This document shows, piece by piece, positions 1-64,000 of a DNA stretch of 64,000 bases. The notes below the pieces were generated by a model. The model was not told where the DNA came from. It saw only the letters and a program-made list of their open reading frames with translations, and searched no databases. Position numbers and translations under genes: made by a program. How positions within the stretch are numbered: position 1 is the first letter of the stretch; every line of letters begins with the position of its first letter. Source of the stretch: an uncultured Nitrospiraceae bacterium (GTDB lineage: Bacteria; Nitrospirota; Thermodesulfovibrionia; Thermodesulfovibrionales; UBA6898). The stretch covers positions 384,001 to 448,000 of the forward strand of contig CAWEQH010000010.1 of the NCBI GenBank assembly GCA_963811165.1, given 5' to 3'.

Positions 1-1776
<1,776 letters not shown>

Positions 1777-1841
1777 TAATCCTCCGGCACTGCCGTCGAA
1801 GATGGCGGAAACGACTTTTCCCTTTCACCAACTGCGGCAAA

Positions 1842-2132
1842 TTACTTCTCGAAACACTCCATGCTCCGCTGCTTGTTGATCTCGATATGCTTTTTCTCGC
1901 ACCAGACATTACCAAGCTGAGGGGCCTCTCCTGAGGGCTTCAGCATTTTTGCCTTCTTGCAGGAAAGACAGTGCATGGCCTTTACCCCGCCTATGGGAAC
2001 ATAACAGGGCATCTGTCTGTTCTTCCCCATTTGTATCCCGCGTTGTCCGCACCACACTGTCCCCTGCGCGGGCCGTTGACCTCCCGGCTTCACCTCGTGT
2101 CCGAATTTGCACTTGCCGCAAACGCTGTCCAT
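1842..2132 (-). CDS. Small cysteine-rich protein with two CX2CX19CX14C repeats (putative Fe-S/Zn-binding)
   Basis: 96 aa ORF starting 4 nt after the UDG stop; two internal repeats with identical Cys spacing. Confidence 0.75.
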   Translation of the reverse strand: MDSVCGKCKFGHEVKPGGQRPAQGTVWCGQRGIQMGKNRQMPCYVPIGGVKAMHCLSCKKAKMLKPSGEAPQLGNVWCEKKHIEINKQRSMECFEK

Positions 2133-2136
2133 CGCA

Positions 2137-2838
2137 TCAATGTCCGGAGAGAAGCTCCATAACCTTCTGGGCGTCAGACCATGTGAGCCATTTGTCTTTG
2201 GGGTTTCTCAATAGGTAAGCGGGATGAAAAGTAGGCATCACGGGGATCCCCTTGTAATCAAACAAAATGCCCCGTACCGAAGTGATCTTTAACTCCCGTC
2301 TGCCCAAGAGTGTCTGGAGAGCTATCCTGCCGAGTGTGACAATTACCTCGGGCCGTATTATCTCGATCTGCCGCTCGACAAACTTTCTGCAGGTCGCGAT
2401 CTCATCTTCTTCGGGGTCCCTGTTCATCGGCGGTCTGCACTTCACGATATTAGCGATATAGACGTCGTCCCTTTTGAGGTTTACATCCCCTATCGACATT
2501 TTTTCGATGAGCTTAGTAAGGAGCATACCTGCGTCTCCCACAAAAGGCCTTCCCTGGATATCCTCCTCCCTGCCCGGCCCCTCACCGATGAACATGATCC
2601 TCGCCCCGGCGTTCCCTTCGCCGAACACGATAGTGTTTCTCTTCTCCGCGAGCTTGCACCTGACACAATCTCCGATCTCCTTTCTAAGTGCAAAAAGGAG
2701 GCGTTCTTTTTCCCCTTTATCCTTCCCCATACTGCACGAAGGTGTCATGTTGAGAGGAATGCCTTCAACGCCCAAGGCCTGGTAGAATTCGAGCATTGTT
2801 TCAAGATCGTCCAGGATGACGCGCAAAGATTTTGTCAT
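2137..2838 (-). CDS. Uracil-DNA glycosylase, family 4 (Fe-S)
   Basis: CxxC, GEGPG..ED, KCRPP.NR, TFHPAYLLR motifs. Confidence 0.93.
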   Translation of the reverse strand: MTKSLRVILDDLETMLEFYQALGVEGIPLNMTPSCSMGKDKGEKERLLFALRKEIGDCVRCKLAEKRNTIVFGEGNAGARIMFIGEGPGREEDIQGRPFVGDAGMLLTKLIEKMSIGDVNLKRDDVYIANIVKCRPPMNRDPEEDEIATCRKFVERQIEIIRPEVIVTLGRIALQTLLGRRELKITSVRGILFDYKGIPVMPTFHPAYLLRNPKDKWLTWSDAQKVMELLSGH

Positions 2839-2866
2839 AATGTAAATTCCGGCAAGACCATGCAGC

Positions 2867-3718
2867 TCAACGCTCGCCCCACTTCAGCTTAGTCCTCAGA
2901 ACCTTGAAATAATCGCGCTCGCAGGGGATAAGCAGCCTCGTCTTAAACCGCGATTTATTGATCTCTATCACGTCGTCCAGCCTCAGCGAAAAACCGACCT
3001 GTCCGTCCAGGGTCAGATATACGTCTTCGCTGAGCGTCTTGAGCGTGACCTCAATCCTGAAGTCCTCAGGCAGCACGATCGGTCTATTGGTCAGCGTATG
3101 CGAACATATCGGCGTAAGTACAATGCTGTCCAGGGTTGGATAGAGTATAGGGCCGCCGGCCGAGAGCGAATAAGCCGTAGATCCGGTCGGCGTCGATATT
3201 ATCAGACCGTCCGCCCTGAATATCGTAACGTAGGAGCCGTTTATTGATGTCTCGAGGTCGATTATCCTGGCTAGGGCACCCTTGTTGATAACTACATCGT
3301 TAAGCACCGTATACTCCGCAACCTTTTCTCCATCCCTGACGATCTTCGCGCAGAGCATAAGTCTCTCTTCGATAACACACTTATCGGAGAGCATTGCGTC
3401 GATGGCCTCAAAGACCTCATCACGGTTTATCTCGGTAATGAAACCCATCGTCCCCAGGTTGATGCCGAGTATCGGTATGCCCTTTTCGGCGACCAGTCTG
3501 CTCACACTTAGCATTGTCCCGTCGCCCCCCAAAACGATCACCACGTCAGCGTGCGAAGCTATCTTCTCTCTTGCAGAGCCCCCGATCTTCAGCAGGGCCG
3601 ACATATCAGGGTCCACATAAGTTTCATACCCCTTATGTCTCAGCCGGGGGAGAAGCTCCTTAAGAATCTCCAGTGGCTCAGGTCTGCCGGGTTTGCTGAT
3701 TATGCCTATTTTCTTCAT
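2867..3718 (-). CDS. nadK: NAD kinase
   Basis: GGDGT, LNDVV, DGLIISTPTGSTAYSLSAGGP. Confidence 0.96.
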   Translation of the reverse strand: MKKIGIISKPGRPEPLEILKELLPRLRHKGYETYVDPDMSALLKIGGSAREKIASHADVVIVLGGDGTMLSVSRLVAEKGIPILGINLGTMGFITEINRDEVFEAIDAMLSDKCVIEERLMLCAKIVRDGEKVAEYTVLNDVVINKGALARIIDLETSINGSYVTIFRADGLIISTPTGSTAYSLSAGGPILYPTLDSIVLTPICSHTLTNRPIVLPEDFRIEVTLKTLSEDVYLTLDGQVGFSLRLDDVIEINKSRFKTRLLIPCERDYFKVLRTKLKWGER

Positions 3719-4139
3719 CTAACCCCTCTATACATATCTCCCTTCGGTTATCTCCGATATCCTTTAGACGGACCCTTATGAAATCCGCTGTCAGAGACCC
3801 GAGCTTCTCGGCCCATTCTATAACCGCTACGGAATCCCTCCCGAGACAATCCCATATTCCGGTATTATCGACGTCCTCTTCTTTTTCCACCCTGTACAGA
3901 TCTATGTGGAAAAAAGGCGGGACACTGCAATACTCAGCTATTATCGTAAAGCTGGCGCTCGTCACGTCCCGGCCGCAAATGCCGAAGGCCCTCGCGATGC
4001 CCCTTACAACGGTTGTCTTGCCTGTCCCGAGATCTCCATAAAGCGCCACGACATCACCTGCCTTCAACAACCTTCCGAGTTCATACCCGGCCTCCTCGGT
4101 CTCAGCAGGACTATTACTTATCCGCTTCACCCATGGCAC
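3678..4139 (-). CDS. tsaE: tRNA threonylcarbamoyladenosine biosynthesis ATPase TsaE
   Basis: GDLGTGKTT, HIDLYR, IEW motifs. Confidence 0.92.
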   Translation of the reverse strand: MPWVKRISNSPAETEEAGYELGRLLKAGDVVALYGDLGTGKTTVVRGIARAFGICGRDVTSASFTIIAEYCSVPPFFHIDLYRVEKEEDVDNTGIWDCLGRDSVAVIEWAEKLGSLTADFIRVRLKDIGDNRREICIEGLDEENRHNQQTRQT

Positions 4140-4572
4140 CTTTTATCACTTCCATCTTGCCAACAATACCTACCACTTTGCCGGAACTGATGACTGGGAG
4201 CAGATGCACACCTTTTTCAGACATGATAGTGGCTATTTCCTGAAGCGTTGTCTCGGGATCTACAGTAATTACCTCGCGTGTACATATTTCCGAAACCCTT
4301 GAAGCGGACATCCTCTGTATCTCTTTCTCCATCGATGATGCACCGAGGGGAATGAAAGCGTCAAAAAGTCTTATTATAGTAGGTATATGCAATCTACCGC
4401 TCTGCTTTATCATATCGTTTTCGGTCACCACGCCGAAGAGCTTCTGCTCAGCATCGATCACGGGGACCCCGCTAATCCCTCTTTCAATAAAGAGTCTTCC
4501 CAGTTCCTCGACCGTAGTATCTGGAGATACCGTGGTCACTACAGCGCTCATTATGTCCTTGGCCTTTATCAT
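4114..4572 (-). CDS. CBS domain-pair protein
   Basis: Two CBS repeats (ISGVPV..GVVT; VHLLPV..GIV). Confidence 0.9.
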   Translation of the reverse strand: MIKAKDIMSAVVTTVSPDTTVEELGRLFIERGISGVPVIDAEQKLFGVVTENDMIKQSGRLHIPTIIRLFDAFIPLGASSMEKEIQRMSASRVSEICTREVITVDPETTLQEIATIMSEKGVHLLPVISSGKVVGIVGKMEVIKGAMGEADK

Positions 4573-4686
4573 TGAACCCCTCTTTTCTTTTTACTAATAT
4601 TACCATGGAACATACGAATTTGAGGAGGAAATTGGCATGGTCCTGTATTCAGAAGGCGGGCCACTCAAGCGATCATTCAAAGTATT

Positions 4687-5445
4687 TCACAGCTTCACTT
4701 CGGTCCCGCCAATCTCTCTTTGGCGTTTGATAATCCAGATATAGCCAAACTCTTTTTCCTGATATACGCTGGCCAGCCCGAGACGCAACAGTTCAAGAAG
4801 CGCAAGAAAGGTAACGATCAGCTGGCTCTTCGTCGCGGCTCCCCCAAAAAGTTCCTCAAACCTTATGCTTTCAGAACTTTCGAGAAGATCCACGATGACG
4901 AACATTTTATCTTTGACGGTAAGTGTCTCCTTGGTTATTGTCCGCACCTCGGCAGGCGCGGTTTCCAGAATCTTTTTAAATGCGCCGAGCAGATCAAAGA
5001 TATTCACGTCGAAAAGATACGGCTCGGACTCCCCTTCCCTCTCTTCTTCAGGCACATCCTCAGGCCCTCTTGAAAAAATCCTCAACGACTCATCTTCCCT
5101 CTCCTTTAAAATCGATGCGGCATCCCTAAATGCCTGATACTCAAGGAGTCTCTGAACAAGTTCGAGCCGGGGGTCTTCCATCGGTTCTGCATTTCCTTCA
5201 GCCGCCTCTTCGGGAGGCAAAAGCATCTTCGACTTGATCTGTATGAGCGTAGCAGCCATAACGAGAAACTCGCCCGCTATTTCAAGGTTGAGCTCCTTCA
5301 TCATTCCGATGTACTCAAGATAACGGCCCGTAATAAAGGAGATTGGGATGTCGTAAATATCAATCTTATTTTCCCTAATAAGATGGAGAAGGAGGTCGAG
5401 CGGACCCTCGAATGCAGGCAGTTTAATAGTATACAGGTCTTCCAT
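4687..5445 (-). CDS. scpA: Segregation and condensation protein A
   Basis: FEGPLDLLLHLI, IKSKMLLP, TFLALLEL. Confidence 0.95.
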   Translation of the reverse strand: MEDLYTIKLPAFEGPLDLLLHLIRENKIDIYDIPISFITGRYLEYIGMMKELNLEIAGEFLVMAATLIQIKSKMLLPPEEAAEGNAEPMEDPRLELVQRLLEYQAFRDAASILKEREDESLRIFSRGPEDVPEEEREGESEPYLFDVNIFDLLGAFKKILETAPAEVRTITKETLTVKDKMFVIVDLLESSESIRFEELFGGAATKSQLIVTFLALLELLRLGLASVYQEKEFGYIWIIKRQREIGGTEVKL

Positions 5446-5593
5446 GCTTCAACTCATTCTCGATTGATCTGAATATTTTAACAGATTGCGGGAAAAATTG
5501 GCCCGCCGTAACAACTCAGGCGGCCGGCAGCACACCCACGGGGAAAAACAGGACCGAATACAGACTCGACACACAACGGTCCGAAACAAGCCC

Positions 5594-5905
5594 TTATTTT
5601 TTGCCGCCCTTTTTCACGAAATGAGCGGCTTTGGCAGAGATGTTCGGGTCTATGAGATAAGCCTCAGCAAAATAATCGCTGGCGTCGTTATATTTCTTCA
5701 GCTTGTAGTCCGTGTATCCGAGAAGGTAATATGCGGCGGGATCCGGAGTTCCTGAGATATAGTCTTTGAAATATCGCTCAGCACTCTTGTACTCCTTCTT
5801 CCTGTAATGCCTCAGCCCCTTTGCGAAATCTTCACTTCCGGGGTATGCCTCAGAACATACGATCAAGGCCGTGACAAGAGCAAAAAAAACATATACAGTC
5901 TTCAT
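5594..5905 (-). CDS. Small exported TPR-repeat protein
   Basis: Hydrophobic signal peptide; TPR-like AYYLLG...A..YF.EA..IDP; GGAG RBS. Confidence 0.75.
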   Translation of the reverse strand: MKTVYVFFALVTALIVCSEAYPGSEDFAKGLRHYRKKEYKSAERYFKDYISGTPDPAAYYLLGYTDYKLKKYNDASDYFAEAYLIDPNISAKAAHFVKKGGKK

Positions 5906-6181
5906 CTTTCACTCCCTCCCCATTATCAGCAATTTCAGCCTTACGGACTTAACTATACCACAAGATGAGTCAATAATCCAGGTATCAATGGAACGAACCT
6001 GCGCCTCCATAGATATGAAAGAATCTTGGCGAGTCCCGAGAACCAGGAAGCAAAAAAAACGATTACCTCATGTGTTGCACAACAGAGATGATTCGGTAGG
6101 CACGGCAGAGAGGTATATTATATCGTTTACAATTTCGGATGGATTATCCCGGCTGTGCCCTCCAAAAAAAGGGCACGTTGC

Positions 6182-6230
6182 AAATAACCCCTGACCACAG
6201 CCGTCAGTTTTCAGGCCGGTGATCAGGGGT
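6182..6230 (-). terminator. Probable intrinsic terminator of the nuoEFG-like operon
   Basis: Imperfect stem ACCCCTGA...TCAGGGGT just downstream of the 6254 stop, followed by TATTT on the minus strand. Confidence 0.5.
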
Positions 6231-6253
6231 ATCGTAATGCTTGTTCAGGACGT

Positions 6254-8275
6254 TTAAACTGTGACTCCCTTTTCAGTCTCCTTTAACCAAAGGAGTCTTG
6301 ATCCGTTTATCGCAGACCTATTGATGTCTTCCGCAAATTTCTCCGCGTCGATATCGAGGTCTCTCTCCCTTTTAAACGGATTGAAGGCGGCCTTGACCTT
6401 AGTCTTAAGCGCCTTCTTCACGTCAGTCTCCTTCACCTTTTTCAGGGAAACACCCGCGGCCTCTGCCAGGCCGATAAATATGTCGGCGTGTGAAATTGAT
6501 TCCCCGGCGGGATTGACAGCCTTCTTCACCTCTTTTAATCTTCCAAGGTAATCGACGATAGTTCCTTCCGATTCAAGTGCCGGAGCTGCCGGCAAGAATA
6601 CATCGGCCTCCCTTGCCAGATCGGTCAGATGGGAGCCTTGAACAACCAGGAACTTTGTGTCGGGTCTCTTACCCACGGGAACCTCACCGATCACATAAAG
6701 AACTTGCGTCTGCGATCCCAGGATATCCTTGAACTTCTTTCCCTCAGAGGTAAAGCCCATGAGCACAACCCCTTTTGCGTTGGCCTCATAAGGGACTGAA
6801 ACGGCATCCCCCTTGATCAACGAAAGATTTGCGGCCGCTTTGTACAGAGACGGCGACGCCAGGATCACCGGTGTCTTCGCGGCGATAAAAAGGTCCGCGG
6901 CAGCCATAGCAGCATCGCTGGGATCTATATGCGCAAGGGCCTCGATCATCTCTTTCGGTGCTTTAATACCCTTTGAAATCACCGCCTGAGCGAGCTGTTT
7001 GAGCATCTCCACCTCATCGCCCCTAAGCGTCTGGGTTGCGGCCGAAGAAATCCTCGGCTCGCCGGAGTTGATAACAAGAAGCTTCGACCTGCCGTCATTC
7101 ACTCTCTTTCTGATAACGGCGTCCAATGCGGGCAGGACCCTCGACCACTGGTCGGGGGCGGTTCCCACGAGGACGAAGAGATCGGCCTCCCCCATATCTG
7201 AGGGGCCTGACTTCATCGCATCATAATCCGAATACAGGGTAAGTGAGGAATCGAAGTTCTTCGTCTTCACCACCTCCACCGCGAGCTTTTTAAGAACAAT
7301 AGCGTCCTCGTTGAGGATATTTGCACTCGTAACAAATGCCGCATCGGAACCGGCGGCCTTGAGCTTCGCTGCAACCGTCTCAATGGCGTCTGACCACGTA
7401 GTCTCTTGCAGTTCGCCGTTGACTCTCTTCATGGGTATTTTCAGCCGCGTCTCGCTGCGCAGACTATCAAAGCCATACCTTCCTGTAGCGCACAAATATT
7501 TCTCCACAGAGCCCTCTGCCGCCCCGGAATTAATCTTTACGACCTCACCGTCCTTCGTGCTGACGGTAATACTACAGCCGTTGCCGCAGGAAAGACATGT
7601 CGAAGCGACCTTATCGTATTCCCACTCTCTCCCCTTTCTCCAGCGGTCCGCTTCGAGCAGCGCGTTGACCGGACAGGCATCAACACAACTTCCGCAGAAC
7701 GTGCATGATGACTCCTGAAGGGGTTTGTCGTTGGCAGTCACTACCTTTGCGCCGACCCCCCTCCCAGAAAATTCCAGCACGTTTGTGCCCTGGGCCTTGC
7801 ATACCCTTACACATCTGCTGCAGAGGACGCAATAATCGGGGTCCCGCTTGATGAAGGGATTAGCTGCATCCACAGGGTATCCCGTCTTTTTCCTCGTGAA
7901 ATTTGATTCCTTTATCTCAAAATCATATGCATACTGCTGGAGATTGCAGACACCAGCCTTTGTGCAGGTCATACAGTCAAGGGGATGCATGGAGAGGATA
8001 AGGTCAATTACGAACTTCCTCACTTCCTGCACCTTCTCGGTCTTCGTATTGACCACCATGCCCTCTTTGGCCTTGGTTGTACAACTGATCATGGGAGATT
8101 TCATACCCTCTATCTCCACAAGACATAGCCTGCATGCCCCGACACCCTTCATGCCCTTTAAATAGCAGAGGTTCGGGATATGAATTCCAGCGGTTGCAGC
8201 TGCATCGATAAGGTTTGTACCTTCGGCAGTCTGGATCTCCTTGCCGTCTATAGTAAGATTAACCAATTTACTCAT
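6254..8275 (-). CDS. NuoG/FdhA-like Fe-S subunit (HydA/BfuA-type N-terminus) with degenerate molybdopterin-oxidoreductase fold
   Basis: [2Fe-2S] GACRLC, HxxxCxxC, two ferredoxin motifs, CLSCGNGC...C; no Cys/Sec-His at the FdhF catalytic position and no H-cluster motifs. Confidence 0.85.
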   Translation of the reverse strand: MSKLVNLTIDGKEIQTAEGTNLIDAAATAGIHIPNLCYLKGMKGVGACRLCLVEIEGMKSPMISCTTKAKEGMVVNTKTEKVQEVRKFVIDLILSMHPLDCMTCTKAGVCNLQQYAYDFEIKESNFTRKKTGYPVDAANPFIKRDPDYCVLCSRCVRVCKAQGTNVLEFSGRGVGAKVVTANDKPLQESSCTFCGSCVDACPVNALLEADRWRKGREWEYDKVASTCLSCGNGCSITVSTKDGEVVKINSGAAEGSVEKYLCATGRYGFDSLRSETRLKIPMKRVNGELQETTWSDAIETVAAKLKAAGSDAAFVTSANILNEDAIVLKKLAVEVVKTKNFDSSLTLYSDYDAMKSGPSDMGEADLFVLVGTAPDQWSRVLPALDAVIRKRVNDGRSKLLVINSGEPRISSAATQTLRGDEVEMLKQLAQAVISKGIKAPKEMIEALAHIDPSDAAMAAADLFIAAKTPVILASPSLYKAAANLSLIKGDAVSVPYEANAKGVVLMGFTSEGKKFKDILGSQTQVLYVIGEVPVGKRPDTKFLVVQGSHLTDLAREADVFLPAAPALESEGTIVDYLGRLKEVKKAVNPAGESISHADIFIGLAEAAGVSLKKVKETDVKKALKTKVKAAFNPFKRERDLDIDAEKFAEDINRSAINGSRLLWLKETEKGVTV

Positions 8276-8287
8276 TAAAACCTCCGT

Positions 8288-8899
8288 CTATAAAATATTC
8301 TTGTTTTGTACACGAACAGGCTCGCTGTTCTTTGCGTCGACAATGACGATCGCCCCGGTCGGACATACCGGCATACAGTCGCCGCATTTGACACACCGTT
8401 TCTGGCGGATCTCGAAGGAAAAATATCCGCCACGGAAGGGCTTTGCCTTTTCGCCATGGATCGCCTGATGCTTGCACGCATCTTTGCAGATACCGCAGAC
8501 AATGCATTTTGCGGGTACGACCCTGTACTCGATGAGTGCCTTGCACTCTTTTTCCGGGCATGCGCCTTCGATATGCTTCCTAAACACGTCAGTACCCATC
8601 CAGTCCATAATGAACCGTGCCGTATCCTTGCCTTTCTTACATAAAGAGCCTTCCAGCATCTGTACCGCAATCCTGTTCAGGGCAGCAAGGTCGACTTCGG
8701 CTCCCTTTCCCTCTATTATATTTTGAAGCCTCACCTTCGCCTCATAACTTCCAAGGGAGCAAGGAAGACAGCGGCCGCACATCGGCCCGGACAAGAACGC
8801 CTCGGTATAATAAAGCGCACGCTGCACTGCACACTTTTTTTCTTCCGCCAGCTTCTTTATATCCTCTACTTTGAGTTCCTTTGTTTCGGTCCTTGTCAT
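8288..8899 (-). CDS. Stand-alone NuoF/HydB C-terminal Fe-S module plus 2x[4Fe-4S] ferredoxin
   Basis: CGRCLPC...SLC, HIEGACPEKEC, CIVCGICKDAC, CVKCGDCMPVCP. Confidence 0.85.
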   Translation of the reverse strand: MTRTETKELKVEDIKKLAEEKKCAVQRALYYTEAFLSGPMCGRCLPCSLGSYEAKVRLQNIIEGKGAEVDLAALNRIAVQMLEGSLCKKGKDTARFIMDWMGTDVFRKHIEGACPEKECKALIEYRVVPAKCIVCGICKDACKHQAIHGEKAKPFRGGYFSFEIRQKRCVKCGDCMPVCPTGAIVIVDAKNSEPVRVQNKNIL

Positions 8900-8908
8900 G
8901 CCCCCTCC

Positions 8909-11248
8909 TTAATACATGTCTTCAGCCATATAAATGACTTCGGGAAGGAGATATGATACAAGGTCGCGGTATGAGATCATGCCGATGATCTTTTCGTCCT
9001 CCGTGATCGGCAGGTGTCTGATCTTCTTTTCCGACATAAGATGGACCGCAACGCCGATGTCGACAGATCCGTCCAGGGTGATGGGTTTAGAGCTCATGAC
9101 CGATCCCATGACCGCATCTGTAAACGATATCTTCTTTGCAAAACAGTGCATGATATCGCGCTCCGTAAAGATGCCGACCAGTCGTCCGTCTTCATCCATT
9201 ATAAGGATCGAACCGACGCTATTGCCGTCCATGATGGTGACCGCATCGGCCAGTTTGCAATCCTTCTTGCATGTGACCATCTTCGTAGGCTTTGATGTGA
9301 TGACGTCCTTCAGTGTCATTCGTGCCCTCCTTTCAAGTACTTCGATATTCTCAGTAGGTATTCTGAATTGTTCTTCGAGTTTGATGACGCTTTGCTTGCG
9401 TATCTTGACCGCGCCCACGGGACAGGCCTGATAACATGCCTTGCACTTCTGGCAATAGCCCTGGTCGATATGATAAATTTCCCGCGTCTCGGTGACCGCA
9501 TCGTAAGAGCACGCCTGTTTGCAAAGACCGCACCTGATGCACTCGGCCTGGTTTATTACGAACACGCCCATGCCCTTGCATACCTTTGCGCTACAGTAGT
9601 TGTCGTATATGTGTTCTTCATACTCGTTCCTGAAATACTTCAGCGTGCTCAGCACAGGGTTCGGCGCGCTCTGCCCCAGTCCGCAGAGGGACCCTTTCTG
9701 GATGTGTTTGCCGATCTCTATAAGCTTCTCAATGTCCCCATGCTCTCCCCTTCCCGAGGTTATGCGTTCGAGGATCTGAAGCATCTGATACGTCCCGATC
9801 CTGCAGGGCGGGCACTTGCCGCATGATTCAGATTGGGTGAAGGAAAGAAAATATTTCGCCACGTCCACCATGCAGGTATCTTCGTCGAGGACCACCATGC
9901 CTCCTGATCCCATCATCGAACCGACCTTGCTCAACGAGTCGAAATCAACCGGCAGGTCAAGATATTTGCCGGGGATGCAGCCTCCAGATGGTCCGCCCGT
10001 CTGGATTGCCTTGAAGTTCTTGTCACCCAGGATGCCGCCGCCTATATCGAATATTATCTCCCTGAGTGTCATGCCCATCGGCACTTCCACGAGGCCGGTA
10101 TTTTTCACCTTCCCTGTAAGGGCAAAGACTTTTGTGCCGGGAGAGGTCTCAGTCCCGATGCTCCTGAACCAGTCCGCCCCCTTCTCTATGATCGGCGCGA
10201 CACAGGCATATGTCTCTATGTTATTTAGGTTACTAGGGTACCCCCATACGCCGCCGCCAGGCTCGGAGAGTCTCGGCGGTCTCGGCCTCGGAAATCCCCG
10301 CTCTCCTTCTATTGAAGCAACAAGCGCGGTAGACTCACCACAGACAAAGGCCCCGGCTCCTTCTCGGACATCAAGATGGAAACTAAAGTCGGTGCCAAGA
10401 ATGTTGTCGCCGAGGAGTCCGAGTTCCTCCGCCTGCCGTATCGCAGTCTGGAGGTTCTTGACGGCAAGGGGATACTCGTGCCTCACATAGACAAAACCGT
10501 ACTGAGCACCTATTGCATAGGCACAAAGGAGCATTCCCTCAAAAAGACTATGCGGGTCTCCTTCCATGATCGCCCTGTCCATGAATGCGCCGGGGTCTCC
10601 CTCGTCTCCGTTGGCTATAACAAATTTTATTTTTCCGGGGGCTCCCTTGCTGTGTTTCCACTTTTTCCCCGCAGGAAATCCCGCGCCGCCGCGTCCTCTG
10701 AGATTAGCCTTATCGATTTCGTTAAGGACGCCTTCTGGGTTCATGGAAGCGAGCGCCTTTTCGAGCGCCCTATACCCCCCGACGGCTATGTAATGGGTTA
10801 TATCCGTAGGATCGATCTTGTCGTTGTTTCTGAGCGCTATTCTCACCTGCTTTTTGTAAAAGGGCAGTTCTGCCATCTCGAAAACGGGGTCCTTCAGGAA
10901 GTTCTCCCGGTAGAGGCCCTGCCGATAGGGAATTCCGCCAGTAAAGGTGTAGCTCACCAGGCTTGCTGATTGCTCCGGTTTTACTCTCTGATAATAGATG
11001 CCGGCAGGCTCCACCTTGATGTTGGGACCTTTTTGGCACATCCCCTGGCACCCAGTCTTTACAATATCGACCTCCAATCCTTTTCTGGCGGCCTCGCCTT
11101 CTAACGATTCAACCACCTTATAAGCCCCGGATGCCGTACACGCCGTACCGCAACAGACTCGCGCCCGCGCTTTGTCGGGCTGAAAAAGCTCCTTTGCCAG
11201 CTTCTCCCTTAACAGCCTCAGGTCTTCAATTTTGTTTAGTTTTTCCAT
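8909..11248 (-). CDS. NuoF/HydB-like FMN/NAD-binding subunit with C-terminal 2x[4Fe-4S] and fused CBS pair
   Basis: GRGGAGFP, NGDEGDPGAFMDR, GGPSGG, SCGKCPPCR, ferredoxin motifs, last ~135 aa form a CBS pair. Confidence 0.92.
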   Translation of the reverse strand: MEKLNKIEDLRLLREKLAKELFQPDKARARVCCGTACTASGAYKVVESLEGEAARKGLEVDIVKTGCQGMCQKGPNIKVEPAGIYYQRVKPEQSASLVSYTFTGGIPYRQGLYRENFLKDPVFEMAELPFYKKQVRIALRNNDKIDPTDITHYIAVGGYRALEKALASMNPEGVLNEIDKANLRGRGGAGFPAGKKWKHSKGAPGKIKFVIANGDEGDPGAFMDRAIMEGDPHSLFEGMLLCAYAIGAQYGFVYVRHEYPLAVKNLQTAIRQAEELGLLGDNILGTDFSFHLDVREGAGAFVCGESTALVASIEGERGFPRPRPPRLSEPGGGVWGYPSNLNNIETYACVAPIIEKGADWFRSIGTETSPGTKVFALTGKVKNTGLVEVPMGMTLREIIFDIGGGILGDKNFKAIQTGGPSGGCIPGKYLDLPVDFDSLSKVGSMMGSGGMVVLDEDTCMVDVAKYFLSFTQSESCGKCPPCRIGTYQMLQILERITSGRGEHGDIEKLIEIGKHIQKGSLCGLGQSAPNPVLSTLKYFRNEYEEHIYDNYCSAKVCKGMGVFVINQAECIRCGLCKQACSYDAVTETREIYHIDQGYCQKCKACYQACPVGAVKIRKQSVIKLEEQFRIPTENIEVLERRARMTLKDVITSKPTKMVTCKKDCKLADAVTIMDGNSVGSILIMDEDGRLVGIFTERDIMHCFAKKISFTDAVMGSVMSSKPITLDGSVDIGVAVHLMSEKKIRHLPITEDEKIIGMISYRDLVSYLLPEVIYMAEDMY

Positions 11249-11256
11249 GACACCAC

Positions 11257-11754
11257 CTATTCCCTGACCATATCGACGACTTCGTCTATCTTCTTTGCGG
11301 AAAGTTCACCTATAACCTCGTTATTCACGGTGACGACAGGAGCGAGGCCGCAGCATCCGACGCAACCCACAGTCTCTAGGGTCATTGACATGTCCGCGGT
11401 CGTCTCCCCTTCTTTCACATCGAATTCCTCTTCAAGCTTCTCGATAACTTTTGAAGCGCCCCTCACATGACATGCAGTTCCCACGCAGACGCATACGATG
11501 TTCTTGCCTCTGGGCTTAAAATAGAAGTGTTTGTAAAAGGATGCGGTACTATAAATTTCGGCAAGAGGGATAGTAAGGTTCTTCGATAATTCCCTGAGCT
11601 TTTCCTCGGGCAGATAATTGTGCTCCTTCTGTATTTCCTGAAGCGCGTGTATAAGAAAGCCCCTGCTTTTTTGTCCTTCATTCAGGGCATCGCCTATCAT
11701 TTTATAGTGGGCATCTATGGTCAATTCCTCAGTCTTAAACTCAGTCTTCATCAC
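11257..11754 (-). CDS. NuoE/HydC-like [2Fe-2S] subunit
   Basis: CVGTACHVRG, CVGCC. Confidence 0.93.
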   Translation of the reverse strand: MMKTEFKTEELTIDAHYKMIGDALNEGQKSRGFLIHALQEIQKEHNYLPEEKLRELSKNLTIPLAEIYSTASFYKHFYFKPRGKNIVCVCVGTACHVRGASKVIEKLEEEFDVKEGETTADMSMTLETVGCVGCCGLAPVVTVNNEVIGELSAKKIDEVVDMVRE

Positions 11755-11759
11755 GCCTC

Positions 11760-12070
11760 CTCATCATCAAAATATATTTTTTAGTGATGGATAACCAACC
11801 ATCGAATTTAGAAATTAAATAACCACGCGCTGTTCCAGATGACCTAAGACGGTAATTCTTGACAATTCATAGACTTACGGCCGGCCAGTTTAAAACTCTA
11901 ACACAATTCAATCTTCAAGTGTTATTGTATTATTTTATTTATTTATAATTATAATAAATGATAATTAACCCATAATAATAGTTTATCGTTTACTTGCAAA
12001 GAAGAAACTCTCTCGTTCTTAATCCCCACCAACGACCATACCGTCTAATTGGTATCAGTTATGATAAACA
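11760..12070 (-). promoter_or_regulatory. AT-rich upstream regulatory region of the nuoEFG-like operon
   Basis: Markedly AT-rich non-coding stretch upstream of the nuoE-like start (GGAGG RBS near 11757). Confidence 0.5.
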
Positions 12071-12134
12071 AATGGAATCGTCCGCCAAGGGGAGCGGAAA
12101 ATGATGGCAATGTGAGAAAAATCGGGCAGAAACT

Positions 12135-12764
12135 TTATGGTTCTATCATTACGAGTGTAACCAGCATCGCAAGGGACCAAACGATGTCAGAGAGGCCTAT
12201 CTGAAGGTCACAGGTGGAATCGAAGAGCAGATCCGCCCTGGCCTGAAATTCCTCATCTTCAAGCCATAAGATCAGAGTAATCGGTACCCTCGGAAGAGGG
12301 GAGAGAATCAGGGAGGCATCTCCATAGCTCGCCTCCACAGCTCCGAATTCAAGGCCGCGCTTGATGAACTTGTCTTTGTCTCCGCCATAGATAGCAGCAA
12401 CCCGGTCAAGTGGCAGGAGATGGGTGCCGGTGAAAAAACGTTGTCCTCCCTTGACGTCGATAGGCCTGATGAGCCTGCCGGTAGAATGGATGTCCTTTGC
12501 ACTGGACAAATACCAAAGGAGAGATAGTCTGAAAAAATCCTTGAACTTATCGAGGAAGATAATGCTCTTTGGAGAATCGCTGTATATTTCTCTCTCACTC
12601 ACAGAAACACAAAAATCGATCCCGAACGATTTTATTATATAGAGCCCTTTCTCCTCGTCATGTCTCACAGAGGCCCTCCGACAGGCGTCTTTCACAGGCA
12701 GGTCCGCGAGGATTTTCCAGGCTTTATCCTCTCCGTTAACGGTCTTTATAGGAACAAGCTCCAT
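12135..12764 (-). CDS. DUF3786 domain protein
   Basis: GG..FF.G.H, PLPRVP...ILW..DEEF.A...LLFD pattern; family often lies near acs clusters. Confidence 0.8.
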   Translation of the reverse strand: MELVPIKTVNGEDKAWKILADLPVKDACRRASVRHDEEKGLYIIKSFGIDFCVSVSEREIYSDSPKSIIFLDKFKDFFRLSLLWYLSSAKDIHSTGRLIRPIDVKGGQRFFTGTHLLPLDRVAAIYGGDKDKFIKRGLEFGAVEASYGDASLILSPLPRVPITLILWLEDEEFQARADLLFDSTCDLQIGLSDIVWSLAMLVTLVMIEP

Positions 12765-12927
12765 TATTTTATTCCCTCTGTAATATATAATACAGTGTAT
12801 AAAAGAAAGTATAAATTCACGGTAGACTGATGAGTTTACTTATGATATTATAAGTAAAATTAATCAATTTATCCATCCCTTAATAGTTTTTTGTCCCTAG
12901 TTGATTCTAGGCAGAAGGAGGTAGAAC

Positions 12928-13791
12928 GTGTACAAGATTCTGAAAAAGGAGGTCCTCAGTGATGTGACGAAACTCATGGACATTGAGGCGCCTCATGTTG
13001 CCAGGAAGGCGAAGGCAGGACAGTTCGTCATTGTCCGCATCGACGAGCAGGGAGAAAGAATACCATTGACCATCGCCGATTACAGCCGGGAAGCAGGGAC
13101 GATAACCATCATATTCCAGGAAGTCGGAAAGTCGACCTCTCACCTTGGCAAACTCCAGCCCGGAGACTCGATATCAACCTTCGTTGGGCCTCTCGGGCAT
13201 CCGACAGAGATTAGAAACTACGGTACCGTCATCTGTATGGGAGGCGGAGTCGGAGTGGCACCGATATTTCCCATAGCACGTTCGCTCAAAGAAGCGGGAA
13301 ATGAGGTCATATCAATCATTGGTGCGCGCAACAAGGATCTCTTGTTTTGGGAAGACAAGATGAGGGCAGTTTCCGACGAGCTAATCGTCTGCACTGACGA
13401 CGGTTCCCACGGCAGAAAGTCTCTCGTTACAGAACCTTTGAAGGAGCTCCTCGAAAATCAGAGGAAGAAAATTTCTCATATTTGGGCTATTGGCCCGGCG
13501 ATAATGATGAAATTTGTCTCCCAGACCACAAAACCATTCAATGTGCCCACTACTGTCAGTCTTAATACAATCATGATAGATGGGACCGGCATGTGCGGCG
13601 GATGCCGAGTGCTTTTAGAGGACGGCGCCCAGTTTGTATGCGTAGACGGTCCCGAATTCGATGGCCACAAGGTGGACTGGGGCAATCTTCTGTCACGCCT
13701 CCAATTCTACAAAGAAGAAGAGCGAAAGGCGATGGAGCATTGGGAACACAAATGTAAACTTGACGCTGCCGTCGCAGAAGGGAGTAAGTAA
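12928..13791 (+). CDS. nfnA: NADH-dependent reduced ferredoxin:NADP+ oxidoreductase small subunit
   Basis: GQFVIVR, ERIPLTI, GPLG, DGTGMCGGCRV...CVDGPEF. Confidence 0.9.
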   Translation: MYKILKKEVLSDVTKLMDIEAPHVARKAKAGQFVIVRIDEQGERIPLTIADYSREAGTITIIFQEVGKSTSHLGKLQPGDSISTFVGPLGHPTEIRNYGTVICMGGGVGVAPIFPIARSLKEAGNEVISIIGARNKDLLFWEDKMRAVSDELIVCTDDGSHGRKSLVTEPLKELLENQRKKISHIWAIGPAIMMKFVSQTTKPFNVPTTVSLNTIMIDGTGMCGGCRVLLEDGAQFVCVDGPEFDGHKVDWGNLLSRLQFYKEEERKAMEHWEHKCKLDAAVAEGSK

Positions 13792-15233
13792 TGGCTGAAC
13801 TCACTCAAAAGGATCGCTTGAAGATAAAAAGGCATGACATGCCTAACCAGACCCCTGCGCAAAGAAGAGCAAATTATGTGGAGGTCGCCCTCGGCTATAC
13901 GAACGAAACAGCGATAGAGGAGGCAGAACGCTGTCTTCAGTGCAAGGACCCTCATTGCGTCAAAGGATGCCCGGTCGGAGTACTCATACCTCAGTTTATA
14001 AAAGCCTTGCGGGAAGGAGACATGATCAAGGCTGTTGAATGGATGAAGGTGAAGAACAACCTTCCCGCCATCTGCGGCAGGGTATGTCCCCAGGAGGTAC
14101 AGTGTGAAGGCAACTGTATCCTGGCAAAAAAGGGAGAGGCAGTCGCAATAGGCAGGCTGGAACGTTTCGTTGGCGACTATGAGCTGGCCCATCGCACCTG
14201 TCCCCTCATAAAGGCCCCGGCAACCGGCAAACGCGTGGCTGTGGTCGGATCAGGCCCCTCAGGTTTGACCTGCGCAGTCGATCTCGGCAGAGAAGGTCAT
14301 GACGTCACCATATTCGAATCTCTCCACGGTCCGGGCGGAGTTCTTGTCTATGGCATTCCCGAATTCCGTCTCCCTAAGGCAGTGGTGCACGGAGAGATCA
14401 GTTATGCGGTAGAATGTTTGGGAATAACAATTCAGAAAGACCATGTCATAGGTCGTACATTCACTCTTGACGAACTCCTTTCCGAATATGATGCAGTGTT
14501 CCTCGGCACAGGGGCGGGCCTGCCTTCCTTCATGCGCATACCGGGCATAAACCTCAACGGTGTAATGTCTGCAAACGAATTCCTGACCCGTGTCAATCTT
14601 ATGAAGGCATACCGTTTCCCTGAATTCGATACCCCGGTAAAAGTGGGAAAAAAGGTTGCTGTCTTGGGTGCAGGCAACGTGGCGATGGATGCTGTCCGTT
14701 GCAGCCTTCGGCTGCAGACCCTCCAGGCCCCCGAAGGCGATAAGAGAGAAGCCCATATTGTCTACCGCCGCTCACGTGATGAAGTTCCGGCAAGGGCGGA
14801 GGAATTCCATCATGCCGAGGAGGAGGGGGTAATCTTTGATTTCCTTACCAATCCGGTGGAGATACTGGGCGACGATAAAGGGAATGTCCGAGGCCTCCGC
14901 TGCATACGCATGGACCTTGGAGAGCCCGACAAGTCCGGGCGGAGACAACCGGTGCCGATCAAAGGATCGGAATTCGAGATGGAAATGGACACGGTGATCA
15001 TGGCTCTCGGTACAAGCCCTAATCCTCTTGTCTTCATTGATGCCGAAGGTCTCGAACGCACGAAACATGGTACGGCCGTAGCCGACCTGGAGTCCGGCAG
15101 GACTAAGAAGCAACGCGTATGGGCAGGCGGAGACGTAGTAACAGGCGCTGCCACAGTCATAAGCGCCATGGGTGCCGGCAAACGAGCAGCGGCAGATATT
15201 AACAAGTTTCTTAAAGGAGAAATAGCCTGGTAA
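13791..15233 (+). CDS. nfnB: NADH-dependent reduced ferredoxin:NADP+ oxidoreductase large subunit (GltD-like)
   Basis: RCLQC...CVKGCPV, CGRVCPQE.QCE, GSGPSG, YGIPEFRLP, YRR; translationally coupled to nfnA. Confidence 0.9.
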   Translation: MAELTQKDRLKIKRHDMPNQTPAQRRANYVEVALGYTNETAIEEAERCLQCKDPHCVKGCPVGVLIPQFIKALREGDMIKAVEWMKVKNNLPAICGRVCPQEVQCEGNCILAKKGEAVAIGRLERFVGDYELAHRTCPLIKAPATGKRVAVVGSGPSGLTCAVDLGREGHDVTIFESLHGPGGVLVYGIPEFRLPKAVVHGEISYAVECLGITIQKDHVIGRTFTLDELLSEYDAVFLGTGAGLPSFMRIPGINLNGVMSANEFLTRVNLMKAYRFPEFDTPVKVGKKVAVLGAGNVAMDAVRCSLRLQTLQAPEGDKREAHIVYRRSRDEVPARAEEFHHAEEEGVIFDFLTNPVEILGDDKGNVRGLRCIRMDLGEPDKSGRRQPVPIKGSEFEMEMDTVIMALGTSPNPLVFIDAEGLERTKHGTAVADLESGRTKKQRVWAGGDVVTGAATVISAMGAGKRAAADINKFLKGEIAW

Positions 15234-15494
15234 TAGGAATCGATTTTTCACCCGAATAAGGGTAGGACTGGGAACTCATAAATCGATAATTATCAGGCCA
15301 TATCATCAATTAAACTTCAAATTGACGGCAGGAAACTTTTTGTGTTAGATATAAACAAGAGGATGGTTTTTGCGGAAGAATGCGAATGCGGCCGGATTGC
15401 CGAAGGTGAGGATTTGGGCGGTACGGTTTTTTTGTCACGATGCGACTGTTTTACAGCTGTTTGATGAAAATAATCAAACAGGAAGGGAGGAAAC

Positions 15495-15923
15495 ATGGTT
15501 ACCGTACGGAGGCTTCTGGAATTAAAGGAAAAGGGGTTCTGGACCGTTGCACCGGATGTGACTGCTTATGAGGCGCTGCAGATTATGGCAGACAGGGATG
15601 TCGGCGCATTGCTGGTAGTAAGCGAGAGAAACCTATTAGGGATATTCACTGAAAGAGATTACTCGAGAAAGGTGGTCTTAAAAGGGAAATCTTCAAAGGA
15701 AACGCCGGTCAGCGAACTTATGACAAGGTCGGTGATTTGCGTAGCGCCTGATGATACGACTGACCAGTGCATGGCGATCATGAACGACAAGCATGTCCGA
15801 CATCTGCCGGTTTTGGAGTATGGCAAGCTTGCTGGAATTGTAAGCATCCGAGATGTGGTGAACTTGATCATTGCCGAAAGGGAAAAGACCATACAGGATC
15901 TTGAGCAATACATCAGTAGCTAG
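15495..15923 (+). CDS. CBS domain-pair protein
   Basis: VGALLV..GIFTERDY, VRHLPV..GIVSIRD; GGAGG RBS. Confidence 0.92.
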   Translation: MVTVRRLLELKEKGFWTVAPDVTAYEALQIMADRDVGALLVVSERNLLGIFTERDYSRKVVLKGKSSKETPVSELMTRSVICVAPDDTTDQCMAIMNDKHVRHLPVLEYGKLAGIVSIRDVVNLIIAEREKTIQDLEQYISS

Positions 15924-15983
15924 TTCAAAACCTTTCCCTCTCGTCTTGGGATAGGCATAGATTCAATCCGCCGCCGACTGCGG

Positions 15984-16030
15984 ACTAAAAAAGAGGGGAC
16001 CGTCTCTGAGACGGTCCCCTCTTTTTTAGT
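15984..16030. terminator. Bidirectional intrinsic terminator between the CBS gene and cooS
   Basis: Perfect 23-bp inverted repeat ACTAAAAAAGAGGGGACCGTCTC-T-GAGACGGTCCCCTCTTTTTTAGT with A/T tails on both sides. Confidence 0.9.
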
Positions 16031-16044
16031 CTTTCCTATCTCTC

Positions 16045-18048
16045 TTAATAGATGCCCATATGGGGCTTGGCAGCTTTTTCGATATCGCGTCTTGCAGCCA
16101 TATCCATGAGTACCTTCTCGGTCCCGAATTTACCCGGCTCGTACTTCCTCAGCTTGAGGGCGGTCCTTGCCTTGTCAATATAATCGAGCGCAAGCGCCAG
16201 CATCTTCTCCGGGTCGGGCTCGAAATGGATTGCACCCCTGTAACGTTCGAACCAGACCTCGGTCATAATCCTTGTGACCTCCTTGCTCGCCTCTACCGGA
16301 GACCCGCCGCCCAAGATAACTGGAATGCCCGAAGCCGCACAGTACATGCCGATGGCCACTGCCTTCTCGGTTACCCACTCAGGTGCGATGCCTACCGCCG
16401 GCATACCTCCGATCTCGTCGGAAAGTCCGCCTTCCGCAGCCATTGCGCTTGCGATGGTGAGGATTCTCGTATTGTCAACACAGGAGCCAAGGTGAAGGAT
16501 GGGAGGAATACCGATAGCCTCGCAGACCTCTCTGAGTCCCGGACCGGCGTTTTCAAGCGCATTTTCCGGTGTGAGATAGCCGGCACCCGCGAATGCCGCA
16601 GAACTGCAACCGGTGGAGACGATAAGCACATCGTTTTTGATCAGTTCTGTTGCAAGAAATTTATGGACGCCTGTTGAAGGGAACCTCGGGTTGTCGCATC
16701 CTACGAGTCCGACAACACCCCTGACCCTGCCTGCAGCGATCGCATCGTTAAGAGGCCTGAAAGAACCGCGCCACTTTCCGCCCTGCATGTATTCGATGTA
16801 CTCGTGAGAGAACCCTGCAATGGCCGGAACCCGGGCCGTAGTGTGACTTCCCTTCGTCGTACGGTTGGGGTAATTGTCTATCGCCATCATTACGATCTCT
16901 CGTGCCACTTCCTTTGCCCTATGCTCGTCGAAGGCGATGTGGATAGCGCCGGGGATTTTGACCTTTTCCGAAGTGGTTATAACCTTGGTATGGAACTTCT
17001 TCGCCACGCCGACGATGGCCGGCATGATACACTGGATATCAACAGTAAAGGCATCGATGAGTCCGGTCATAATGGCAGGCTCCTGGTTCGTAAATCCTCC
17101 GGCTGTCGGTATGCCATGCCTCATAAGCACTTCATTGGCCGTGCAGCACAAGCCGCCGACATTAATCCCTTTGGCGCCCTTTTCCTTTGCATGAGCAATC
17201 ATGGCGGGCTCACCGACGACATCGATGATCATCTCGGCAAGAGAAGGTTCGTGACCGTGGATTACAATATTCACTTCGTCTTCCTTGAATATGCCAAGGC
17301 TCGCCTCAGCTTTCACCGGCATCGGGGTGCCGAAGAGGATATCGGAAATATCGGTAGAAATCATACTGCCGGCCCACCCGTCGGCCAAAGAGCACCTCAG
17401 TGCTTGGGCAAGAATTGAATCGGGGTCCGCGTCCATTCCCATAGTCGTCCTGTCCATAGTCTCTGCAATCTCCCGGTCGCAACCCCTCGGAGTGACTCCA
17501 TATTTTTTCCATCTCTCCTGGGTCTTCTTGGGTGCGCGCACAACATAACTTACTTCTCCCTTCTGCCTTCCAAAGTCCTCCATGAACCTGGTAGCCACAT
17601 CCTTGGCGACATCCAATACGGGTCTTCCTTCAAATTCGATATTAAGTATGCCCGCAACCCTATACAATTTTCTCACGTCCTTGATCTGGAAATCCTTGGC
17701 CTCACCCTGGGCAACCGCAAGAAGGGTGAAGACCATATCTCTTCCGTGGTCGCCGTGACAAGCAGATCCTCCTGCTGCCATCCTCGCAATATAGCGCGCT
17801 GCAACCGTAGAAAGGTCTGCACCGCATACACCTTTTGCAAACTTTTCGGCATCCTTGCCCGTCAGCCTGCAGGGACCCATATGGCAACTCTTACAGCATG
17901 CACCACTATGCCCGATGGGACAGGGCTTCATCTTCTCGGCCCTGTCAAAACAGGTCTCGCACTCTTCAAGCATGCCCCACTCAAGTATGGCCTCGGCAGC
18001 CGGCTCTGCGCTTCTTACTCTTTTTTCCTTTTTCTCTTCCTTACTCAT
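16045..18048 (-). CDS. cooS: Anaerobic Ni-Fe carbon monoxide dehydrogenase catalytic subunit
   Basis: CCxxCxMGPC, HGHEP, GLCCTANE, VDIQC, GC, TGC, GSCVDN, EKA motifs. Confidence 0.96.
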   Translation of the reverse strand: MSKEEKKEKRVRSAEPAAEAILEWGMLEECETCFDRAEKMKPCPIGHSGACCKSCHMGPCRLTGKDAEKFAKGVCGADLSTVAARYIARMAAGGSACHGDHGRDMVFTLLAVAQGEAKDFQIKDVRKLYRVAGILNIEFEGRPVLDVAKDVATRFMEDFGRQKGEVSYVVRAPKKTQERWKKYGVTPRGCDREIAETMDRTTMGMDADPDSILAQALRCSLADGWAGSMISTDISDILFGTPMPVKAEASLGIFKEDEVNIVIHGHEPSLAEMIIDVVGEPAMIAHAKEKGAKGINVGGLCCTANEVLMRHGIPTAGGFTNQEPAIMTGLIDAFTVDIQCIMPAIVGVAKKFHTKVITTSEKVKIPGAIHIAFDEHRAKEVAREIVMMAIDNYPNRTTKGSHTTARVPAIAGFSHEYIEYMQGGKWRGSFRPLNDAIAAGRVRGVVGLVGCDNPRFPSTGVHKFLATELIKNDVLIVSTGCSSAAFAGAGYLTPENALENAGPGLREVCEAIGIPPILHLGSCVDNTRILTIASAMAAEGGLSDEIGGMPAVGIAPEWVTEKAVAIGMYCAASGIPVILGGGSPVEASKEVTRIMTEVWFERYRGAIHFEPDPEKMLALALDYIDKARTALKLRKYEPGKFGTEKVLMDMAARRDIEKAAKPHMGIY

Positions 18049-18130
18049 AAATTACCTCCATCTTTTAAATCCCGGTCTCCTTTCCCATGCATCCAGAAAT
18101 GATCCGGAACCATGTTTGTGATAACGCGGT

Positions 18131-20329
18131 TTATAACATCGGCTCCATTTCAAGGGCAGGATGACCGACCTTCGTCAAGTGTTCAAGAAGCTTTTCTGAC
18201 TCCTCGCATACGCTCTCGTCCGCTATCTTGTCAAGGAGATCGGGGACCCCGGCCTCTTCAGCTCTCTTTTTGAAGTCCTCGGCAATCCTCTCTTTCAATG
18301 ACTTAGGCATCCAGACGATCCTCTTGATGCCGCCGTCCCCAAAAAGGAACTTCTTGCTCGCCACGAAATTCACTCCTACACCCATAAACCCCGGGGTCTG
18401 GGCGCCGCCGCCGACGGTGCCCGCGAGGGTGGAGAACTTCATGCCCACAGGTGTCATTCCGGTATGTCCCCTGTGCACGAGCATGACGCCGTTTGCCTCA
18501 GGGATGATTGCGATAATGCACTCGAAACATCCGCAAGAGGTCATAGGGTTTTCCATGAGCGTATAGAGATTCATTGTTTCGACAGCTCCCCCAGTAGCCT
18601 TTTTCAGATACTCATCGGAGCCGCTATAACGTCCATACCGCGAATCCAGGCACTCGCCCTTAGCGATCGGCTGGTTTCCGCCTGTTGGATCGATCTCATA
18701 TGCCGCCTTTCCGTCAAGCCAGTTGTATGCGCCGCAGAGCCCCAGTCTCTCAGGCGTAATCACGCAGACATGACTCGGTGCAAAAGACTGGCAGAGGAGG
18801 CAGGAGTAAAATGTATCAACCGCTTCGTCGGTAAGGCTCCCGAGCCGCTGGTCTCGTTCCCTGTAGGCCTGGCGAGCATGCCCAAGATGCTCCTTGACGT
18901 CCTTATCGTCAATGAAGAGCGTTACCTGAACCTTGTCCACAATGGACCTGAACCGGTGATGGGTCATCGCGGCATTCAATATGCCAAGGTGTTCGAGGGT
19001 AAAGCCATCTTTCTTAGCGTTGTTGCTTATCCTTACCCAGTTGATATCCCGCTGGCCCATATGCCAGACACCCTGGGCCTCGTTGATGTTTGAATGGATC
19101 TTCCTTTCGATGACCGACTCGAAGTCCTTCTGCATCTTTCTGCCCGCGACATCAATGAGCATGCCCAAGGGTAGTTGACCGCCCTTTTCAAACCGCTCTT
19201 GCCAGTTTTCGCCGACAATGATGACCTTATTGTCCTCGATCTCGTCCATCTCCCTCATCCGCACCCACTCAAAAGCAGCAGTCCGCTGTCCGCCGAATTC
19301 AATAAACGTATCTTCCTTCCTGATCCGTTCTCCTTCAAAGGCGGGGCCGAATGCAACGGGGATCGGCGGTTTTTCGACCGTTATTTTAAGACCTCTCATC
19401 TCGATCGCCTTCTGCACGATCTTGGTATGGTCGAACTCCTTATCGACTTCCTCATAGGTGCATACGCCGGTGGGATGGATGACGGGAATGTCCGTATCCC
19501 CAATTGCGGGGAATCCCATATTGATGGCGCCCGCGCCCGTGGACCACTTGATATCGTCGAGTTCGCCGAGCACTATTGCAAAGGCGAACACCCTGTCCTT
19601 CTGGTACTTAAGATGTTCTTTGAAATCGCCGGGTTTCTTTCCGCCAAAGATAAGGGACGCCCTTATCGCCCAGTCAAGGGCATAGAGCGTATGTTCAGTG
19701 TCTGGACCAAGGGGCACTATTCTGGTATCCCAACCGAGTTCCACTCCCTTTCTCAGAAGCTGTTTCGTCACGCTGTCCCCTTTGGACTGGCCTGAGAGAA
19801 AGGTCAGTATGTTCTTCCCCTGAAGTTCCCTGCAGATATTTACCGCAATGTCATCCGTCGGTGCGGCTCCTAGGATTGCAGCAAATCCCGGCATTGTGCC
19901 GTCAACGAGCTGGATGCCGAGGTTTCTCTGGATCGTGTCGGAGATAAAACCATTATAGACGTATCCGGTTTCAGGGTCCTTGCAAGGTTCGAGACCTTGT
20001 ATATACCTGAGGGCCAGCAGAATCTCCTCTGCAAACAGAGTTCCCATGCCCGAATCAAGGGCTTCGCCGAGATACGGTTTCCAGATATTTTCATCCGGCA
20101 CGTCATGGAGCAGTTCTTTGGCAAATCCCAGAGCAACGTTCATGTCGCCGAGGGTCTTTACCGGAAAACCGGTCATTGCATAAATCATGGGAAGATGAAA
20201 GGCGGTATCCGGAAATTCGAACGCAAAATCCTTTCCCTTTTCAGCCATCGTCTTCTGAAGCAGATCCTCTGCCTGCTTGACCAGTTTGTGCGTACCTTTA
20301 ATAACTGCGGTCGCTATTAACTTGGACAT
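18131..20329 (-). CDS. acsB: Acetyl-CoA synthase (bacterial type, with N-terminal domain)
   Basis: SCLLCQSFAP.HVC...GLCG, PMTSCGCFE A-cluster motifs; FPDTAF N-terminus. Confidence 0.96.
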   Translation of the reverse strand: MSKLIATAVIKGTHKLVKQAEDLLQKTMAEKGKDFAFEFPDTAFHLPMIYAMTGFPVKTLGDMNVALGFAKELLHDVPDENIWKPYLGEALDSGMGTLFAEEILLALRYIQGLEPCKDPETGYVYNGFISDTIQRNLGIQLVDGTMPGFAAILGAAPTDDIAVNICRELQGKNILTFLSGQSKGDSVTKQLLRKGVELGWDTRIVPLGPDTEHTLYALDWAIRASLIFGGKKPGDFKEHLKYQKDRVFAFAIVLGELDDIKWSTGAGAINMGFPAIGDTDIPVIHPTGVCTYEEVDKEFDHTKIVQKAIEMRGLKITVEKPPIPVAFGPAFEGERIRKEDTFIEFGGQRTAAFEWVRMREMDEIEDNKVIIVGENWQERFEKGGQLPLGMLIDVAGRKMQKDFESVIERKIHSNINEAQGVWHMGQRDINWVRISNNAKKDGFTLEHLGILNAAMTHHRFRSIVDKVQVTLFIDDKDVKEHLGHARQAYRERDQRLGSLTDEAVDTFYSCLLCQSFAPSHVCVITPERLGLCGAYNWLDGKAAYEIDPTGGNQPIAKGECLDSRYGRYSGSDEYLKKATGGAVETMNLYTLMENPMTSCGCFECIIAIIPEANGVMLVHRGHTGMTPVGMKFSTLAGTVGGGAQTPGFMGVGVNFVASKKFLFGDGGIKRIVWMPKSLKERIAEDFKKRAEEAGVPDLLDKIADESVCEESEKLLEHLTKVGHPALEMEPML

Positions 20330-20386
20330 TCTCCAACCTCCTGGTTGTTAATATTTATCTATTATATACTATAAAAAGTATATTTC

Positions 20387-21730
20387 CTAGCTTGCTCGCG
20401 CTTTGAGGAAAGCGGGAATCGCATTCGCCTCCCTTGGTCCTACCGTTATCTTCCATCCGGGAAGCTTATCCTCAATAGAACCGCTCAATATAGCGACGTA
20501 TCCAGGGATAATAAGTTCCTTGTGGGATATCTCCTTATCGACTCCGCTCTCCGTAATAAACTGCGCTATCTTCGATGCGGTGAATTTTCCCGCCGCCCAT
20601 CCAGTCAGGACCGAAAGTCCCTCGCAATCTAACACTGCCAGCCTACTCGGCACCTTGCTGTTCTCTATTTCTCCGGAAACAATAAAGTAAGTGAGGGAGA
20701 AGTTTGAGGTAATGAAGAGCGGAGCCTCCGCCTTCGCATCCCCTATAGTATAGATTTTCTGTTCGACCTGCATCGGTACCTGCGGGTCGGTATAGATGTT
20801 CTGGCGCAGGGTAAACAGGGCAAGGTTCTTCCATTTTTCGATGCTGCTTAAAACGACTATTGAAGCATATTTGGCTATGCTGATAACCGCAACAAGGGCC
20901 TCATGAAGGCTATTTTCACGCTGCGCAAAATTGATTACAGGATATCCCACGGGCTTGAAATTCTTTTTAATCGCGGCTCTTCTCATAAGAGTGTTATGTT
21001 CCAAGATGTCCTTTGCTTTTCTCGCTCCCGAGTCAATCACCATGTCTTCGACGCCGAGGCCTTTGATCTTTTCCGTGAGATCGCAGAGTTCATCGATGCC
21101 GTTTCCGGCTACGCCGAGGACCGCCTTATTCGTCTTGGCGACAGTCGCCATCGCCTCGAAATTTGATGCGTTCGCTCCATAAACGATCGGCTTCTTCCCC
21201 GCAAACAGCTTAACTGCCGCCTCTGCAGCCTTGGGATCCGCAGTGCAAAGGATAACCGGAACATCCGGAGCTTTGGCGGCAACCACCTTTGCCGCAGCTT
21301 CGAACTTACCCGCATCATTCGATGCATTCGTTATCGCGATAGAGTTTATCCTCAACTTTTGACCGACACGGTCGATTTCCGACCCTATCACCTCCTCCAC
21401 AAGTGTGGTTATTTCGCCCTCTGAAGCAGTGTCCTTCACCTCAACAGCAAAGGCACAGGGATTCACAAATTTCTTCTCGTGTCTGAACAGAACAGTTTCT
21501 TCTCCCATTTTTACTGCCAAGCCCCCCACTCCAAAGGTTATTGGCTTGACAGGCGGGGCAGACGCCTCGCCGAGCACCCTCTTTGCCTCTTCGGACACAT
21601 CCGGGCATGAATCAAGGGTCGCCTGTCGCTGGGCAAGCTTCATCGCAAAGGCAAGACAGGTGGGATGTCCGCATTTCTTACAGTTTGTCTTCGGTAACAG
21701 CTTAAATATTTCAACGCCTGATAACGCCAT
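20387..21730 (-). CDS. acsC: Corrinoid iron-sulfur protein large subunit
   Basis: LPKTNCKKCGHPTCLAFA, IYTDPQ.PM, GPREA. Confidence 0.96.
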   Translation of the reverse strand: MALSGVEIFKLLPKTNCKKCGHPTCLAFAMKLAQRQATLDSCPDVSEEAKRVLGEASAPPVKPITFGVGGLAVKMGEETVLFRHEKKFVNPCAFAVEVKDTASEGEITTLVEEVIGSEIDRVGQKLRINSIAITNASNDAGKFEAAAKVVAAKAPDVPVILCTADPKAAEAAVKLFAGKKPIVYGANASNFEAMATVAKTNKAVLGVAGNGIDELCDLTEKIKGLGVEDMVIDSGARKAKDILEHNTLMRRAAIKKNFKPVGYPVINFAQRENSLHEALVAVISIAKYASIVVLSSIEKWKNLALFTLRQNIYTDPQVPMQVEQKIYTIGDAKAEAPLFITSNFSLTYFIVSGEIENSKVPSRLAVLDCEGLSVLTGWAAGKFTASKIAQFITESGVDKEISHKELIIPGYVAILSGSIEDKLPGWKITVGPREANAIPAFLKARAS

Positions 21731-21744
21731 TTGATTGACCTCCG

Positions 21745-22686
21745 TTACATTAGTTCTTCAATGGTTTTTTGGACGGCCTCGGCCGCCCTTGGATGTCTCA
21801 TAATAATCAACTCAGCACCAGCAACAAGCAAGGCGGTAGCGGTGACGGCCTCCCACGCAATTCCGCGTTCCTCAACGGACCCCCACTGAGGAAGATCTGT
21901 CTCGGATGCCTGAGTCTCCTTGACCTTCCAGACATACATTCCGACGTCGCCCATTAAAGGCGGCTGCATTGTGGCATCATTCTGCGTCAGGGCGGCGAGT
22001 CGTATCCTCTCCATAACCGAATAGGTATATTCGAGCCCATACCCAAGTGCAGAGCACATCGGGTCCGTTATCAGTTTTTCCTTGTCGAAACCCATCTGAC
22101 CTATTAGGATATTAAGCTGTTTCGAGAGGTTTATATCGAGCTCAGACATAGCAATAAGCTTATGATTGTTTGCCATTGCCGCAGCGGCTATTGTCTTGTA
22201 GTTCGCCTCCTGCGCCTTGCCGATAATGCAGTTTTTTCCCTTTGCCGCCTCGGCAGCAGCCACGAGCACCGACGAATCCTTCTCAGGATGGTTGCTTCCG
22301 AGGACAACAAGGGGCACATTAATGGCCCCAAGAACGTCCTTCACTGTCTTTGCCGCATCTTCAGGCGAACGGTTTTCCCTGTCCGGATGGGTACCGATCA
22401 GCCTAAGGGCGACGGCCTTAGTCTTAAGCTCATCCTGACAAAATTTCGCCCACTTAACCGGATCATCCGAGACCCCCTCAAATGGCTTCTTGACATTCTC
22501 CGGCCAGTCAGCAGGCGGCACATCCTGGATCTCCAGTGCAATGACCGGACTGTTAGGGGTAACTCCCTCAAAGGAATGAAATGGAAGAACGTTTTCTCCT
22601 CCAATCGTACCTGAACTTCCCCCGGAGCCGATAGTTACGGGATATACCTTTCCGGGATATGTTTCCTTCGCTGGTGTAAAAGCCAT
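21745..22686 (-). CDS. acsD: Corrinoid iron-sulfur protein small subunit
   Basis: DINLSKQLN, ALGYGLEYTYSVMERIRLAAL, MRHP. Confidence 0.95.
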   Translation of the reverse strand: MAFTPAKETYPGKVYPVTIGSGGSSGTIGGENVLPFHSFEGVTPNSPVIALEIQDVPPADWPENVKKPFEGVSDDPVKWAKFCQDELKTKAVALRLIGTHPDRENRSPEDAAKTVKDVLGAINVPLVVLGSNHPEKDSSVLVAAAEAAKGKNCIIGKAQEANYKTIAAAAMANNHKLIAMSELDINLSKQLNILIGQMGFDKEKLITDPMCSALGYGLEYTYSVMERIRLAALTQNDATMQPPLMGDVGMYVWKVKETQASETDLPQWGSVEERGIAWEAVTATALLVAGAELIIMRHPRAAEAVQKTIEELM

Positions 22687-22705
22687 CTTATCCTCCTATA
22701 ATCAG

Positions 22706-22738
22706 TGTCAGTATTTAGTGTCAGTGTGTTATGTCAGT
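22706..22738. repeat. Three TGTCAGT heptamers at 13-bp period in the acsE-acsD spacer
   Basis: Copies at 22706, 22719 and 22732. Confidence 0.75.
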
Positions 22739-22774
22739 CCGGATTCATTACCCCGGCCGACACGGCGTTTCTCA

Positions 22775-23632
22775 TCACATTTCGAGATACGAATGGGCGT
22801 AAAGGGTATTGCCCATAATGACATCAAGCGTCTTTTTTATCTCAGCCATTTTTTTTGCGTCATCAAGTTTCTTCCCTGCCAGAACATCGTCAAACAGTTT
22901 CTTTTCACTTAAGGCCTCTGCCATCTCGTGAGCGTCGGCAATGGCGGAAGTCAGTCCTGCATTCATAAGCATTAAAAAATAGTATTTATTCAATATCGGT
23001 CTTACGTGCTTAGGGCAGCCATTGGAAATATTGCTCAGGCCAACTACTGTTTTCATGGGGGGATCGTTCATCTCCTGAAACATCCTAATAGCCTTAATAA
23101 CTTTCATGGCGTGGTCCTGGGAAGTTGCAATCTGAAGGACCAACGGATCAAGATACAAGTCTTCAAGAGGCACCCCATACTCCATTGCCCTTGCCATTAT
23201 ATCCGCGGCGATTGCAGCTCTCTCCTCGGCGTCAGCAGGAAGTCCGCCTTTCCCGACCGTCAGCCCAATGACCTGCGCTTTGTATTTTGCTCCAAGTTCG
23301 AGAATTGGAAATCTCTCCGGATCGTTGGATGTTGAATTAATTAAAGCCCTGCCCCACTGATTATTATGGACCTTCAGTCCTGCCTCTATCGCCTTTGCAT
23401 TTGTCGTGTCAAGGCATAACGGAAGAGGGACAACCTCTTGAATTGTCGTGACCATCCACTGCATCAAATCCTCTCCACCGTCTTCTGCAGGACCTATATT
23501 GGCATCTATTACGCCGGAGCCTTCTTTCCACTGCCGGGTCGCGATTTCCTGTATCGGCCCCTTATCTTTCTTCATCATCGCTTCCCTGACCCTCTTTGCT
23601 ATGATGCTCAACTTTTCGCCTATTATCAGCAT
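22775..23632 (-). CDS. acsE: Methyltetrahydrofolate:corrinoid/iron-sulfur protein methyltransferase
   Basis: Pterin-binding fold: IIGE, CLDTTN, INS, DPLV, GLSNISNG. Confidence 0.93.
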   Translation of the reverse strand: MLIIGEKLSIIAKRVREAMMKKDKGPIQEIATRQWKEGSGVIDANIGPAEDGGEDLMQWMVTTIQEVVPLPLCLDTTNAKAIEAGLKVHNNQWGRALINSTSNDPERFPILELGAKYKAQVIGLTVGKGGLPADAEERAAIAADIMARAMEYGVPLEDLYLDPLVLQIATSQDHAMKVIKAIRMFQEMNDPPMKTVVGLSNISNGCPKHVRPILNKYYFLMLMNAGLTSAIADAHEMAEALSEKKLFDDVLAGKKLDDAKKMAEIKKTLDVIMGNTLYAHSYLEM

Positions 23633-23639
23633 TTCTTCG

Positions 23640-24010
23640 CACTCCTTTCCTTATCTAGTTCATTATAAATTTCAGTTGGAAAACAAATATGAGAATTCTT
23701 CAAAAAACCGAGCATCAATTGTTGTTAATATAATAATTACGGTTAATATAATAACTATAGATACCACTAAGACCATAACACATTATTATAAACCTATAAA
23801 ATTTATTATTTTTATAAATGTAATAAGTTTCATTAATTAGCTAATAGGACTTTTTGGAGTCTCCTTTCTGCAATGAGCTCAAACAAACAACATTGTCTAA
23901 TCTACCACGTAACGACACGTAAACATAGGAAAAATAACATAATTTAACAACCAAAATAAAGCACTTAATTGATAGTTTTAATTTATAAATCCATAAGCAG
24001 TAAAAAACTT
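23640..24010 (-). promoter_or_regulatory. AT-rich control region of the acs operon containing a GTTAATATAATAA direct repeat
   Basis: Very AT-rich; 13-mer at 23724 and 23742. Confidence 0.6.
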
Positions 24011-24055
24011 CAAGAAGCAACAAGTATTCAGACCCATAACACATCGACCCGTATG

Positions 24056-24099
24056 GCATAAAGAAAGGCGAGGGGACGGCCCCTCGCCTTTCTTTATGC
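24056..24099 (-). terminator. Intrinsic terminator after the octaheme cytochrome gene
   Basis: Perfect 20-bp arms GCATAAAGAAAGGCGAGGGG / CCCCTCGCCTTTCTTTATGC, 4-nt loop. Confidence 0.88.
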
Positions 24100-24104
24100 G
24101 TCAT

Positions 24105-25454
24105 TTACAGTACCTTACCGCCGTACCGTTCGTTATAGAACTTCTGGATCTTCTCAAGTTGTTCTTTGGTCATGCCCTTGATGTACCATTCATGCCGTAC
24201 GTCAGACTCGAGATACTTCTTTTCAATCTCCCTGTAAAGCTCCGGCCCGGCCACTCGTTTCACTTCTGGCAGAAACTCCATATAGAAGTTTTTGGCCACG
24301 TCGTAGATGCCGTGCCACCAGGCATAATCGGGTCCCGACATGGCGGCGCCGTGCCGCGCCCTTCGTCCCTCATGGTGCCAAAGTTCCCAGTAAATCCAGT
24401 CCAGCTTGTCGTCGAAATTCGCCTGGGTCAGTTTGCCTTTGTCCATCAGTTCCTGTCTGATAGCCGTTGCGGGTTTCGCGAACTTGTCATCGTACAGATT
24501 GACGAGATTATCAAACTGCTTGTAAAACCCTGTAACAAAGGGGTCTGAATGGCAGCTGCTGCATACGTCCTTCATGTTGATTCGCCGTTTGTCCGCGTTG
24601 TCCAGCTTTTTAGAAATCGGTGGCCGAAGGGTCCAGCTGATGCGCGCGCCTACATCATGCGTCACCGGCTGGTTTGGCGTGGCGCTCATGTGACAGGTAG
24701 CACAGGTCGGGGCGGCAGTATAATCCTTGCCGACAACCCAGGAATCTTTGCTCATGTTCATTCGGTCCTTGAACGCCTCATACAGGATGCCGTGCTTCGA
24801 CTCCTGATAAACTTCGATCTGCGGATGGTCGGGACCGAGATGGCATTTTCCGCAGGTCTGCGGCTCGCGTGCCTGTGCCTTTGAGAAACTGTGGCGCGCG
24901 TGACAGGCAGAGCATGAACCCTTGGAGCCGTCCGGGTTGATCCTGCCGATGCCGGTATTAGGCCAGCTGTTCGTGTCGAGTTTGCCATTAGCAAGGATCT
25001 TGACGTTCGCCCCATGACACTGCTGACAGCCGACGGCAACGACCTCCTGTCCGCCCACCACTTCGCCCAGATAATTGTCCGCCGAATTCAGGATGTCCGC
25101 GGCCTTGGCGTGATGACTCTCGGTCATTTCTTTCACTTCCCTGCTATGGCATTGTCCACAATCCTTCGGTGTAACCAATACTGCTATGGTAAACCCGTTA
25201 TGCTCCATAGCATCTTTGTCAGTCTTATTCGCCCTATGGCAGGTGTAGCAGTCTACACCCATCGCAGCATGCTTGCTCGTCTCCCATTCTTTTACGAACG
25301 ATGGGGACTGTGCCTTGTGACAACCGATACATGCCTGTCCCTCTTTCGAAACCTTACTTTCTCCGCTCGCCGCCTCGGTCCAGCCGCCCCCAAGGATAGT
25401 CAATCCCCCATAAATAAAAACCGTGACCATCAACAAAAACCCTTTCATTTTCAT
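24105..25454 (-). CDS. Periplasmic octaheme cytochrome c, hydroxylamine oxidoreductase (HAO) family
   Basis: Eight CxxCH motifs, CGKCHLGPDHPQIE.Y.ESKHG, GPDYAWWHG; signal peptide; start at 25454 after GGAGG. Confidence 0.9.
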   Translation of the reverse strand: MKMKGFLLMVTVFIYGGLTILGGGWTEAASGESKVSKEGQACIGCHKAQSPSFVKEWETSKHAAMGVDCYTCHRANKTDKDAMEHNGFTIAVLVTPKDCGQCHSREVKEMTESHHAKAADILNSADNYLGEVVGGQEVVAVGCQQCHGANVKILANGKLDTNSWPNTGIGRINPDGSKGSCSACHARHSFSKAQAREPQTCGKCHLGPDHPQIEVYQESKHGILYEAFKDRMNMSKDSWVVGKDYTAAPTCATCHMSATPNQPVTHDVGARISWTLRPPISKKLDNADKRRINMKDVCSSCHSDPFVTGFYKQFDNLVNLYDDKFAKPATAIRQELMDKGKLTQANFDDKLDWIYWELWHHEGRRARHGAAMSGPDYAWWHGIYDVAKNFYMEFLPEVKRVAGPELYREIEKKYLESDVRHEWYIKGMTKEQLEKIQKFYNERYGGKVL

Positions 25455-25783
25455 AAAACCTCCTTTTTCTTTCATCCGGCAAAAGCCCTATTACAAAAAA
25501 AACGCTCTTTCTCACCTCCGTTTCAAAGATTGACCCCGAAAAAAACATACTGGCTTAAGTTATTCATTTTCCCCGATTCATCATATGATCTTCGTCATAT
25601 AACTATTTCCTTGGCGGTTGACCTCATAGTGAAGACCACTGCAGTTACTTTGTAATTGTAATTTTAGATTATATGTAAAATAAGTCAATAGGGCGGAAAA
25701 TTACGCGTTTCAGTCTTTTATAAAATTATGACGAAATTCAGAGGGAGGATATGTCGGCTCGCTAGATACTATTCGTTTTGTTA

Positions 25784-26656
25784 TTAAGCTCTCGGATGAT
25801 ATTTTTTAAAAACCTTCTTTATCCTGTCCGTTGTAACTTTTGTATAAACCTGTGTTGTCGATATATCGGAATGGCCGAGCATTTTCTGCACAGACCTAAG
25901 GTCTGCGCCGCCTTCAAGGAGATGCGTTGCAAAACAATGCCTCACCGTATGGGGAGAAAGGACGATATTAGCCCTTCTTCCGACCGCCTTTAAGGTCTGC
26001 CAGAACCTCTGCCTCGTCATCCGCCCGCCCATCCCAGTCACGAAGAGATACGCCGACTGCCTCTTTTTCAACACCGTGGACCTCTCTTCGTGAATATATC
26101 GCTTTATCTTTTCAAGGGCACGTGCGTTAACGGGTATGACCCGCTCCTTCGAGCCCTTTCCAAGGACCCGCATAAAGCCTGCATCAAAATGTATGTCGCC
26201 AAGCTTTATCGATACAAGTTCGCTGACACGCAGACCCGAGGAGTAGAGGAGTTCCACCATTGCAGAATCCCTCAGTGCATTCTTACCCGATGCCCCCGCT
26301 TCAAGGAGTGCCAGAACATCCGCGACACTCAGCGCCTTGGGAAGCCTCTCCCACTTTTTAGGCATTTGGATGTTTTCCGAAGGATCACGGTCGATTTCAT
26401 TTTCCATGAACATGTATCTATAGAGGGCTTTTATCGAAGAAATATACCGGCAGATGCTTGCGGATGAGTAGCCTCCATCTCTCAACACTTCGAGGAAATC
26501 GATGACATCGGTAGCAGCAGCAGAGGCAAGTGCAACTTTCCTATGATCGAGAAAAAGTCTATATTTCTTGAGGTCGGCATGATAGGCGCCGACGGTATTT
26601 CCTGAAAGGCCCTTTTCGACAGTCAGATATGTGAAAAAATTCTCAAGCGACCCCAC
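25784..26656 (-). CDS. xerD: Tyrosine recombinase XerD
   Basis: SGLRVSEL, GKGSKERVIP, HTVRHCFATHLL, LGHSDISTTQVY. Confidence 0.93.
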   Translation of the reverse strand: MGSLENFFTYLTVEKGLSGNTVGAYHADLKKYRLFLDHRKVALASAAATDVIDFLEVLRDGGYSSASICRYISSIKALYRYMFMENEIDRDPSENIQMPKKWERLPKALSVADVLALLEAGASGKNALRDSAMVELLYSSGLRVSELVSIKLGDIHFDAGFMRVLGKGSKERVIPVNARALEKIKRYIHEERSTVLKKRQSAYLFVTGMGGRMTRQRFWQTLKAVGRRANIVLSPHTVRHCFATHLLEGGADLRSVQKMLGHSDISTTQVYTKVTTDRIKKVFKKYHPRA

Positions 26657-27425
26657 AGGACAGATATTCCTCTATGCCGGTAGACTGTCGCAGCCGTTCA
26701 TAAAATATGGAAGCCATCTGCATAAGGTTTACCGTATCTTCCCTGTTGTATCTTATGAGGGTCTCCATTGCATCCCGAGAGCCCCTCCGTGCGTGCTCCC
26801 ACAGTTTCACGGCGTCGTAACCGTCGAGTCCCTGTACGGATTCGTCTCGCACAATGTCAAGTTCCTGTTCAAGCCTCTTTAAGCCTCCCTTCATCCCAAG
26901 TCTTTTTGCAGCAAAACAAAGGTCGAAATGGGGCAAATCGCATTTTACCCCGCTGAACGACCTCAGAATATAGGGGATGTCAAAGACCGCACCATAAAAT
27001 GTGATCAGGCATTTATGCCTCGAGAGTTCCTTGTTTAAACTCTCCGCCGAAAGGTTCTCGCCCCTCACGAGGCTTTTATACTCGTAGCCGTCATAGAACC
27101 CGGCCACGGTAATGACCCCCCCGCTGTTGGGCTGCAGTCCGTTTGTCTCGATATCGAGACAGACGGCGTCCCCTTTAAAAAAATCAAAAAGACGCCAGTG
27201 TTCTCTCCGTCTTATCCTGCGAGAAAAATAGGGCGCATTATCATCGCGCAACTCCCTGGCATCATGCACGAGGCAATCATCGAGAAAGCTCTTTTTCTCC
27301 TTTCCGAATCCAAGCAGTTCATCAGCCCCGATAAAATCATCCCACGTCAGGACACCCTCCCGCCAGAGCCTTTTTTCGAGCTTTTCACCTATACCATCAA
27401 GAGCGCAAAATGTATTCCTAATCAT
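26643..27425 (-). CDS. YprB-like RNase H-fold 3'-5' exonuclease
   Basis: LDIETNG, TFYG..FDIP, YNREDT; start placed at MIRNTF. Confidence 0.85.
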   Translation of the reverse strand: MIRNTFCALDGIGEKLEKRLWREGVLTWDDFIGADELLGFGKEKKSFLDDCLVHDARELRDDNAPYFSRRIRRREHWRLFDFFKGDAVCLDIETNGLQPNSGGVITVAGFYDGYEYKSLVRGENLSAESLNKELSRHKCLITFYGAVFDIPYILRSFSGVKCDLPHFDLCFAAKRLGMKGGLKRLEQELDIVRDESVQGLDGYDAVKLWEHARRGSRDAMETLIRYNREDTVNLMQMASIFYERLRQSTGIEEYLSCGVA

Positions 27426-27670
27426 CGAGTTCCTTCTCTCTCTGTCTCCACGGTCTCTCTGACAATTCCTTACCCAGCATAAGATCATGGCGACCTCACA
27501 AATTCAATCTATTATACAGAATGGGAATATCATATTACTATAGCCTTTCACCAAAACCCTTCATGCTGCGTTCCGGTCTGAAGCTCCGTTTTCCTTCTTC
27601 TCCTTATTTATTGATAAGACCCCTGACGACTGTTATACTCAGTATGACCGGATGTATTACAGGAGACAGC

Positions 27671-29116
27671 ATGCCCAGTTATGACTTTGATATCGGGATT
27701 ATCGGTGGCGGAGCCGCCGGTCTGACGGTCGCTGCGGGTGCCTCGCAGCTCGGCGCCAGGACACTTTTGATCGAGAAAGAAAAGGAACTTGGAGGGGACT
27801 GTCTCCATTTCGGATGCGTGCCGAGCAAGACCCTTATTAGAACGGCCAACGTCTACCATTTGATCAAGAAAGCGAAGGATTTCGGTTTGCCGGCTTTCGA
27901 TGAAAAAGCGGTCGATTTCAGGGACATTGCCCAGAGAATCCAATCGGTCATAGGCACCATTCAGCAACACGATTCGAAGGAGAGGTTCTGCAAACTCGGG
28001 GTCCGGGTTGAATTGGGGTACTCCTTTTTTAAAGATGAACATGCCATACTTCTCAATGGTAAAACCTTCTCGGCAAAGACGTGGGTAATCGCGACAGGGT
28101 CCAGTCCGTCCATCCCCGGAATTGAGGGGCTGGGCAAGATGCCATATCTTACAAACCGGGAGCTTTTTGCTCTCGACTCCCTTCCCGCTTCACTCATCAT
28201 CATTGGAGGCGGTCCGATCGGCATCGAAATGGCACAGGCATTCTGCCGGTTGGGGAGCCGTGTCTCCGTTATCCAGAGGGGCGGACAGATCCTGAGTAAG
28301 GAAGATTCCGACATGGCTGCAGACATCATGAACATCCTCACCGATGAAGGCGTGGCTTTTCATCTCAATACCTCGATCGTGGAAGTAAGAGAGCTCGGCA
28401 CCGACAGAGAAGTTGTAATAAAGAAAGCAGATGGGACATTCGGTCTCCGATCAAAGGCCGTGCTGATCGCCACCGGCAGAGACGCGAATCTGCAGTGCCT
28501 GGGTCTGGAGGAGATCGGGGTTGAATTTGAACGCAAAAGGCTGAAGCTGGACAAGAGACTAAGGACGACCCATTCGCACATTTACGCAGCCGGAGACGTC
28601 ACTGGTGACTATCAGTTCACGCATGCGGCAGGATACGAGGGGGGCGTCGTCCTAGGTAATGCAGTCTTTCACATCCCGAGAAAAGTGGACTACACTTTCT
28701 TCCCTTGGTGTACGTTCACCGATCCCGAACTCGCCTGCATCGGCATGAACGAGAAAATGGCCGCTGCTGCCGGGATAGAATATAGCATCTATACTGAGAA
28801 ATTCAAAGACAACGACAGGAGCCTGGCCGAGGGTGAAAGAGAGGGAAAGATAAAAATGCTTCTGGGTAAGGGGGAAAAGCTGCTTGGAGTGCAAATTCTC
28901 GGTCCCCATGCAGGAGATCTTTTGGGGGAGTGGATCGCCATCATGAACGGCGGGGTCAGACTTTCGTCGCTCGCATCCTCGGTACATCCCTACCCCACTC
29001 TCGGGGAAATCAACAAAAAGGTCGCCAGTGACCTGTTTGCAAAGAAACTATTTTCAGACCGTGTAAGAAAGGGCCTTTCATTTCTGTTTAGCCTTAAGGG
29101 AAGAGCCTGCGAGTAA
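27671..29116 (+). CDS. Class I pyridine nucleotide-disulfide oxidoreductase (LpdA/MerA-like)
   Basis: GGGAAG, GGDCLHFGCVPSK, GGGPIG.E, HPYPT; AGGAG RBS before 27671. Confidence 0.9.
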   Translation: MPSYDFDIGIIGGGAAGLTVAAGASQLGARTLLIEKEKELGGDCLHFGCVPSKTLIRTANVYHLIKKAKDFGLPAFDEKAVDFRDIAQRIQSVIGTIQQHDSKERFCKLGVRVELGYSFFKDEHAILLNGKTFSAKTWVIATGSSPSIPGIEGLGKMPYLTNRELFALDSLPASLIIIGGGPIGIEMAQAFCRLGSRVSVIQRGGQILSKEDSDMAADIMNILTDEGVAFHLNTSIVEVRELGTDREVVIKKADGTFGLRSKAVLIATGRDANLQCLGLEEIGVEFERKRLKLDKRLRTTHSHIYAAGDVTGDYQFTHAAGYEGGVVLGNAVFHIPRKVDYTFFPWCTFTDPELACIGMNEKMAAAAGIEYSIYTEKFKDNDRSLAEGEREGKIKMLLGKGEKLLGVQILGPHAGDLLGEWIAIMNGGVRLSSLASSVHPYPTLGEINKKVASDLFAKKLFSDRVRKGLSFLFSLKGRACE

Positions 29117-29285
29117 TATCACTTCCCAATCTTCTTCTTGACTCTTTATCCCCCTCTGTTTGTGAGGCATACGGCACCTTCCAGGCCATCACTATTTGTT
29201 TGAATTTCCCCCGGACATGCCTCATGACTCCAGTTGCGGTTTTTTTGTTTGCTTTATGGACGTGGAATTGTACTATATTAGTAGT

Positions 29286-29939
29286 ATGGATGAGAACAGG
29301 GACGCGAACCTCGATGTGTCTATCCTCTATGTGGAAGACGAACCCTTAACTAGGGCGGTATTTGCCAGAATTCTCGAGAGGAAAGTGAGAAATTTGTTTC
29401 AGGCCGAAAATGGCGAAGAAGGGCTGGAACTGTTTAAGAAGCATAGGCCGGATATAGTGATATCGGACGTGAGAATGCCTCTTTTGGACGGGATTGAAAT
29501 GTCAAGAAAGATTAAGTCGTTGGACAACAGCGTCAAAATAATCCTGACTACTGCCCACAGTGACGCAAGTGTTCTGCTGAATTCTATCGACGCCGGGATC
29601 GACAAGTATATTTTGAAGCCGGTTGATGTGGAGGTCCTTTTTTCGGCGATGGAGAGCTGTGCGGGAACCATCATGCTGGAAAGAAAAATCCAGGAGCAAA
29701 ACAAAGAGAAGGACGAACTTATCTCCAAACTGCAGGATGCCCTGGACAATATCAAGAAATTGAGCGGCCTCCTTCCCATCTGCGCTTCATGTAAAAAAAT
29801 CCGTGATGACAAAGGTTATTGGAACCAGATCGAGCAATATATCGCCGAGCATTCTGAGGCCGAGTTCAGTCACGGCATCTGTCCGGACTGTGTAAGAAAG
29901 CTTTACCCCCAATATAAGCACCTGATACCGGAAAAATAA
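29286..29939 (+). CDS. Response regulator with C-terminal ICASCKKIRD...HGICPDC Cys-rich domain
   Basis: YVEDE, SDVRMP, KP receiver motifs; coiled coil; Cys tail. Confidence 0.88.
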   Translation: MDENRDANLDVSILYVEDEPLTRAVFARILERKVRNLFQAENGEEGLELFKKHRPDIVISDVRMPLLDGIEMSRKIKSLDNSVKIILTTAHSDASVLLNSIDAGIDKYILKPVDVEVLFSAMESCAGTIMLERKIQEQNKEKDELISKLQDALDNIKKLSGLLPICASCKKIRDDKGYWNQIEQYIAEHSEAEFSHGICPDCVRKLYPQYKHLIPEK

Positions 29940-30070
29940 TCCCGGGATAAAACCGGTTACAGATTTCCTTTATGGGCAGTATCGAACAACACAGGGACAG
30001 ATAACTTGCCGCAACAAATGCCTAGACTAAGCCAGTGAGAACTGCAGGCTGGAGGAAATGACCCCGGCAC

Positions 30071-31315
30071 TTATTGCGAGACGATCAGTTTCCTGGGCAA
30101 CCTTATCGTAATGATCGTGCCTCTTCCCCCGCTTTCGAGTTGGACCGTTCCGCCGTGGGACACAACGATTTTATGTACAATGGATAAACCTAGCCCTGTG
30201 CCTCTTTCTTTGGTCGTGAAGAAAGGGAGGAATATCTTGTCCCTGATGTTTAGGGGAATGCCGTGGCCGGTGTCCGCAACCGAGATGTCAAGGCAATCGC
30301 CCACAGAGCACGACACAATCAAATCACCTCCCTCGGGCATCGACTCCACCGCGTTTTGAAGAACATTCGTAACCGACTGCCGCAACAGCACCTCGTCGAC
30401 CCTGATCACCGGCAGCTTATCGAGCCGCTCGATTATCCGCACTCCCGGGACCGAATCCGCGACTGCAGATATACAGCCCCTCAGAAGACCTTTCAGGTCA
30501 ACTTCTGAAAATATCAGGTCTGTCTGTCTGGCAAAGGAAAGAAAGTCCGAAATTATACGATCCATTACCGCCACTTCTTTCAGGATCGCCTCGACCGTCG
30601 GATAAAGCGTACTGTCCACCTTTTTTGACAGCAGTTTTGCATACCCCGATATCACACCCAGGGGATTCCTGAGTTCGTGGGCAATACCGGCGGACATTTC
30701 GCCCAGTGTCGACAGCCTCTCCCTGAGCTCCATCTGAGACTGGAACGCCTTAAGTTCAGTAAGGTCGGTGAAGACAAATATCTTGCCGATGATTTTATTT
30801 GCACTGTCTTTCAAAAGAGAAATATTAAGACCGAGCCATATCCTCTTGCCGCTTTTTGTCACGTAGCCGATTTCGGCCCTTTCCACCACCGGCTTCTCGG
30901 CGATAATCCCGGCCACAGGTTCATTAAATATCTCCGAATATTTTTTGCCGATGCTCTCGGTTTCCCTCATCTCAAGCATCTTTTCGGCCGACTGATTCAT
31001 CTTCGTGATGCGCAGTTCCTGGTCGAGACTGACCACGCCGCTCGGTACGCTCTGGAGGATATCTTCGTTGTAAATCTCGATAGAAGAGGCCCTGTCTTCA
31101 GCCTTCCTCTTAAGTATCTCGAGTTCCCTCTCCTTTTCCTTCAGTTTAGAAACTAGGTCGTGAAATGTATCGACGACAAAGCCCACCTCGGTTGAGTCCT
31201 TATCGACAACATCACGCCTCTTTCTGCTGCTGCCCATTATCCTGGCAATGTAGAGCCAGATAAAGAGCAGACCGACAAGAACAAGTGTGACAATCATTAT
31301 GGTCGCATGGTTCAT
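30071..31315 (-). CDS. PAS-domain sensor histidine kinase (NtrB/PilS-like)
   Basis: N-terminal TM helix, PAS, AHELRNPL H-box, DTGHG, FFTTK, GTGLGL. Confidence 0.92.
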   Translation of the reverse strand: MNHATIMIVTLVLVGLLFIWLYIARIMGSSRKRRDVVDKDSTEVGFVVDTFHDLVSKLKEKERELEILKRKAEDRASSIEIYNEDILQSVPSGVVSLDQELRITKMNQSAEKMLEMRETESIGKKYSEIFNEPVAGIIAEKPVVERAEIGYVTKSGKRIWLGLNISLLKDSANKIIGKIFVFTDLTELKAFQSQMELRERLSTLGEMSAGIAHELRNPLGVISGYAKLLSKKVDSTLYPTVEAILKEVAVMDRIISDFLSFARQTDLIFSEVDLKGLLRGCISAVADSVPGVRIIERLDKLPVIRVDEVLLRQSVTNVLQNAVESMPEGGDLIVSCSVGDCLDISVADTGHGIPLNIRDKIFLPFFTTKERGTGLGLSIVHKIVVSHGGTVQLESGGRGTIITIRLPRKLIVSQ

Positions 31316-31378
31316 ATCGTCAGTATCCCAGGGAAGTTTTCATAACTAAACCGGCCTGCCGAAGGCCGGTCTCTTCTT

Positions 31379-32143
31379 TCAACGAAGATACCACAACAAT
31401 ATTTCCTGTCCAAAAAAAAGGGTTATCACCGCGCCGAGGGCCAGGAAGGGACCAAAAGGTATCTTTGTCTTTCTTCCCCTGCCCTTGAAGACCATCAGAA
31501 AAACCCCTATGAGAGATCCGGCAAGACTCCCCAAAAATGTAGTCAGAAGGACCGATTTCCAGCCCATCAACGATCCGACCATGGCCATCATCTTAATATC
31601 ACCCCCGCCCATACCTCCCCTGCTCAGGACCGCAACAAGATAGAAAAGACCTCCGCCCGTAATCATACCTATCAGGGAGGCCTTGTACCCGAGCAGGTCG
31701 GCCCGCATAAAGGGATCGGGAAGAAGAAAGAACCCTGCCGCCAGTCCTATGGGGATGCCGGCAAGCGTTATACGGTCCGGAATAATCTGAAACTCCAGGT
31801 CGATAAACGTTATTGCGACCAGCGACGAACAAAGTACCGCGTATACAACGGAGCCCCATCCGATTCCATATCTCCAGACGACGGCTGCATAGAGAAAAGC
31901 GTTCAGCGCCTCAACCAATGGATACCTCAGTGATATCTTCGCCTTGCAGTTCCTGCATCTGCCGCCTAAGAAGAGATAACTAATAACCGGAATATTGTCC
32001 CAGGGACGTATCGCAGTATTGCAGTAAGGACACCTCGATGAGGGAAATACTATAGAGAGGTTCCTCGGTATCCGGTATATGCAGACGTTTAAGAAAGATC
32101 CGATGAGAAGACCGAAAGCGACAGCCATGACATATTCAGACAT
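31379..32143 (-). CDS. pilD: Prepilin peptidase / N-methyltransferase
   Basis: GSFLNVCIYRIP, CPYC...CRNC, GMGGGDIK, PFGPFL. Confidence 0.95.
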   Translation of the reverse strand: MSEYVMAVAFGLLIGSFLNVCIYRIPRNLSIVFPSSRCPYCNTAIRPWDNIPVISYLFLGGRCRNCKAKISLRYPLVEALNAFLYAAVVWRYGIGWGSVVYAVLCSSLVAITFIDLEFQIIPDRITLAGIPIGLAAGFFLLPDPFMRADLLGYKASLIGMITGGGLFYLVAVLSRGGMGGGDIKMMAMVGSLMGWKSVLLTTFLGSLAGSLIGVFLMVFKGRGRKTKIPFGPFLALGAVITLFFGQEILLWYLR

Positions 32144-32145
32144 TG

Positions 32146-32460
32146 TTACATTCTCGCGCTACTCATCTCCGAGACCTTCTTTTTCAGCTCGTCGATATTT
32201 TTCTCTATTTTTTTTATCTCGTCCATCGCCGCCAGGACAGTCCGATCCCGCATAACGTTTTTGTCGGGATTGCCATTCAGTTCATAGACGCGCAGCCCTA
32301 TAGTCTTAAGCAATGCTTCCTTGCTCTTTTCCATCTCATCCGACTGATAAAGCAGCCTAATAACCGCAACCTCGATCTTCAGCCTTTCGGATAGGACAAT
32401 CGCGACCCATTTCAGCCTGTATAAACCTTCCCTGAAATTCTCTTTCAGTCTCTGAAACAT
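32146..32460 (-). CDS. Hypothetical coiled-coil protein
   Basis: ORF coupled between recG and pilD; helical and charged. Confidence 0.65.
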   Translation of the reverse strand: MFQRLKENFREGLYRLKWVAIVLSERLKIEVAVIRLLYQSDEMEKSKEALLKTIGLRVYELNGNPDKNVMRDRTVLAAMDEIKKIEKNIDELKKKVSEMSSARM

Positions 32461-34559
32461 TATTCCCCCTGTGCCGTCTGATAACAATCAGCCTTCCCCG
32501 GCAAGAAAGCCTCAGAAGACTTTCTCAGCAACGGGAAACATTCAATCTCCCGTCCGGTATCGACCAGATCAAAGGCTTCCCTTCTGGCAACTTCCAGTAT
32601 GTCCAGGTCTCTCACGGGATCGGCCACTTTAAAGTCCGGCATGCCCGCCTGTCTCGTGCCAAAGAACTGCCCCGGACCCCTTATCGCGAGATCTTCTTCC
32701 GCTATCCGGAAACCGTCTGACGTTTTGACCATAACTTCGAGCCTACGCCGGGCATCTTCACCAAGAGGCTCATACGCGATGAGAAGGCAGTAGGACAATT
32801 CCCCACCGCGACCTACCCGGCCCCTTAACTGATGGAGTTGGGCCAGTCCAAACCGCTCGGCATGGACAATGACCATGACAGTGGCGTTCGGCACATCCAC
32901 TCCGACCTCGATAACCGTCGTACTCACTAAAATGTGAGTCTCCCCTCTCTTAAAGGACGACATCGCCGCCTGTTTATCTGAGGGGCTCATCCGGCTGTGA
33001 AGAAGACCTACCTTCAATTCCGGAAATATTTTCCGGAATGCCTCGTGCCCTCGCACTGCGGATTTGATGTCGGCATTTTCTGATTCACCGATAACAGGGT
33101 AAACCACATATGCCTGTCTGCCCTTCCCGATCTCTTCTTCCATTGTTGCGTATATAGCAGTCTTCTGTCCAGGCATTAATACCCTCGTCACCATCGGCTT
33201 CCTTCCCGACGGCATTTCCCTGATAACGGAATAATCGAGATCGCCGTACATGGTGAGAGCCAAAGACCTCGGTATGGGTGTCGCAGTCATCACGAGCACA
33301 TGAGGACTCGTTCCCTTTTTCTTCAGGAGGCCCCTCTGTGTTACCCCAAACTTGTGCTGCTCGTCGATCACGACAAGTCCGAGATCGCTAAAAATAACGC
33401 CTTCCTGGATAAGCGCATGGGTACCAACTACAATCGCCACTTCTTTTGAGGCTATCATATCAATATCTCTTTCACTCGTTCCGCCGGCCACAAGCGCCGT
33501 CTTAATACCCATATTTTCAACAACATTGCGTAGCGTATAAAAATGCTGCTCGGCCAGCACCTCGGTGGGTGCCATGAGCGCGGCCTGACAGCCGCATTCC
33601 GACGCATGAAGCATGGCCAGAAGAGCGACGATAGTCTTGCCGCATCCGACGTCGCCCTGGAGTAGTCTTTTCATCGGGTACGTTTTGGCCATGTCACTTT
33701 TGATTTGAGCCAAGACCATCTCCTGATCTCCTGTTAATACGAAGGGAAGTCTTTCCATAAGTTTTCGCTGAAAAACGCCCTCACAACTGAGCACCTTCCC
33801 TTCTTCGCGGCTCTCCTTCTTCCTCATCATCGCCATAGCTAATCCGAATGAAAACAGTTCATCGAAAATCAGCCTTCTATGGTATATGCTTTCCCGGCGG
33901 TTCAGCGACTCCGCATCACTGCCGCGAGAGGGAAAATGCAGTTCTTTGATGCTCTCTTTAAGGGGGGGGAGATTATGTTTTTTTAATATATCTACGGGCA
34001 GCGGGTCGATTATCTTATCTGCAAAGTCCTCGACAATATCGAACATGATCTTTCTAAACTGCTTCTGGCTGATCCCCTCAGTGAGACGATATACGGGGAC
34101 TATCCTTTCGGCATGGATAGAGGAATCGTTGTCTTCGCCGACGATCTCATACTCGGGGGTATTGAAACCCAGCGCGCTTGAAAAAGGGTCCCTCTTCACC
34201 ACTCCGCTCAGAAGGATCTCCTGTCCGGCCGCTATATTCTTTTTCATAAAAGGCTGGTTAAACCATCTTGCCGCTGCCACGGCGGTCCCGTCGTCTACGG
34301 TGATCTCAAAAATTCCCAGTCGGCGGCCCCGCAACCCCTTGACTCCGGCCGTTATGACTCTCCCCCGGACGGTCTCCCACTGACCTTCTCTAATGTTGAG
34401 GATGTCGTTAACCCTGGACCTGTCTTCATAACGATTGGGGAGATAAGAGAGAGAGTCCTTCACCGTGGCAATGCCGATCCCACCAAGTAACTCGGCCCTT
34501 TTGGGACCGACACCCCTGGCGCAGTGTATGAGTACTTCTGATAGGTTGCTATCCATCAA
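32460..34559 (-). CDS. recG: ATP-dependent DNA helicase RecG
   Basis: QGDVGCGKT, DEQH, TATPIPR, QLHQLRGRVGRG, RGPG. Confidence 0.96.
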   Translation of the reverse strand: MMDSNLSEVLIHCARGVGPKRAELLGGIGIATVKDSLSYLPNRYEDRSRVNDILNIREGQWETVRGRVITAGVKGLRGRRLGIFEITVDDGTAVAAARWFNQPFMKKNIAAGQEILLSGVVKRDPFSSALGFNTPEYEIVGEDNDSSIHAERIVPVYRLTEGISQKQFRKIMFDIVEDFADKIIDPLPVDILKKHNLPPLKESIKELHFPSRGSDAESLNRRESIYHRRLIFDELFSFGLAMAMMRKKESREEGKVLSCEGVFQRKLMERLPFVLTGDQEMVLAQIKSDMAKTYPMKRLLQGDVGCGKTIVALLAMLHASECGCQAALMAPTEVLAEQHFYTLRNVVENMGIKTALVAGGTSERDIDMIASKEVAIVVGTHALIQEGVIFSDLGLVVIDEQHKFGVTQRGLLKKKGTSPHVLVMTATPIPRSLALTMYGDLDYSVIREMPSGRKPMVTRVLMPGQKTAIYATMEEEIGKGRQAYVVYPVIGESENADIKSAVRGHEAFRKIFPELKVGLLHSRMSPSDKQAAMSSFKRGETHILVSTTVIEVGVDVPNATVMVIVHAERFGLAQLHQLRGRVGRGGELSYCLLIAYEPLGEDARRRLEVMVKTSDGFRIAEEDLAIRGPGQFFGTRQAGMPDFKVADPVRDLDILEVARREAFDLVDTGREIECFPLLRKSSEAFLPGKADCYQTAQGE

Positions 34560-35670
34560 CTGATGGCTGATCTTTTTTCTGTGCTTCCTTCTTTAACGTG
34601 TCTTCAAGGTTCTTGTCCGTCTCTTCCATCCTGATCTTTGAATATTCCGTATCGCTGATGATGTCGATATCCCATCCGGTAAGCTTCATCGCAAGCCTCA
34701 CATTTTGCCCCTTTTTCCCGATCGCAAGGGACAACTGCTGGTCGTTAACGACAACCATAGCGGTCTTGCCTTCTTCGTTAATCCCTATCTTGTCGATCGC
34801 TGCCGGACTCAGCGCCCTTGCAATCAACATTCTGGGGTCGTCTGCCCATGGAATGATATCGATCCGCTCGCCTCTGAGTTCACGCACAATCGTCTGGACC
34901 CGGGTCCCCTTCATCCCCACGCAAGAACCCACCGGATCAACAGCGCTGTTCTTAGAATACACGGCAATCTTCGTCCGTTCCCCAGGTTCCCTCACAATAT
35001 TCTTAATCAGGACAAGCCCCTCGCTAATCTCCGGGACCTCCATCTTAAACAACCCGGCCACAAACTCCGCAGATGTCCTTGAAATAAGAATTGCGGGACC
35101 CTTCGTCGTTATTTTCACATCCTCAATAATCGCCTTTACCGGGTCACCCCTCTTAAGGTTCTCAGTCGGCAGAGTGTCTTTGATCGGAAGTATTGCCTCG
35201 GTCTTTCCAAGGTTGATGTAATAAAACCCTTTTTCCTTCCTCATTACGGTTCCGGTGACGATCTGACCTGCCTTGTCCTTAAATTCGTTATAGATAACAT
35301 CCCTCTCCGCTTCCCTGACCCTCTGGAATATGACCTGTTTTGCTGTCTGCGCGGCAATCCTGCCTAGATCCTGGAGATCAAGCGGAATATCCACGGTTTC
35401 GCCTTCATTTTTCTCAGGGTCAATCTTCTTTGCTTCCGGCACGGAAATTTCTACATTAGCGTCATTCACGATCGAAACTATCGTTTTGGTATCGAAGACT
35501 CTTATATCGCATTTCTGCCGGTCAATGATCAGATTTATGTTAGTTCTACCGCCGTATTTCTTCCGCATTGCAGACAAAAGCGCAGATTCAAGGGCCTCTA
35601 TCAAGATCTCTTTCGATATTCCCTTTTCCCTGCTTATCTGCTCTACGACATGACACAACTCTTTTGTCAT
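34549..35670 (-). CDS. nusA: Transcription termination factor NusA
   Basis: GRIAAQTAKQVI.Q, VPEI, DPVGSCVG.KG.RV, AIGKKGQN. Confidence 0.97.
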   Translation of the reverse strand: MTKELCHVVEQISREKGISKEILIEALESALLSAMRKKYGGRTNINLIIDRQKCDIRVFDTKTIVSIVNDANVEISVPEAKKIDPEKNEGETVDIPLDLQDLGRIAAQTAKQVIFQRVREAERDVIYNEFKDKAGQIVTGTVMRKEKGFYYINLGKTEAILPIKDTLPTENLKRGDPVKAIIEDVKITTKGPAILISRTSAEFVAGLFKMEVPEISEGLVLIKNIVREPGERTKIAVYSKNSAVDPVGSCVGMKGTRVQTIVRELRGERIDIIPWADDPRMLIARALSPAAIDKIGINEEGKTAMVVVNDQQLSLAIGKKGQNVRLAMKLTGWDIDIISDTEYSKIRMEETDKNLEDTLKKEAQKKDQPSVDG

Positions 35671-36128
35671 TTCAGCTCCATCTCCAATCTCGCCTTTGAG
35701 ACCTGCGCAAATGGGATCTCTATCACTTCATTATCTTTCATAGCCAATATAATAATATTATTTCGTATTTCCGTGATCCTGCCGACAAAAAAGTTTTGTC
35801 TCCCTATACTCTCCTTCGTGATAATCCGCGCTAATTTACCAACACTCAACTCGAAGTCTCTCGCCCTCTTTAACGGTCTGTCAAGTCCAGGAGATGAGAC
35901 CTCAAGGACGTATGCCGACCTGATCGGATCCTCCACGTCAAGAACCGCGGATACTGCACGACTAAAGTGCGCGCAGTCTTCAAGGGTAACGCCGCCCGGT
36001 TTATCGATAAATATCCGCACCGTGGGCCTCCTCATGCTCCCGACAAATTCGATGTCGACCACCTCCACTGCGTATTCAGCAGCCACTGAACCGGCCAACC
36101 CGGCTATTTTCCCTTTAATATCTTCCAT
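35667..36128 (-). CDS. rimP: Ribosome maturation factor RimP
   Basis: DC..FSR, LEVSSPGLDRPL; start placed at MEDIK. Confidence 0.95.
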   Translation of the reverse strand: MEDIKGKIAGLAGSVAAEYAVEVVDIEFVGSMRRPTVRIFIDKPGGVTLEDCAHFSRAVSAVLDVEDPIRSAYVLEVSSPGLDRPLKRARDFELSVGKLARIITKESIGRQNFFVGRITEIRNNIIILAMKDNEVIEIPFAQVSKARLEMELK

Positions 36129-36136
36129 ATAAAACA

Positions 36137-36160
36137 AAAGAGTGGGATTGCCCACTCTTT
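36137..36160 (-). promoter_or_regulatory. rimP leader hairpin (GAGTGGG-N4-CCCACTC)
   Basis: Perfect 10-bp stem AAAGAGTGGG/CCCACTCTTT 8 nt upstream of the rimP start; resembles the conserved rimP-nusA leader. Confidence 0.75.
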
Positions 36161-36232
36161 AATCATAAAACTTCAAGAACTAATATTGTTTATTCTACAA
36201 AATTACCGCCAAAAAATCAATCCGTATTCCAT

Positions 36233-37825
36233 TTAAGTGTTCCATTTAAGCACCATACCCGGCAATCTCCCTGTAGGCATACCTTCCCGCACTGCAGGGA
36301 TACCGTTTACTAAAACGCATACGACCCCCTCGGGCTTTTGGAAAGGGTCCTCAAAGGTCGCTATGTCCGTAATTTTTTCTGCATTGAAGATGACGATGTC
36401 CGCATAGTAACCCGCCTTCACCATGCCTCTGTCACGCAGTCCGAACGTCCGTGCCGCCAGTTGGGTGGATTTGTATACAGCCTCGGACAGAGAAAAAAGT
36501 CCTTCCTTTCGGACATAATTGCCCAGTAATCTGGGAAAGGCGCCGAACCCCCTGGGATGGGGTTTCCCCCTTCTCGTTGGTCCGTCAAAGCTCCTCGCAG
36601 AACTGTCGGAACCTATCATGCAATAAGGCAGGGAAAGAAACTTCCTCAGATTATCTTCATTCATCGAAAGAAATATCGCGCCGACCCTGAGCCTCTCTTC
36701 GACAAGCACCTCGAAGACCGTCTCCATCTCGCTCTTTCCGCGCTCGCCGCTGATTTGCGCTATAGTCTTTCCCTCCATCCATCTGTTCTTTTCAGAAACA
36801 ACTGAGGACACTATCACTTTTTCCCAATAGCCCCGCAAGCCGGATTGTTCGCGTATCTCTAGAGCTATTCTGTCCCTTTCTTTTTGGTTCCGGAGTCTTC
36901 TCAGTTCTTCTTCGTTCCCCTTTTCAAAAACCCAAGATGGTAATATTGAGTCGAGATCGGTACTTGACGCTATGTAAGGATAACGGTCGCAGGTAATACT
37001 TACGCCCCGGCTACGGGCCTCGTTAAGCATGGAAAAAACGTTCTCCGACTTCCCCCAGTTCCGCTCCCCCGCTGTCTTTATGTGAGAAATATGGACTTTT
37101 ACACCCGTCTCCTCTCCTATCCTTGTAACTTCCTCCACCGCTTCGAGAAGTCGGACGCCCTCACTCCTCATGTGGCTTGTATAAATAAGCCCCTTGTTTC
37201 TGAGCTCCCTGGTAAGATGGATAAGCTCTTCGGTCCCGGAGTATATGCCGGGAGGATATATCAGACCCGTAGAGAGCCCAATCGCACCGTCTCCTATCGC
37301 CTCTTTCAATAATGCAGCCATCCCTTCCAGTTCCTCCTGAGAAGGTTCTTTATCATCATATCCAATCGCCGAGCCCCGGATATTTCCATGGCCTGCGAGA
37401 AATGCCATATTGATCGCAAGACCGTTTTTTTCAAGGAGAGCGAAGTATTCACTAAACGTATTCCACCTCTCCTTTATGCCGAGTTCCCTCATATCCTCTT
37501 CGCGTTTTTCAGCGACTTTCCTATAAAGAGGTGCTGCGGACATTCCGCAATTTCCATTGATCTCGGTCGTTATCCCCTGACAGATCTTTCCTTCTGCACG
37601 GGGATCGGCCACTATCGTAAAATCAGAGTGTGAATGGGTATCGATGAACCCCGGGCAGACAGCCAGCCCCCCGGCGTCAATGATCTCCCTGGCGCCCTTT
37701 TCACCGGATCGGCCTATGAAACCTATCCTGCCATCCACTACGCCTATGTCGCAGATATGGGGGTCGGAAAGACTTCCGTCGTACAACAGTCCGTTTCTAA
37801 TCAAAATATCGAAGGTCTTGCCCAT
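36233..37825 (-). CDS. N-acyl-D-amino-acid deacylase (D-aminoacylase)
   Basis: PGFIDTHSHSD, GNCG, STGL.YPP, HISH, HPRGFG.FPR. Confidence 0.92.
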   Translation of the reverse strand: MGKTFDILIRNGLLYDGSLSDPHICDIGVVDGRIGFIGRSGEKGAREIIDAGGLAVCPGFIDTHSHSDFTIVADPRAEGKICQGITTEINGNCGMSAAPLYRKVAEKREEDMRELGIKERWNTFSEYFALLEKNGLAINMAFLAGHGNIRGSAIGYDDKEPSQEELEGMAALLKEAIGDGAIGLSTGLIYPPGIYSGTEELIHLTRELRNKGLIYTSHMRSEGVRLLEAVEEVTRIGEETGVKVHISHIKTAGERNWGKSENVFSMLNEARSRGVSITCDRYPYIASSTDLDSILPSWVFEKGNEEELRRLRNQKERDRIALEIREQSGLRGYWEKVIVSSVVSEKNRWMEGKTIAQISGERGKSEMETVFEVLVEERLRVGAIFLSMNEDNLRKFLSLPYCMIGSDSSARSFDGPTRRGKPHPRGFGAFPRLLGNYVRKEGLFSLSEAVYKSTQLAARTFGLRDRGMVKAGYYADIVIFNAEKITDIATFEDPFQKPEGVVCVLVNGIPAVREGMPTGRLPGMVLKWNT

Positions 37826-37834
37826 TGATGAGAT

Positions 37835-38482
37835 CTATGGCCTTACATTGCTCTCGCCGTCCGCCCTGGTGGCAGGCTGCTGCACAAAGAAAGATTCGGG
37901 AGATTGAAGACTCTTCAAAAAAAGAGGCAATAGGCATGATGACGCGACGCGGGCGCGGCCCCAGAAACTGGGCGTATCGCAGGTCCTCATATTTTCCCTG
38001 TAGGCTTCGAAAGCCATATTTTTCAGGATGGGAAGACATGTCATTGTCAGACCCATCGTGTGGAAAAAATCCCTGGCGGGCAGTCCCACCCTTTCGAGCG
38101 GACCAAATAGCCTTCCAAGTCCGTCTATCATCTCTTCTGCCTTTGTAAAGGACATCAAGACCTTTGCCCCTCCTATCATAAGGAAGACCCTCAGGGTGCG
38201 TACTGCAGCGATATGGACACCTTCGTCGGTAAGCATAAGCACCCCTGCCGAAAAAACTATCCTGCCATGGCGTCCGACGGCATTGCTTATGAAAGTGAAG
38301 AGGAGGAACATGCTTATAGGCAACCATCCTGATTTGAGGGTTTTTAGCGGCATCTTCACGAAAAAAAGGCCAAGAATTGCAGCGGCGCACAGATATGCCG
38401 GCAGGTTGTCGAAAACAAAAAGAAGCACAACGAAAAGGCAGTAGAAAACGATCTTCAACTCAGGCTTAATCTTTAGAGTCAA
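37835..38482 (-). CDS. EcfT/CbiQ-like transmembrane protein
   Basis: P..KI N-terminus, several TM helices, GL..LF.PL...GLP pattern. Confidence 0.75.
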   Translation of the reverse strand: MTLKIKPELKIVFYCLFVVLLFVFDNLPAYLCAAAILGLFFVKMPLKTLKSGWLPISMFLLFTFISNAVGRHGRIVFSAGVLMLTDEGVHIAAVRTLRVFLMIGGAKVLMSFTKAEEMIDGLGRLFGPLERVGLPARDFFHTMGLTMTCLPILKNMAFEAYRENMRTCDTPSFWGRARVASSCLLPLFLKSLQSPESFFVQQPATRADGESNVRP

Positions 38483-39638
38483 CTGTTCTCCCTACGTGTG
38501 CGATGGTTTGTGAATCCGGAGCAATAGACATGTATTTCGAGATGCCGGAGGCGATGAACCTTGCAATTTCTTCCCTGTACATATCTTTTGACAGCAACTT
38601 CTCTTCAAGAGGATTGCTGATAAATGATACCTCGGCAAGCACCGAGGGCATTCGCGCGCCGAAAAGCACGTAAAACATGGCCCATTTCACCTTCAGGTCG
38701 ACCACGCGCGGATACTTATCTGTCAGCCCTCTTACCATCGCCATCTGGATATAATTGGCGAGTTTATTGGATTCGTCTCTTTTGTGGTCTCTTTTTAGAC
38801 TCGCCAGCTCCACGTCAAGAAAATCCGACTCATTTTTCATCTCTTTCATCTTCTTAAGGGATATCTGGTTTTCCCTCGCGGCCACTTTCATCGATTCCAT
38901 ATCGTCGGACCAGTTGAGAAAATAGGTCTCTATGCCTTTTGCGTCTTTATTCGGACTTGCATTGGCATGCACAGAGACGAAAAGGTCGGCCTTTTTGCTG
39001 TTTGCTATCGCAGTGCGCTCCACAAGAGGGATAAAAACATCCCTGTCCCGCGTCAGAAATACCTCGATATTAGGATCTTCGGACAATATTTTCTTTAACT
39101 TCAGCGCAATATCGAGGACTACGTCCTTTTCACAAAGTTTTTTCGGTCCGATCGCACCCGGGTCGTGGCCTCCATGGCCGGGATCAATGACTATTCTCTT
39201 TTTAGAGGAGACAAGCGGCTGCGCCGATGTCCCGTAGACATCGATGATTATCCTCACCGGGTCTTCAAGGGTAATCATTTTATAGTCCCTAATCTTTTCC
39301 AGATCGAGCACGACCCTCACCGTGTTTTCGTTGAACTGGGCAGCACGCACAGATTTAAGCATGCCGTTTCCGATGGGCAGATTCGTCTTTAATTCCTTCT
39401 TGATAGAGCTGCCCTTTATATCGAAATACAGTCGGTCAGGATTAGCGAGTCGCTTTTTTGCATATTCAACACTGCCGGAAAGTGTTACCACTACCCTCGT
39501 GTAATCAGGATATGACCAGTAGCTGATATCCGTGACGTCGACGATCTCGGAGGACTGTGAAGGGTGAGGGAAAAGGAAAAAAAGGACGGGCACAAGCAGT
39601 AACAGAAAGGTCCGCCTGTTTACCCCTACCGCGCCCAA
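38466..39638 (-). CDS. amiC: N-acetylmuramoyl-L-alanine amidase with AMIN domain
   Basis: IDPGHGG.DPGA, FVSVHANA, PSVLAEVSF; RVVLDL AMIN; exact start uncertain. Confidence 0.9.
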   Translation of the reverse strand: MGAVGVNRRTFLLLLVPVLFFLFPHPSQSSEIVDVTDISYWSYPDYTRVVVTLSGSVEYAKKRLANPDRLYFDIKGSSIKKELKTNLPIGNGMLKSVRAAQFNENTVRVVLDLEKIRDYKMITLEDPVRIIIDVYGTSAQPLVSSKKRIVIDPGHGGHDPGAIGPKKLCEKDVVLDIALKLKKILSEDPNIEVFLTRDRDVFIPLVERTAIANSKKADLFVSVHANASPNKDAKGIETYFLNWSDDMESMKVAARENQISLKKMKEMKNESDFLDVELASLKRDHKRDESNKLANYIQMAMVRGLTDKYPRVVDLKVKWAMFYVLFGARMPSVLAEVSFISNPLEEKLLSKDMYREEIARFIASGISKYMSIAPDSQTIAHVGRTVDSKD

Positions 39639-39674
39639 TTTAGATCAATATTCTCCTTACGTCCGTAGTTCCCA

Positions 39675-39896
39675 TTATACCGCCTGTACGGAGGTGATCT
39701 CCGGTATCTCCTTTTTTATACTTGATTCTACCCAATTTTTCATTGTCAGGGAAGACATGGGACAGGTACCGCAAGCGCCCTTCAATTTTACATACACTAC
39801 CGTATCTCTGACGTCGACAAGCTCAATGTCACCGCCTTCAGACTTCAGGCCCGCTCTCACCTTATCTAAGATTGCTTCCACTCTTGCCCTTAGCAT
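39675..39896 (-). CDS. NifU C-terminal (NfuA-like) Fe-S carrier
   Basis: GGDIELV, GACGTCPMS..T. Confidence 0.9.
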   Translation of the reverse strand: MLRARVEAILDKVRAGLKSEGGDIELVDVRDTVVYVKLKGACGTCPMSSLTMKNWVESSIKKEIPEITSVQAV

Positions 39897-40027
39897 TAGA
39901 CCTCCACTCAATCTCAATAATAATAGAAAGGCCTGAAATATTCAAGTGTTATACGATGTTAACCCTCCTTTTGTCTTGATAATAAGCGATTATTGCCATA
40001 GTCACCGGAGGTAAACCGGAATATATC

Positions 40028-40522
40028 TCAGCCGACTTTTCTGAAGGCCTGTTTCTTTGCCTTGCAGACCGGACATTCATCAGGCGCCTCTCCTTCGGCA
40101 GTATAACCGCATACCTGGCACACATAATAGTCGGCTTCGGCATTGTTGCCGAGGCTGTCGAGAGCCGCCTGGTAGAGACGGGCATGGATCTTTTCGACTT
40201 CATTGGCAAGACTGAAGCTCCTGAGTGCCTTTGCATGGCTCTCTGCCTTTGCTTGCTCTATCATGCGGGGGTACATTTTTTGAAATTCATAAGACTCCCC
40301 GCTTATTGCCGCATCGAGATTATCTCTCGTGCTCTTTATCCCGTTTAACTCTCTGAGATGATTATGCGCATGAATCGTCTCTGCTTCGGCGGCCGCCCTG
40401 AATAACTTTGCAACCTGCAAGAAACCTTCTTCCTCGGCCTTTCTTGCAAAAGCGAGATATTTTCTGTTTGCCTGGGATTCTCCCGCAAAGGCCTCCTGCA
40501 AATTTCTTAAAGTGTCTGACAT
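40028..40522 (-). CDS. rbr: Rubrerythrin
   Basis: AFAGESQA, E..H motifs, CQVCGY...CPVC. Confidence 0.95.
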   Translation of the reverse strand: MSDTLRNLQEAFAGESQANRKYLAFARKAEEEGFLQVAKLFRAAAEAETIHAHNHLRELNGIKSTRDNLDAAISGESYEFQKMYPRMIEQAKAESHAKALRSFSLANEVEKIHARLYQAALDSLGNNAEADYYVCQVCGYTAEGEAPDECPVCKAKKQAFRKVG

Positions 40523-40688
40523 AATGATTACTACCTCCTTTTTTTTAATAACCCTTAACCCTATTATATGATATAAACTTCTGCAACAGAATTATTAATT
40601 ATTTCAACCACTAATAGTCTTAAGAAAAAGCCCGCCATCTATCTTTCAGATGCTTGCCTTCGGATATTTTTCCCTGTATGATTTTACT

Positions 40689-40781
40689 GTGCTCGACTCT
40701 CTCTTTAACCCACGTTCAATAGCAGTAATCGGCTCATCAAACGATCCTAAGGTTGTCAAGACCAAAGAGATCATGAATTGA
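40689..40781 (+). pseudogene. N-terminal remnant of an NDP-forming acyl-CoA synthetase (CoA-binding domain)
   Basis: GTG-start 30-codon frame MLDSLFNPRSIAVIGSSNDPK... then stop. Confidence 0.65.
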
Positions 40782-40949
40782 CTTCGCCAGGTTTTTGAAA
40801 GAACTCAAGGTGGGAAAATAGCCATCCGGAGCCTCCATCCAGGATCGGGAGGGCAAAATGGTCCTTACCGCGCTGTTTGCCGGTCCTTGCATCCCATGAA
40901 CCTTTTCGCCTATTCTAGGTATCAAATCTCATGCGAGGAGTTCTTATCT

Positions 40950-41630
40950 ATGGAAGACCTGAAGACATCTGAAACATGGCGTGTGTTTAGAATACAGTCC
41001 GAACTCGTAGAGGGCTTCGAGACCCTTCATGACCTCGGCCCTGCCGTGACTATCTTCGGAAGTGCACGACTCTCTCCAAAAAATAGATATTATGAAGACG
41101 CAGTCAATCTGGCCAAAATGCTTGCCGATGACGGGTTTGCGATTATAACCGGAGGCGGCCCGGGAATTATGGAAGGCGCCAACAGGGGTGCAAAAAAGGG
41201 GAAGGCGCATTCAGTAGGCCTTAACATAGAGATACCGGCCGAACAAGAACCCAATAAATACCATGACATCAGCCTCTCATTCAGGTATTTCTTCATAAGG
41301 AAGCTGATGTTCATTAAATACGCCATCGCCTTTATCATCTTTCCCGGCGGCTTCGGCACCATGGACGAATTGTTCGAGGCGCTGACCCTTTCGCAAACCA
41401 AAAGAATTCAGTCCTTCCCGATCATCCTCTACGGGTCCGAATATTGGAAGGGTCTTATCGACTGGATGAAAAACACGCTCGTCCAAAACGGCACAATCAC
41501 ACCGGAGGATTTTGCCCTCTTCTCCATCGTCGATACGCCGGAGGAGGTCCGCTTCCTCATCAACGAGCATTACCGGGTATTCGGAGGTCTGAGGCCGAAG
41601 GCAAATAGCAAAAAGAAAGCCCTGAAATGA
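40950..41630 (+). CDS. LOG family (TIGR00730) nucleotide phosphoribohydrolase
   Basis: FGSAR, TGGGPGIME, RK, PGGFGTMDE; GAGGAG RBS before 40950. Confidence 0.92.
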   Translation: MEDLKTSETWRVFRIQSELVEGFETLHDLGPAVTIFGSARLSPKNRYYEDAVNLAKMLADDGFAIITGGGPGIMEGANRGAKKGKAHSVGLNIEIPAEQEPNKYHDISLSFRYFFIRKLMFIKYAIAFIIFPGGFGTMDELFEALTLSQTKRIQSFPIILYGSEYWKGLIDWMKNTLVQNGTITPEDFALFSIVDTPEEVRFLINEHYRVFGGLRPKANSKKKALK

Positions 41631-41720
41631 GACTCCTCCCCTTAGCCAGGGAGAAATGATAAGGCGGCTACTTTTTATTCAAAGGCGACAAAAAAATCCC
41701 GCCTCCCCGACGGCTCAAAT

Positions 41721-42750
41721 TTAAGACCTGCTCAGCCTGTGTACCGCCTCGACCATCGCGATTGCGTTTTCGACGGGCGTCTCAGGCAGTATCCCGTGCC
41801 CCAGATTGAATATATGCCCGCGTGCGGAATCCGCCTTGTTCAGAACGTCCTGCACCCTCTCTTCGATATGTTCCTTCGGTCCGAAAAGGACGAGCGGGTC
41901 CAGATTACCCTGGACAGACACTTTCTTGCCTATGCTTTTTACAGCCCGGCCCATGTCGATACGCCAGTCTATGCCTATAACGTCCGCTCCGGATTTTTTT
42001 GCAATGTCGAGGACGCCGGCACAGTCGTTTACAAAATAGATGACAGGGACGCCATGTTTTTTCAGGGCTTTTATCGCAGTCTTCACATAAGGGAATATCA
42101 CCTGTTCGTAGTCAAAAGGTGAAAGTATTCCGGCCCATGAATCAAAAAGCTGCACCGCCTGCGCTCCCGCCCGTATCTGGGCCGACAGGTAGTCGATGAC
42201 AGTCGCCGTGATCTTTTCGAACAACGCAGCAAAGAGTCCGGGGTTCTGGTACATCATCTTTTTTGTGTTGAGAAAATTCTTAGAGCTTCCCCCTTCTATT
42301 ATGTAGGTCGCCAGGGTGAAGGGTGCGCCGGAAAAACCGATAAGGGGCACCCTGTCTGAAAGTTCCCGCCGAAGGATTCTTATCGTCTCAAGGACAAAAG
42401 GCATGCTGTCTTCGGTGTCGGGTATGACCAGTTTTTCCACGCCTGACTTGTTCCTGACCGGTTCGCCAAGGATCGGCCCTTTCTTGTCCGAAAACTCCAG
42501 GTGCATTCCCATTGCCTCCACAGGGATAAGGATATCGGAGAAGAGGATCGCCGCGTCGACCCCGAGTAAATCGACAGGCTGGAGAGTCACCTTTGCGGCA
42601 AGCTCCGGGGTCTTGCAGAGGGTCAGAAAATCCACCTTCGACGCGAACCTCCTGATATTCCTTCATATACCTGCCCGCCTGCCTCATCAGCCATACGGGA
42701 GTGTAATCGACCTTCTCCCCCCTGCACGCCTTTAAAAAAGTATCGTTCAT
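41721..42750 (-). CDS. hemE: Uroporphyrinogen decarboxylase (one extra base near 42643, probable assembly artefact)
   Basis: [11 protein letters not shown] in one frame; ILFSDIL, QGNLDP, NLGHG in another. Confidence 0.92.
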
Positions 42751-43817
42751 TTCTCCACCTTTCCAATTTTCCTTGGGATATAACTGCAAAACGGTTCCTC
42801 TTCGAGGTAATCGCCATGTATGGAATACGCCCTGGCGCGGCATCCGCCGCAGACGTTGACAAACTCGCAGGAACCGCACTTGCCCTTGTATTTCTTGAAA
42901 TCCCTCAGGTCCTTGAAAAGTTCCGAACCCTCCCAGATCTCCTTAAATGATGTCTCCCGAACATTACCCGCAGGCTTCGGGAAATAACTGCAGGGGAGCA
43001 CATTGCCGTCCACATCGATCAGGCATATGAGCTGTCCGGCAATGCAGCCTTTCGAGCCGCCCGTCGAAAACTTGAGGGTACGCTTCTTGAACTTTTCTCC
43101 TTCCTTCTTCGACTGCTGCAAAACTACCCGGTAATAATGCGGCGCGCACGTCGGCCTCACGAGCATCATGTCCTCGTCTTTCTCCATCTGATAATGCCAG
43201 TCCAGGATCTCCTCGTAATCCTCCTTCGAGATGAGCTCGTTCATGATCTCTTCGCCCCGGCCAGTCGGCACTATCATAAACATGTACCATGCGGTCGCCC
43301 CAAGTTCCTTCGCAAGACGATAAACCTTTGGTATCTCCTCCTGGTTTCTCCGGGTAAATGAGGAATTGACGATAAATTCTATCCCATGTTTTTTGAAGAG
43401 CCTCGCCGCATTGATCGTGCCGGTAAAGGCGCCCTTCTGGCTCCTGAAATCGTCATGCACACTTTCTTCGGAACCGTCAAGACTCAGAGAAACGATCTTG
43501 ATGCCGGATGCTTTTATCTTTTCGCAGATTTCGCCGTTGACCAGTGTACCGTTTGTCGCAAGGCACATCCTCAGTCCCTTGTCCGTTCCGTATTGAGCGA
43601 TCTCAAACACATCCTTTCTTATGAGGGGCTCTCCCCCGGACAGGACAACGACCGGCTTCGCATAGCTTGCAATATCGTCGATTACCCTGAATGCCTCGGA
43701 AGTGGAAAAATCGGGATGCCCCTTCGCCTCCATCTCCGAGGATGAACGGCAGTGGACACAACGGAGGTTACATCTCCTCGTTATTTCCCAGGCTATCCAC
43801 TTGGGTGAAAATTCCAT
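42747..43817 (-). CDS. Radical SAM/SPASM protein of the AhbD/NirJ heme-biosynthesis family
   Basis: [35 protein letters not shown]...CGGCRARA; coupled to hemE. Confidence 0.85.
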
Positions 43818-43871
43818 TATCTATCTCCTTGCCTTATCGTGCGCACACCAAAGAATTCCGTATCGCCACTA

Positions 43872-45533
43872 TTATACCTTCGCCCCGATCAATTTTTCAC
43901 CAAAGATGCTATTTTCTATCGCATCAAGCAAAGGACGGAACGTAGCAGTGTCCAGTGCGGACACCCCTACCGCATCGAATCGTATCGAGAGATTCCCGCT
44001 TTCCTCGCCCGTCAGCCTGTCCGTTTTATTAAATACGAGAAGTCGTTTTTTATCTGCAAGCTTCAGATCCGAAAGGATCCGTTCTACCGATGCGATTTGC
44101 TGCCCAAACCTCGGGTTCGACACATCGACGACATGCAACAACAGGTCCGCGTCCTCGAGTTCCTCAAGCGTAGATTTAAAGGCCGCCATCAAGTCCTTCG
44201 GAAGGTCTCTTATAAAGCCGACCGTATCGGTAATTACGACTTCCCGTTCCCGTGGGAACCTGAGTCTCCTGCTGGCAGTGTCCAGAGTGGCAAACAACTT
44301 GTCCTCCACGAAGGTCCGGCTTTTCGTGAGCGCGTTTAGGAGCGTCGATTTTCCGGCATTCGTATATCCTATGATAGAGACTATCGGGATTTTGGCTTCC
44401 ACCCTCCGCGACTTTCTCTGGCTCCTCGCTTTGCTCAATGTCTTGAGTTCTCTTTCGAGAAGCCCTATCCTGTCCCTCACCCGCCGTCTGTCTATCTCAA
44501 GTTTCATCTCTCCCGGGCCCCTTCCGCCGATCCCTCCCATGAGGCGAGACATCGCAGTCCCCTTGCCCGTAAGCCTCGGGAGCCTGTATTTGAGCTGCGC
44601 GAGCTCCACCTGCACCTTTCCGTCTCTGCTGTGCGCACGACGCGCGAATATATCGAGGATCAACTGGGACCGGTCGATGACCTTTAACTCAGTCAGTTCG
44701 CCGATCGACTTGATCTGAGACGGCGTAAGGTCCTGATCGAAGATGAGAAGCGTAGCGCCCCTGTTCATCGCCGTGATCACGAGTTCCTTGACCTTGCCCT
44801 CCCCCATCAGATATTTGGGGTTGATCTCTTTCGGTCTCTGTATGACCGAGCCGAGCACGAAGACATCGCTCGATTGCGCAAGCTCTCTGAGTTCTTCCAC
44901 GGAATCTTCCTGTTCGTACTTCGACTTCAGCGAAACACTGACCAGGATGGCCATCTCCCGCCCCGCCCGTTCACCCCGGGAAAAACCGCCGCCTGAAACC
45001 TCAAACCCGCGTGCCCGCTCAAGTTCGTCTTCAAGGGCCTCCATGAAGGGTCTGAAATCGACCGCATGATGAAAAAAGTCCACAACCGGCAGCACCTCGA
45101 TGGGGGCCTTTGCCCCCTGCGGCATAAGATGCGCGATATACATATCGGCCGGCTGGCCCTCCTTCACTCCTATTGCGGCCATCATATCGAACCTGAGGAG
45201 GGAAAGGTCCGTAAGATCGTCCTGGCTAAGCGGCTCGTTTTGCAGATGGGTGTGGATAAACCTGAGTCCCCTGAGCGCCTTCCTGCCGACCGGATAGTCC
45301 GTCAGAGGAGGAATAAAAATGCCTTTCGCGTCGCCTATGACCACGTGGGTCACGGTCCCTTTTCGGGAAACAATAATGCCCACCTGGCGGTTTATTTCAA
45401 ATGATATCTCGGCTAGGTATTTCCCCAATTCAACGCTTATCAGTTCGTCGTGAAGACGCCTTCGGTAGATCCTCTCGATCGCGTATATCTGGCTCCCTTT
45501 GAGGCCTGTAAGTTTTCCGTATAGTGCCGCTAT
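43872..45533 (-). CDS. hflX: GTPase HflX, long form (probable ATA start at 45533)
   Basis: GYTNAGKSTL, LFATLD, DTVGF, NKTD; frame open upstream of the TTG at 45428. Confidence 0.93.
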   Translation of the reverse strand: MAALYGKLTGLKGSQIYAIERIYRRRLHDELISVELGKYLAEISFEINRQVGIIVSRKGTVTHVVIGDAKGIFIPPLTDYPVGRKALRGLRFIHTHLQNEPLSQDDLTDLSLLRFDMMAAIGVKEGQPADMYIAHLMPQGAKAPIEVLPVVDFFHHAVDFRPFMEALEDELERARGFEVSGGGFSRGERAGREMAILVSVSLKSKYEQEDSVEELRELAQSSDVFVLGSVIQRPKEINPKYLMGEGKVKELVITAMNRGATLLIFDQDLTPSQIKSIGELTELKVIDRSQLILDIFARRAHSRDGKVQVELAQLKYRLPRLTGKGTAMSRLMGGIGGRGPGEMKLEIDRRRVRDRIGLLERELKTLSKARSQRKSRRVEAKIPIVSIIGYTNAGKSTLLNALTKSRTFVEDKLFATLDTASRRLRFPREREVVITDTVGFIRDLPKDLMAAFKSTLEELEDADLLLHVVDVSNPRFGQQIASVERILSDLKLADKKRLLVFNKTDRLTGEESGNLSIRFDAVGVSALDTATFRPLLDAIENSIFGEKLIGAKV

Positions 45534-45641
45534 CCCTTTTCCTCCAAAAATTATTTCACAATTTTTCTATTTCCTTATATCATTGTAACATAAGACGCGC
45601 AGCCGTAGAGACATAGAGGACTCGATGGAAGGAGGGAAGAA

Positions 45642-46196
45642 ATGAAAATCATCCTGGAACATAAAATCGGCGGAAAGACACTTCGCCTCGTGCAGGGAGA
45701 TATCACGGACAGGGAGGTTGACGCCATCGTCAATGCGGCCAACTCCCATCTGCAGCACGGCGGCGGCGTCGCAGGCGCCATCGTAAAGAAAGGCGGCAAT
45801 ATCATTCAGGAAGAAAGTGACAAAATCGGATTTACGCCGGTAGGCACCGCCGTTATCACCGGCGCAGGCAGACTTCCTTCAAAGTTCGTTATCCACGCCG
45901 TCGGTCCGAGGATGGGTGAAGGTGACGAAGACAAGAAGCTCAAGAACGCTGTCCACAGCACCCTCGTGCTGGCCAATGAACAGAACCTAAGGAGCATCTC
46001 GCTCCCTGCGATCAGTTCCGGCACATTTGGATTTCCCAAGGACAGATGCGCCCGCATTCTTGTCGGCGAATCCGCTTCTTTCCTTAGAGAACATACCGAC
46101 GCCAGCCTTGATGTGGTCGAATTTTGCATACACGATGACCTCACGCTGGGTCATTTCAAAAAAGAATTCAACAAGCTCAATAAAGCAGACGGGTAA
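45642..46196 (+). CDS. Macro domain protein (YmdB-like ADP-ribose hydrolase)
   Basis: GDIT, NAAN, HGGGVAGAI, HAVGP, ISSGTFGFP. Confidence 0.93.
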   Translation: MKIILEHKIGGKTLRLVQGDITDREVDAIVNAANSHLQHGGGVAGAIVKKGGNIIQEESDKIGFTPVGTAVITGAGRLPSKFVIHAVGPRMGEGDEDKKLKNAVHSTLVLANEQNLRSISLPAISSGTFGFPKDRCARILVGESASFLREHTDASLDVVEFCIHDDLTLGHFKKEFNKLNKADG

Positions 46197-46226
46197 TACA
46201 CCGTCTGATTACTCACGCCCCTAAGA

Positions 46227-47292
46227 CTACTTTTTTTGCGCGTACTCCTTTTTTATCTTCTTATATAACTCTTCGGGCGTAAATACGGCCCCCCCGGCCC
46301 TGCCGTAAAATACCACATCGCATTTCCCGTTCACCGCAAGTCTCACGTCATCGACCATCTGCCCGGCGTTCATCTCGACCACCATGAGCCGCTTTGCCCG
46401 TTTGGCCACTTCTGCCATCTTTTTTTCAGGAAAAGGGAATAATGTCATAGGCCTGAAAAGACCGACCTTCCGACCTTCTTTCCTTAAGTTTCGAACAGAA
46501 GAAAGGGCAATCCGCGCCGCCACTCCAAAGGCAACTACTACTAACTGCGCGTCTTCGACATCATACTCATCGAACATGACCTCTCTTTTCTTAATCACCT
46601 CATATTTGTCTGACAGTTGGTTGTTTCTCTGTCTCGAGTTCCCCCTGCCCCATACATAATGAACGAATAACTCTCGGACTTCTGTCCTTGCAGCCGTTCA
46701 AAATCCAGTCTTTTTTTGGAAGACGGGGCCGCACATATTTTGTCTGATGAAAAGGCTCCATCATCTGTCCTATCACGCCGTCTCCCAGGATAATGACCGG
46801 CATTCTGTATTCGTCGGCCTTGTCGAAAGCCCGCATCGTAAGGTCCCACATCTCCTGCACACTAAAAGGAGAATATACGATGCACCGGTAATCTCCGTGT
46901 CCTCCGCCCTTCACCGCCTGGTAATAATCGCCCTGGCTCGCTGTGATATTGCCAAGTCCCGGGCCGCCCCTCTGGATATTGACGATTACTGCAGGCAACT
47001 CGGCGCCGGCAAGGAATGAGATCGCTTCCTGCATAAGACTTATCCCCGGGCTGCTCGAAGACGTCATGGCCCTCACGCCGGCGGCGGATGCCCCGTATAC
47101 CATATTGACGGAGGCGATCTCGCTCTCGGCCTGGATGAAGACCCCCCCGACCTCAGGCATCCTTCTGGCCATATACTCGGGGATCTCATTCTGCGGCGTG
47201 ATCGGATAGCCCGCGTAAAAACGGCAGCCCGCCTGTATCGCAGCTTCGGCCACCGCTTCATTGCCCTTCATAAAAAATAATTTCTTTTGCAT
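46227..47292 (-). CDS. vorB: 2-oxoacid:ferredoxin oxidoreductase alpha subunit, VorB type (one extra base near 46633)
   Basis: [26 protein letters not shown]-terminus (EMNAGQM) in another frame. Confidence 0.88.
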
Positions 47293-47395
47293 ACTTAATC
47301 TCGCCGGCAAGGTGCCCCGGCCCAGGGGGCCTGCGGCACGCCGAAATAATTATAGCATACCATCGGCCTCCCTTTAGCGCCCACGGGCATTCCGA

Positions 47396-47425
47396 TTGAC
47401 AAACCCGCGGCTCTTTATTTAAGAT
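47396..47425 (+). promoter_or_regulatory. Sigma70-type promoter of glyQS
   Basis: TTGACA-18 nt-TAAGAT. Confidence 0.65.
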
Positions 47426-47447
47426 TTCGTTTTACCAAGGAGATCGA

Positions 47448-48324
47448 ATGTATTTTCAGGAATTGATTTTATCGCTTCAGAATTTCTGGGCAAAAAAGGG
47501 TTGTGTGCTGCTTCAGCCTTATGATATCGAGGTCGGCGCCGGCACCTTCCATACCGCAACTTTTTTCAGGGTCATCGGTCCAGAACCCTGGAAGACGGCA
47601 TATGTCCAGCCCTCAAGAAGACCTACCGACGGCAGGTATGGAGAGAACCCAAACAGACTTCAGCATTACTATCAGTATCAGGTAATTATAAAGCCTTCTC
47701 CTTCGGACAGCCAGGGGATGTACCTTGAAAGTCTCGGCGAACTCGGGATCGACGCGACGAAACACGATATCACGGTTCGTGGAAGACGATTGGGAATCGC
47801 CCACCCTCGGCGCATGGGGTCTTGGCTGGGAGGTTTGGCTCGACGGCATGGAGGTCACGCAGTTCACTTATTTTCAGCAGGTCGGCGGGATCGATCTCAG
47901 GCCCGTATCGCTTGAAATAACGTACGGCCTGGAAAGAATCGCGATGTACCTGCAGGGCGTCGACAACGTCTATAATCTCAAATGGAATAAAGAGCTCATG
48001 TACGGCGACGTGCACCATATAAGCGAAGTCGAGGGCTCTAAATACAATTTCGACCATTCAAACGCCGAACTGCTCGCCCGCCATTTCGATGACTGCGAGA
48101 GGGAGTCGATAAGGATGAACACTCTCGGGCTAGTCATCCCCTCTTATGAGTTCTGTCTCAAATGTTCTCATCTTTTTAATCTGCTTGATGCAAGGGGGGC
48201 GATATCCGTGACCGAGCGGACGAAATACATAGCAAAGGTGAGGAATCTTGCCAAGCTTTCTGCCGAGGCGTTCTATAAACAAAGGGAAGAGATGGGGTTT
48301 CCCTTACTAAGGGCCAAAAAGTGA
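47448..48324 (+). CDS. glyQ: Glycine-tRNA ligase alpha subunit (one extra base near 47772)
   Basis: [20 protein letters not shown], then [16 protein letters not shown] and TYGLER in the next frame. Confidence 0.95.
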
Positions 48325-50423
48325 ATTCAAATAATCCGGAAACAACAACCAAATTGAACTTGCCTGCAGGCCGGCCCCTGCTGTTCGAGATAGGCACTGA
48401 AGAGATACCGGCGAGATTTCTTCCTGCGGCCATTGCGGACCTGAAAAGCACAGCAAAGTCGGTCTTCGATGAATACCGCATATCTTACGGCGAGGCCAGG
48501 TCGTATGCGACTCCGAGGAGGCTAGTTCTTATAATGAAGGGCGTGGCCCCGATGCAAAACGACGTGGTAAAGGAAATCTTCGGACCTTCCAAAAAAGTGG
48601 CCTTTGACGAGCAGGGAAATGCGACAAAGGCGATTACCGGGTTCGCAGTCTCCCTCGGCCTGAACGTCTCCGACCTCGTGGTAAGGACAAAAGGCAAGGG
48701 TGAATACATGGCAGCCGTAATATCGGAAAAAGGGATGGAAACAAAGGCCGTGCTGCCGGAAGTCTTCAGAAAGATCATACTCTCCCTGCGTTTTCCAAAA
48801 TCCATGAGATGGGGCAGCGGCAACCTCCTTTTCGTCCGGCCCATTCACTGGCTGGTCACCCTTTACGGTCCCGATACGATACCGCTGGATATAGACGGCA
48901 TAAAGGGCGGAAATATGACACGGGGACACCGGTTCCTTTCTCCGGCTTTTTTTCAGATAAAGGAGATATCGTCCTTTATCAACCTTCTTGAAAACAATTA
49001 CGTGCTGCTCGATCAGGACATGCGCCGGGAAAAGATAAGGTCCGGGATCACTGCCTTGGCGGCACAATCGGGAGGGCAGCCGGTCATGGACGAGGACCTT
49101 CTCGGACTCGTTAATTATCTTGTCGAGTATCCTGTGCCTGTCCTCTGCGGGTTCGACCGGGAATATCTGAAACTTCCGAAAGAACTCCTCATAACGGTAA
49201 TGAAGGACCACCAGAAATACTTCGGAATTCAGGACGGCGAGGGAAATCTGTTGAATAAGTTCATCGTGATCAGTAACACTCTGGCGGAAAACGCCGAAAC
49301 CGTCAGGACCGGCGCTGAAAAAGTCATCAAGGCACGATTCGACGACGCCAAGTTTTATTACTACGAGGATATGAAGAAGCCGCTCATCGGCCGGGTCGAT
49401 GATTTAAAGAAGGTGACCTTCCATGATACGCTTGGCAGTCTCTACGATAAAACCGGGAGGATTGCCTCAATGGGATCATTCCTGGCAGAGAAGCTTCTGC
49501 CGGCCCAGAGGGACAAAGTCGTAAGGGCAGCGGGCCTCTCAAAGACCGACCTGATCACCGGAGTCGTAAGAGAATTTCCCGAACTTCAGGGCGTGATGGG
49601 AAAATACTATGCCGCCCATGACGGCGAAGAGAAAGGGATACCGGAGTCGCTGGAAGAACAATATTTCCCAAAGTCTTTAGGCGGCCGCACGCCGGAAACC
49701 GACCTCGGCGCCCTCCTAAGCCTCTCAGACAAGATCGACAATATTGCCTCTTTTTTCTCAATAGGCCTCATGCCGACCGGCTCCGAGGACCCCTTCGCCC
49801 TCAGAAGACAGGCGATCGGCGTCGTGACCGTGCTGATCGACAGGGGCTACGCAGTGACCCTTGATGAGATTTTCTCAAGGGCTCTTGAGAGCGTGCCTGC
49901 AAAGTCCGGACGCGACATATCAGGGGACTTACTCGATTTCATGGGACAGAGGGTAGAATTCGTCCTATCCTCAAAAGGATATGCGCAAGACCTCGTGAAG
50001 TCCGTTCTTCCGCTGATATCGTCCCGTCCGCTAAAGACGGCCGTTTCCATGATCGAGGCACTTCAGAGATTCAAACAGGATGAAATCTTTCCTCAATTTC
50101 TCCTTGCGATAAAGAGGGTCAACAATATCATTCCCAAGACGGCGCTTCCTCCGCTAAGCGAAAACCTTTTGCTGCAGGAAGAGGAAAAGGGTCTTTACGG
50201 CACTTTCTTGCTCTTGAGAGATCGAATCTCTCCGCTTCTGGGAGAAGAGAATTTTTTTGCGGGTCTTATGGTATTGTCCGAGATGACCCCTTCGGTCAAC
50301 AACTTCTTCGACAAGGTCCTCGTCATGGACAAAAAAGAGGAAATTAAATTGAACCGGCTTGCGCTGCTCAAGGAGATATGGTCGGCGGCCTCATCGTTTG
50401 CGGACTTCTCTAAGCTCTCCTGA
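48321..50423 (+). CDS. glyS: Glycine-tRNA ligase beta subunit
   Basis: [31 protein letters not shown]. Confidence 0.96.
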
Positions 50424-50427
50424 GACG

Positions 50428-51195
50428 TCACACTCCAGTGACCCTCAGTACTATCGCGCTTATATTGTCCCTCCCCTCCCCGGCAATCGCCCTTTCGTAA
50501 AGACACTGCACTGTTTTTCTCCGATCGGGAAAACACTCCTCCATCTCCTCACGCCTCATGCTCTCCCACAAACCGTCGGTACAGATCAGAAAGGTGCTGC
50601 CGTCGGATATCTTCACCGCGTTTACCTCTACTTCCGGCAGTCCGCCCAGCAAATCGGCGATGACGGCCGAAGTAACGATATTTTTCTGCGAGTGAAACCT
50701 CATCTCGTCCTCTGTGATAGTGCCAAAGTCGACAAGTTCCTGCACCACGGAATGGTCCTTCGTAAGCCTTTCGAGAAAACCGTCTTTCAGAAGATAGACC
50801 CTGCTGTCCCCGCAGTTAAAGACAAAAGACCCCTTGTCCGTCAAAAAAATTCCCGATACTGTAGTACCCATGCCATACTTGAGTCTGTCCTTTCCTGCAA
50901 GGCCATTCAAGGTTTCTTTGGCGGATACTATGATTTCACTGATGTCTGCTGCGTTTTCAATGCCCGGATACCGTTTCTTAAATTCCTCAAGGACCGTCTT
51001 ACTGGCCAGCTCTCCATGTTGATGTCCACCCATTCCGTCCGCCACCATATAGATCTGTTTTTCCTCGGAGGATTTCAGATATGTAGCACGGTCCATGTTC
51101 GCTTCGGAGATAAGGAGGTCGTTCACCAGGAGACTGTCTTCATTCTTCTTCCTCGTCTTGCCTATATTAGATAGGTAACCGGCCTCTACCCGCAT
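50428..51195 (-). CDS. PP2C-family Ser/Thr protein phosphatase
   Basis: NED, VADGMGG, GDSR, CTDGL, GRDN. Confidence 0.93.
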   Translation of the reverse strand: MRVEAGYLSNIGKTRKKNEDSLLVNDLLISEANMDRATYLKSSEEKQIYMVADGMGGHQHGELASKTVLEEFKKRYPGIENAADISEIIVSAKETLNGLAGKDRLKYGMGTTVSGIFLTDKGSFVFNCGDSRVYLLKDGFLERLTKDHSVVQELVDFGTITEDEMRFHSQKNIVTSAVIADLLGGLPEVEVNAVKISDGSTFLICTDGLWESMRREEMEECFPDRRKTVQCLYERAIAGEGRDNISAIVLRVTGV

Positions 51196-51376
51196 ATCGC
51201 CATCCTCCTCGTCGTTTGCCCCTGAGGGTCAACGTATTGTAAAGTATGCGGAATATTTTTTTCACGCAGGAATCAAGAGGACTGTCACTTCTTAGGCCGC
51301 CTTGACATCTCCTCCGGGCAGAGGTAATTGTTTACTATGGTGGGCCTCTGCCGAACGAAAAAGGAAGACTTCACTA

Positions 51377-52020
51377 ATGTTTCGTGACAGGAAAGATGCC
51401 GGGGCCAAACTGACATCGCGACTCCTTAAGTACAAGGACAATGACGACACACTTGTTCTGGCGCTGCCCCGTGGCGGGGTCGTTACCGGCTATGAAGTGG
51501 CGCGGGCACTGGGCGTGCCCCTTGATGTCCTGATAGTTCGAAAGATAGGCGTCCCCTGGCAGCCGGAACTCGCCGCCGCTGCCCTTTCCAAACAGGCAGC
51601 CTCGTCCTTAACAAACTTGTCGTATCGGGCTACAGGATATCAAAGGAATTTCTGGAAAAAGAGGTTTTGAGACAGAAAGAGGAGATAGAAAGAAGGAGAG
51701 AACTTTACCGCATGGGAAGAAGCATCGCCGACCTCAGCGGACAGATAATAATCCTGATAGATGACGGCGTCGCTACGGGTGCAACGATGAAGGCCGCCAT
51801 CGAAACCCTTCGGGACGCAAAGATCTCTAAACTGGTTGTTGCCCTGCCGGTATCTCCTTCGGACACCGCTGATGAACTCAGAGGGATCTCGGATGAATTT
51901 ATCTGTATAGAAACGCACTCGGATTTTCTTTCCGTCGGCAACTACTATCAGGATTTTACGCAGGTTTCGGACGAGGAGGTGGTTGACCTTCTTGAGCAGT
52001 CGCGAAAGGAAAAGGGTTGA
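51377..52020 (+). pseudogene. Phosphoribosyltransferase-family protein with one base missing near 51590 (real lesion or artefact)
   Basis: FRDRKDAG, LPRGG, RKIGVP.QPE in one frame; LIDDGVATG, YYQDF.QVSD in another. Confidence 0.75.
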
Positions 52021-52088
52021 TGCGCGGCGCATATGCGCCGCTTTCCGCTTCGTGCAATACCTTGCGAAAAAAAACTGCGCAGGAAATA

Positions 52089-52118
52089 TTGACAATTCCT
52101 CTTTGATTCTAGTATGTT
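52089..52118 (+). promoter_or_regulatory. Sigma70-type promoter of rplM-rpsI
   Basis: TTGACA-18 nt-TATGTT. Confidence 0.55.
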
Positions 52119-52161
52119 ATATAGTTCTTAATATTCTATAAGAAAGTAAAGAGGTTTGATA

Positions 52162-52587
52162 ATGAAGACTCAGTTTGCAAAAAAAGGTGATTTCGACCGG
52201 AAGTGGTACGTTGTCGACGCCAAGGACGCTGTGCTCGGGAGGCTTGCGGTAAAGGTCGCGACGTACCTCCGGGGCAAAAATAAACCGGTTTTTACGCCCA
52301 ACGTCGACACCGGTGATTTTATCATCGTGATCAATGCAGAGAAAGTGCGTCTGACGGGAAATAAACAGACCGACAAGATGTACTATCATCATTCCGGCTA
52401 CATCGGCGGCATCAAGGCGAAGAGTGCCAAGGACTTGCTGGAAGAACGTCCGGAAAAGATCATCGAGCAAGCCGTCTGGGGCATGCTCCCGAAAAACAGG
52501 CTCGGAAGGACGATGATCAAGAAACTTAAAGTATACAGGGGAGCAGAGCATCCGCACAGGGCGCAGTCCCCGGAAATTTTGCAATAA
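52162..52587 (+). CDS. rplM: 50S ribosomal protein L13
   Basis: WYVVDA, LGRLA, GKNKP, GMLPK. Confidence 0.98.
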
Positions 52588-52597
52588 AGGAGTTTAT

Positions 52598-52990
52598 ATG
52601 GCCGAGATAAAATATACCGCAACCGGAAGAAGGAAGACCTCAATCGCGCAGGTGAGTATGATGACAGGGAACGGGAAGATAACGGTGAACAAAAAGCCGG
52701 TTGAGACCTATTTCCCGAGGGAGATCCTGCGCATGATCATCCGCCAGCCTATCGAACTTGTGGGCGTGACCGGAAAACATGATATCACCATAAAGGTTGA
52801 AGGCGGCGGACCGACCGGTCAGGCGGGCGCGGTCAGACACGGCATTTCGCGTGCGCTCCTCAAAATGGACGCGGACCTGCGAGGCAGGCTGAAAAAGGAA
52901 GGCTTCCTGACAAGAGACCCCAGGGAGAAGGAAAGAAAGAAATACGGTCTCAAGGGCGCCAGGAAACGCTTCCAGTTCTCAAAGAGATAA
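52598..52990 (+). CDS. rpsI: 30S ribosomal protein S9
   Basis: TGRRKTS, GGG..GQAGA, QFSKR. Confidence 0.98.
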
Positions 52991-53027
52991 TTGCATTATA
53001 AGAGCGCAAGCTCTGCTTTTTTGATTT

Positions 53028-53065
53028 GCGAGGGCCCGTTCTTGAAACGGGCCCTTTGCTTTTTG
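53028..53065 (+). terminator. Intrinsic terminator after rpsI
   Basis: AGGGCCCGTT/AACGGGCCCT stem followed by TTGCTTTTTG. Confidence 0.75.
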
Positions 53066-53113
53066 TAGAATTGAAAAAACCATATGCGTACCTTGGAAGA
53101 TGAGGGAGTCACG

Positions 53114-54154
53114 ATGATAAAAATTGCTATTTGCGGAGGCAGTGGATATACAGGGATAGAGCTCCTGCGGATCCTGTCGGGCCATCCGGACGCGGCGATA
53201 ACGGCGATAACGTCGGAGAAATCTGCGGGCAGGAGACCGGCCGGGCTATTTCCCCATCTGCATAAATACGGGGACCTGGTATATGAACCTCTGAACAAGG
53301 AAAAACTTCTCAATAAGGCGGATGTCTTCTTCCTTGCTCTGCCGCACGGCGCCTCGCAGGAGGCGGTAAACTTCTTCTTCAGAAACGGGAAGAAGGTCAT
53401 AGACCTCTCTGCTGATTTCAGGCTGAGAGACCCCGAGACGTACAAAGACTGGTACGGGCTGCCTCACGACTTTGTTCCGACCCTGAAAAAGGCGGTCTAC
53501 GGTCTGCCCGAGATATACAGGAATAAAATAAGAAAGGCAGGGCTCGTAGCCAATCCGGGCTGCTACCCCACGAGCGCGATTCTCGGACTTTTGCCGGCGA
53601 TCAAGGGCGGCCTTATCGATCTGTCCTCGATAGTCATTGACTCTAAATCCGGCACGAGCGGCGCGGGAAGGAAGGCGGATATTGCAGTCTCTTTTTGCGA
53701 GGTGAACGAGGGGTTCAAGGCGTATGCTATCGGAACACACAGACACACACCCGAAATAGAGCAGGAACTTTCCTCTCTCTCAGGCAGGGAGATAATCGTC
53801 AATTTCACTCCCCATCTACTGCCCGTAGACAGGGGCATATTGACAACGGCGTACGCAAGGCTTATAAAAAAGACGGACACTGCAGCGGTATTGAATCTCT
53901 ATGAAAAGAAATATGCCGGCGAGCCCTTCGTCAATGTGCTCCCGGAAGGGATATTCCCGAACATCAAGAATGTGAGGGGCACGAATTTCTGCGAGATCGG
54001 CGTCAAGGTCAATGCAAGGACGAACACGCTCATTATCGTGTCTGCCATTGACAACCTTGTAAAAGGCGCTTCGGGACAGGCGGTCCATAACATGAACATC
54101 ATGATGGGAATTGAAGAAGAAAGAGGGCTCGGCGGTCTCGCCCTCGTCCCTTAA
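53114..54154 (+). CDS. argC: N-acetyl-gamma-glutamyl-phosphate reductase
   Basis: GSGYTG, NPGCYPT, SGTSGAGR, DNLVKGASGQA. Confidence 0.97.
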   Translation: MIKIAICGGSGYTGIELLRILSGHPDAAITAITSEKSAGRRPAGLFPHLHKYGDLVYEPLNKEKLLNKADVFFLALPHGASQEAVNFFFRNGKKVIDLSADFRLRDPETYKDWYGLPHDFVPTLKKAVYGLPEIYRNKIRKAGLVANPGCYPTSAILGLLPAIKGGLIDLSSIVIDSKSGTSGAGRKADIAVSFCEVNEGFKAYAIGTHRHTPEIEQELSSLSGREIIVNFTPHLLPVDRGILTTAYARLIKKTDTAAVLNLYEKKYAGEPFVNVLPEGIFPNIKNVRGTNFCEIGVKVNARTNTLIIVSAIDNLVKGASGQAVHNMNIMMGIEEERGLGGLALVP

Positions 54155-54173
54155 AGGCGCAAGGAGCAAACTA

Positions 54174-55370
54174 ATGTCAGAACTTACCTATACAAAAAGT
54201 CCCGAGGGGTTCCTCTTCTCCGTGGCAGAGGCTGCCGTCAAGAAACCCGGCCGCAAGGACATCGCGCTGATCGTCTCTGAAGTGGACGCGACTATTGCGG
54301 GTACCTTTACGACAAATACGGTGAAGGCGGCGCCGGTAAGGCTCTGCATGCAAAATATCAAGTCCGGCCGCGGCAGGGCGATAGTCGTAAACAGCGGCAA
54401 CGCCAACGCCTGCACCGGGGCACAAGGGCTTAAGGACGCCGGAAAGATCGCCTCCCACATTTCGCACTACCTGGGAGTAAAGCCGTCTCTTTCCTATGTC
54501 TGTTCCACCGGCGTTATAGGCGTCCCTTTGCCTATGGAGAGGATCGCTCCGGCCCTCGGCATATTGAGGGAGAATGCCGGTGATTATTCTCTCTTGGACG
54601 TTGCGAAGGCCATCATGACAACTGATACCTTTCCAAAGATAACTTCACAGCAAGTCGCCATCGGGAAAAAAACAGGGGTGATCGCAGGGATATGCAAGGG
54701 CGCAGGGATGATCCAGCCTCACATGGCCACGATGCTCTGTTTTATTATCACGGACATCGCGGTTGAACGGAAGGCCCTTCAGGCGCTGTTGAAGGATTCG
54801 GTGCGGCGGTCTTTTAACCGCATCACTATAGATGGAGATATGTCTACAAACGACACGGTCCTTCTGATGGCCAACGGGATGCTCGGCAATACACCGATCG
54901 GCACGAATTCGAAATACATCAAGGCGTTCAAGACTGCTTTAGATAAAGTGACTTATGAACTGGCCAGGCTCGTAGTCAGGGACGGCGAAGGTGCAACGAA
55001 ACTGATCGAGGTCGTTGTGAAGGGTGCCGGGAATGAGGCCCACGCCGAGAAGGCCGCATTTGCAGTCGCAAATTCAAACCTCGTAAAAACGGCGATCTAC
55101 GGAAACGACGCAAACTGGGGCAGGATCATGTGCGCGCTAGGGTATTCCGGGATTCATTTCCGGGAGGATAAGACAGATATTTTCTTCAACGGGACACAGG
55201 TCGTCAGGGGCGGTATCTCTAACCACAAGGATAAAGAGGCGGCAGGGATTTTGAAGTCAAAAGAGATAGGGATTACGATCGATCTTCATTCAGGCAAGTC
55301 CTCTGCGCGCGTCCTCACCTGCGACTTAACAGAGGATTACATCCGCATCAACGCGGAATACAGAACGTAA
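54174..55370 (+). CDS. argJ: Bifunctional ornithine acetyltransferase/N-acetylglutamate synthase
   Basis: NSGNANA, STGVIG, MTTDT, MATML, DGEGA, INAEYRT. Confidence 0.97.
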   Translation: MSELTYTKSPEGFLFSVAEAAVKKPGRKDIALIVSEVDATIAGTFTTNTVKAAPVRLCMQNIKSGRGRAIVVNSGNANACTGAQGLKDAGKIASHISHYLGVKPSLSYVCSTGVIGVPLPMERIAPALGILRENAGDYSLLDVAKAIMTTDTFPKITSQQVAIGKKTGVIAGICKGAGMIQPHMATMLCFIITDIAVERKALQALLKDSVRRSFNRITIDGDMSTNDTVLLMANGMLGNTPIGTNSKYIKAFKTALDKVTYELARLVVRDGEGATKLIEVVVKGAGNEAHAEKAAFAVANSNLVKTAIYGNDANWGRIMCALGYSGIHFREDKTDIFFNGTQVVRGGISNHKDKEAAGILKSKEIGITIDLHSGKSSARVLTCDLTEDYIRINAEYRT

Positions 55371-55392
55371 TCCAGTATCTATGATTGCTGAT

Positions 55393-55461
55393 GGGGCGTT
55401 GCCCCGAACCCAAGTTACCTCTCTTGCCGCCCAAGCAAGACAGTCCAAAGAATGGCGCCCC
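55393..55461. repeat. Degenerate palindromic intergenic element (REP/MITE-like)
   Basis: GGGGCG...CGCCCC ends with inner hairpins GGGGC-GTT-GCCCC and TCTTGC...GCAAGA. Confidence 0.45.
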
Positions 55462-55480
55462 GATGAACATCATTTGAGGC

Positions 55481-56248
55481 TTATCCGATAGAAAAAGAGT
55501 CCAGAATCCCGTAGAATGCGGTTACCGCCACAGAATCTAGAGGCAGTTCGACGATACCCTTGCCCTGCAGGTCGTACTCGAAGATTTGATGGTCCTGCGG
55601 CACAAGCCCTGCGACGGTAAGTCCCATCTCCTCCGCCAGTTTCCTCAGGTCCTTCCCTTCGTCGCCCGAGACGCGGTTAATGATCAGCGCGTGTTTCGCG
55701 ACGTCGAGTTCGAGCTCCCTTACCAGTCCGTCTATTCTCTGTGCGGTGCGTACACCTCTGACCGTAGGATCGCTGACAATGAGGAGAAGATCGACCTTAT
55801 GCGTTGTCCGTCTGCTTAAATGCTCCATTCCCGCCTCGTTGTCAATGACCACATATGAATACGTTTCGGATAATTTGTCCGTATATTTTCTTATTATATT
55901 ATTTGCCGCACAATAACATCCGGGTCCCTCGGGTCTGCCCATGACCATCAGATCAAAGCCTCTCGCTTCTATCACGGATTGCTGGACCTGATAGTCAAAT
56001 AGCTGCTCCATCGACATGCCGCCCGGCCGGTCACCGCCGCTCCGTATTGCCTGGAGCGACTCCTCCCTTAGGCCGCCTATCGTGGCATGAACATTCACGC
56101 CCAGCGCTTCGTTGAGGCAGGCGTTGCTGTCGGCATCGACAGCAAGAACAGGCCTCTTCTTTTTTTCCATAAGATACTTCACGGTCAGGGCCGCGATGCT
56201 CGTCTTTCCGGTGCCGCCCTTCCCTGCCAGTGCGATTACGTATGCCAT
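55481..56248 (-). CDS. cooC: CODH/ACS nickel-insertion ATPase CooC/AcsF
   Basis: GKGGTGKT, DAD, GPGCYC, DNEAGMEH.SR. Confidence 0.93.
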   Translation of the reverse strand: MAYVIALAGKGGTGKTSIAALTVKYLMEKKKRPVLAVDADSNACLNEALGVNVHATIGGLREESLQAIRSGGDRPGGMSMEQLFDYQVQQSVIEARGFDLMVMGRPEGPGCYCAANNIIRKYTDKLSETYSYVVIDNEAGMEHLSRRTTHKVDLLLIVSDPTVRGVRTAQRIDGLVRELELDVAKHALIINRVSGDEGKDLRKLAEEMGLTVAGLVPQDHQIFEYDLQGKGIVELPLDSVAVTAFYGILDSFSIG

Positions 56249-56353
56249 ATATGTTTACCCCACTCTCTTCTTTTTTAATATATTATACCCGCCTCACCCT
56301 AAAAATTCCGTACGATCGTCAAGGAAATTCTAAAATCCTAATATTGAAAAACA

Positions 56354-56379
56354 TTGGAAGTGTCCCGGGACACTTCCAA
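56354..56379. repeat. Perfect 26-bp palindrome
   Basis: TTGGAAGTGTCCC|GGGACACTTCCAA, no spacer. Confidence 0.85.
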
Positions 56380-56574
56380 ATCATTCTCCCTTCGATAATA
56401 AGGCTGGTAAACCTGATATAATGGAGACGATCAAACTGAGGATTGTGAACATACTTGATCTTTTTTTCAAAGATCGTTTATCGGGAGGGTTCGATTTCCG
56501 GTGATAAAGGCCTCCGAAAATTTATCCAATAAGAGCTTCACATTCTGGCAGCAGGATATTGCCTATGTATATGA

Positions 56575-56685
56575 ACAACGCTCCCGCCTCTTTTTTCCCT
56601 CGTCCTGGCAGGCATGGTAGTCTTTTACCTGCTGATCGTAGAACGGGTCAAACAGTGGTTTTTCCACAGGTATATTTTCAGGTGA
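56575..56685 (+). pseudogene. C-terminal remnant of a P-type ATPase (MgtA-like)
   Basis: Frame TTLPPLFSLVLAGMVVFYLLIVERVKQWFFHRYIFR*, preceded by an in-frame stop. Confidence 0.55.
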
Positions 56686-56693
56686 TGCAAACT

Positions 56694-56915
56694 ATGAAAG
56701 ATTTTATATTAGAAGGCGACTTCATCGAATTACACAAGCTCTTAAAGATCACAGGACTATGCGGCAGCGGAGGGATGGCGAAGGCCCTGATCGCAGAGGG
56801 GAAGGTCAAGGTCGATGATAAAGCAGAACTGAGAAAACGCTGCAAGATACGCACCGGACAGGTTGTAGAATTCGAGGGGCATAAGATGCTTATAAGAAAT
56901 GCATCCGCGACCTGA
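56694..56915 (+). CDS. S4-domain RNA-binding protein (YbcJ/YaaA family)
   Basis: IELHKLLK..G...SGG.AK..I.EG.V.VD...E.RKRCKI. Confidence 0.9.
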   Translation: MKDFILEGDFIELHKLLKITGLCGSGGMAKALIAEGKVKVDDKAELRKRCKIRTGQVVEFEGHKMLIRNASAT

Positions 56916-56961
56916 TCCAAGTTCGCTTGCAATGTTCATCGATTTACAGTAATATTTCCGC

Positions 56962-58170
56962 ATGCAAAAATTAGTCCGAGATTTAATTCAAACCAACTCG
57001 ACCAAGATTGTGCTCGTGGTCCTCGATGGACTCGGGGGGCTTCCGGTAAACGGAAAGACCGAACTGGAAGCTGCGAAGACCCCGAATATGGATTCCGTCG
57101 CACAGTCGTCAGCGTGCGGGCTTCACCTCCCTGTGGCTTACGGCATCACGCCGGGCAGCGGCCCGGGCCACCTGTCCCTCTTTGGATATAATCCTCTCGA
57201 ATATCAGATCGGCAGGGGGATCCTAGAGGCCCTTGGTCTCGGCATGGACGTAAGAAGGACAGACATCGCCCTGCGCTGCAATTATGCTACGCTCGAAAAA
57301 GGCATCATAAAAGACAGGCGGGCAGGCAGGATACCAACGGAGCAGAGCAGAAAGATTACAGATAAATTGCAATCGGCGATAACTAAAATAGATGACGCAG
57401 AGATACATTTTGCGCCAGGCATGGAGCACAGGTTCGCGGTCCTGATGAGGTTCCCCGGGCCGCTCCCTCCCGGCGCCGACTCCCTAAACGACACAGACCC
57501 GCAGAAAGAGGGAAAAACTCCTCTCCAACTTCTTGCGGCCTCGCCTGCAGCTGAACGCGTGGCGCGGGTTGCCGAGAAGCTCATTGCAGAAGTCTCGGAG
57601 GTATTGAAAGGGGAGGAAAGGGCTAATTATATACTCTTGAGAGGGTTCTCCGTCATGCCCCATCTTACTACCTTTAAGGAGGCATACGGACTGAATGCCG
57701 TTGCAATCGCGACCTATCCCATGTACGGCGGACTCGCAAAGCTTGTCGGCATGACCACGCCGGCAGTCTCCGGAGGGGTGCAGGAAGAGATCGATTTCCT
57801 CAAGGCAAACTACGATACGTACGATTTCTTTTTCCTCCATGTAAAAAAAGTGGACTCCTACGGCGAAGACGGCGACTTCGCCGGGAAATGCAAGCGGATC
57901 GAGGAATTCGACGCCCTCCTCCCTCAGATACTTTCTCTTGGTCCCGATGTGCTCATCATCACAGGCGACCATTCCACGCCGGCAGTTATGAAGGGCCATA
58001 GCTGGCACCCCGTCCCTATGCTCCTAAAGTCATCCTACGTGCTGGGAGGTCTCTGCAAAGGGTTTTCCGAGAGGGAATGCACCAAAGGGGAACTAGGCAT
58101 CTTCCCGACCGTTAACCTCATGCCTCTTGCTCTGGCCAACGCCGGCAGACTGAAGAAGTTCGGGGCATGA
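56962..58170 (+). CDS. apgM: 2,3-bisphosphoglycerate-independent phosphoglycerate mutase, archaeal/ApgM type
   Basis: LDGLGG, TPGSGPGHL, DRRAGR, TGDHSTP, HSWHPVP. Confidence 0.93.
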   Translation: MQKLVRDLIQTNSTKIVLVVLDGLGGLPVNGKTELEAAKTPNMDSVAQSSACGLHLPVAYGITPGSGPGHLSLFGYNPLEYQIGRGILEALGLGMDVRRTDIALRCNYATLEKGIIKDRRAGRIPTEQSRKITDKLQSAITKIDDAEIHFAPGMEHRFAVLMRFPGPLPPGADSLNDTDPQKEGKTPLQLLAASPAAERVARVAEKLIAEVSEVLKGEERANYILLRGFSVMPHLTTFKEAYGLNAVAIATYPMYGGLAKLVGMTTPAVSGGVQEEIDFLKANYDTYDFFFLHVKKVDSYGEDGDFAGKCKRIEEFDALLPQILSLGPDVLIITGDHSTPAVMKGHSWHPVPMLLKSSYVLGGLCKGFSERECTKGELGIFPTVNLMPLALANAGRLKKFGA

Positions 58171-58341
58171 ACCCAATCGCCTGCCTGGATTCGTAGACAC
58201 CGGACCTGAATCCTCCTTACCCTAAGGATGAAGAAGGGTAATGATTTCCCTTCCTGCTGACAAGGCAAGCCAATTTGTCGTAACATAAAAGTTGCTCACA
58301 ATATTTTATAATAAAAAAAACATGAAGAGGACCGTAGAGTA

Positions 58342-59797
58342 ATGAAAGAAGATATATCTTCGCCGGAGAGATCGATGGGTCGGCCGGACCAGAGATCTCA
58401 CGTTTCCGAAAATCGACCTCCCGAAATAATGGTCCCGTTGATCGATACGCATTGCCATCTTGAGATGGCCCAGTTCGACGGGGACCGTGAAGAGGTGATA
58501 CGCCGGGCAAAAGAAGCGGGGTTCGAGGCGTTGATCAGCGTCGGTTCCAGCCTGGAAGGAACGTTAGGGGCGCTGAAGCTCGCCGAACAATACGATTTCA
58601 TCTATGCCTCGGTCGGCATCCATCCCCACGATGCAAAGGATTTCTCGCAACAAATTTATGAAGATTTAAAGAGGATGACGGAAAACAAAAAGGTCGTCGC
58701 CGTAGGCGAGACCGGCCTCGACTATCATTACGATCACTCGCCGCGCGACGTCCAAAGGGAGGTGTTCAAACAACACCTCGCCCTCGCAAAAGAGACCGCT
58801 CTTCCGGTCATTGTCCATAGCAGGGAAGCCGAAGAAGACACGATGGCCATCCTCGCTGAATCAGGGATCAGTAGCGGAGTCCTGCATTGCTTCTCAGGAG
58901 ACGCGCAGATGGCCGAGGAGGCGATGTCTATGGGGCTAAGCATATCCCTTGCGGGACCGGTGACTTTCAAGAAGTCCTCTGCACTGAGGGAAATAGTTCG
59001 CATGGTCCCTGACGACTATCTCCTCATAGAGACAGACGCGCCCTACCTTTCGCCCGAGCCCTTCAGGGGCAAACGGAATGAGCCGTACTATCTGCGACAT
59101 ACGGCGAGCTATCGTCGCAGAGTTGCGCGGCATCAGTTTTGAGGACATCGCGAGGATCACCAGCCTTAACGCAAGAAAGCTCTTTGGCGTCGGGTCCATG
59201 CCCGAGGAGGCTGCGATCGCTTATCAGATCAGAGACAGCCTTTATCTGAACATCACAAACCGCTGCACCAATGCCTGTTCCTTCTGCATCAAGTTACGCT
59301 CGGACTTCGTGAAGGGGCACAGATTAAGGCTCGGCCATGAACCCACCGAAGAGGAGATCATACGGGCCATTGGCGATCCATCCCGTTACAGGGAAGTGGT
59401 TTTTTGCGGATACGGTGAGCCTCTCCAAAGAATCGACATCGTTACGCACGTCGCCCGGTGGATAAAAGAGCACAACGGCAGGGTGAGAATCAATACAAAC
59501 GGACAGGCCAACCTCATCCACAAGCGCGACGTCATTTCCGAGTTAAAGGGACTTATCGACAGCGTCTCGGTAAGCCTCGACGCCCAGGACGAGACCACCT
59601 ATAACAGGATCTGCAGGCCTGCATTCAAAAATGCGTTCCCGGAAGTCATCAGATTTATACGCGAGGCGAAGGAGCAGATACGCGACGTCCGGGCAACCGT
59701 AGTGGACCTCGAAGGCGTAGACCTGGAAAAATGCAGGGAGTTGGCTGAAGGGCTCGGGGTAAAGTTCAGAATACGGAAACTCGATGCGGTGGGATAA
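58342..59797 (+). CDS. tatD: TatD DNase fused to a TatD-associated radical SAM domain (one extra base near 59106)
   Basis: DTHCH, GETGLD, HSRE, HCF, ETDAPY; then NITNRCTNACSFC and FCGYGEP; start may be 58429. Confidence 0.88.
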
Positions 59798-60878
59798 AGT
59801 CCTTTACCCATGTGAGGAACGCCTTCACCACTGAAGGGTCGAACTGCGTTCCGGAGCATCGTTCAATCTCCTCGATAGCCTCCGCCTTTGTTTTCATCTG
59901 TCTATACGGCCTGTCTGAAGTCATCGCATCGAAGGCGTCCGCTACGCTCAGGATCCTTGCCATGAGGGGTATCTTGTCCCCCCGCAGCCCGAAGATGCCG
60001 TTTTTCCCGTCCCAGTGCTCGTGATGATATTTTACGCTCTGGATTATCTCATCAAACTGCTTCAGTTCCACGAGTATCTCGGCCCCGAGAGCCGCATGTC
60101 TCTTAATCTCGGACCACTCCTCCTTCTCGAGTCTGCCGTTTTTATTGAGAATCTCCTTCGGCGTGGCGATCTTTCCGATATCATGGAGGAGCGCGCTGAG
60201 CTTCAGCTTTTCCATCAGCCCGGCTTCGAGCCCCATGACCCTGCCTATTCCGAGAGAATAACTGGTAACACGCTCCGTATGGCCGGCCGTCCAGTATGAC
60301 GACGCCTCAAGCGCCTTAACAAGCGACCGAATAGCCCCGAGCATGAGGCTTTCCAACTCAGTGTAAAGAAGGGCATTCTCAATCGCAAGACCGGCCTGGG
60401 CAGCGATCGTCGAGAGGAGTTTCGAATCATTTGAGAAAAACTCCTCCCCGGACTCCTTATCGGCGACCACAATCGCGCCGATAATTCTTGCCTTGCCGAC
60501 AAGGGGACAGATCATCAGGGACGACAGTTCCGGGAAATAATCCTTATGTTCGGTCTCAATAAGCCTGCAATATGCCGACGGCTTTCGGGAATCAATCGAC
60601 TTCCATATGACGTCCATGGTTTTGTCGATCACCCGCCCATTGTTCCATTTCCCTCTGCAGGTCTTTGTATTCAACGTCTCGCCCTTAGCGTCAAGAAAAA
60701 GGACCGCAGCGGTCTGGACGCCTATTGTGTAAACCGCCTCTTTAGTGATCCTCGAACAGATATCATCTATGCTGAGAAAGGAAAAGACCTCGGATATCCT
60801 GTGAAGCAGTGAGAGTTCTTCGTAAGCGTTGCTGAGTTCCCGGACGGTGAGGGCCAGATCATTGTCCCGGCCCGTCAC
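59766..60878 (-). CDS. GAF plus HD-GYP-like phosphodiesterase
   Basis: GAF domain, LLHDIGK, HHEHWDG, ADAFDAMTSDRPYR. Confidence 0.9.
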   Translation of the reverse strand: MTGRDNDLALTVRELSNAYEELSLLHRISEVFSFLSIDDICSRITKEAVYTIGVQTAAVLFLDAKGETLNTKTCRGKWNNGRVIDKTMDVIWKSIDSRKPSAYCRLIETEHKDYFPELSSLMICPLVGKARIIGAIVVADKESGEEFFSNDSKLLSTIAAQAGLAIENALLYTELESLMLGAIRSLVKALEASSYWTAGHTERVTSYSLGIGRVMGLEAGLMEKLKLSALLHDIGKIATPKEILNKNGRLEKEEWSEIKRHAALGAEILVELKQFDEIIQSVKYHHEHWDGKNGIFGLRGDKIPLMARILSVADAFDAMTSDRPYRQMKTKAEAIEEIERCSGTQFDPSVVKAFLTWVKDFIPPHRVSVF

Positions 60879-61237
60879 CGCAGTACCTCCTGAACCATCT
60901 CAAGCAGCGCCTTAGGGCTGAAGGGTTTCGTGATATACCTTGCCACGCCGCATCGCAGCCCCAGTTGTTCGTCGGCGTCCTGTCCTTTTGCAGTAAGCAT
61001 AAAAATAGGGATACCGGAGGTTTCAGGGTCCTGTTTAAGGTTCCTGCATACCTCTATCCCGCTGATTTCCGGCATCATCCAGTCGAGGATGACGAGGCCC
61101 GGCTTCTCTTTCCTGATGACCTCAACCGCAGGAACGCTGCTCCTGAGGGTGACAACATGGATCCCGGCACTTTTTAATTTGTCCTCTATCATCATAAGGA
61201 TAAAAGGCTCATCGTCTATGACAACAACCTTCTTCAT
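60875..61237 (-). CDS. Single-domain response regulator
   Basis: IDDE, LDWMMP, LTA, KPF. Confidence 0.92.
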   Translation of the reverse strand: MKKVVVIDDEPFILMMIEDKLKSAGIHVVTLRSSVPAVEVIRKEKPGLVILDWMMPEISGIEVCRNLKQDPETSGIPIFMLTAKGQDADEQLGLRCGVARYITKPFSPKALLEMVQEVLR

Positions 61238-61332
61238 TCCGTCTCCCTTACCTGCCGCGGCCATCGATAGTCATTATACCACCGGCAACGCTTTGAAGAA
61301 TAGTCGCAAATGGCCTCGCCTCCCGGAAAGGC

Positions 61333-62595
61333 TCATCCGATGCCGGAAATAAAATCGCCGATCCCGGCGATCTGTATCCGGCCCGTGGCCGAATCCGAGA
61401 GTCTCTTCCATCCCACAACCCCGGACTGTATTTCATCGTCGCCTATGACAATCACATACCTGGAGGAAAGCCTGTCGGCCCTCCTCATCTGGCTCTTTAA
61501 AGAAGAGGTCCCGTCACCGAGTTCCACCCAGATGCCCTTTTCCCGGAGACCGTCGGCAATATGCACTCCCTCTTTGCCGGCACGCTCGCCAACGGCCGCG
61601 ATGAAGACTTCAGGGGCCGGAAGGTCATATTTTACCGACGTCTTCAACAACTCCACGATCCTCTCCATCCCCAGTGCAAAGCCGATCGCCGGGGTTTCGG
61701 GGCCGCCGAACTCCTTTACGAGCCTGTCATATCTTCCGCCGGCCGCAACAGCGTTTTGGGCGCCGAGGTTTTCGCTAGTGACCTCGAATGTCGTGCGGGT
61801 ATAATAATCGAGACCTCTGACCATCTCGGGGTTGACCGAATGGGGAATGCCGAGCATTGCGAGGATGGCGAGGAGCCTTTCGAAATGAATCCGGCAGTCC
61901 TCGCAGAGATGGTCGACCACCCTGGGAGCGCCCTTTCTTAGCTCCTTGCACCGATCGACTTTGCAGTCGAGAATCCTGAGAGGATTCTGCTCATACCTCC
62001 TCCGGCAATCGGGACAAAGCTCATCCAGGCTACCGGCAAAATATGCCAGGAGCGCATCTTTGAACGCCGGCCTGCAATTTTCGCATCCGATTGAATTGAC
62101 CTGGAAATGAAGCGTCTGCAGGCCGATACCCCTGAGCAGGCGGCTGAGCATCGAGATAACCTCGGCATCCATCTCAGCGCGGGCAGAGCCGAATGCCTCT
62201 ACCCCTATCTGGTAGAATTGCCTGAACCTGCCGGACTGCGGCCTTTCATACCGAAACATCGGTCCCAGGTAATAGAACTTCTGTGGCGACGGCAGGTTAT
62301 AGAGATGGTTTTCGACATAGCATCGTACGACTGAAGCAGTACCCTCGGGCCTGAGTGTCACGCTACGACCTCCCTTGTCCTCGAAGGTATACATTTCCTT
62401 TTCGACTATATCGGTGTTCTCGCCTATACTTCGCGTAAATACCGATGTGGATTCGACTATCGGGGTCCTTATCTCAAGGAAGCCGTAAGACGCAAAAACT
62501 TCCCTCGCCTTCTTCTCGACGTCCTGCCATATATGTATATCCGGGGGCATGATGTCCTTCATGCCCTTCAGCGCCTGGTAGCGTCCAGAGCTCAC
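61333..62595 (-). CDS. hisS: Histidine-tRNA ligase
   Basis: LRPEGTA, FRYERPQ.GR.RQF, RGLDYY, GGRYD. Confidence 0.97.
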   Translation of the reverse strand: MSSGRYQALKGMKDIMPPDIHIWQDVEKKAREVFASYGFLEIRTPIVESTSVFTRSIGENTDIVEKEMYTFEDKGGRSVTLRPEGTASVVRCYVENHLYNLPSPQKFYYLGPMFRYERPQSGRFRQFYQIGVEAFGSARAEMDAEVISMLSRLLRGIGLQTLHFQVNSIGCENCRPAFKDALLAYFAGSLDELCPDCRRRYEQNPLRILDCKVDRCKELRKGAPRVVDHLCEDCRIHFERLLAILAMLGIPHSVNPEMVRGLDYYTRTTFEVTSENLGAQNAVAAGGRYDRLVKEFGGPETPAIGFALGMERIVELLKTSVKYDLPAPEVFIAAVGERAGKEGVHIADGLREKGIWVELGDGTSSLKSQMRRADRLSSRYVIVIGDDEIQSGVVGWKRLSDSATGRIQIAGIGDFISGIG

Positions 62596-63071
62596 TCGGC
62601 GACCTCTTCCCTGTTTTCTCCTTCTCTGTAGGAATCATGGTCGACCATCCTCGAATGGTTTTCGATGAGCCGCTTCAATTCCTCCTTAAAATGACGGCGT
62701 ATGCCTTTAAGGTCGACGATGTCTTCGTGGATCTTGATGACCTTTTCCTGGGCGTCTTTGATCAGTTCGTCCGCCTTGATCTCGGCCTCCTTGATCAGAA
62801 GCTCCGCCTCTTTTCTGGCGTTCGTCTTATAGTCCTCTACCATCTGCTGAGCGGTCATTAAGGTCTCACGCAGCGTCGTCTCCATGTCCTTGTATTCCTT
62901 GATATGGGTTGTGGCCCTCTGCACGTTTTCCTTCAGTGAAGCATTCTCCCGCAGGAGTTCCTCCATCTCCTCCCTGACCACCTCAAGAAATGCATATACC
63001 TCTTCCACGTCAAACCCTCTGAACTTCATCGGGAATTGCTTCTGCTGGATATCAAGCGGCGTGATTCTCAT
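62592..63071 (-). CDS. divIVA: DivIVA domain protein
   Basis: ITPLDI....F...FRG.D.EEV..FL plus coiled coil. Confidence 0.92.
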   Translation of the reverse strand: MRITPLDIQQKQFPMKFRGFDVEEVYAFLEVVREEMEELLRENASLKENVQRATTHIKEYKDMETTLRETLMTAQQMVEDYKTNARKEAELLIKEAEIKADELIKDAQEKVIKIHEDIVDLKGIRRHFKEELKRLIENHSRMVDHDSYREGENREEVAE

Positions 63072-63074
63072 ATG

Positions 63075-63380
63075 TTATCCTCCTCCAAAGTGCTGACCGA
63101 TTTTTATTACTGTCCTTACCAGAAATGACTGCAGGAATATAATAACAAGAATTACTACTATGGGAGAAATATCTATAGGCCCCAGCCGGTACCCGATGAG
63201 ACGACGGATAGGCCTGAACACCGGTTCAGTGACCGCATGGAGAAACCGTATAATGGGGTTATACGGGTCCGGGTTTACCCAGCTGATAAGCGCAGCGATA
63301 ATGACAATCCATTTATACAGCCCAAGGAGATAGTCAAGGATTGTTGCGACGGATATGAGCAAGTCGCCGAATACGAACAT
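63075..63380 (-). CDS. yggT: YggT family membrane protein
   Basis: SWVNPDPYNP, TEP, IDISP. Confidence 0.93.
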   Translation of the reverse strand: MFVFGDLLISVATILDYLLGLYKWIVIIAALISWVNPDPYNPIIRFLHAVTEPVFRPIRRLIGYRLGPIDISPIVVILVIIFLQSFLVRTVIKIGQHFGGG

Positions 63381-64000
63381 CAGTCCCTCCTCCCGAGTTC
63401 CTCGGCCCTCTTCTTTGCCGCAAGGAGGGCGTCGTTTACCGTTGCCCTAAAAGACCTTCCTTCAAACACCCTAAGCCCGGCCTCGGTCGTCCCTCCCGGC
63501 GACGTAACCATTATCCTCAGCCGCTCAGGCGGCATGCCGGTATCGAGGAGCTTTGAGGTGCCAAGCAGGGTCTGCACCGCGAGTTCTGCCGCATCCGATG
63601 CGGAAAGTCCCATCTTTTGCCCGCTTTCGATCATCGCCTCAGCGAACAGGGCAATAAATGCCGGCCCGCTTCCTGACAGGGCGGTTACGGCATTCATCAT
63701 CTCCTCAGGCAGTGTAAGGACCTTCCCTATGGACATCAGGATGCTCCTGACCACATTAAGTTCAGGACCGTAGGAACATCCGCAGAGCGACATTACCGAC
63801 ATCCCTTCAAGCACCAGCGCCGGAGTGTTGGGCATTACCCTTATCAACCTCTTCGTCCCGAGTCTCGACCCCAGATAGGAAAGGGTAATTCCCGCCGCGA
63901 TCGAAACGACTGTTTTTTGGCCGGTGACAGAGGGGGCGATCTCATTCAGCACAGAATCCATATTCTGGGGCTTTACCGCAAGTAATATGATTTCGCAGGA
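63380..64000 (-). CDS. proC: Pyrroline-5-carboxylate reductase (5' end outside window)
   Basis: AVKPQ, SIAAG, RVMPNTP, SGSGPA, VTSPGGTT. Confidence 0.95.
   Translation of the reverse strand, partial: SCEIILLAVKPQNMDSVLNEIAPSVTGQKTVVSIAAGITLSYLGSRLGTKRLIRVMPNTPALVLEGMSVMSLCGCSYGPELNVVRSILMSIGKVLTLPEEMMNAVTALSGSGPAFIALFAEAMIESGQKMGLSASDAAELAVQTLLGTSKLLDTGMPPERLRIMVTSPGGTTEAGLRVFEGRSFRATVNDALLAAKKRAEELGRRD

What the first reader, a model, noticed from the sequence alone, without database searches (positions are those of the whole stretch)
6254..11754. Four-gene HydABC/Bfu-like electron-bifurcating module with no catalytic centre of its own, next to NfnAB and the CODH/ACS operon
Seen: a nuoE-like gene, a nuoF-like gene, an extra Fe-S gene and a nuoG-like gene are co-oriented with 8-12 nt gaps. 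The NuoF-like protein has an N-terminal thioredoxin-like [2Fe-2S] domain, GAFMDR and DFDSL, EDTC plus EHI.....C....C ligands, and two C-terminal [4Fe-4S] motifs. Known: these features mark bifurcating HydB/BfuB subunits rather than complex I NuoF. The large subunit has neither an H-cluster nor a Mo/W ligand, and no hydrogenase, formate dehydrogenase or membrane Nuo subunit is adjacent. Inference: this is a soluble NADH/ferredoxin bifurcating adaptor whose third redox partner is encoded in trans, plausibly the nearby CooS or NfnAB, serving Wood-Ljungdahl redox balance. It is the best candidate for an undescribed system in this window.
Basis: partly seen in the sequence, partly recalled or inferred. 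Interest (0 to 1): 0.85.

Follow-up and report, generated by a model that had tools for sequence, protein, structure and literature searches.

The report
CO dehydrogenase-linked electron-splitting enzyme module
Four genes in sulfate-reducing Nitrospirota bacteria encode a flavin and iron-sulfur enzyme module with no active site of its own that keeps staying next to, moving with and disappearing with the CO dehydrogenase of the acetyl-CoA pathway, so it likely splits or merges the electrons of CO/CO2 conversion between NADH and ferredoxin, a coupling that was predicted in 2022 and remains untested for this module.

Summary
Observation confirmed: bfuC-bfuB-FeS-bfuA, gaps 8/9/12 nt. BfuB has every Bfu-family motif; BfuA has clusters A1-A5 but no Mo/W ligand. 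The partner is most likely the ACS-type CO dehydrogenase, not NfnAB. cooS lies directly upstream of bfuC in 42 of 62 informative loci. In a distant family it lies directly downstream of bfuA in 29 of 29 genomes, far from acsB. cooS+bfu moved as a cassette into a Planctomycetota acs operon, and two lineages that keep acsB lack both. This window is a rearranged copy with nfnAB inserted between. Against: several genomes keep cooS without the module, two keep the module beside acsB instead, and physical binding and bifurcation are untested. Verdict: new variant of the predicted, uncharacterised Codh-Bfu (Schut 2022), tied to CODH/ACS and with an extra subunit. The scan reported the same module earlier on other DNA.

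The parts
11257..11754 (-). bfuC (NuoE/HydC-like, one [2Fe-2S], C1); start probably ATG 11751
   Evidence: Pfam PF01257 E 1e-45; SD position
8909..11248 (-). bfuB (HydB-type FMN/NADH subunit with B1-B5 sites) plus C-terminal CBS pair
   Evidence: (best PDB hit A. mobile NiFe-HydB, 742 bits vs <=381 for NuoF/FdsB)
8909..9319 (-). CBS pair with in-frame internal ATG at 9319 preceded by AGGAGG; may also be made as a separate 136-aa protein
   Evidence: SD-like motif before this Met in 51 of 55 fused genes vs 57 of 1193 other internal ATGs; free paralogue 61% identical upstream of the genome's Fdh-Bfu operon
8288..8899 (-). bfuX (my name; not the thioredoxin-like BfuD of the literature): flavin-less duplicate of the BfuB C-terminal arm keeping B1, B2/Zn, B3, B4 ligands
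   Evidence: 15 Cys + 1 His invariant in 22 of 22; model folds onto HydB/NfnB/StnB C-termini, top 11 Foldseek hits; fused to BfuB in 5 clusters
6254..8275 (-). bfuA: A1-A5 clusters plus cofactor-free molybdopterin-fold domain and a conserved C-terminal helix
   Evidence: highest TM-score among the listed hits (0.70) to A. mobile NiFe-HydA 7t2r_A
16045..18048 (-). cooS, ACS-type CO dehydrogenase with D-, B- and C-cluster ligands; likely partner
   Evidence: linkage
18131..23632 (-). acsB, acsC, acsD, acsE; no cooF in the operon
12928..15233 (+). nfnAB, divergent from bfuC; frequent but not constant neighbour
12135..12764 (-). DUF3786 gene; stays with nfnAB/cooS when the module is lost
   Evidence: L058; L199, L200
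15985..16029 (.). 20-bp hairpin with T/A runs on both sides after cooS; likely bidirectional terminator, so bfu is probably not co-transcribed with cooS in this genome
   Evidence: pattern match only

Best explanation
The four genes encode a Bfu-family FMN/iron-sulfur module without its own active site that likely serves the CO dehydrogenase of CODH/ACS, and is predicted to couple CO/CO2 interconversion to NAD(H) and ferredoxin together (2 CO + 2 H2O + NAD+ + 2 Fd(ox) <-> 2 CO2 + NADH + 2 Fd(red)). Shown: cofactor ligands, loss of the Mo/W site, gene linkage, co-transfer, co-loss. Inferred: electrons pass from the CODH D-cluster into BfuA (A3-A5) and/or BfuX, then A1-B1-FMN/C1, and split to NAD+ and, via B3/B4, to ferredoxin. 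BfuX would be a structural subunit or extra wire standing in for CooF. The CBS pair would regulate activity by an adenine nucleotide. Inferred purpose: the mean of NAD (-280 mV) and Fd (-500 mV) is -390 mV, so acetyl-CoA oxidation could run at about 5000-fold lower CO/CO2 than with ferredoxin alone, and CO2 fixation would spend half as much reduced ferredoxin. Adjacent NfnAB would consume the same two products to make NADPH.
For: Bfu motifs conserved across 108 distinct BfuB-like rows, apart from paralogues and truncated rows (criteria from PMC7311640 section 17 and PMC9304861 section 6). BfuA orthologue in 53 of 61 relatives; within 20 kb of acsB on one contig in 39 of 52 genomes with both. 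In the 80 best of 278 GTDB loci the gene upstream of bfuC is visible in 62: cooS 42, acsB 1, acsC 1, nfnA/DUF3786 12, other 6. Family f19 (a distant family of the same phylum) has the order bfuC-B-X-A-cooS: cooS <1 kb from bfuA in 29 of 29 genomes with both, of 38 searched. There acsB is on another contig in 4 of 5 and 580 kb away in the fifth, and in G107 this is the only CooS-family hit. L114 (Planctomycetota record): CooS 83%, BfuA 76%, BfuX 72% to Nitrospirota but AcsB 55%, AcsC 52%. Its CooS and BfuA nest beside L042/L047 while its AcsB falls outside on a long branch; BfuX is in 0 of 40 of its relatives, and CooS in 40 class members sampled is <=55% identical. Co-absence with acsB kept: G045, G057 (family f10 0 of 10 for both BfuX and CooS) and genus g56 (0 of 4 for both, acsB 3 of 4). 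G029 lacks acsB and cooS hits and has a TAG at bfuA codon 81 (90% complete). The genome's FDH, both complex I operons and second CooS (CooF+FNOR) each have their own electron modules.
Against: The module is dispensable for this CODH: cooS+acs without the module beside it in G002, G046, G188, cooS without it in G161, G202, and in 11 of 11 inspected loci of families f16/f17/f21/f27. In G053 and G204 the module follows acsB while a divergent cooS sits elsewhere beside fdhA and por genes. In G010, G016, G024, G031 it stays with nfnAB apart from the acs genes, and in G040, G052 it is unlinked to both. In this window CooS/AcsB and BfuA have different nearest relatives (mosaic locus) and a terminator-like hairpin separates cooS from bfu. 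No CooS fusion among longer BfuX homologues (weak test). Kin are not independent: the counts reflect perhaps five or six independent events. Motifs predict bifurcation but do not prove it.
Confidence: 0.65

Rival explanations
1. The module belongs to the acetyl-CoA pathway regulon but never binds CODH; it exchanges electrons only through a diffusible carrier, acting as a simple NADH:ferredoxin-type diaphorase or as a supplier of low-potential electrons for ACS/CoFeSP activation.
For: Optional presence; stays with acsB in G053/G204 and sits between acsC and acsB in L040/L089; mosaic exchange between relatives; family f16 has a 57-aa ferredoxin-like gene beside cooS instead.
Against: Full bifurcating motif set; f19 linkage to cooS away from acs; the genome has three AcsV/RACo homologues for activation.
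Confidence: 0.14
2. The third partner is NfnAB or NADP(H): the module works with NfnB like a split NfnABC/StnABC transhydrogenase.
For: nfn genes in 23 of 80 loci, 9 of them with no acs/cooS in view; at least two Nfn types and several orientations; StnC/NfnA are among BfuA's PDB hits.
Against: 57 of 80 loci lack nfn; nfnAB remains after clean loss of the module (L058, L060, L199, L200, L211); NfnA and NfnB are both intact, so Nfn is a complete enzyme on its own; not seen in the L114 locus.
Confidence: 0.08
3. The partner is another Wood-Ljungdahl enzyme encoded elsewhere: formate dehydrogenase or the MetVF + GltD-like/MvhD methylene-THF reductase complex.
For: A bfuC'B'-fdhA operon follows the module in L041, L087, L098, L138; the genome has a MetVF-GltD/MvhD cluster with no obvious NADH input.
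Against: Those fdhA genes carry their own BfuBC; no metF/metV hit in the 120 loci L038-L157 other than the own-genome metVF locus L057; co-transfer and co-loss follow cooS.
Confidence: 0.09
4. It is a detached NADH-input head of complex I (Nuo-Bfu, reported for Nitrospirae clade 39 by Schut 2022).
For: NuoG-like fold; PMC9304861 lists Nitrospirae only under Nuo-Bfu; clade membership could not be tested.
Against: Both Nuo operons of the genome have their own nuoEFG; no nuoD/H/L/M/N hit in L038-L157 or in 15 loci L179-L193.
Confidence: 0.04

Closest known systems
Codh-Bfu (predicted, uncharacterised; Acetohalobium arabaticum, Clostridium cellulovorans; Schut et al. 2022, PMC9304861)
   Same: BfuABC genes joined to a Ni-CODH gene; proposed CO oxidation coupled to NAD+ and ferredoxin.
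   Different: That class: 4 sequences, Firmicutes only, type 2 BfuA lacking A3 and A5, three extra Codh subunits. Here: Nitrospirota, BfuA has A1-A5 and a cofactor-free pterin fold (type 3-like), CooS is the ACS-associated one, no cooF in the operon, extra subunit BfuX, CBS pair, tandem BfuB copies in some genomes.
NiFe-HydABCSL of Acetomicrobium mobile (PDB 7T2R/7T30)
   Same: Best PDB hit of BfuB (742 bits); HydA is a cofactor-free adaptor of similar size and best TM-score.
   Different: No HydSL genes; third substrate likely CO/CO2, not H2.
StnABC / NfnABC (Sporomusa ovata, Caldicellulosiruptor, Thermococcus sibiricus)
   Same: BfuBC core; NuoG/Fdh-like domain without pterin.
   Different: No GltD/NfnL-like FAD domain in BfuA.
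CODH with built-in F420 reductase of Ca. Ethanoperedens (PMC11493965; abstract and outline seen)
   Same: CODH of an acetyl-CoA-cleaving complex wired to a flavin module with a higher-potential acceptor than ferredoxin.
   Different: Archaeal Cdh type, F420, not a Bfu module; functional analogy only.

Membership tests
Bfu family (Schut 2022) | BfuB with FMN/NADH site and ligands for B1, B3, B4, B5 | tested here: met
Bfu family (Schut 2022) | B2 site (Cys3/His, His conserved) | tested here: met
   C459, H546, C552, C557; Zn or 2Fe-2S not decidable (PMC12018979 passages)
Bfu family (Schut 2022) | BfuC with C1 [2Fe-2S] | tested here: met
   PF01257, four Cys in sequence
Bifurcating beta subunit (Losey 2020) | A/E232-x-M234, F367, GGPSG | tested here: met
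   A221-F-M223, F436, GGPSG 418
Bfu family (Schut 2022) | Tightly coupled NAD+/ferredoxin reduction by a third substrate | not testable with these tools
   needs enzyme assay
Codh-Bfu (type 2, clade 49) | CODH gene in the same cluster as bfuABC | tested here: met
   4.3 kb away with intervening genes in this window
Codh-Bfu (type 2, clade 49) | BfuA lacks A3 and A5 | tested here: not met
   A1-A5 ligands invariant in 22 of 22
Codh-Bfu (type 2, clade 49) | BfuB falls in clade 49 | not testable with these tools
   reference sequences not retrievable; only hint is the best PDB hit, a clade 49 enzyme
Type 1 Fdh-Bfu | Cys/Sec metal ligand, catalytic His and Arg in BfuA | tested here: not met
FeFe-HydABC | H-cluster domain | tested here: not met
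   no PF02906 hit in the genome (95% complete)
Nfn-Bfu (StnABC/NfnABC) | GltD-like FAD domain within BfuA | tested here: not met
Nuo-Bfu / complex I | bfu genes inside a 14-gene nuo operon | tested here: not met

The most novel reading that the evidence does not exclude
An ancient Nitrospirota CODH/ACS-Bfu supercomplex in which the acetyl-CoA pathway's CO dehydrogenase is hard-wired to an electron-bifurcating NADH/ferredoxin head through a duplicated, flavin-less BfuB arm (BfuX) and tuned by a CBS energy sensor: a directly bifurcating entry point of the Wood-Ljungdahl carbonyl branch.
Probability: 0.35. Interest if true: 0.85.

Novelty: new variant of a known kind. Interest (0 to 1): 0.64.

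Why it matters
CODH/ACS is normally assumed to use ferredoxin alone. A Bfu head would change the energy budget of acetate oxidation and CO2 fixation in Thermodesulfovibrionales and related groundwater and sediment Nitrospirota. It would also give the predicted Codh-Bfu class dozens of members instead of four, including a named homologue in Dissulfurispira thermophila (BfuX 71% identical), which makes it testable. BfuX, the CBS pair and tandem BfuB copies are architecture not found in the Bfu papers read.

Tried and rejected
Complex prediction of two CooS(1-400) chains with BfuX(5-195): no verdict, score 0.00; no evidence either way, and the CooS C-terminal domain was cut off. Promoter scan: 16 sites vs 9.9+/-2.9 in shuffles, uninformative. 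GC/GC3 of the genes shows no foreign island. Cluster look-up of 10 divergent BfuX proteins gave a taxon name for one cluster only (Nitrospirota), so spread outside the phylum stays open. A tree against HydB, HylB, StnB or the Firmicute Codh-Bfu could not be built: no tool returned those sequences. My attempt to read the C1 BfuA paralogue in one frame printed nothing, so its metal ligand is unchecked. Literature: 'codh-bfu' occurs in 1 paper; searches listed no description of this operon; the library lacks most subscription papers. Sulfobium Table S2 lists acsB, cooS and only complex I-sized nuoF/nuoG rows for the terms searched (one supplement file not searchable). Inoue 2019 notes NuoE/F/G-type COGs enriched near WLP CODHs without assigning a complex.
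Full report
Observation. The four co-oriented ORFs exist as described, with gaps of 8, 9 and 12 nt. Named homologues are Thermodesulfovibrionales, Ca. Sulfobium and Dissulfurispira thermophila, so the host is inferred to be of that order. The genome (3.66 Mb, 95% complete) carries sat/aprBA/qmo-like genes (read from sequence starts; names from my own knowledge) and the acs genes in this window.

Anatomy. BfuB matches bifurcating beta subunits far better than NuoF (742-606 bits vs 381 or less). It keeps all B1-B5 ligands plus the AFM, Phe and GGPSG marks (criteria read in PMC9304861 sections 5-6 and PMC7311640 section 17). It ends in a CBS pair. Among the 80 loci the pair is fused in 54, separate or partial in 5 and absent in 19 of 78 scored. 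An SD-like motif precedes its first Met in 51 of 55 fused genes against 57 of 1193 other internal ATGs, so a free CBS protein is likely also made. BfuA keeps A1-A5 in 22 of 22 orthologues but lacks the FDH metal ligand and Arg that the genome's own Sec-FdhA has. Its model (mean pLDDT 78, Fe-S region low) scores best by TM against the cofactor-free HydA of A. mobile. The 203-aa BfuX is a copy of the BfuB arm after the flavin domain: 16 ligands invariant in 22 of 22, top 11 fold hits all HydB/NfnB/StnB-type chains, and fused to BfuB in 5 clusters (also L055). It is a small family: 32 clusters at E<=1e-30. bfuA follows bfuX directly in 77 of 80 loci.

Who is the partner. In this window DUF3786, nfnAB and a CBS gene separate the module from cooS, with a terminator-like hairpin after cooS. 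That order is derived. Five same-genus loci read acsE-D-C-B-cooS-bfuC-B-X-A (L159-L163), and 39 of 52 genomes with both genes have bfuA within 20 kb of acsB; the other 13 have them on different contigs. In the 80 best of 278 GTDB loci, cooS is the gene directly upstream of bfuC in 42 of 62 where that gene is visible. These two sets overlap and were counted separately. Three further patterns point to CooS. (a) Family f19 has the order bfuC-B-X-A-cooS in 29 of 29 genomes holding both, out of 38; acsB lies elsewhere in 5 of 5 checked and is followed by bfuC'B'-fdhA. (b) A Planctomycetota record (L114, 368-kb contig) has cooS-bfuC-B-X-A of Nitrospirota type in front of a foreign acsB; 0 of 40 relatives have BfuX. 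This is one event; the AcsB branch is long and its place unsure, and no AU test was run. (c) Family f10 and genus g56 show no hit for either this CooS or the module while mostly keeping acsB, and in G029, which shows no acsB or cooS hit, bfuA has a stop at codon 81. In L088 cooS sits between bfuX and bfuC.

Against. The module is optional: G002, G046, G188, G161 and G202 keep cooS without it beside them, and 11 of 11 loci from four other families have this CooS with no bfu gene. G053 and G204 keep it behind acsB with cooS moved beside fdhA/por. Four f1 genomes keep it with nfnAB apart from acs, two f5 genomes with neither. The window's CooS/AcsB and BfuA have different nearest relatives, so strict co-evolution is not seen. 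Gene order shows functional coupling, not binding.

Mechanism (inferred). Using potentials from PMC9304861 Table 1 (CO -520, NAD -280, Fd -500 mV), the NAD/Fd mean is -390 mV, reached at CO2/CO of about 2.6e4 versus about 5 for ferredoxin alone. With -38 kJ/mol for acetyl-CoA synthesis from CO (recalled value, no call), the overall CODH/ACS couple is about -323 mV, between NAD and Fd. Bifurcation would lower the barrier to acetyl-CoA oxidation, and confurcation would halve the ferredoxin cost of fixation. The ACS-type cooS has no cooF beside it, whereas the genome's second CooS has CooF and FNOR; FDH and both complex I operons have their own NADH heads. NfnAB uses NADH plus reduced ferredoxin (established knowledge), which would explain its repeated recruitment (23 of 80 loci).

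Comparison. It works like a Bfu enzyme and meets the sequence definition. It fails the published Codh-Bfu type 2 definition (A3 and A5 present) and differs in host, CODH type and subunits, so I file it as a new variant, not a member. Papers seen: PMC9304861 abstract, sections 5 (all) and 6 (part 1), passages and supplement search; PMC7311640 section 17 and passages; PMC6344411, PMC5812927 (plus supplement search), PMC10203281, PMC11406978, PMC6895022, PMC7325909, PMC12018979 passages; PMC11493965 abstract and outline. None of the text seen describes this operon. The scan's earlier notes e1-2572544 and e1-2081355 report the same module and the CBS fusion on other DNA; the linkage counts and L114 were in hand, and the internal-start test was prompted by the second note.

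Verdict. Real, conserved, likely a CODH/ACS-linked bifurcating module (0.65); a stable complex is less sure (0.35). Interest 0.64.

Noticed in passing
L046, L051, L059, L072, L088, L095, L122, L145, L153, L213: Two or three diverged tandem bfuB genes in the same operon with one bfuC and one bfuA, motifs intact; suggests hetero-oligomers with different B subunits.
   Followed up: partly
G000:C8:337330-343098 (L001): Second Bfu operon: free CBS gene (61% to the BfuB tail), bfuC, bfuB, selenocysteine FdhA; its BfuB lacks one B5 Cys and has Tyr at the Phe mark.
   Followed up: partly
G000:C1:501888-510338 (L002): Third Bfu-like operon with a response regulator fused to BfuC, an FDH-like large subunit, and anti-sigma-like and PHP-like genes behind it.
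   Followed up: partly
G000:C10:549486-553320 (L057): metF-metV preceded by a 700-aa GltD-like FAD / 4Fe-4S / MvhD fusion; unusual methylene-THF reductase partner.
   Followed up: partly
L194-L198: In family f19 a bfuC'B'-fdhA operon directly follows acsB, where cooS sits in other lineages.
   Followed up: partly
window 47448-48324: Glycyl-tRNA synthetase alpha is split over two overlapping frames (profile 1-107 and 107-278): frameshift or assembly error.
   Followed up: no
window 46227-47310: 2-oxoacid:ferredoxin oxidoreductase alpha domains in two adjacent ORFs.
   Followed up: no
window 24105-25475: Multi-haem cytochrome c upstream of acsE, also present in same-genus loci L159-L161.
   Followed up: no
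window 55481-56248; 4114-4572; 15495-15923: cooC-like gene 32 kb from the acs genes; two more free CBS-pair genes flank the region.
   Followed up: no
G000:C8:499799-500775: RnfD hit is split over two frames.
   Followed up: no
P0136, P0138, P0140, P0145: Divergent stand-alone BfuX-like proteins of 174-184 aa with no taxon name; neighbourhood unknown.
   Followed up: no
L217, L218: A divergent ACS-type cooS with an insertion sits beside fdhA, por-like genes and a small ferredoxin; possible second kind of CODH module.
   Followed up: partly
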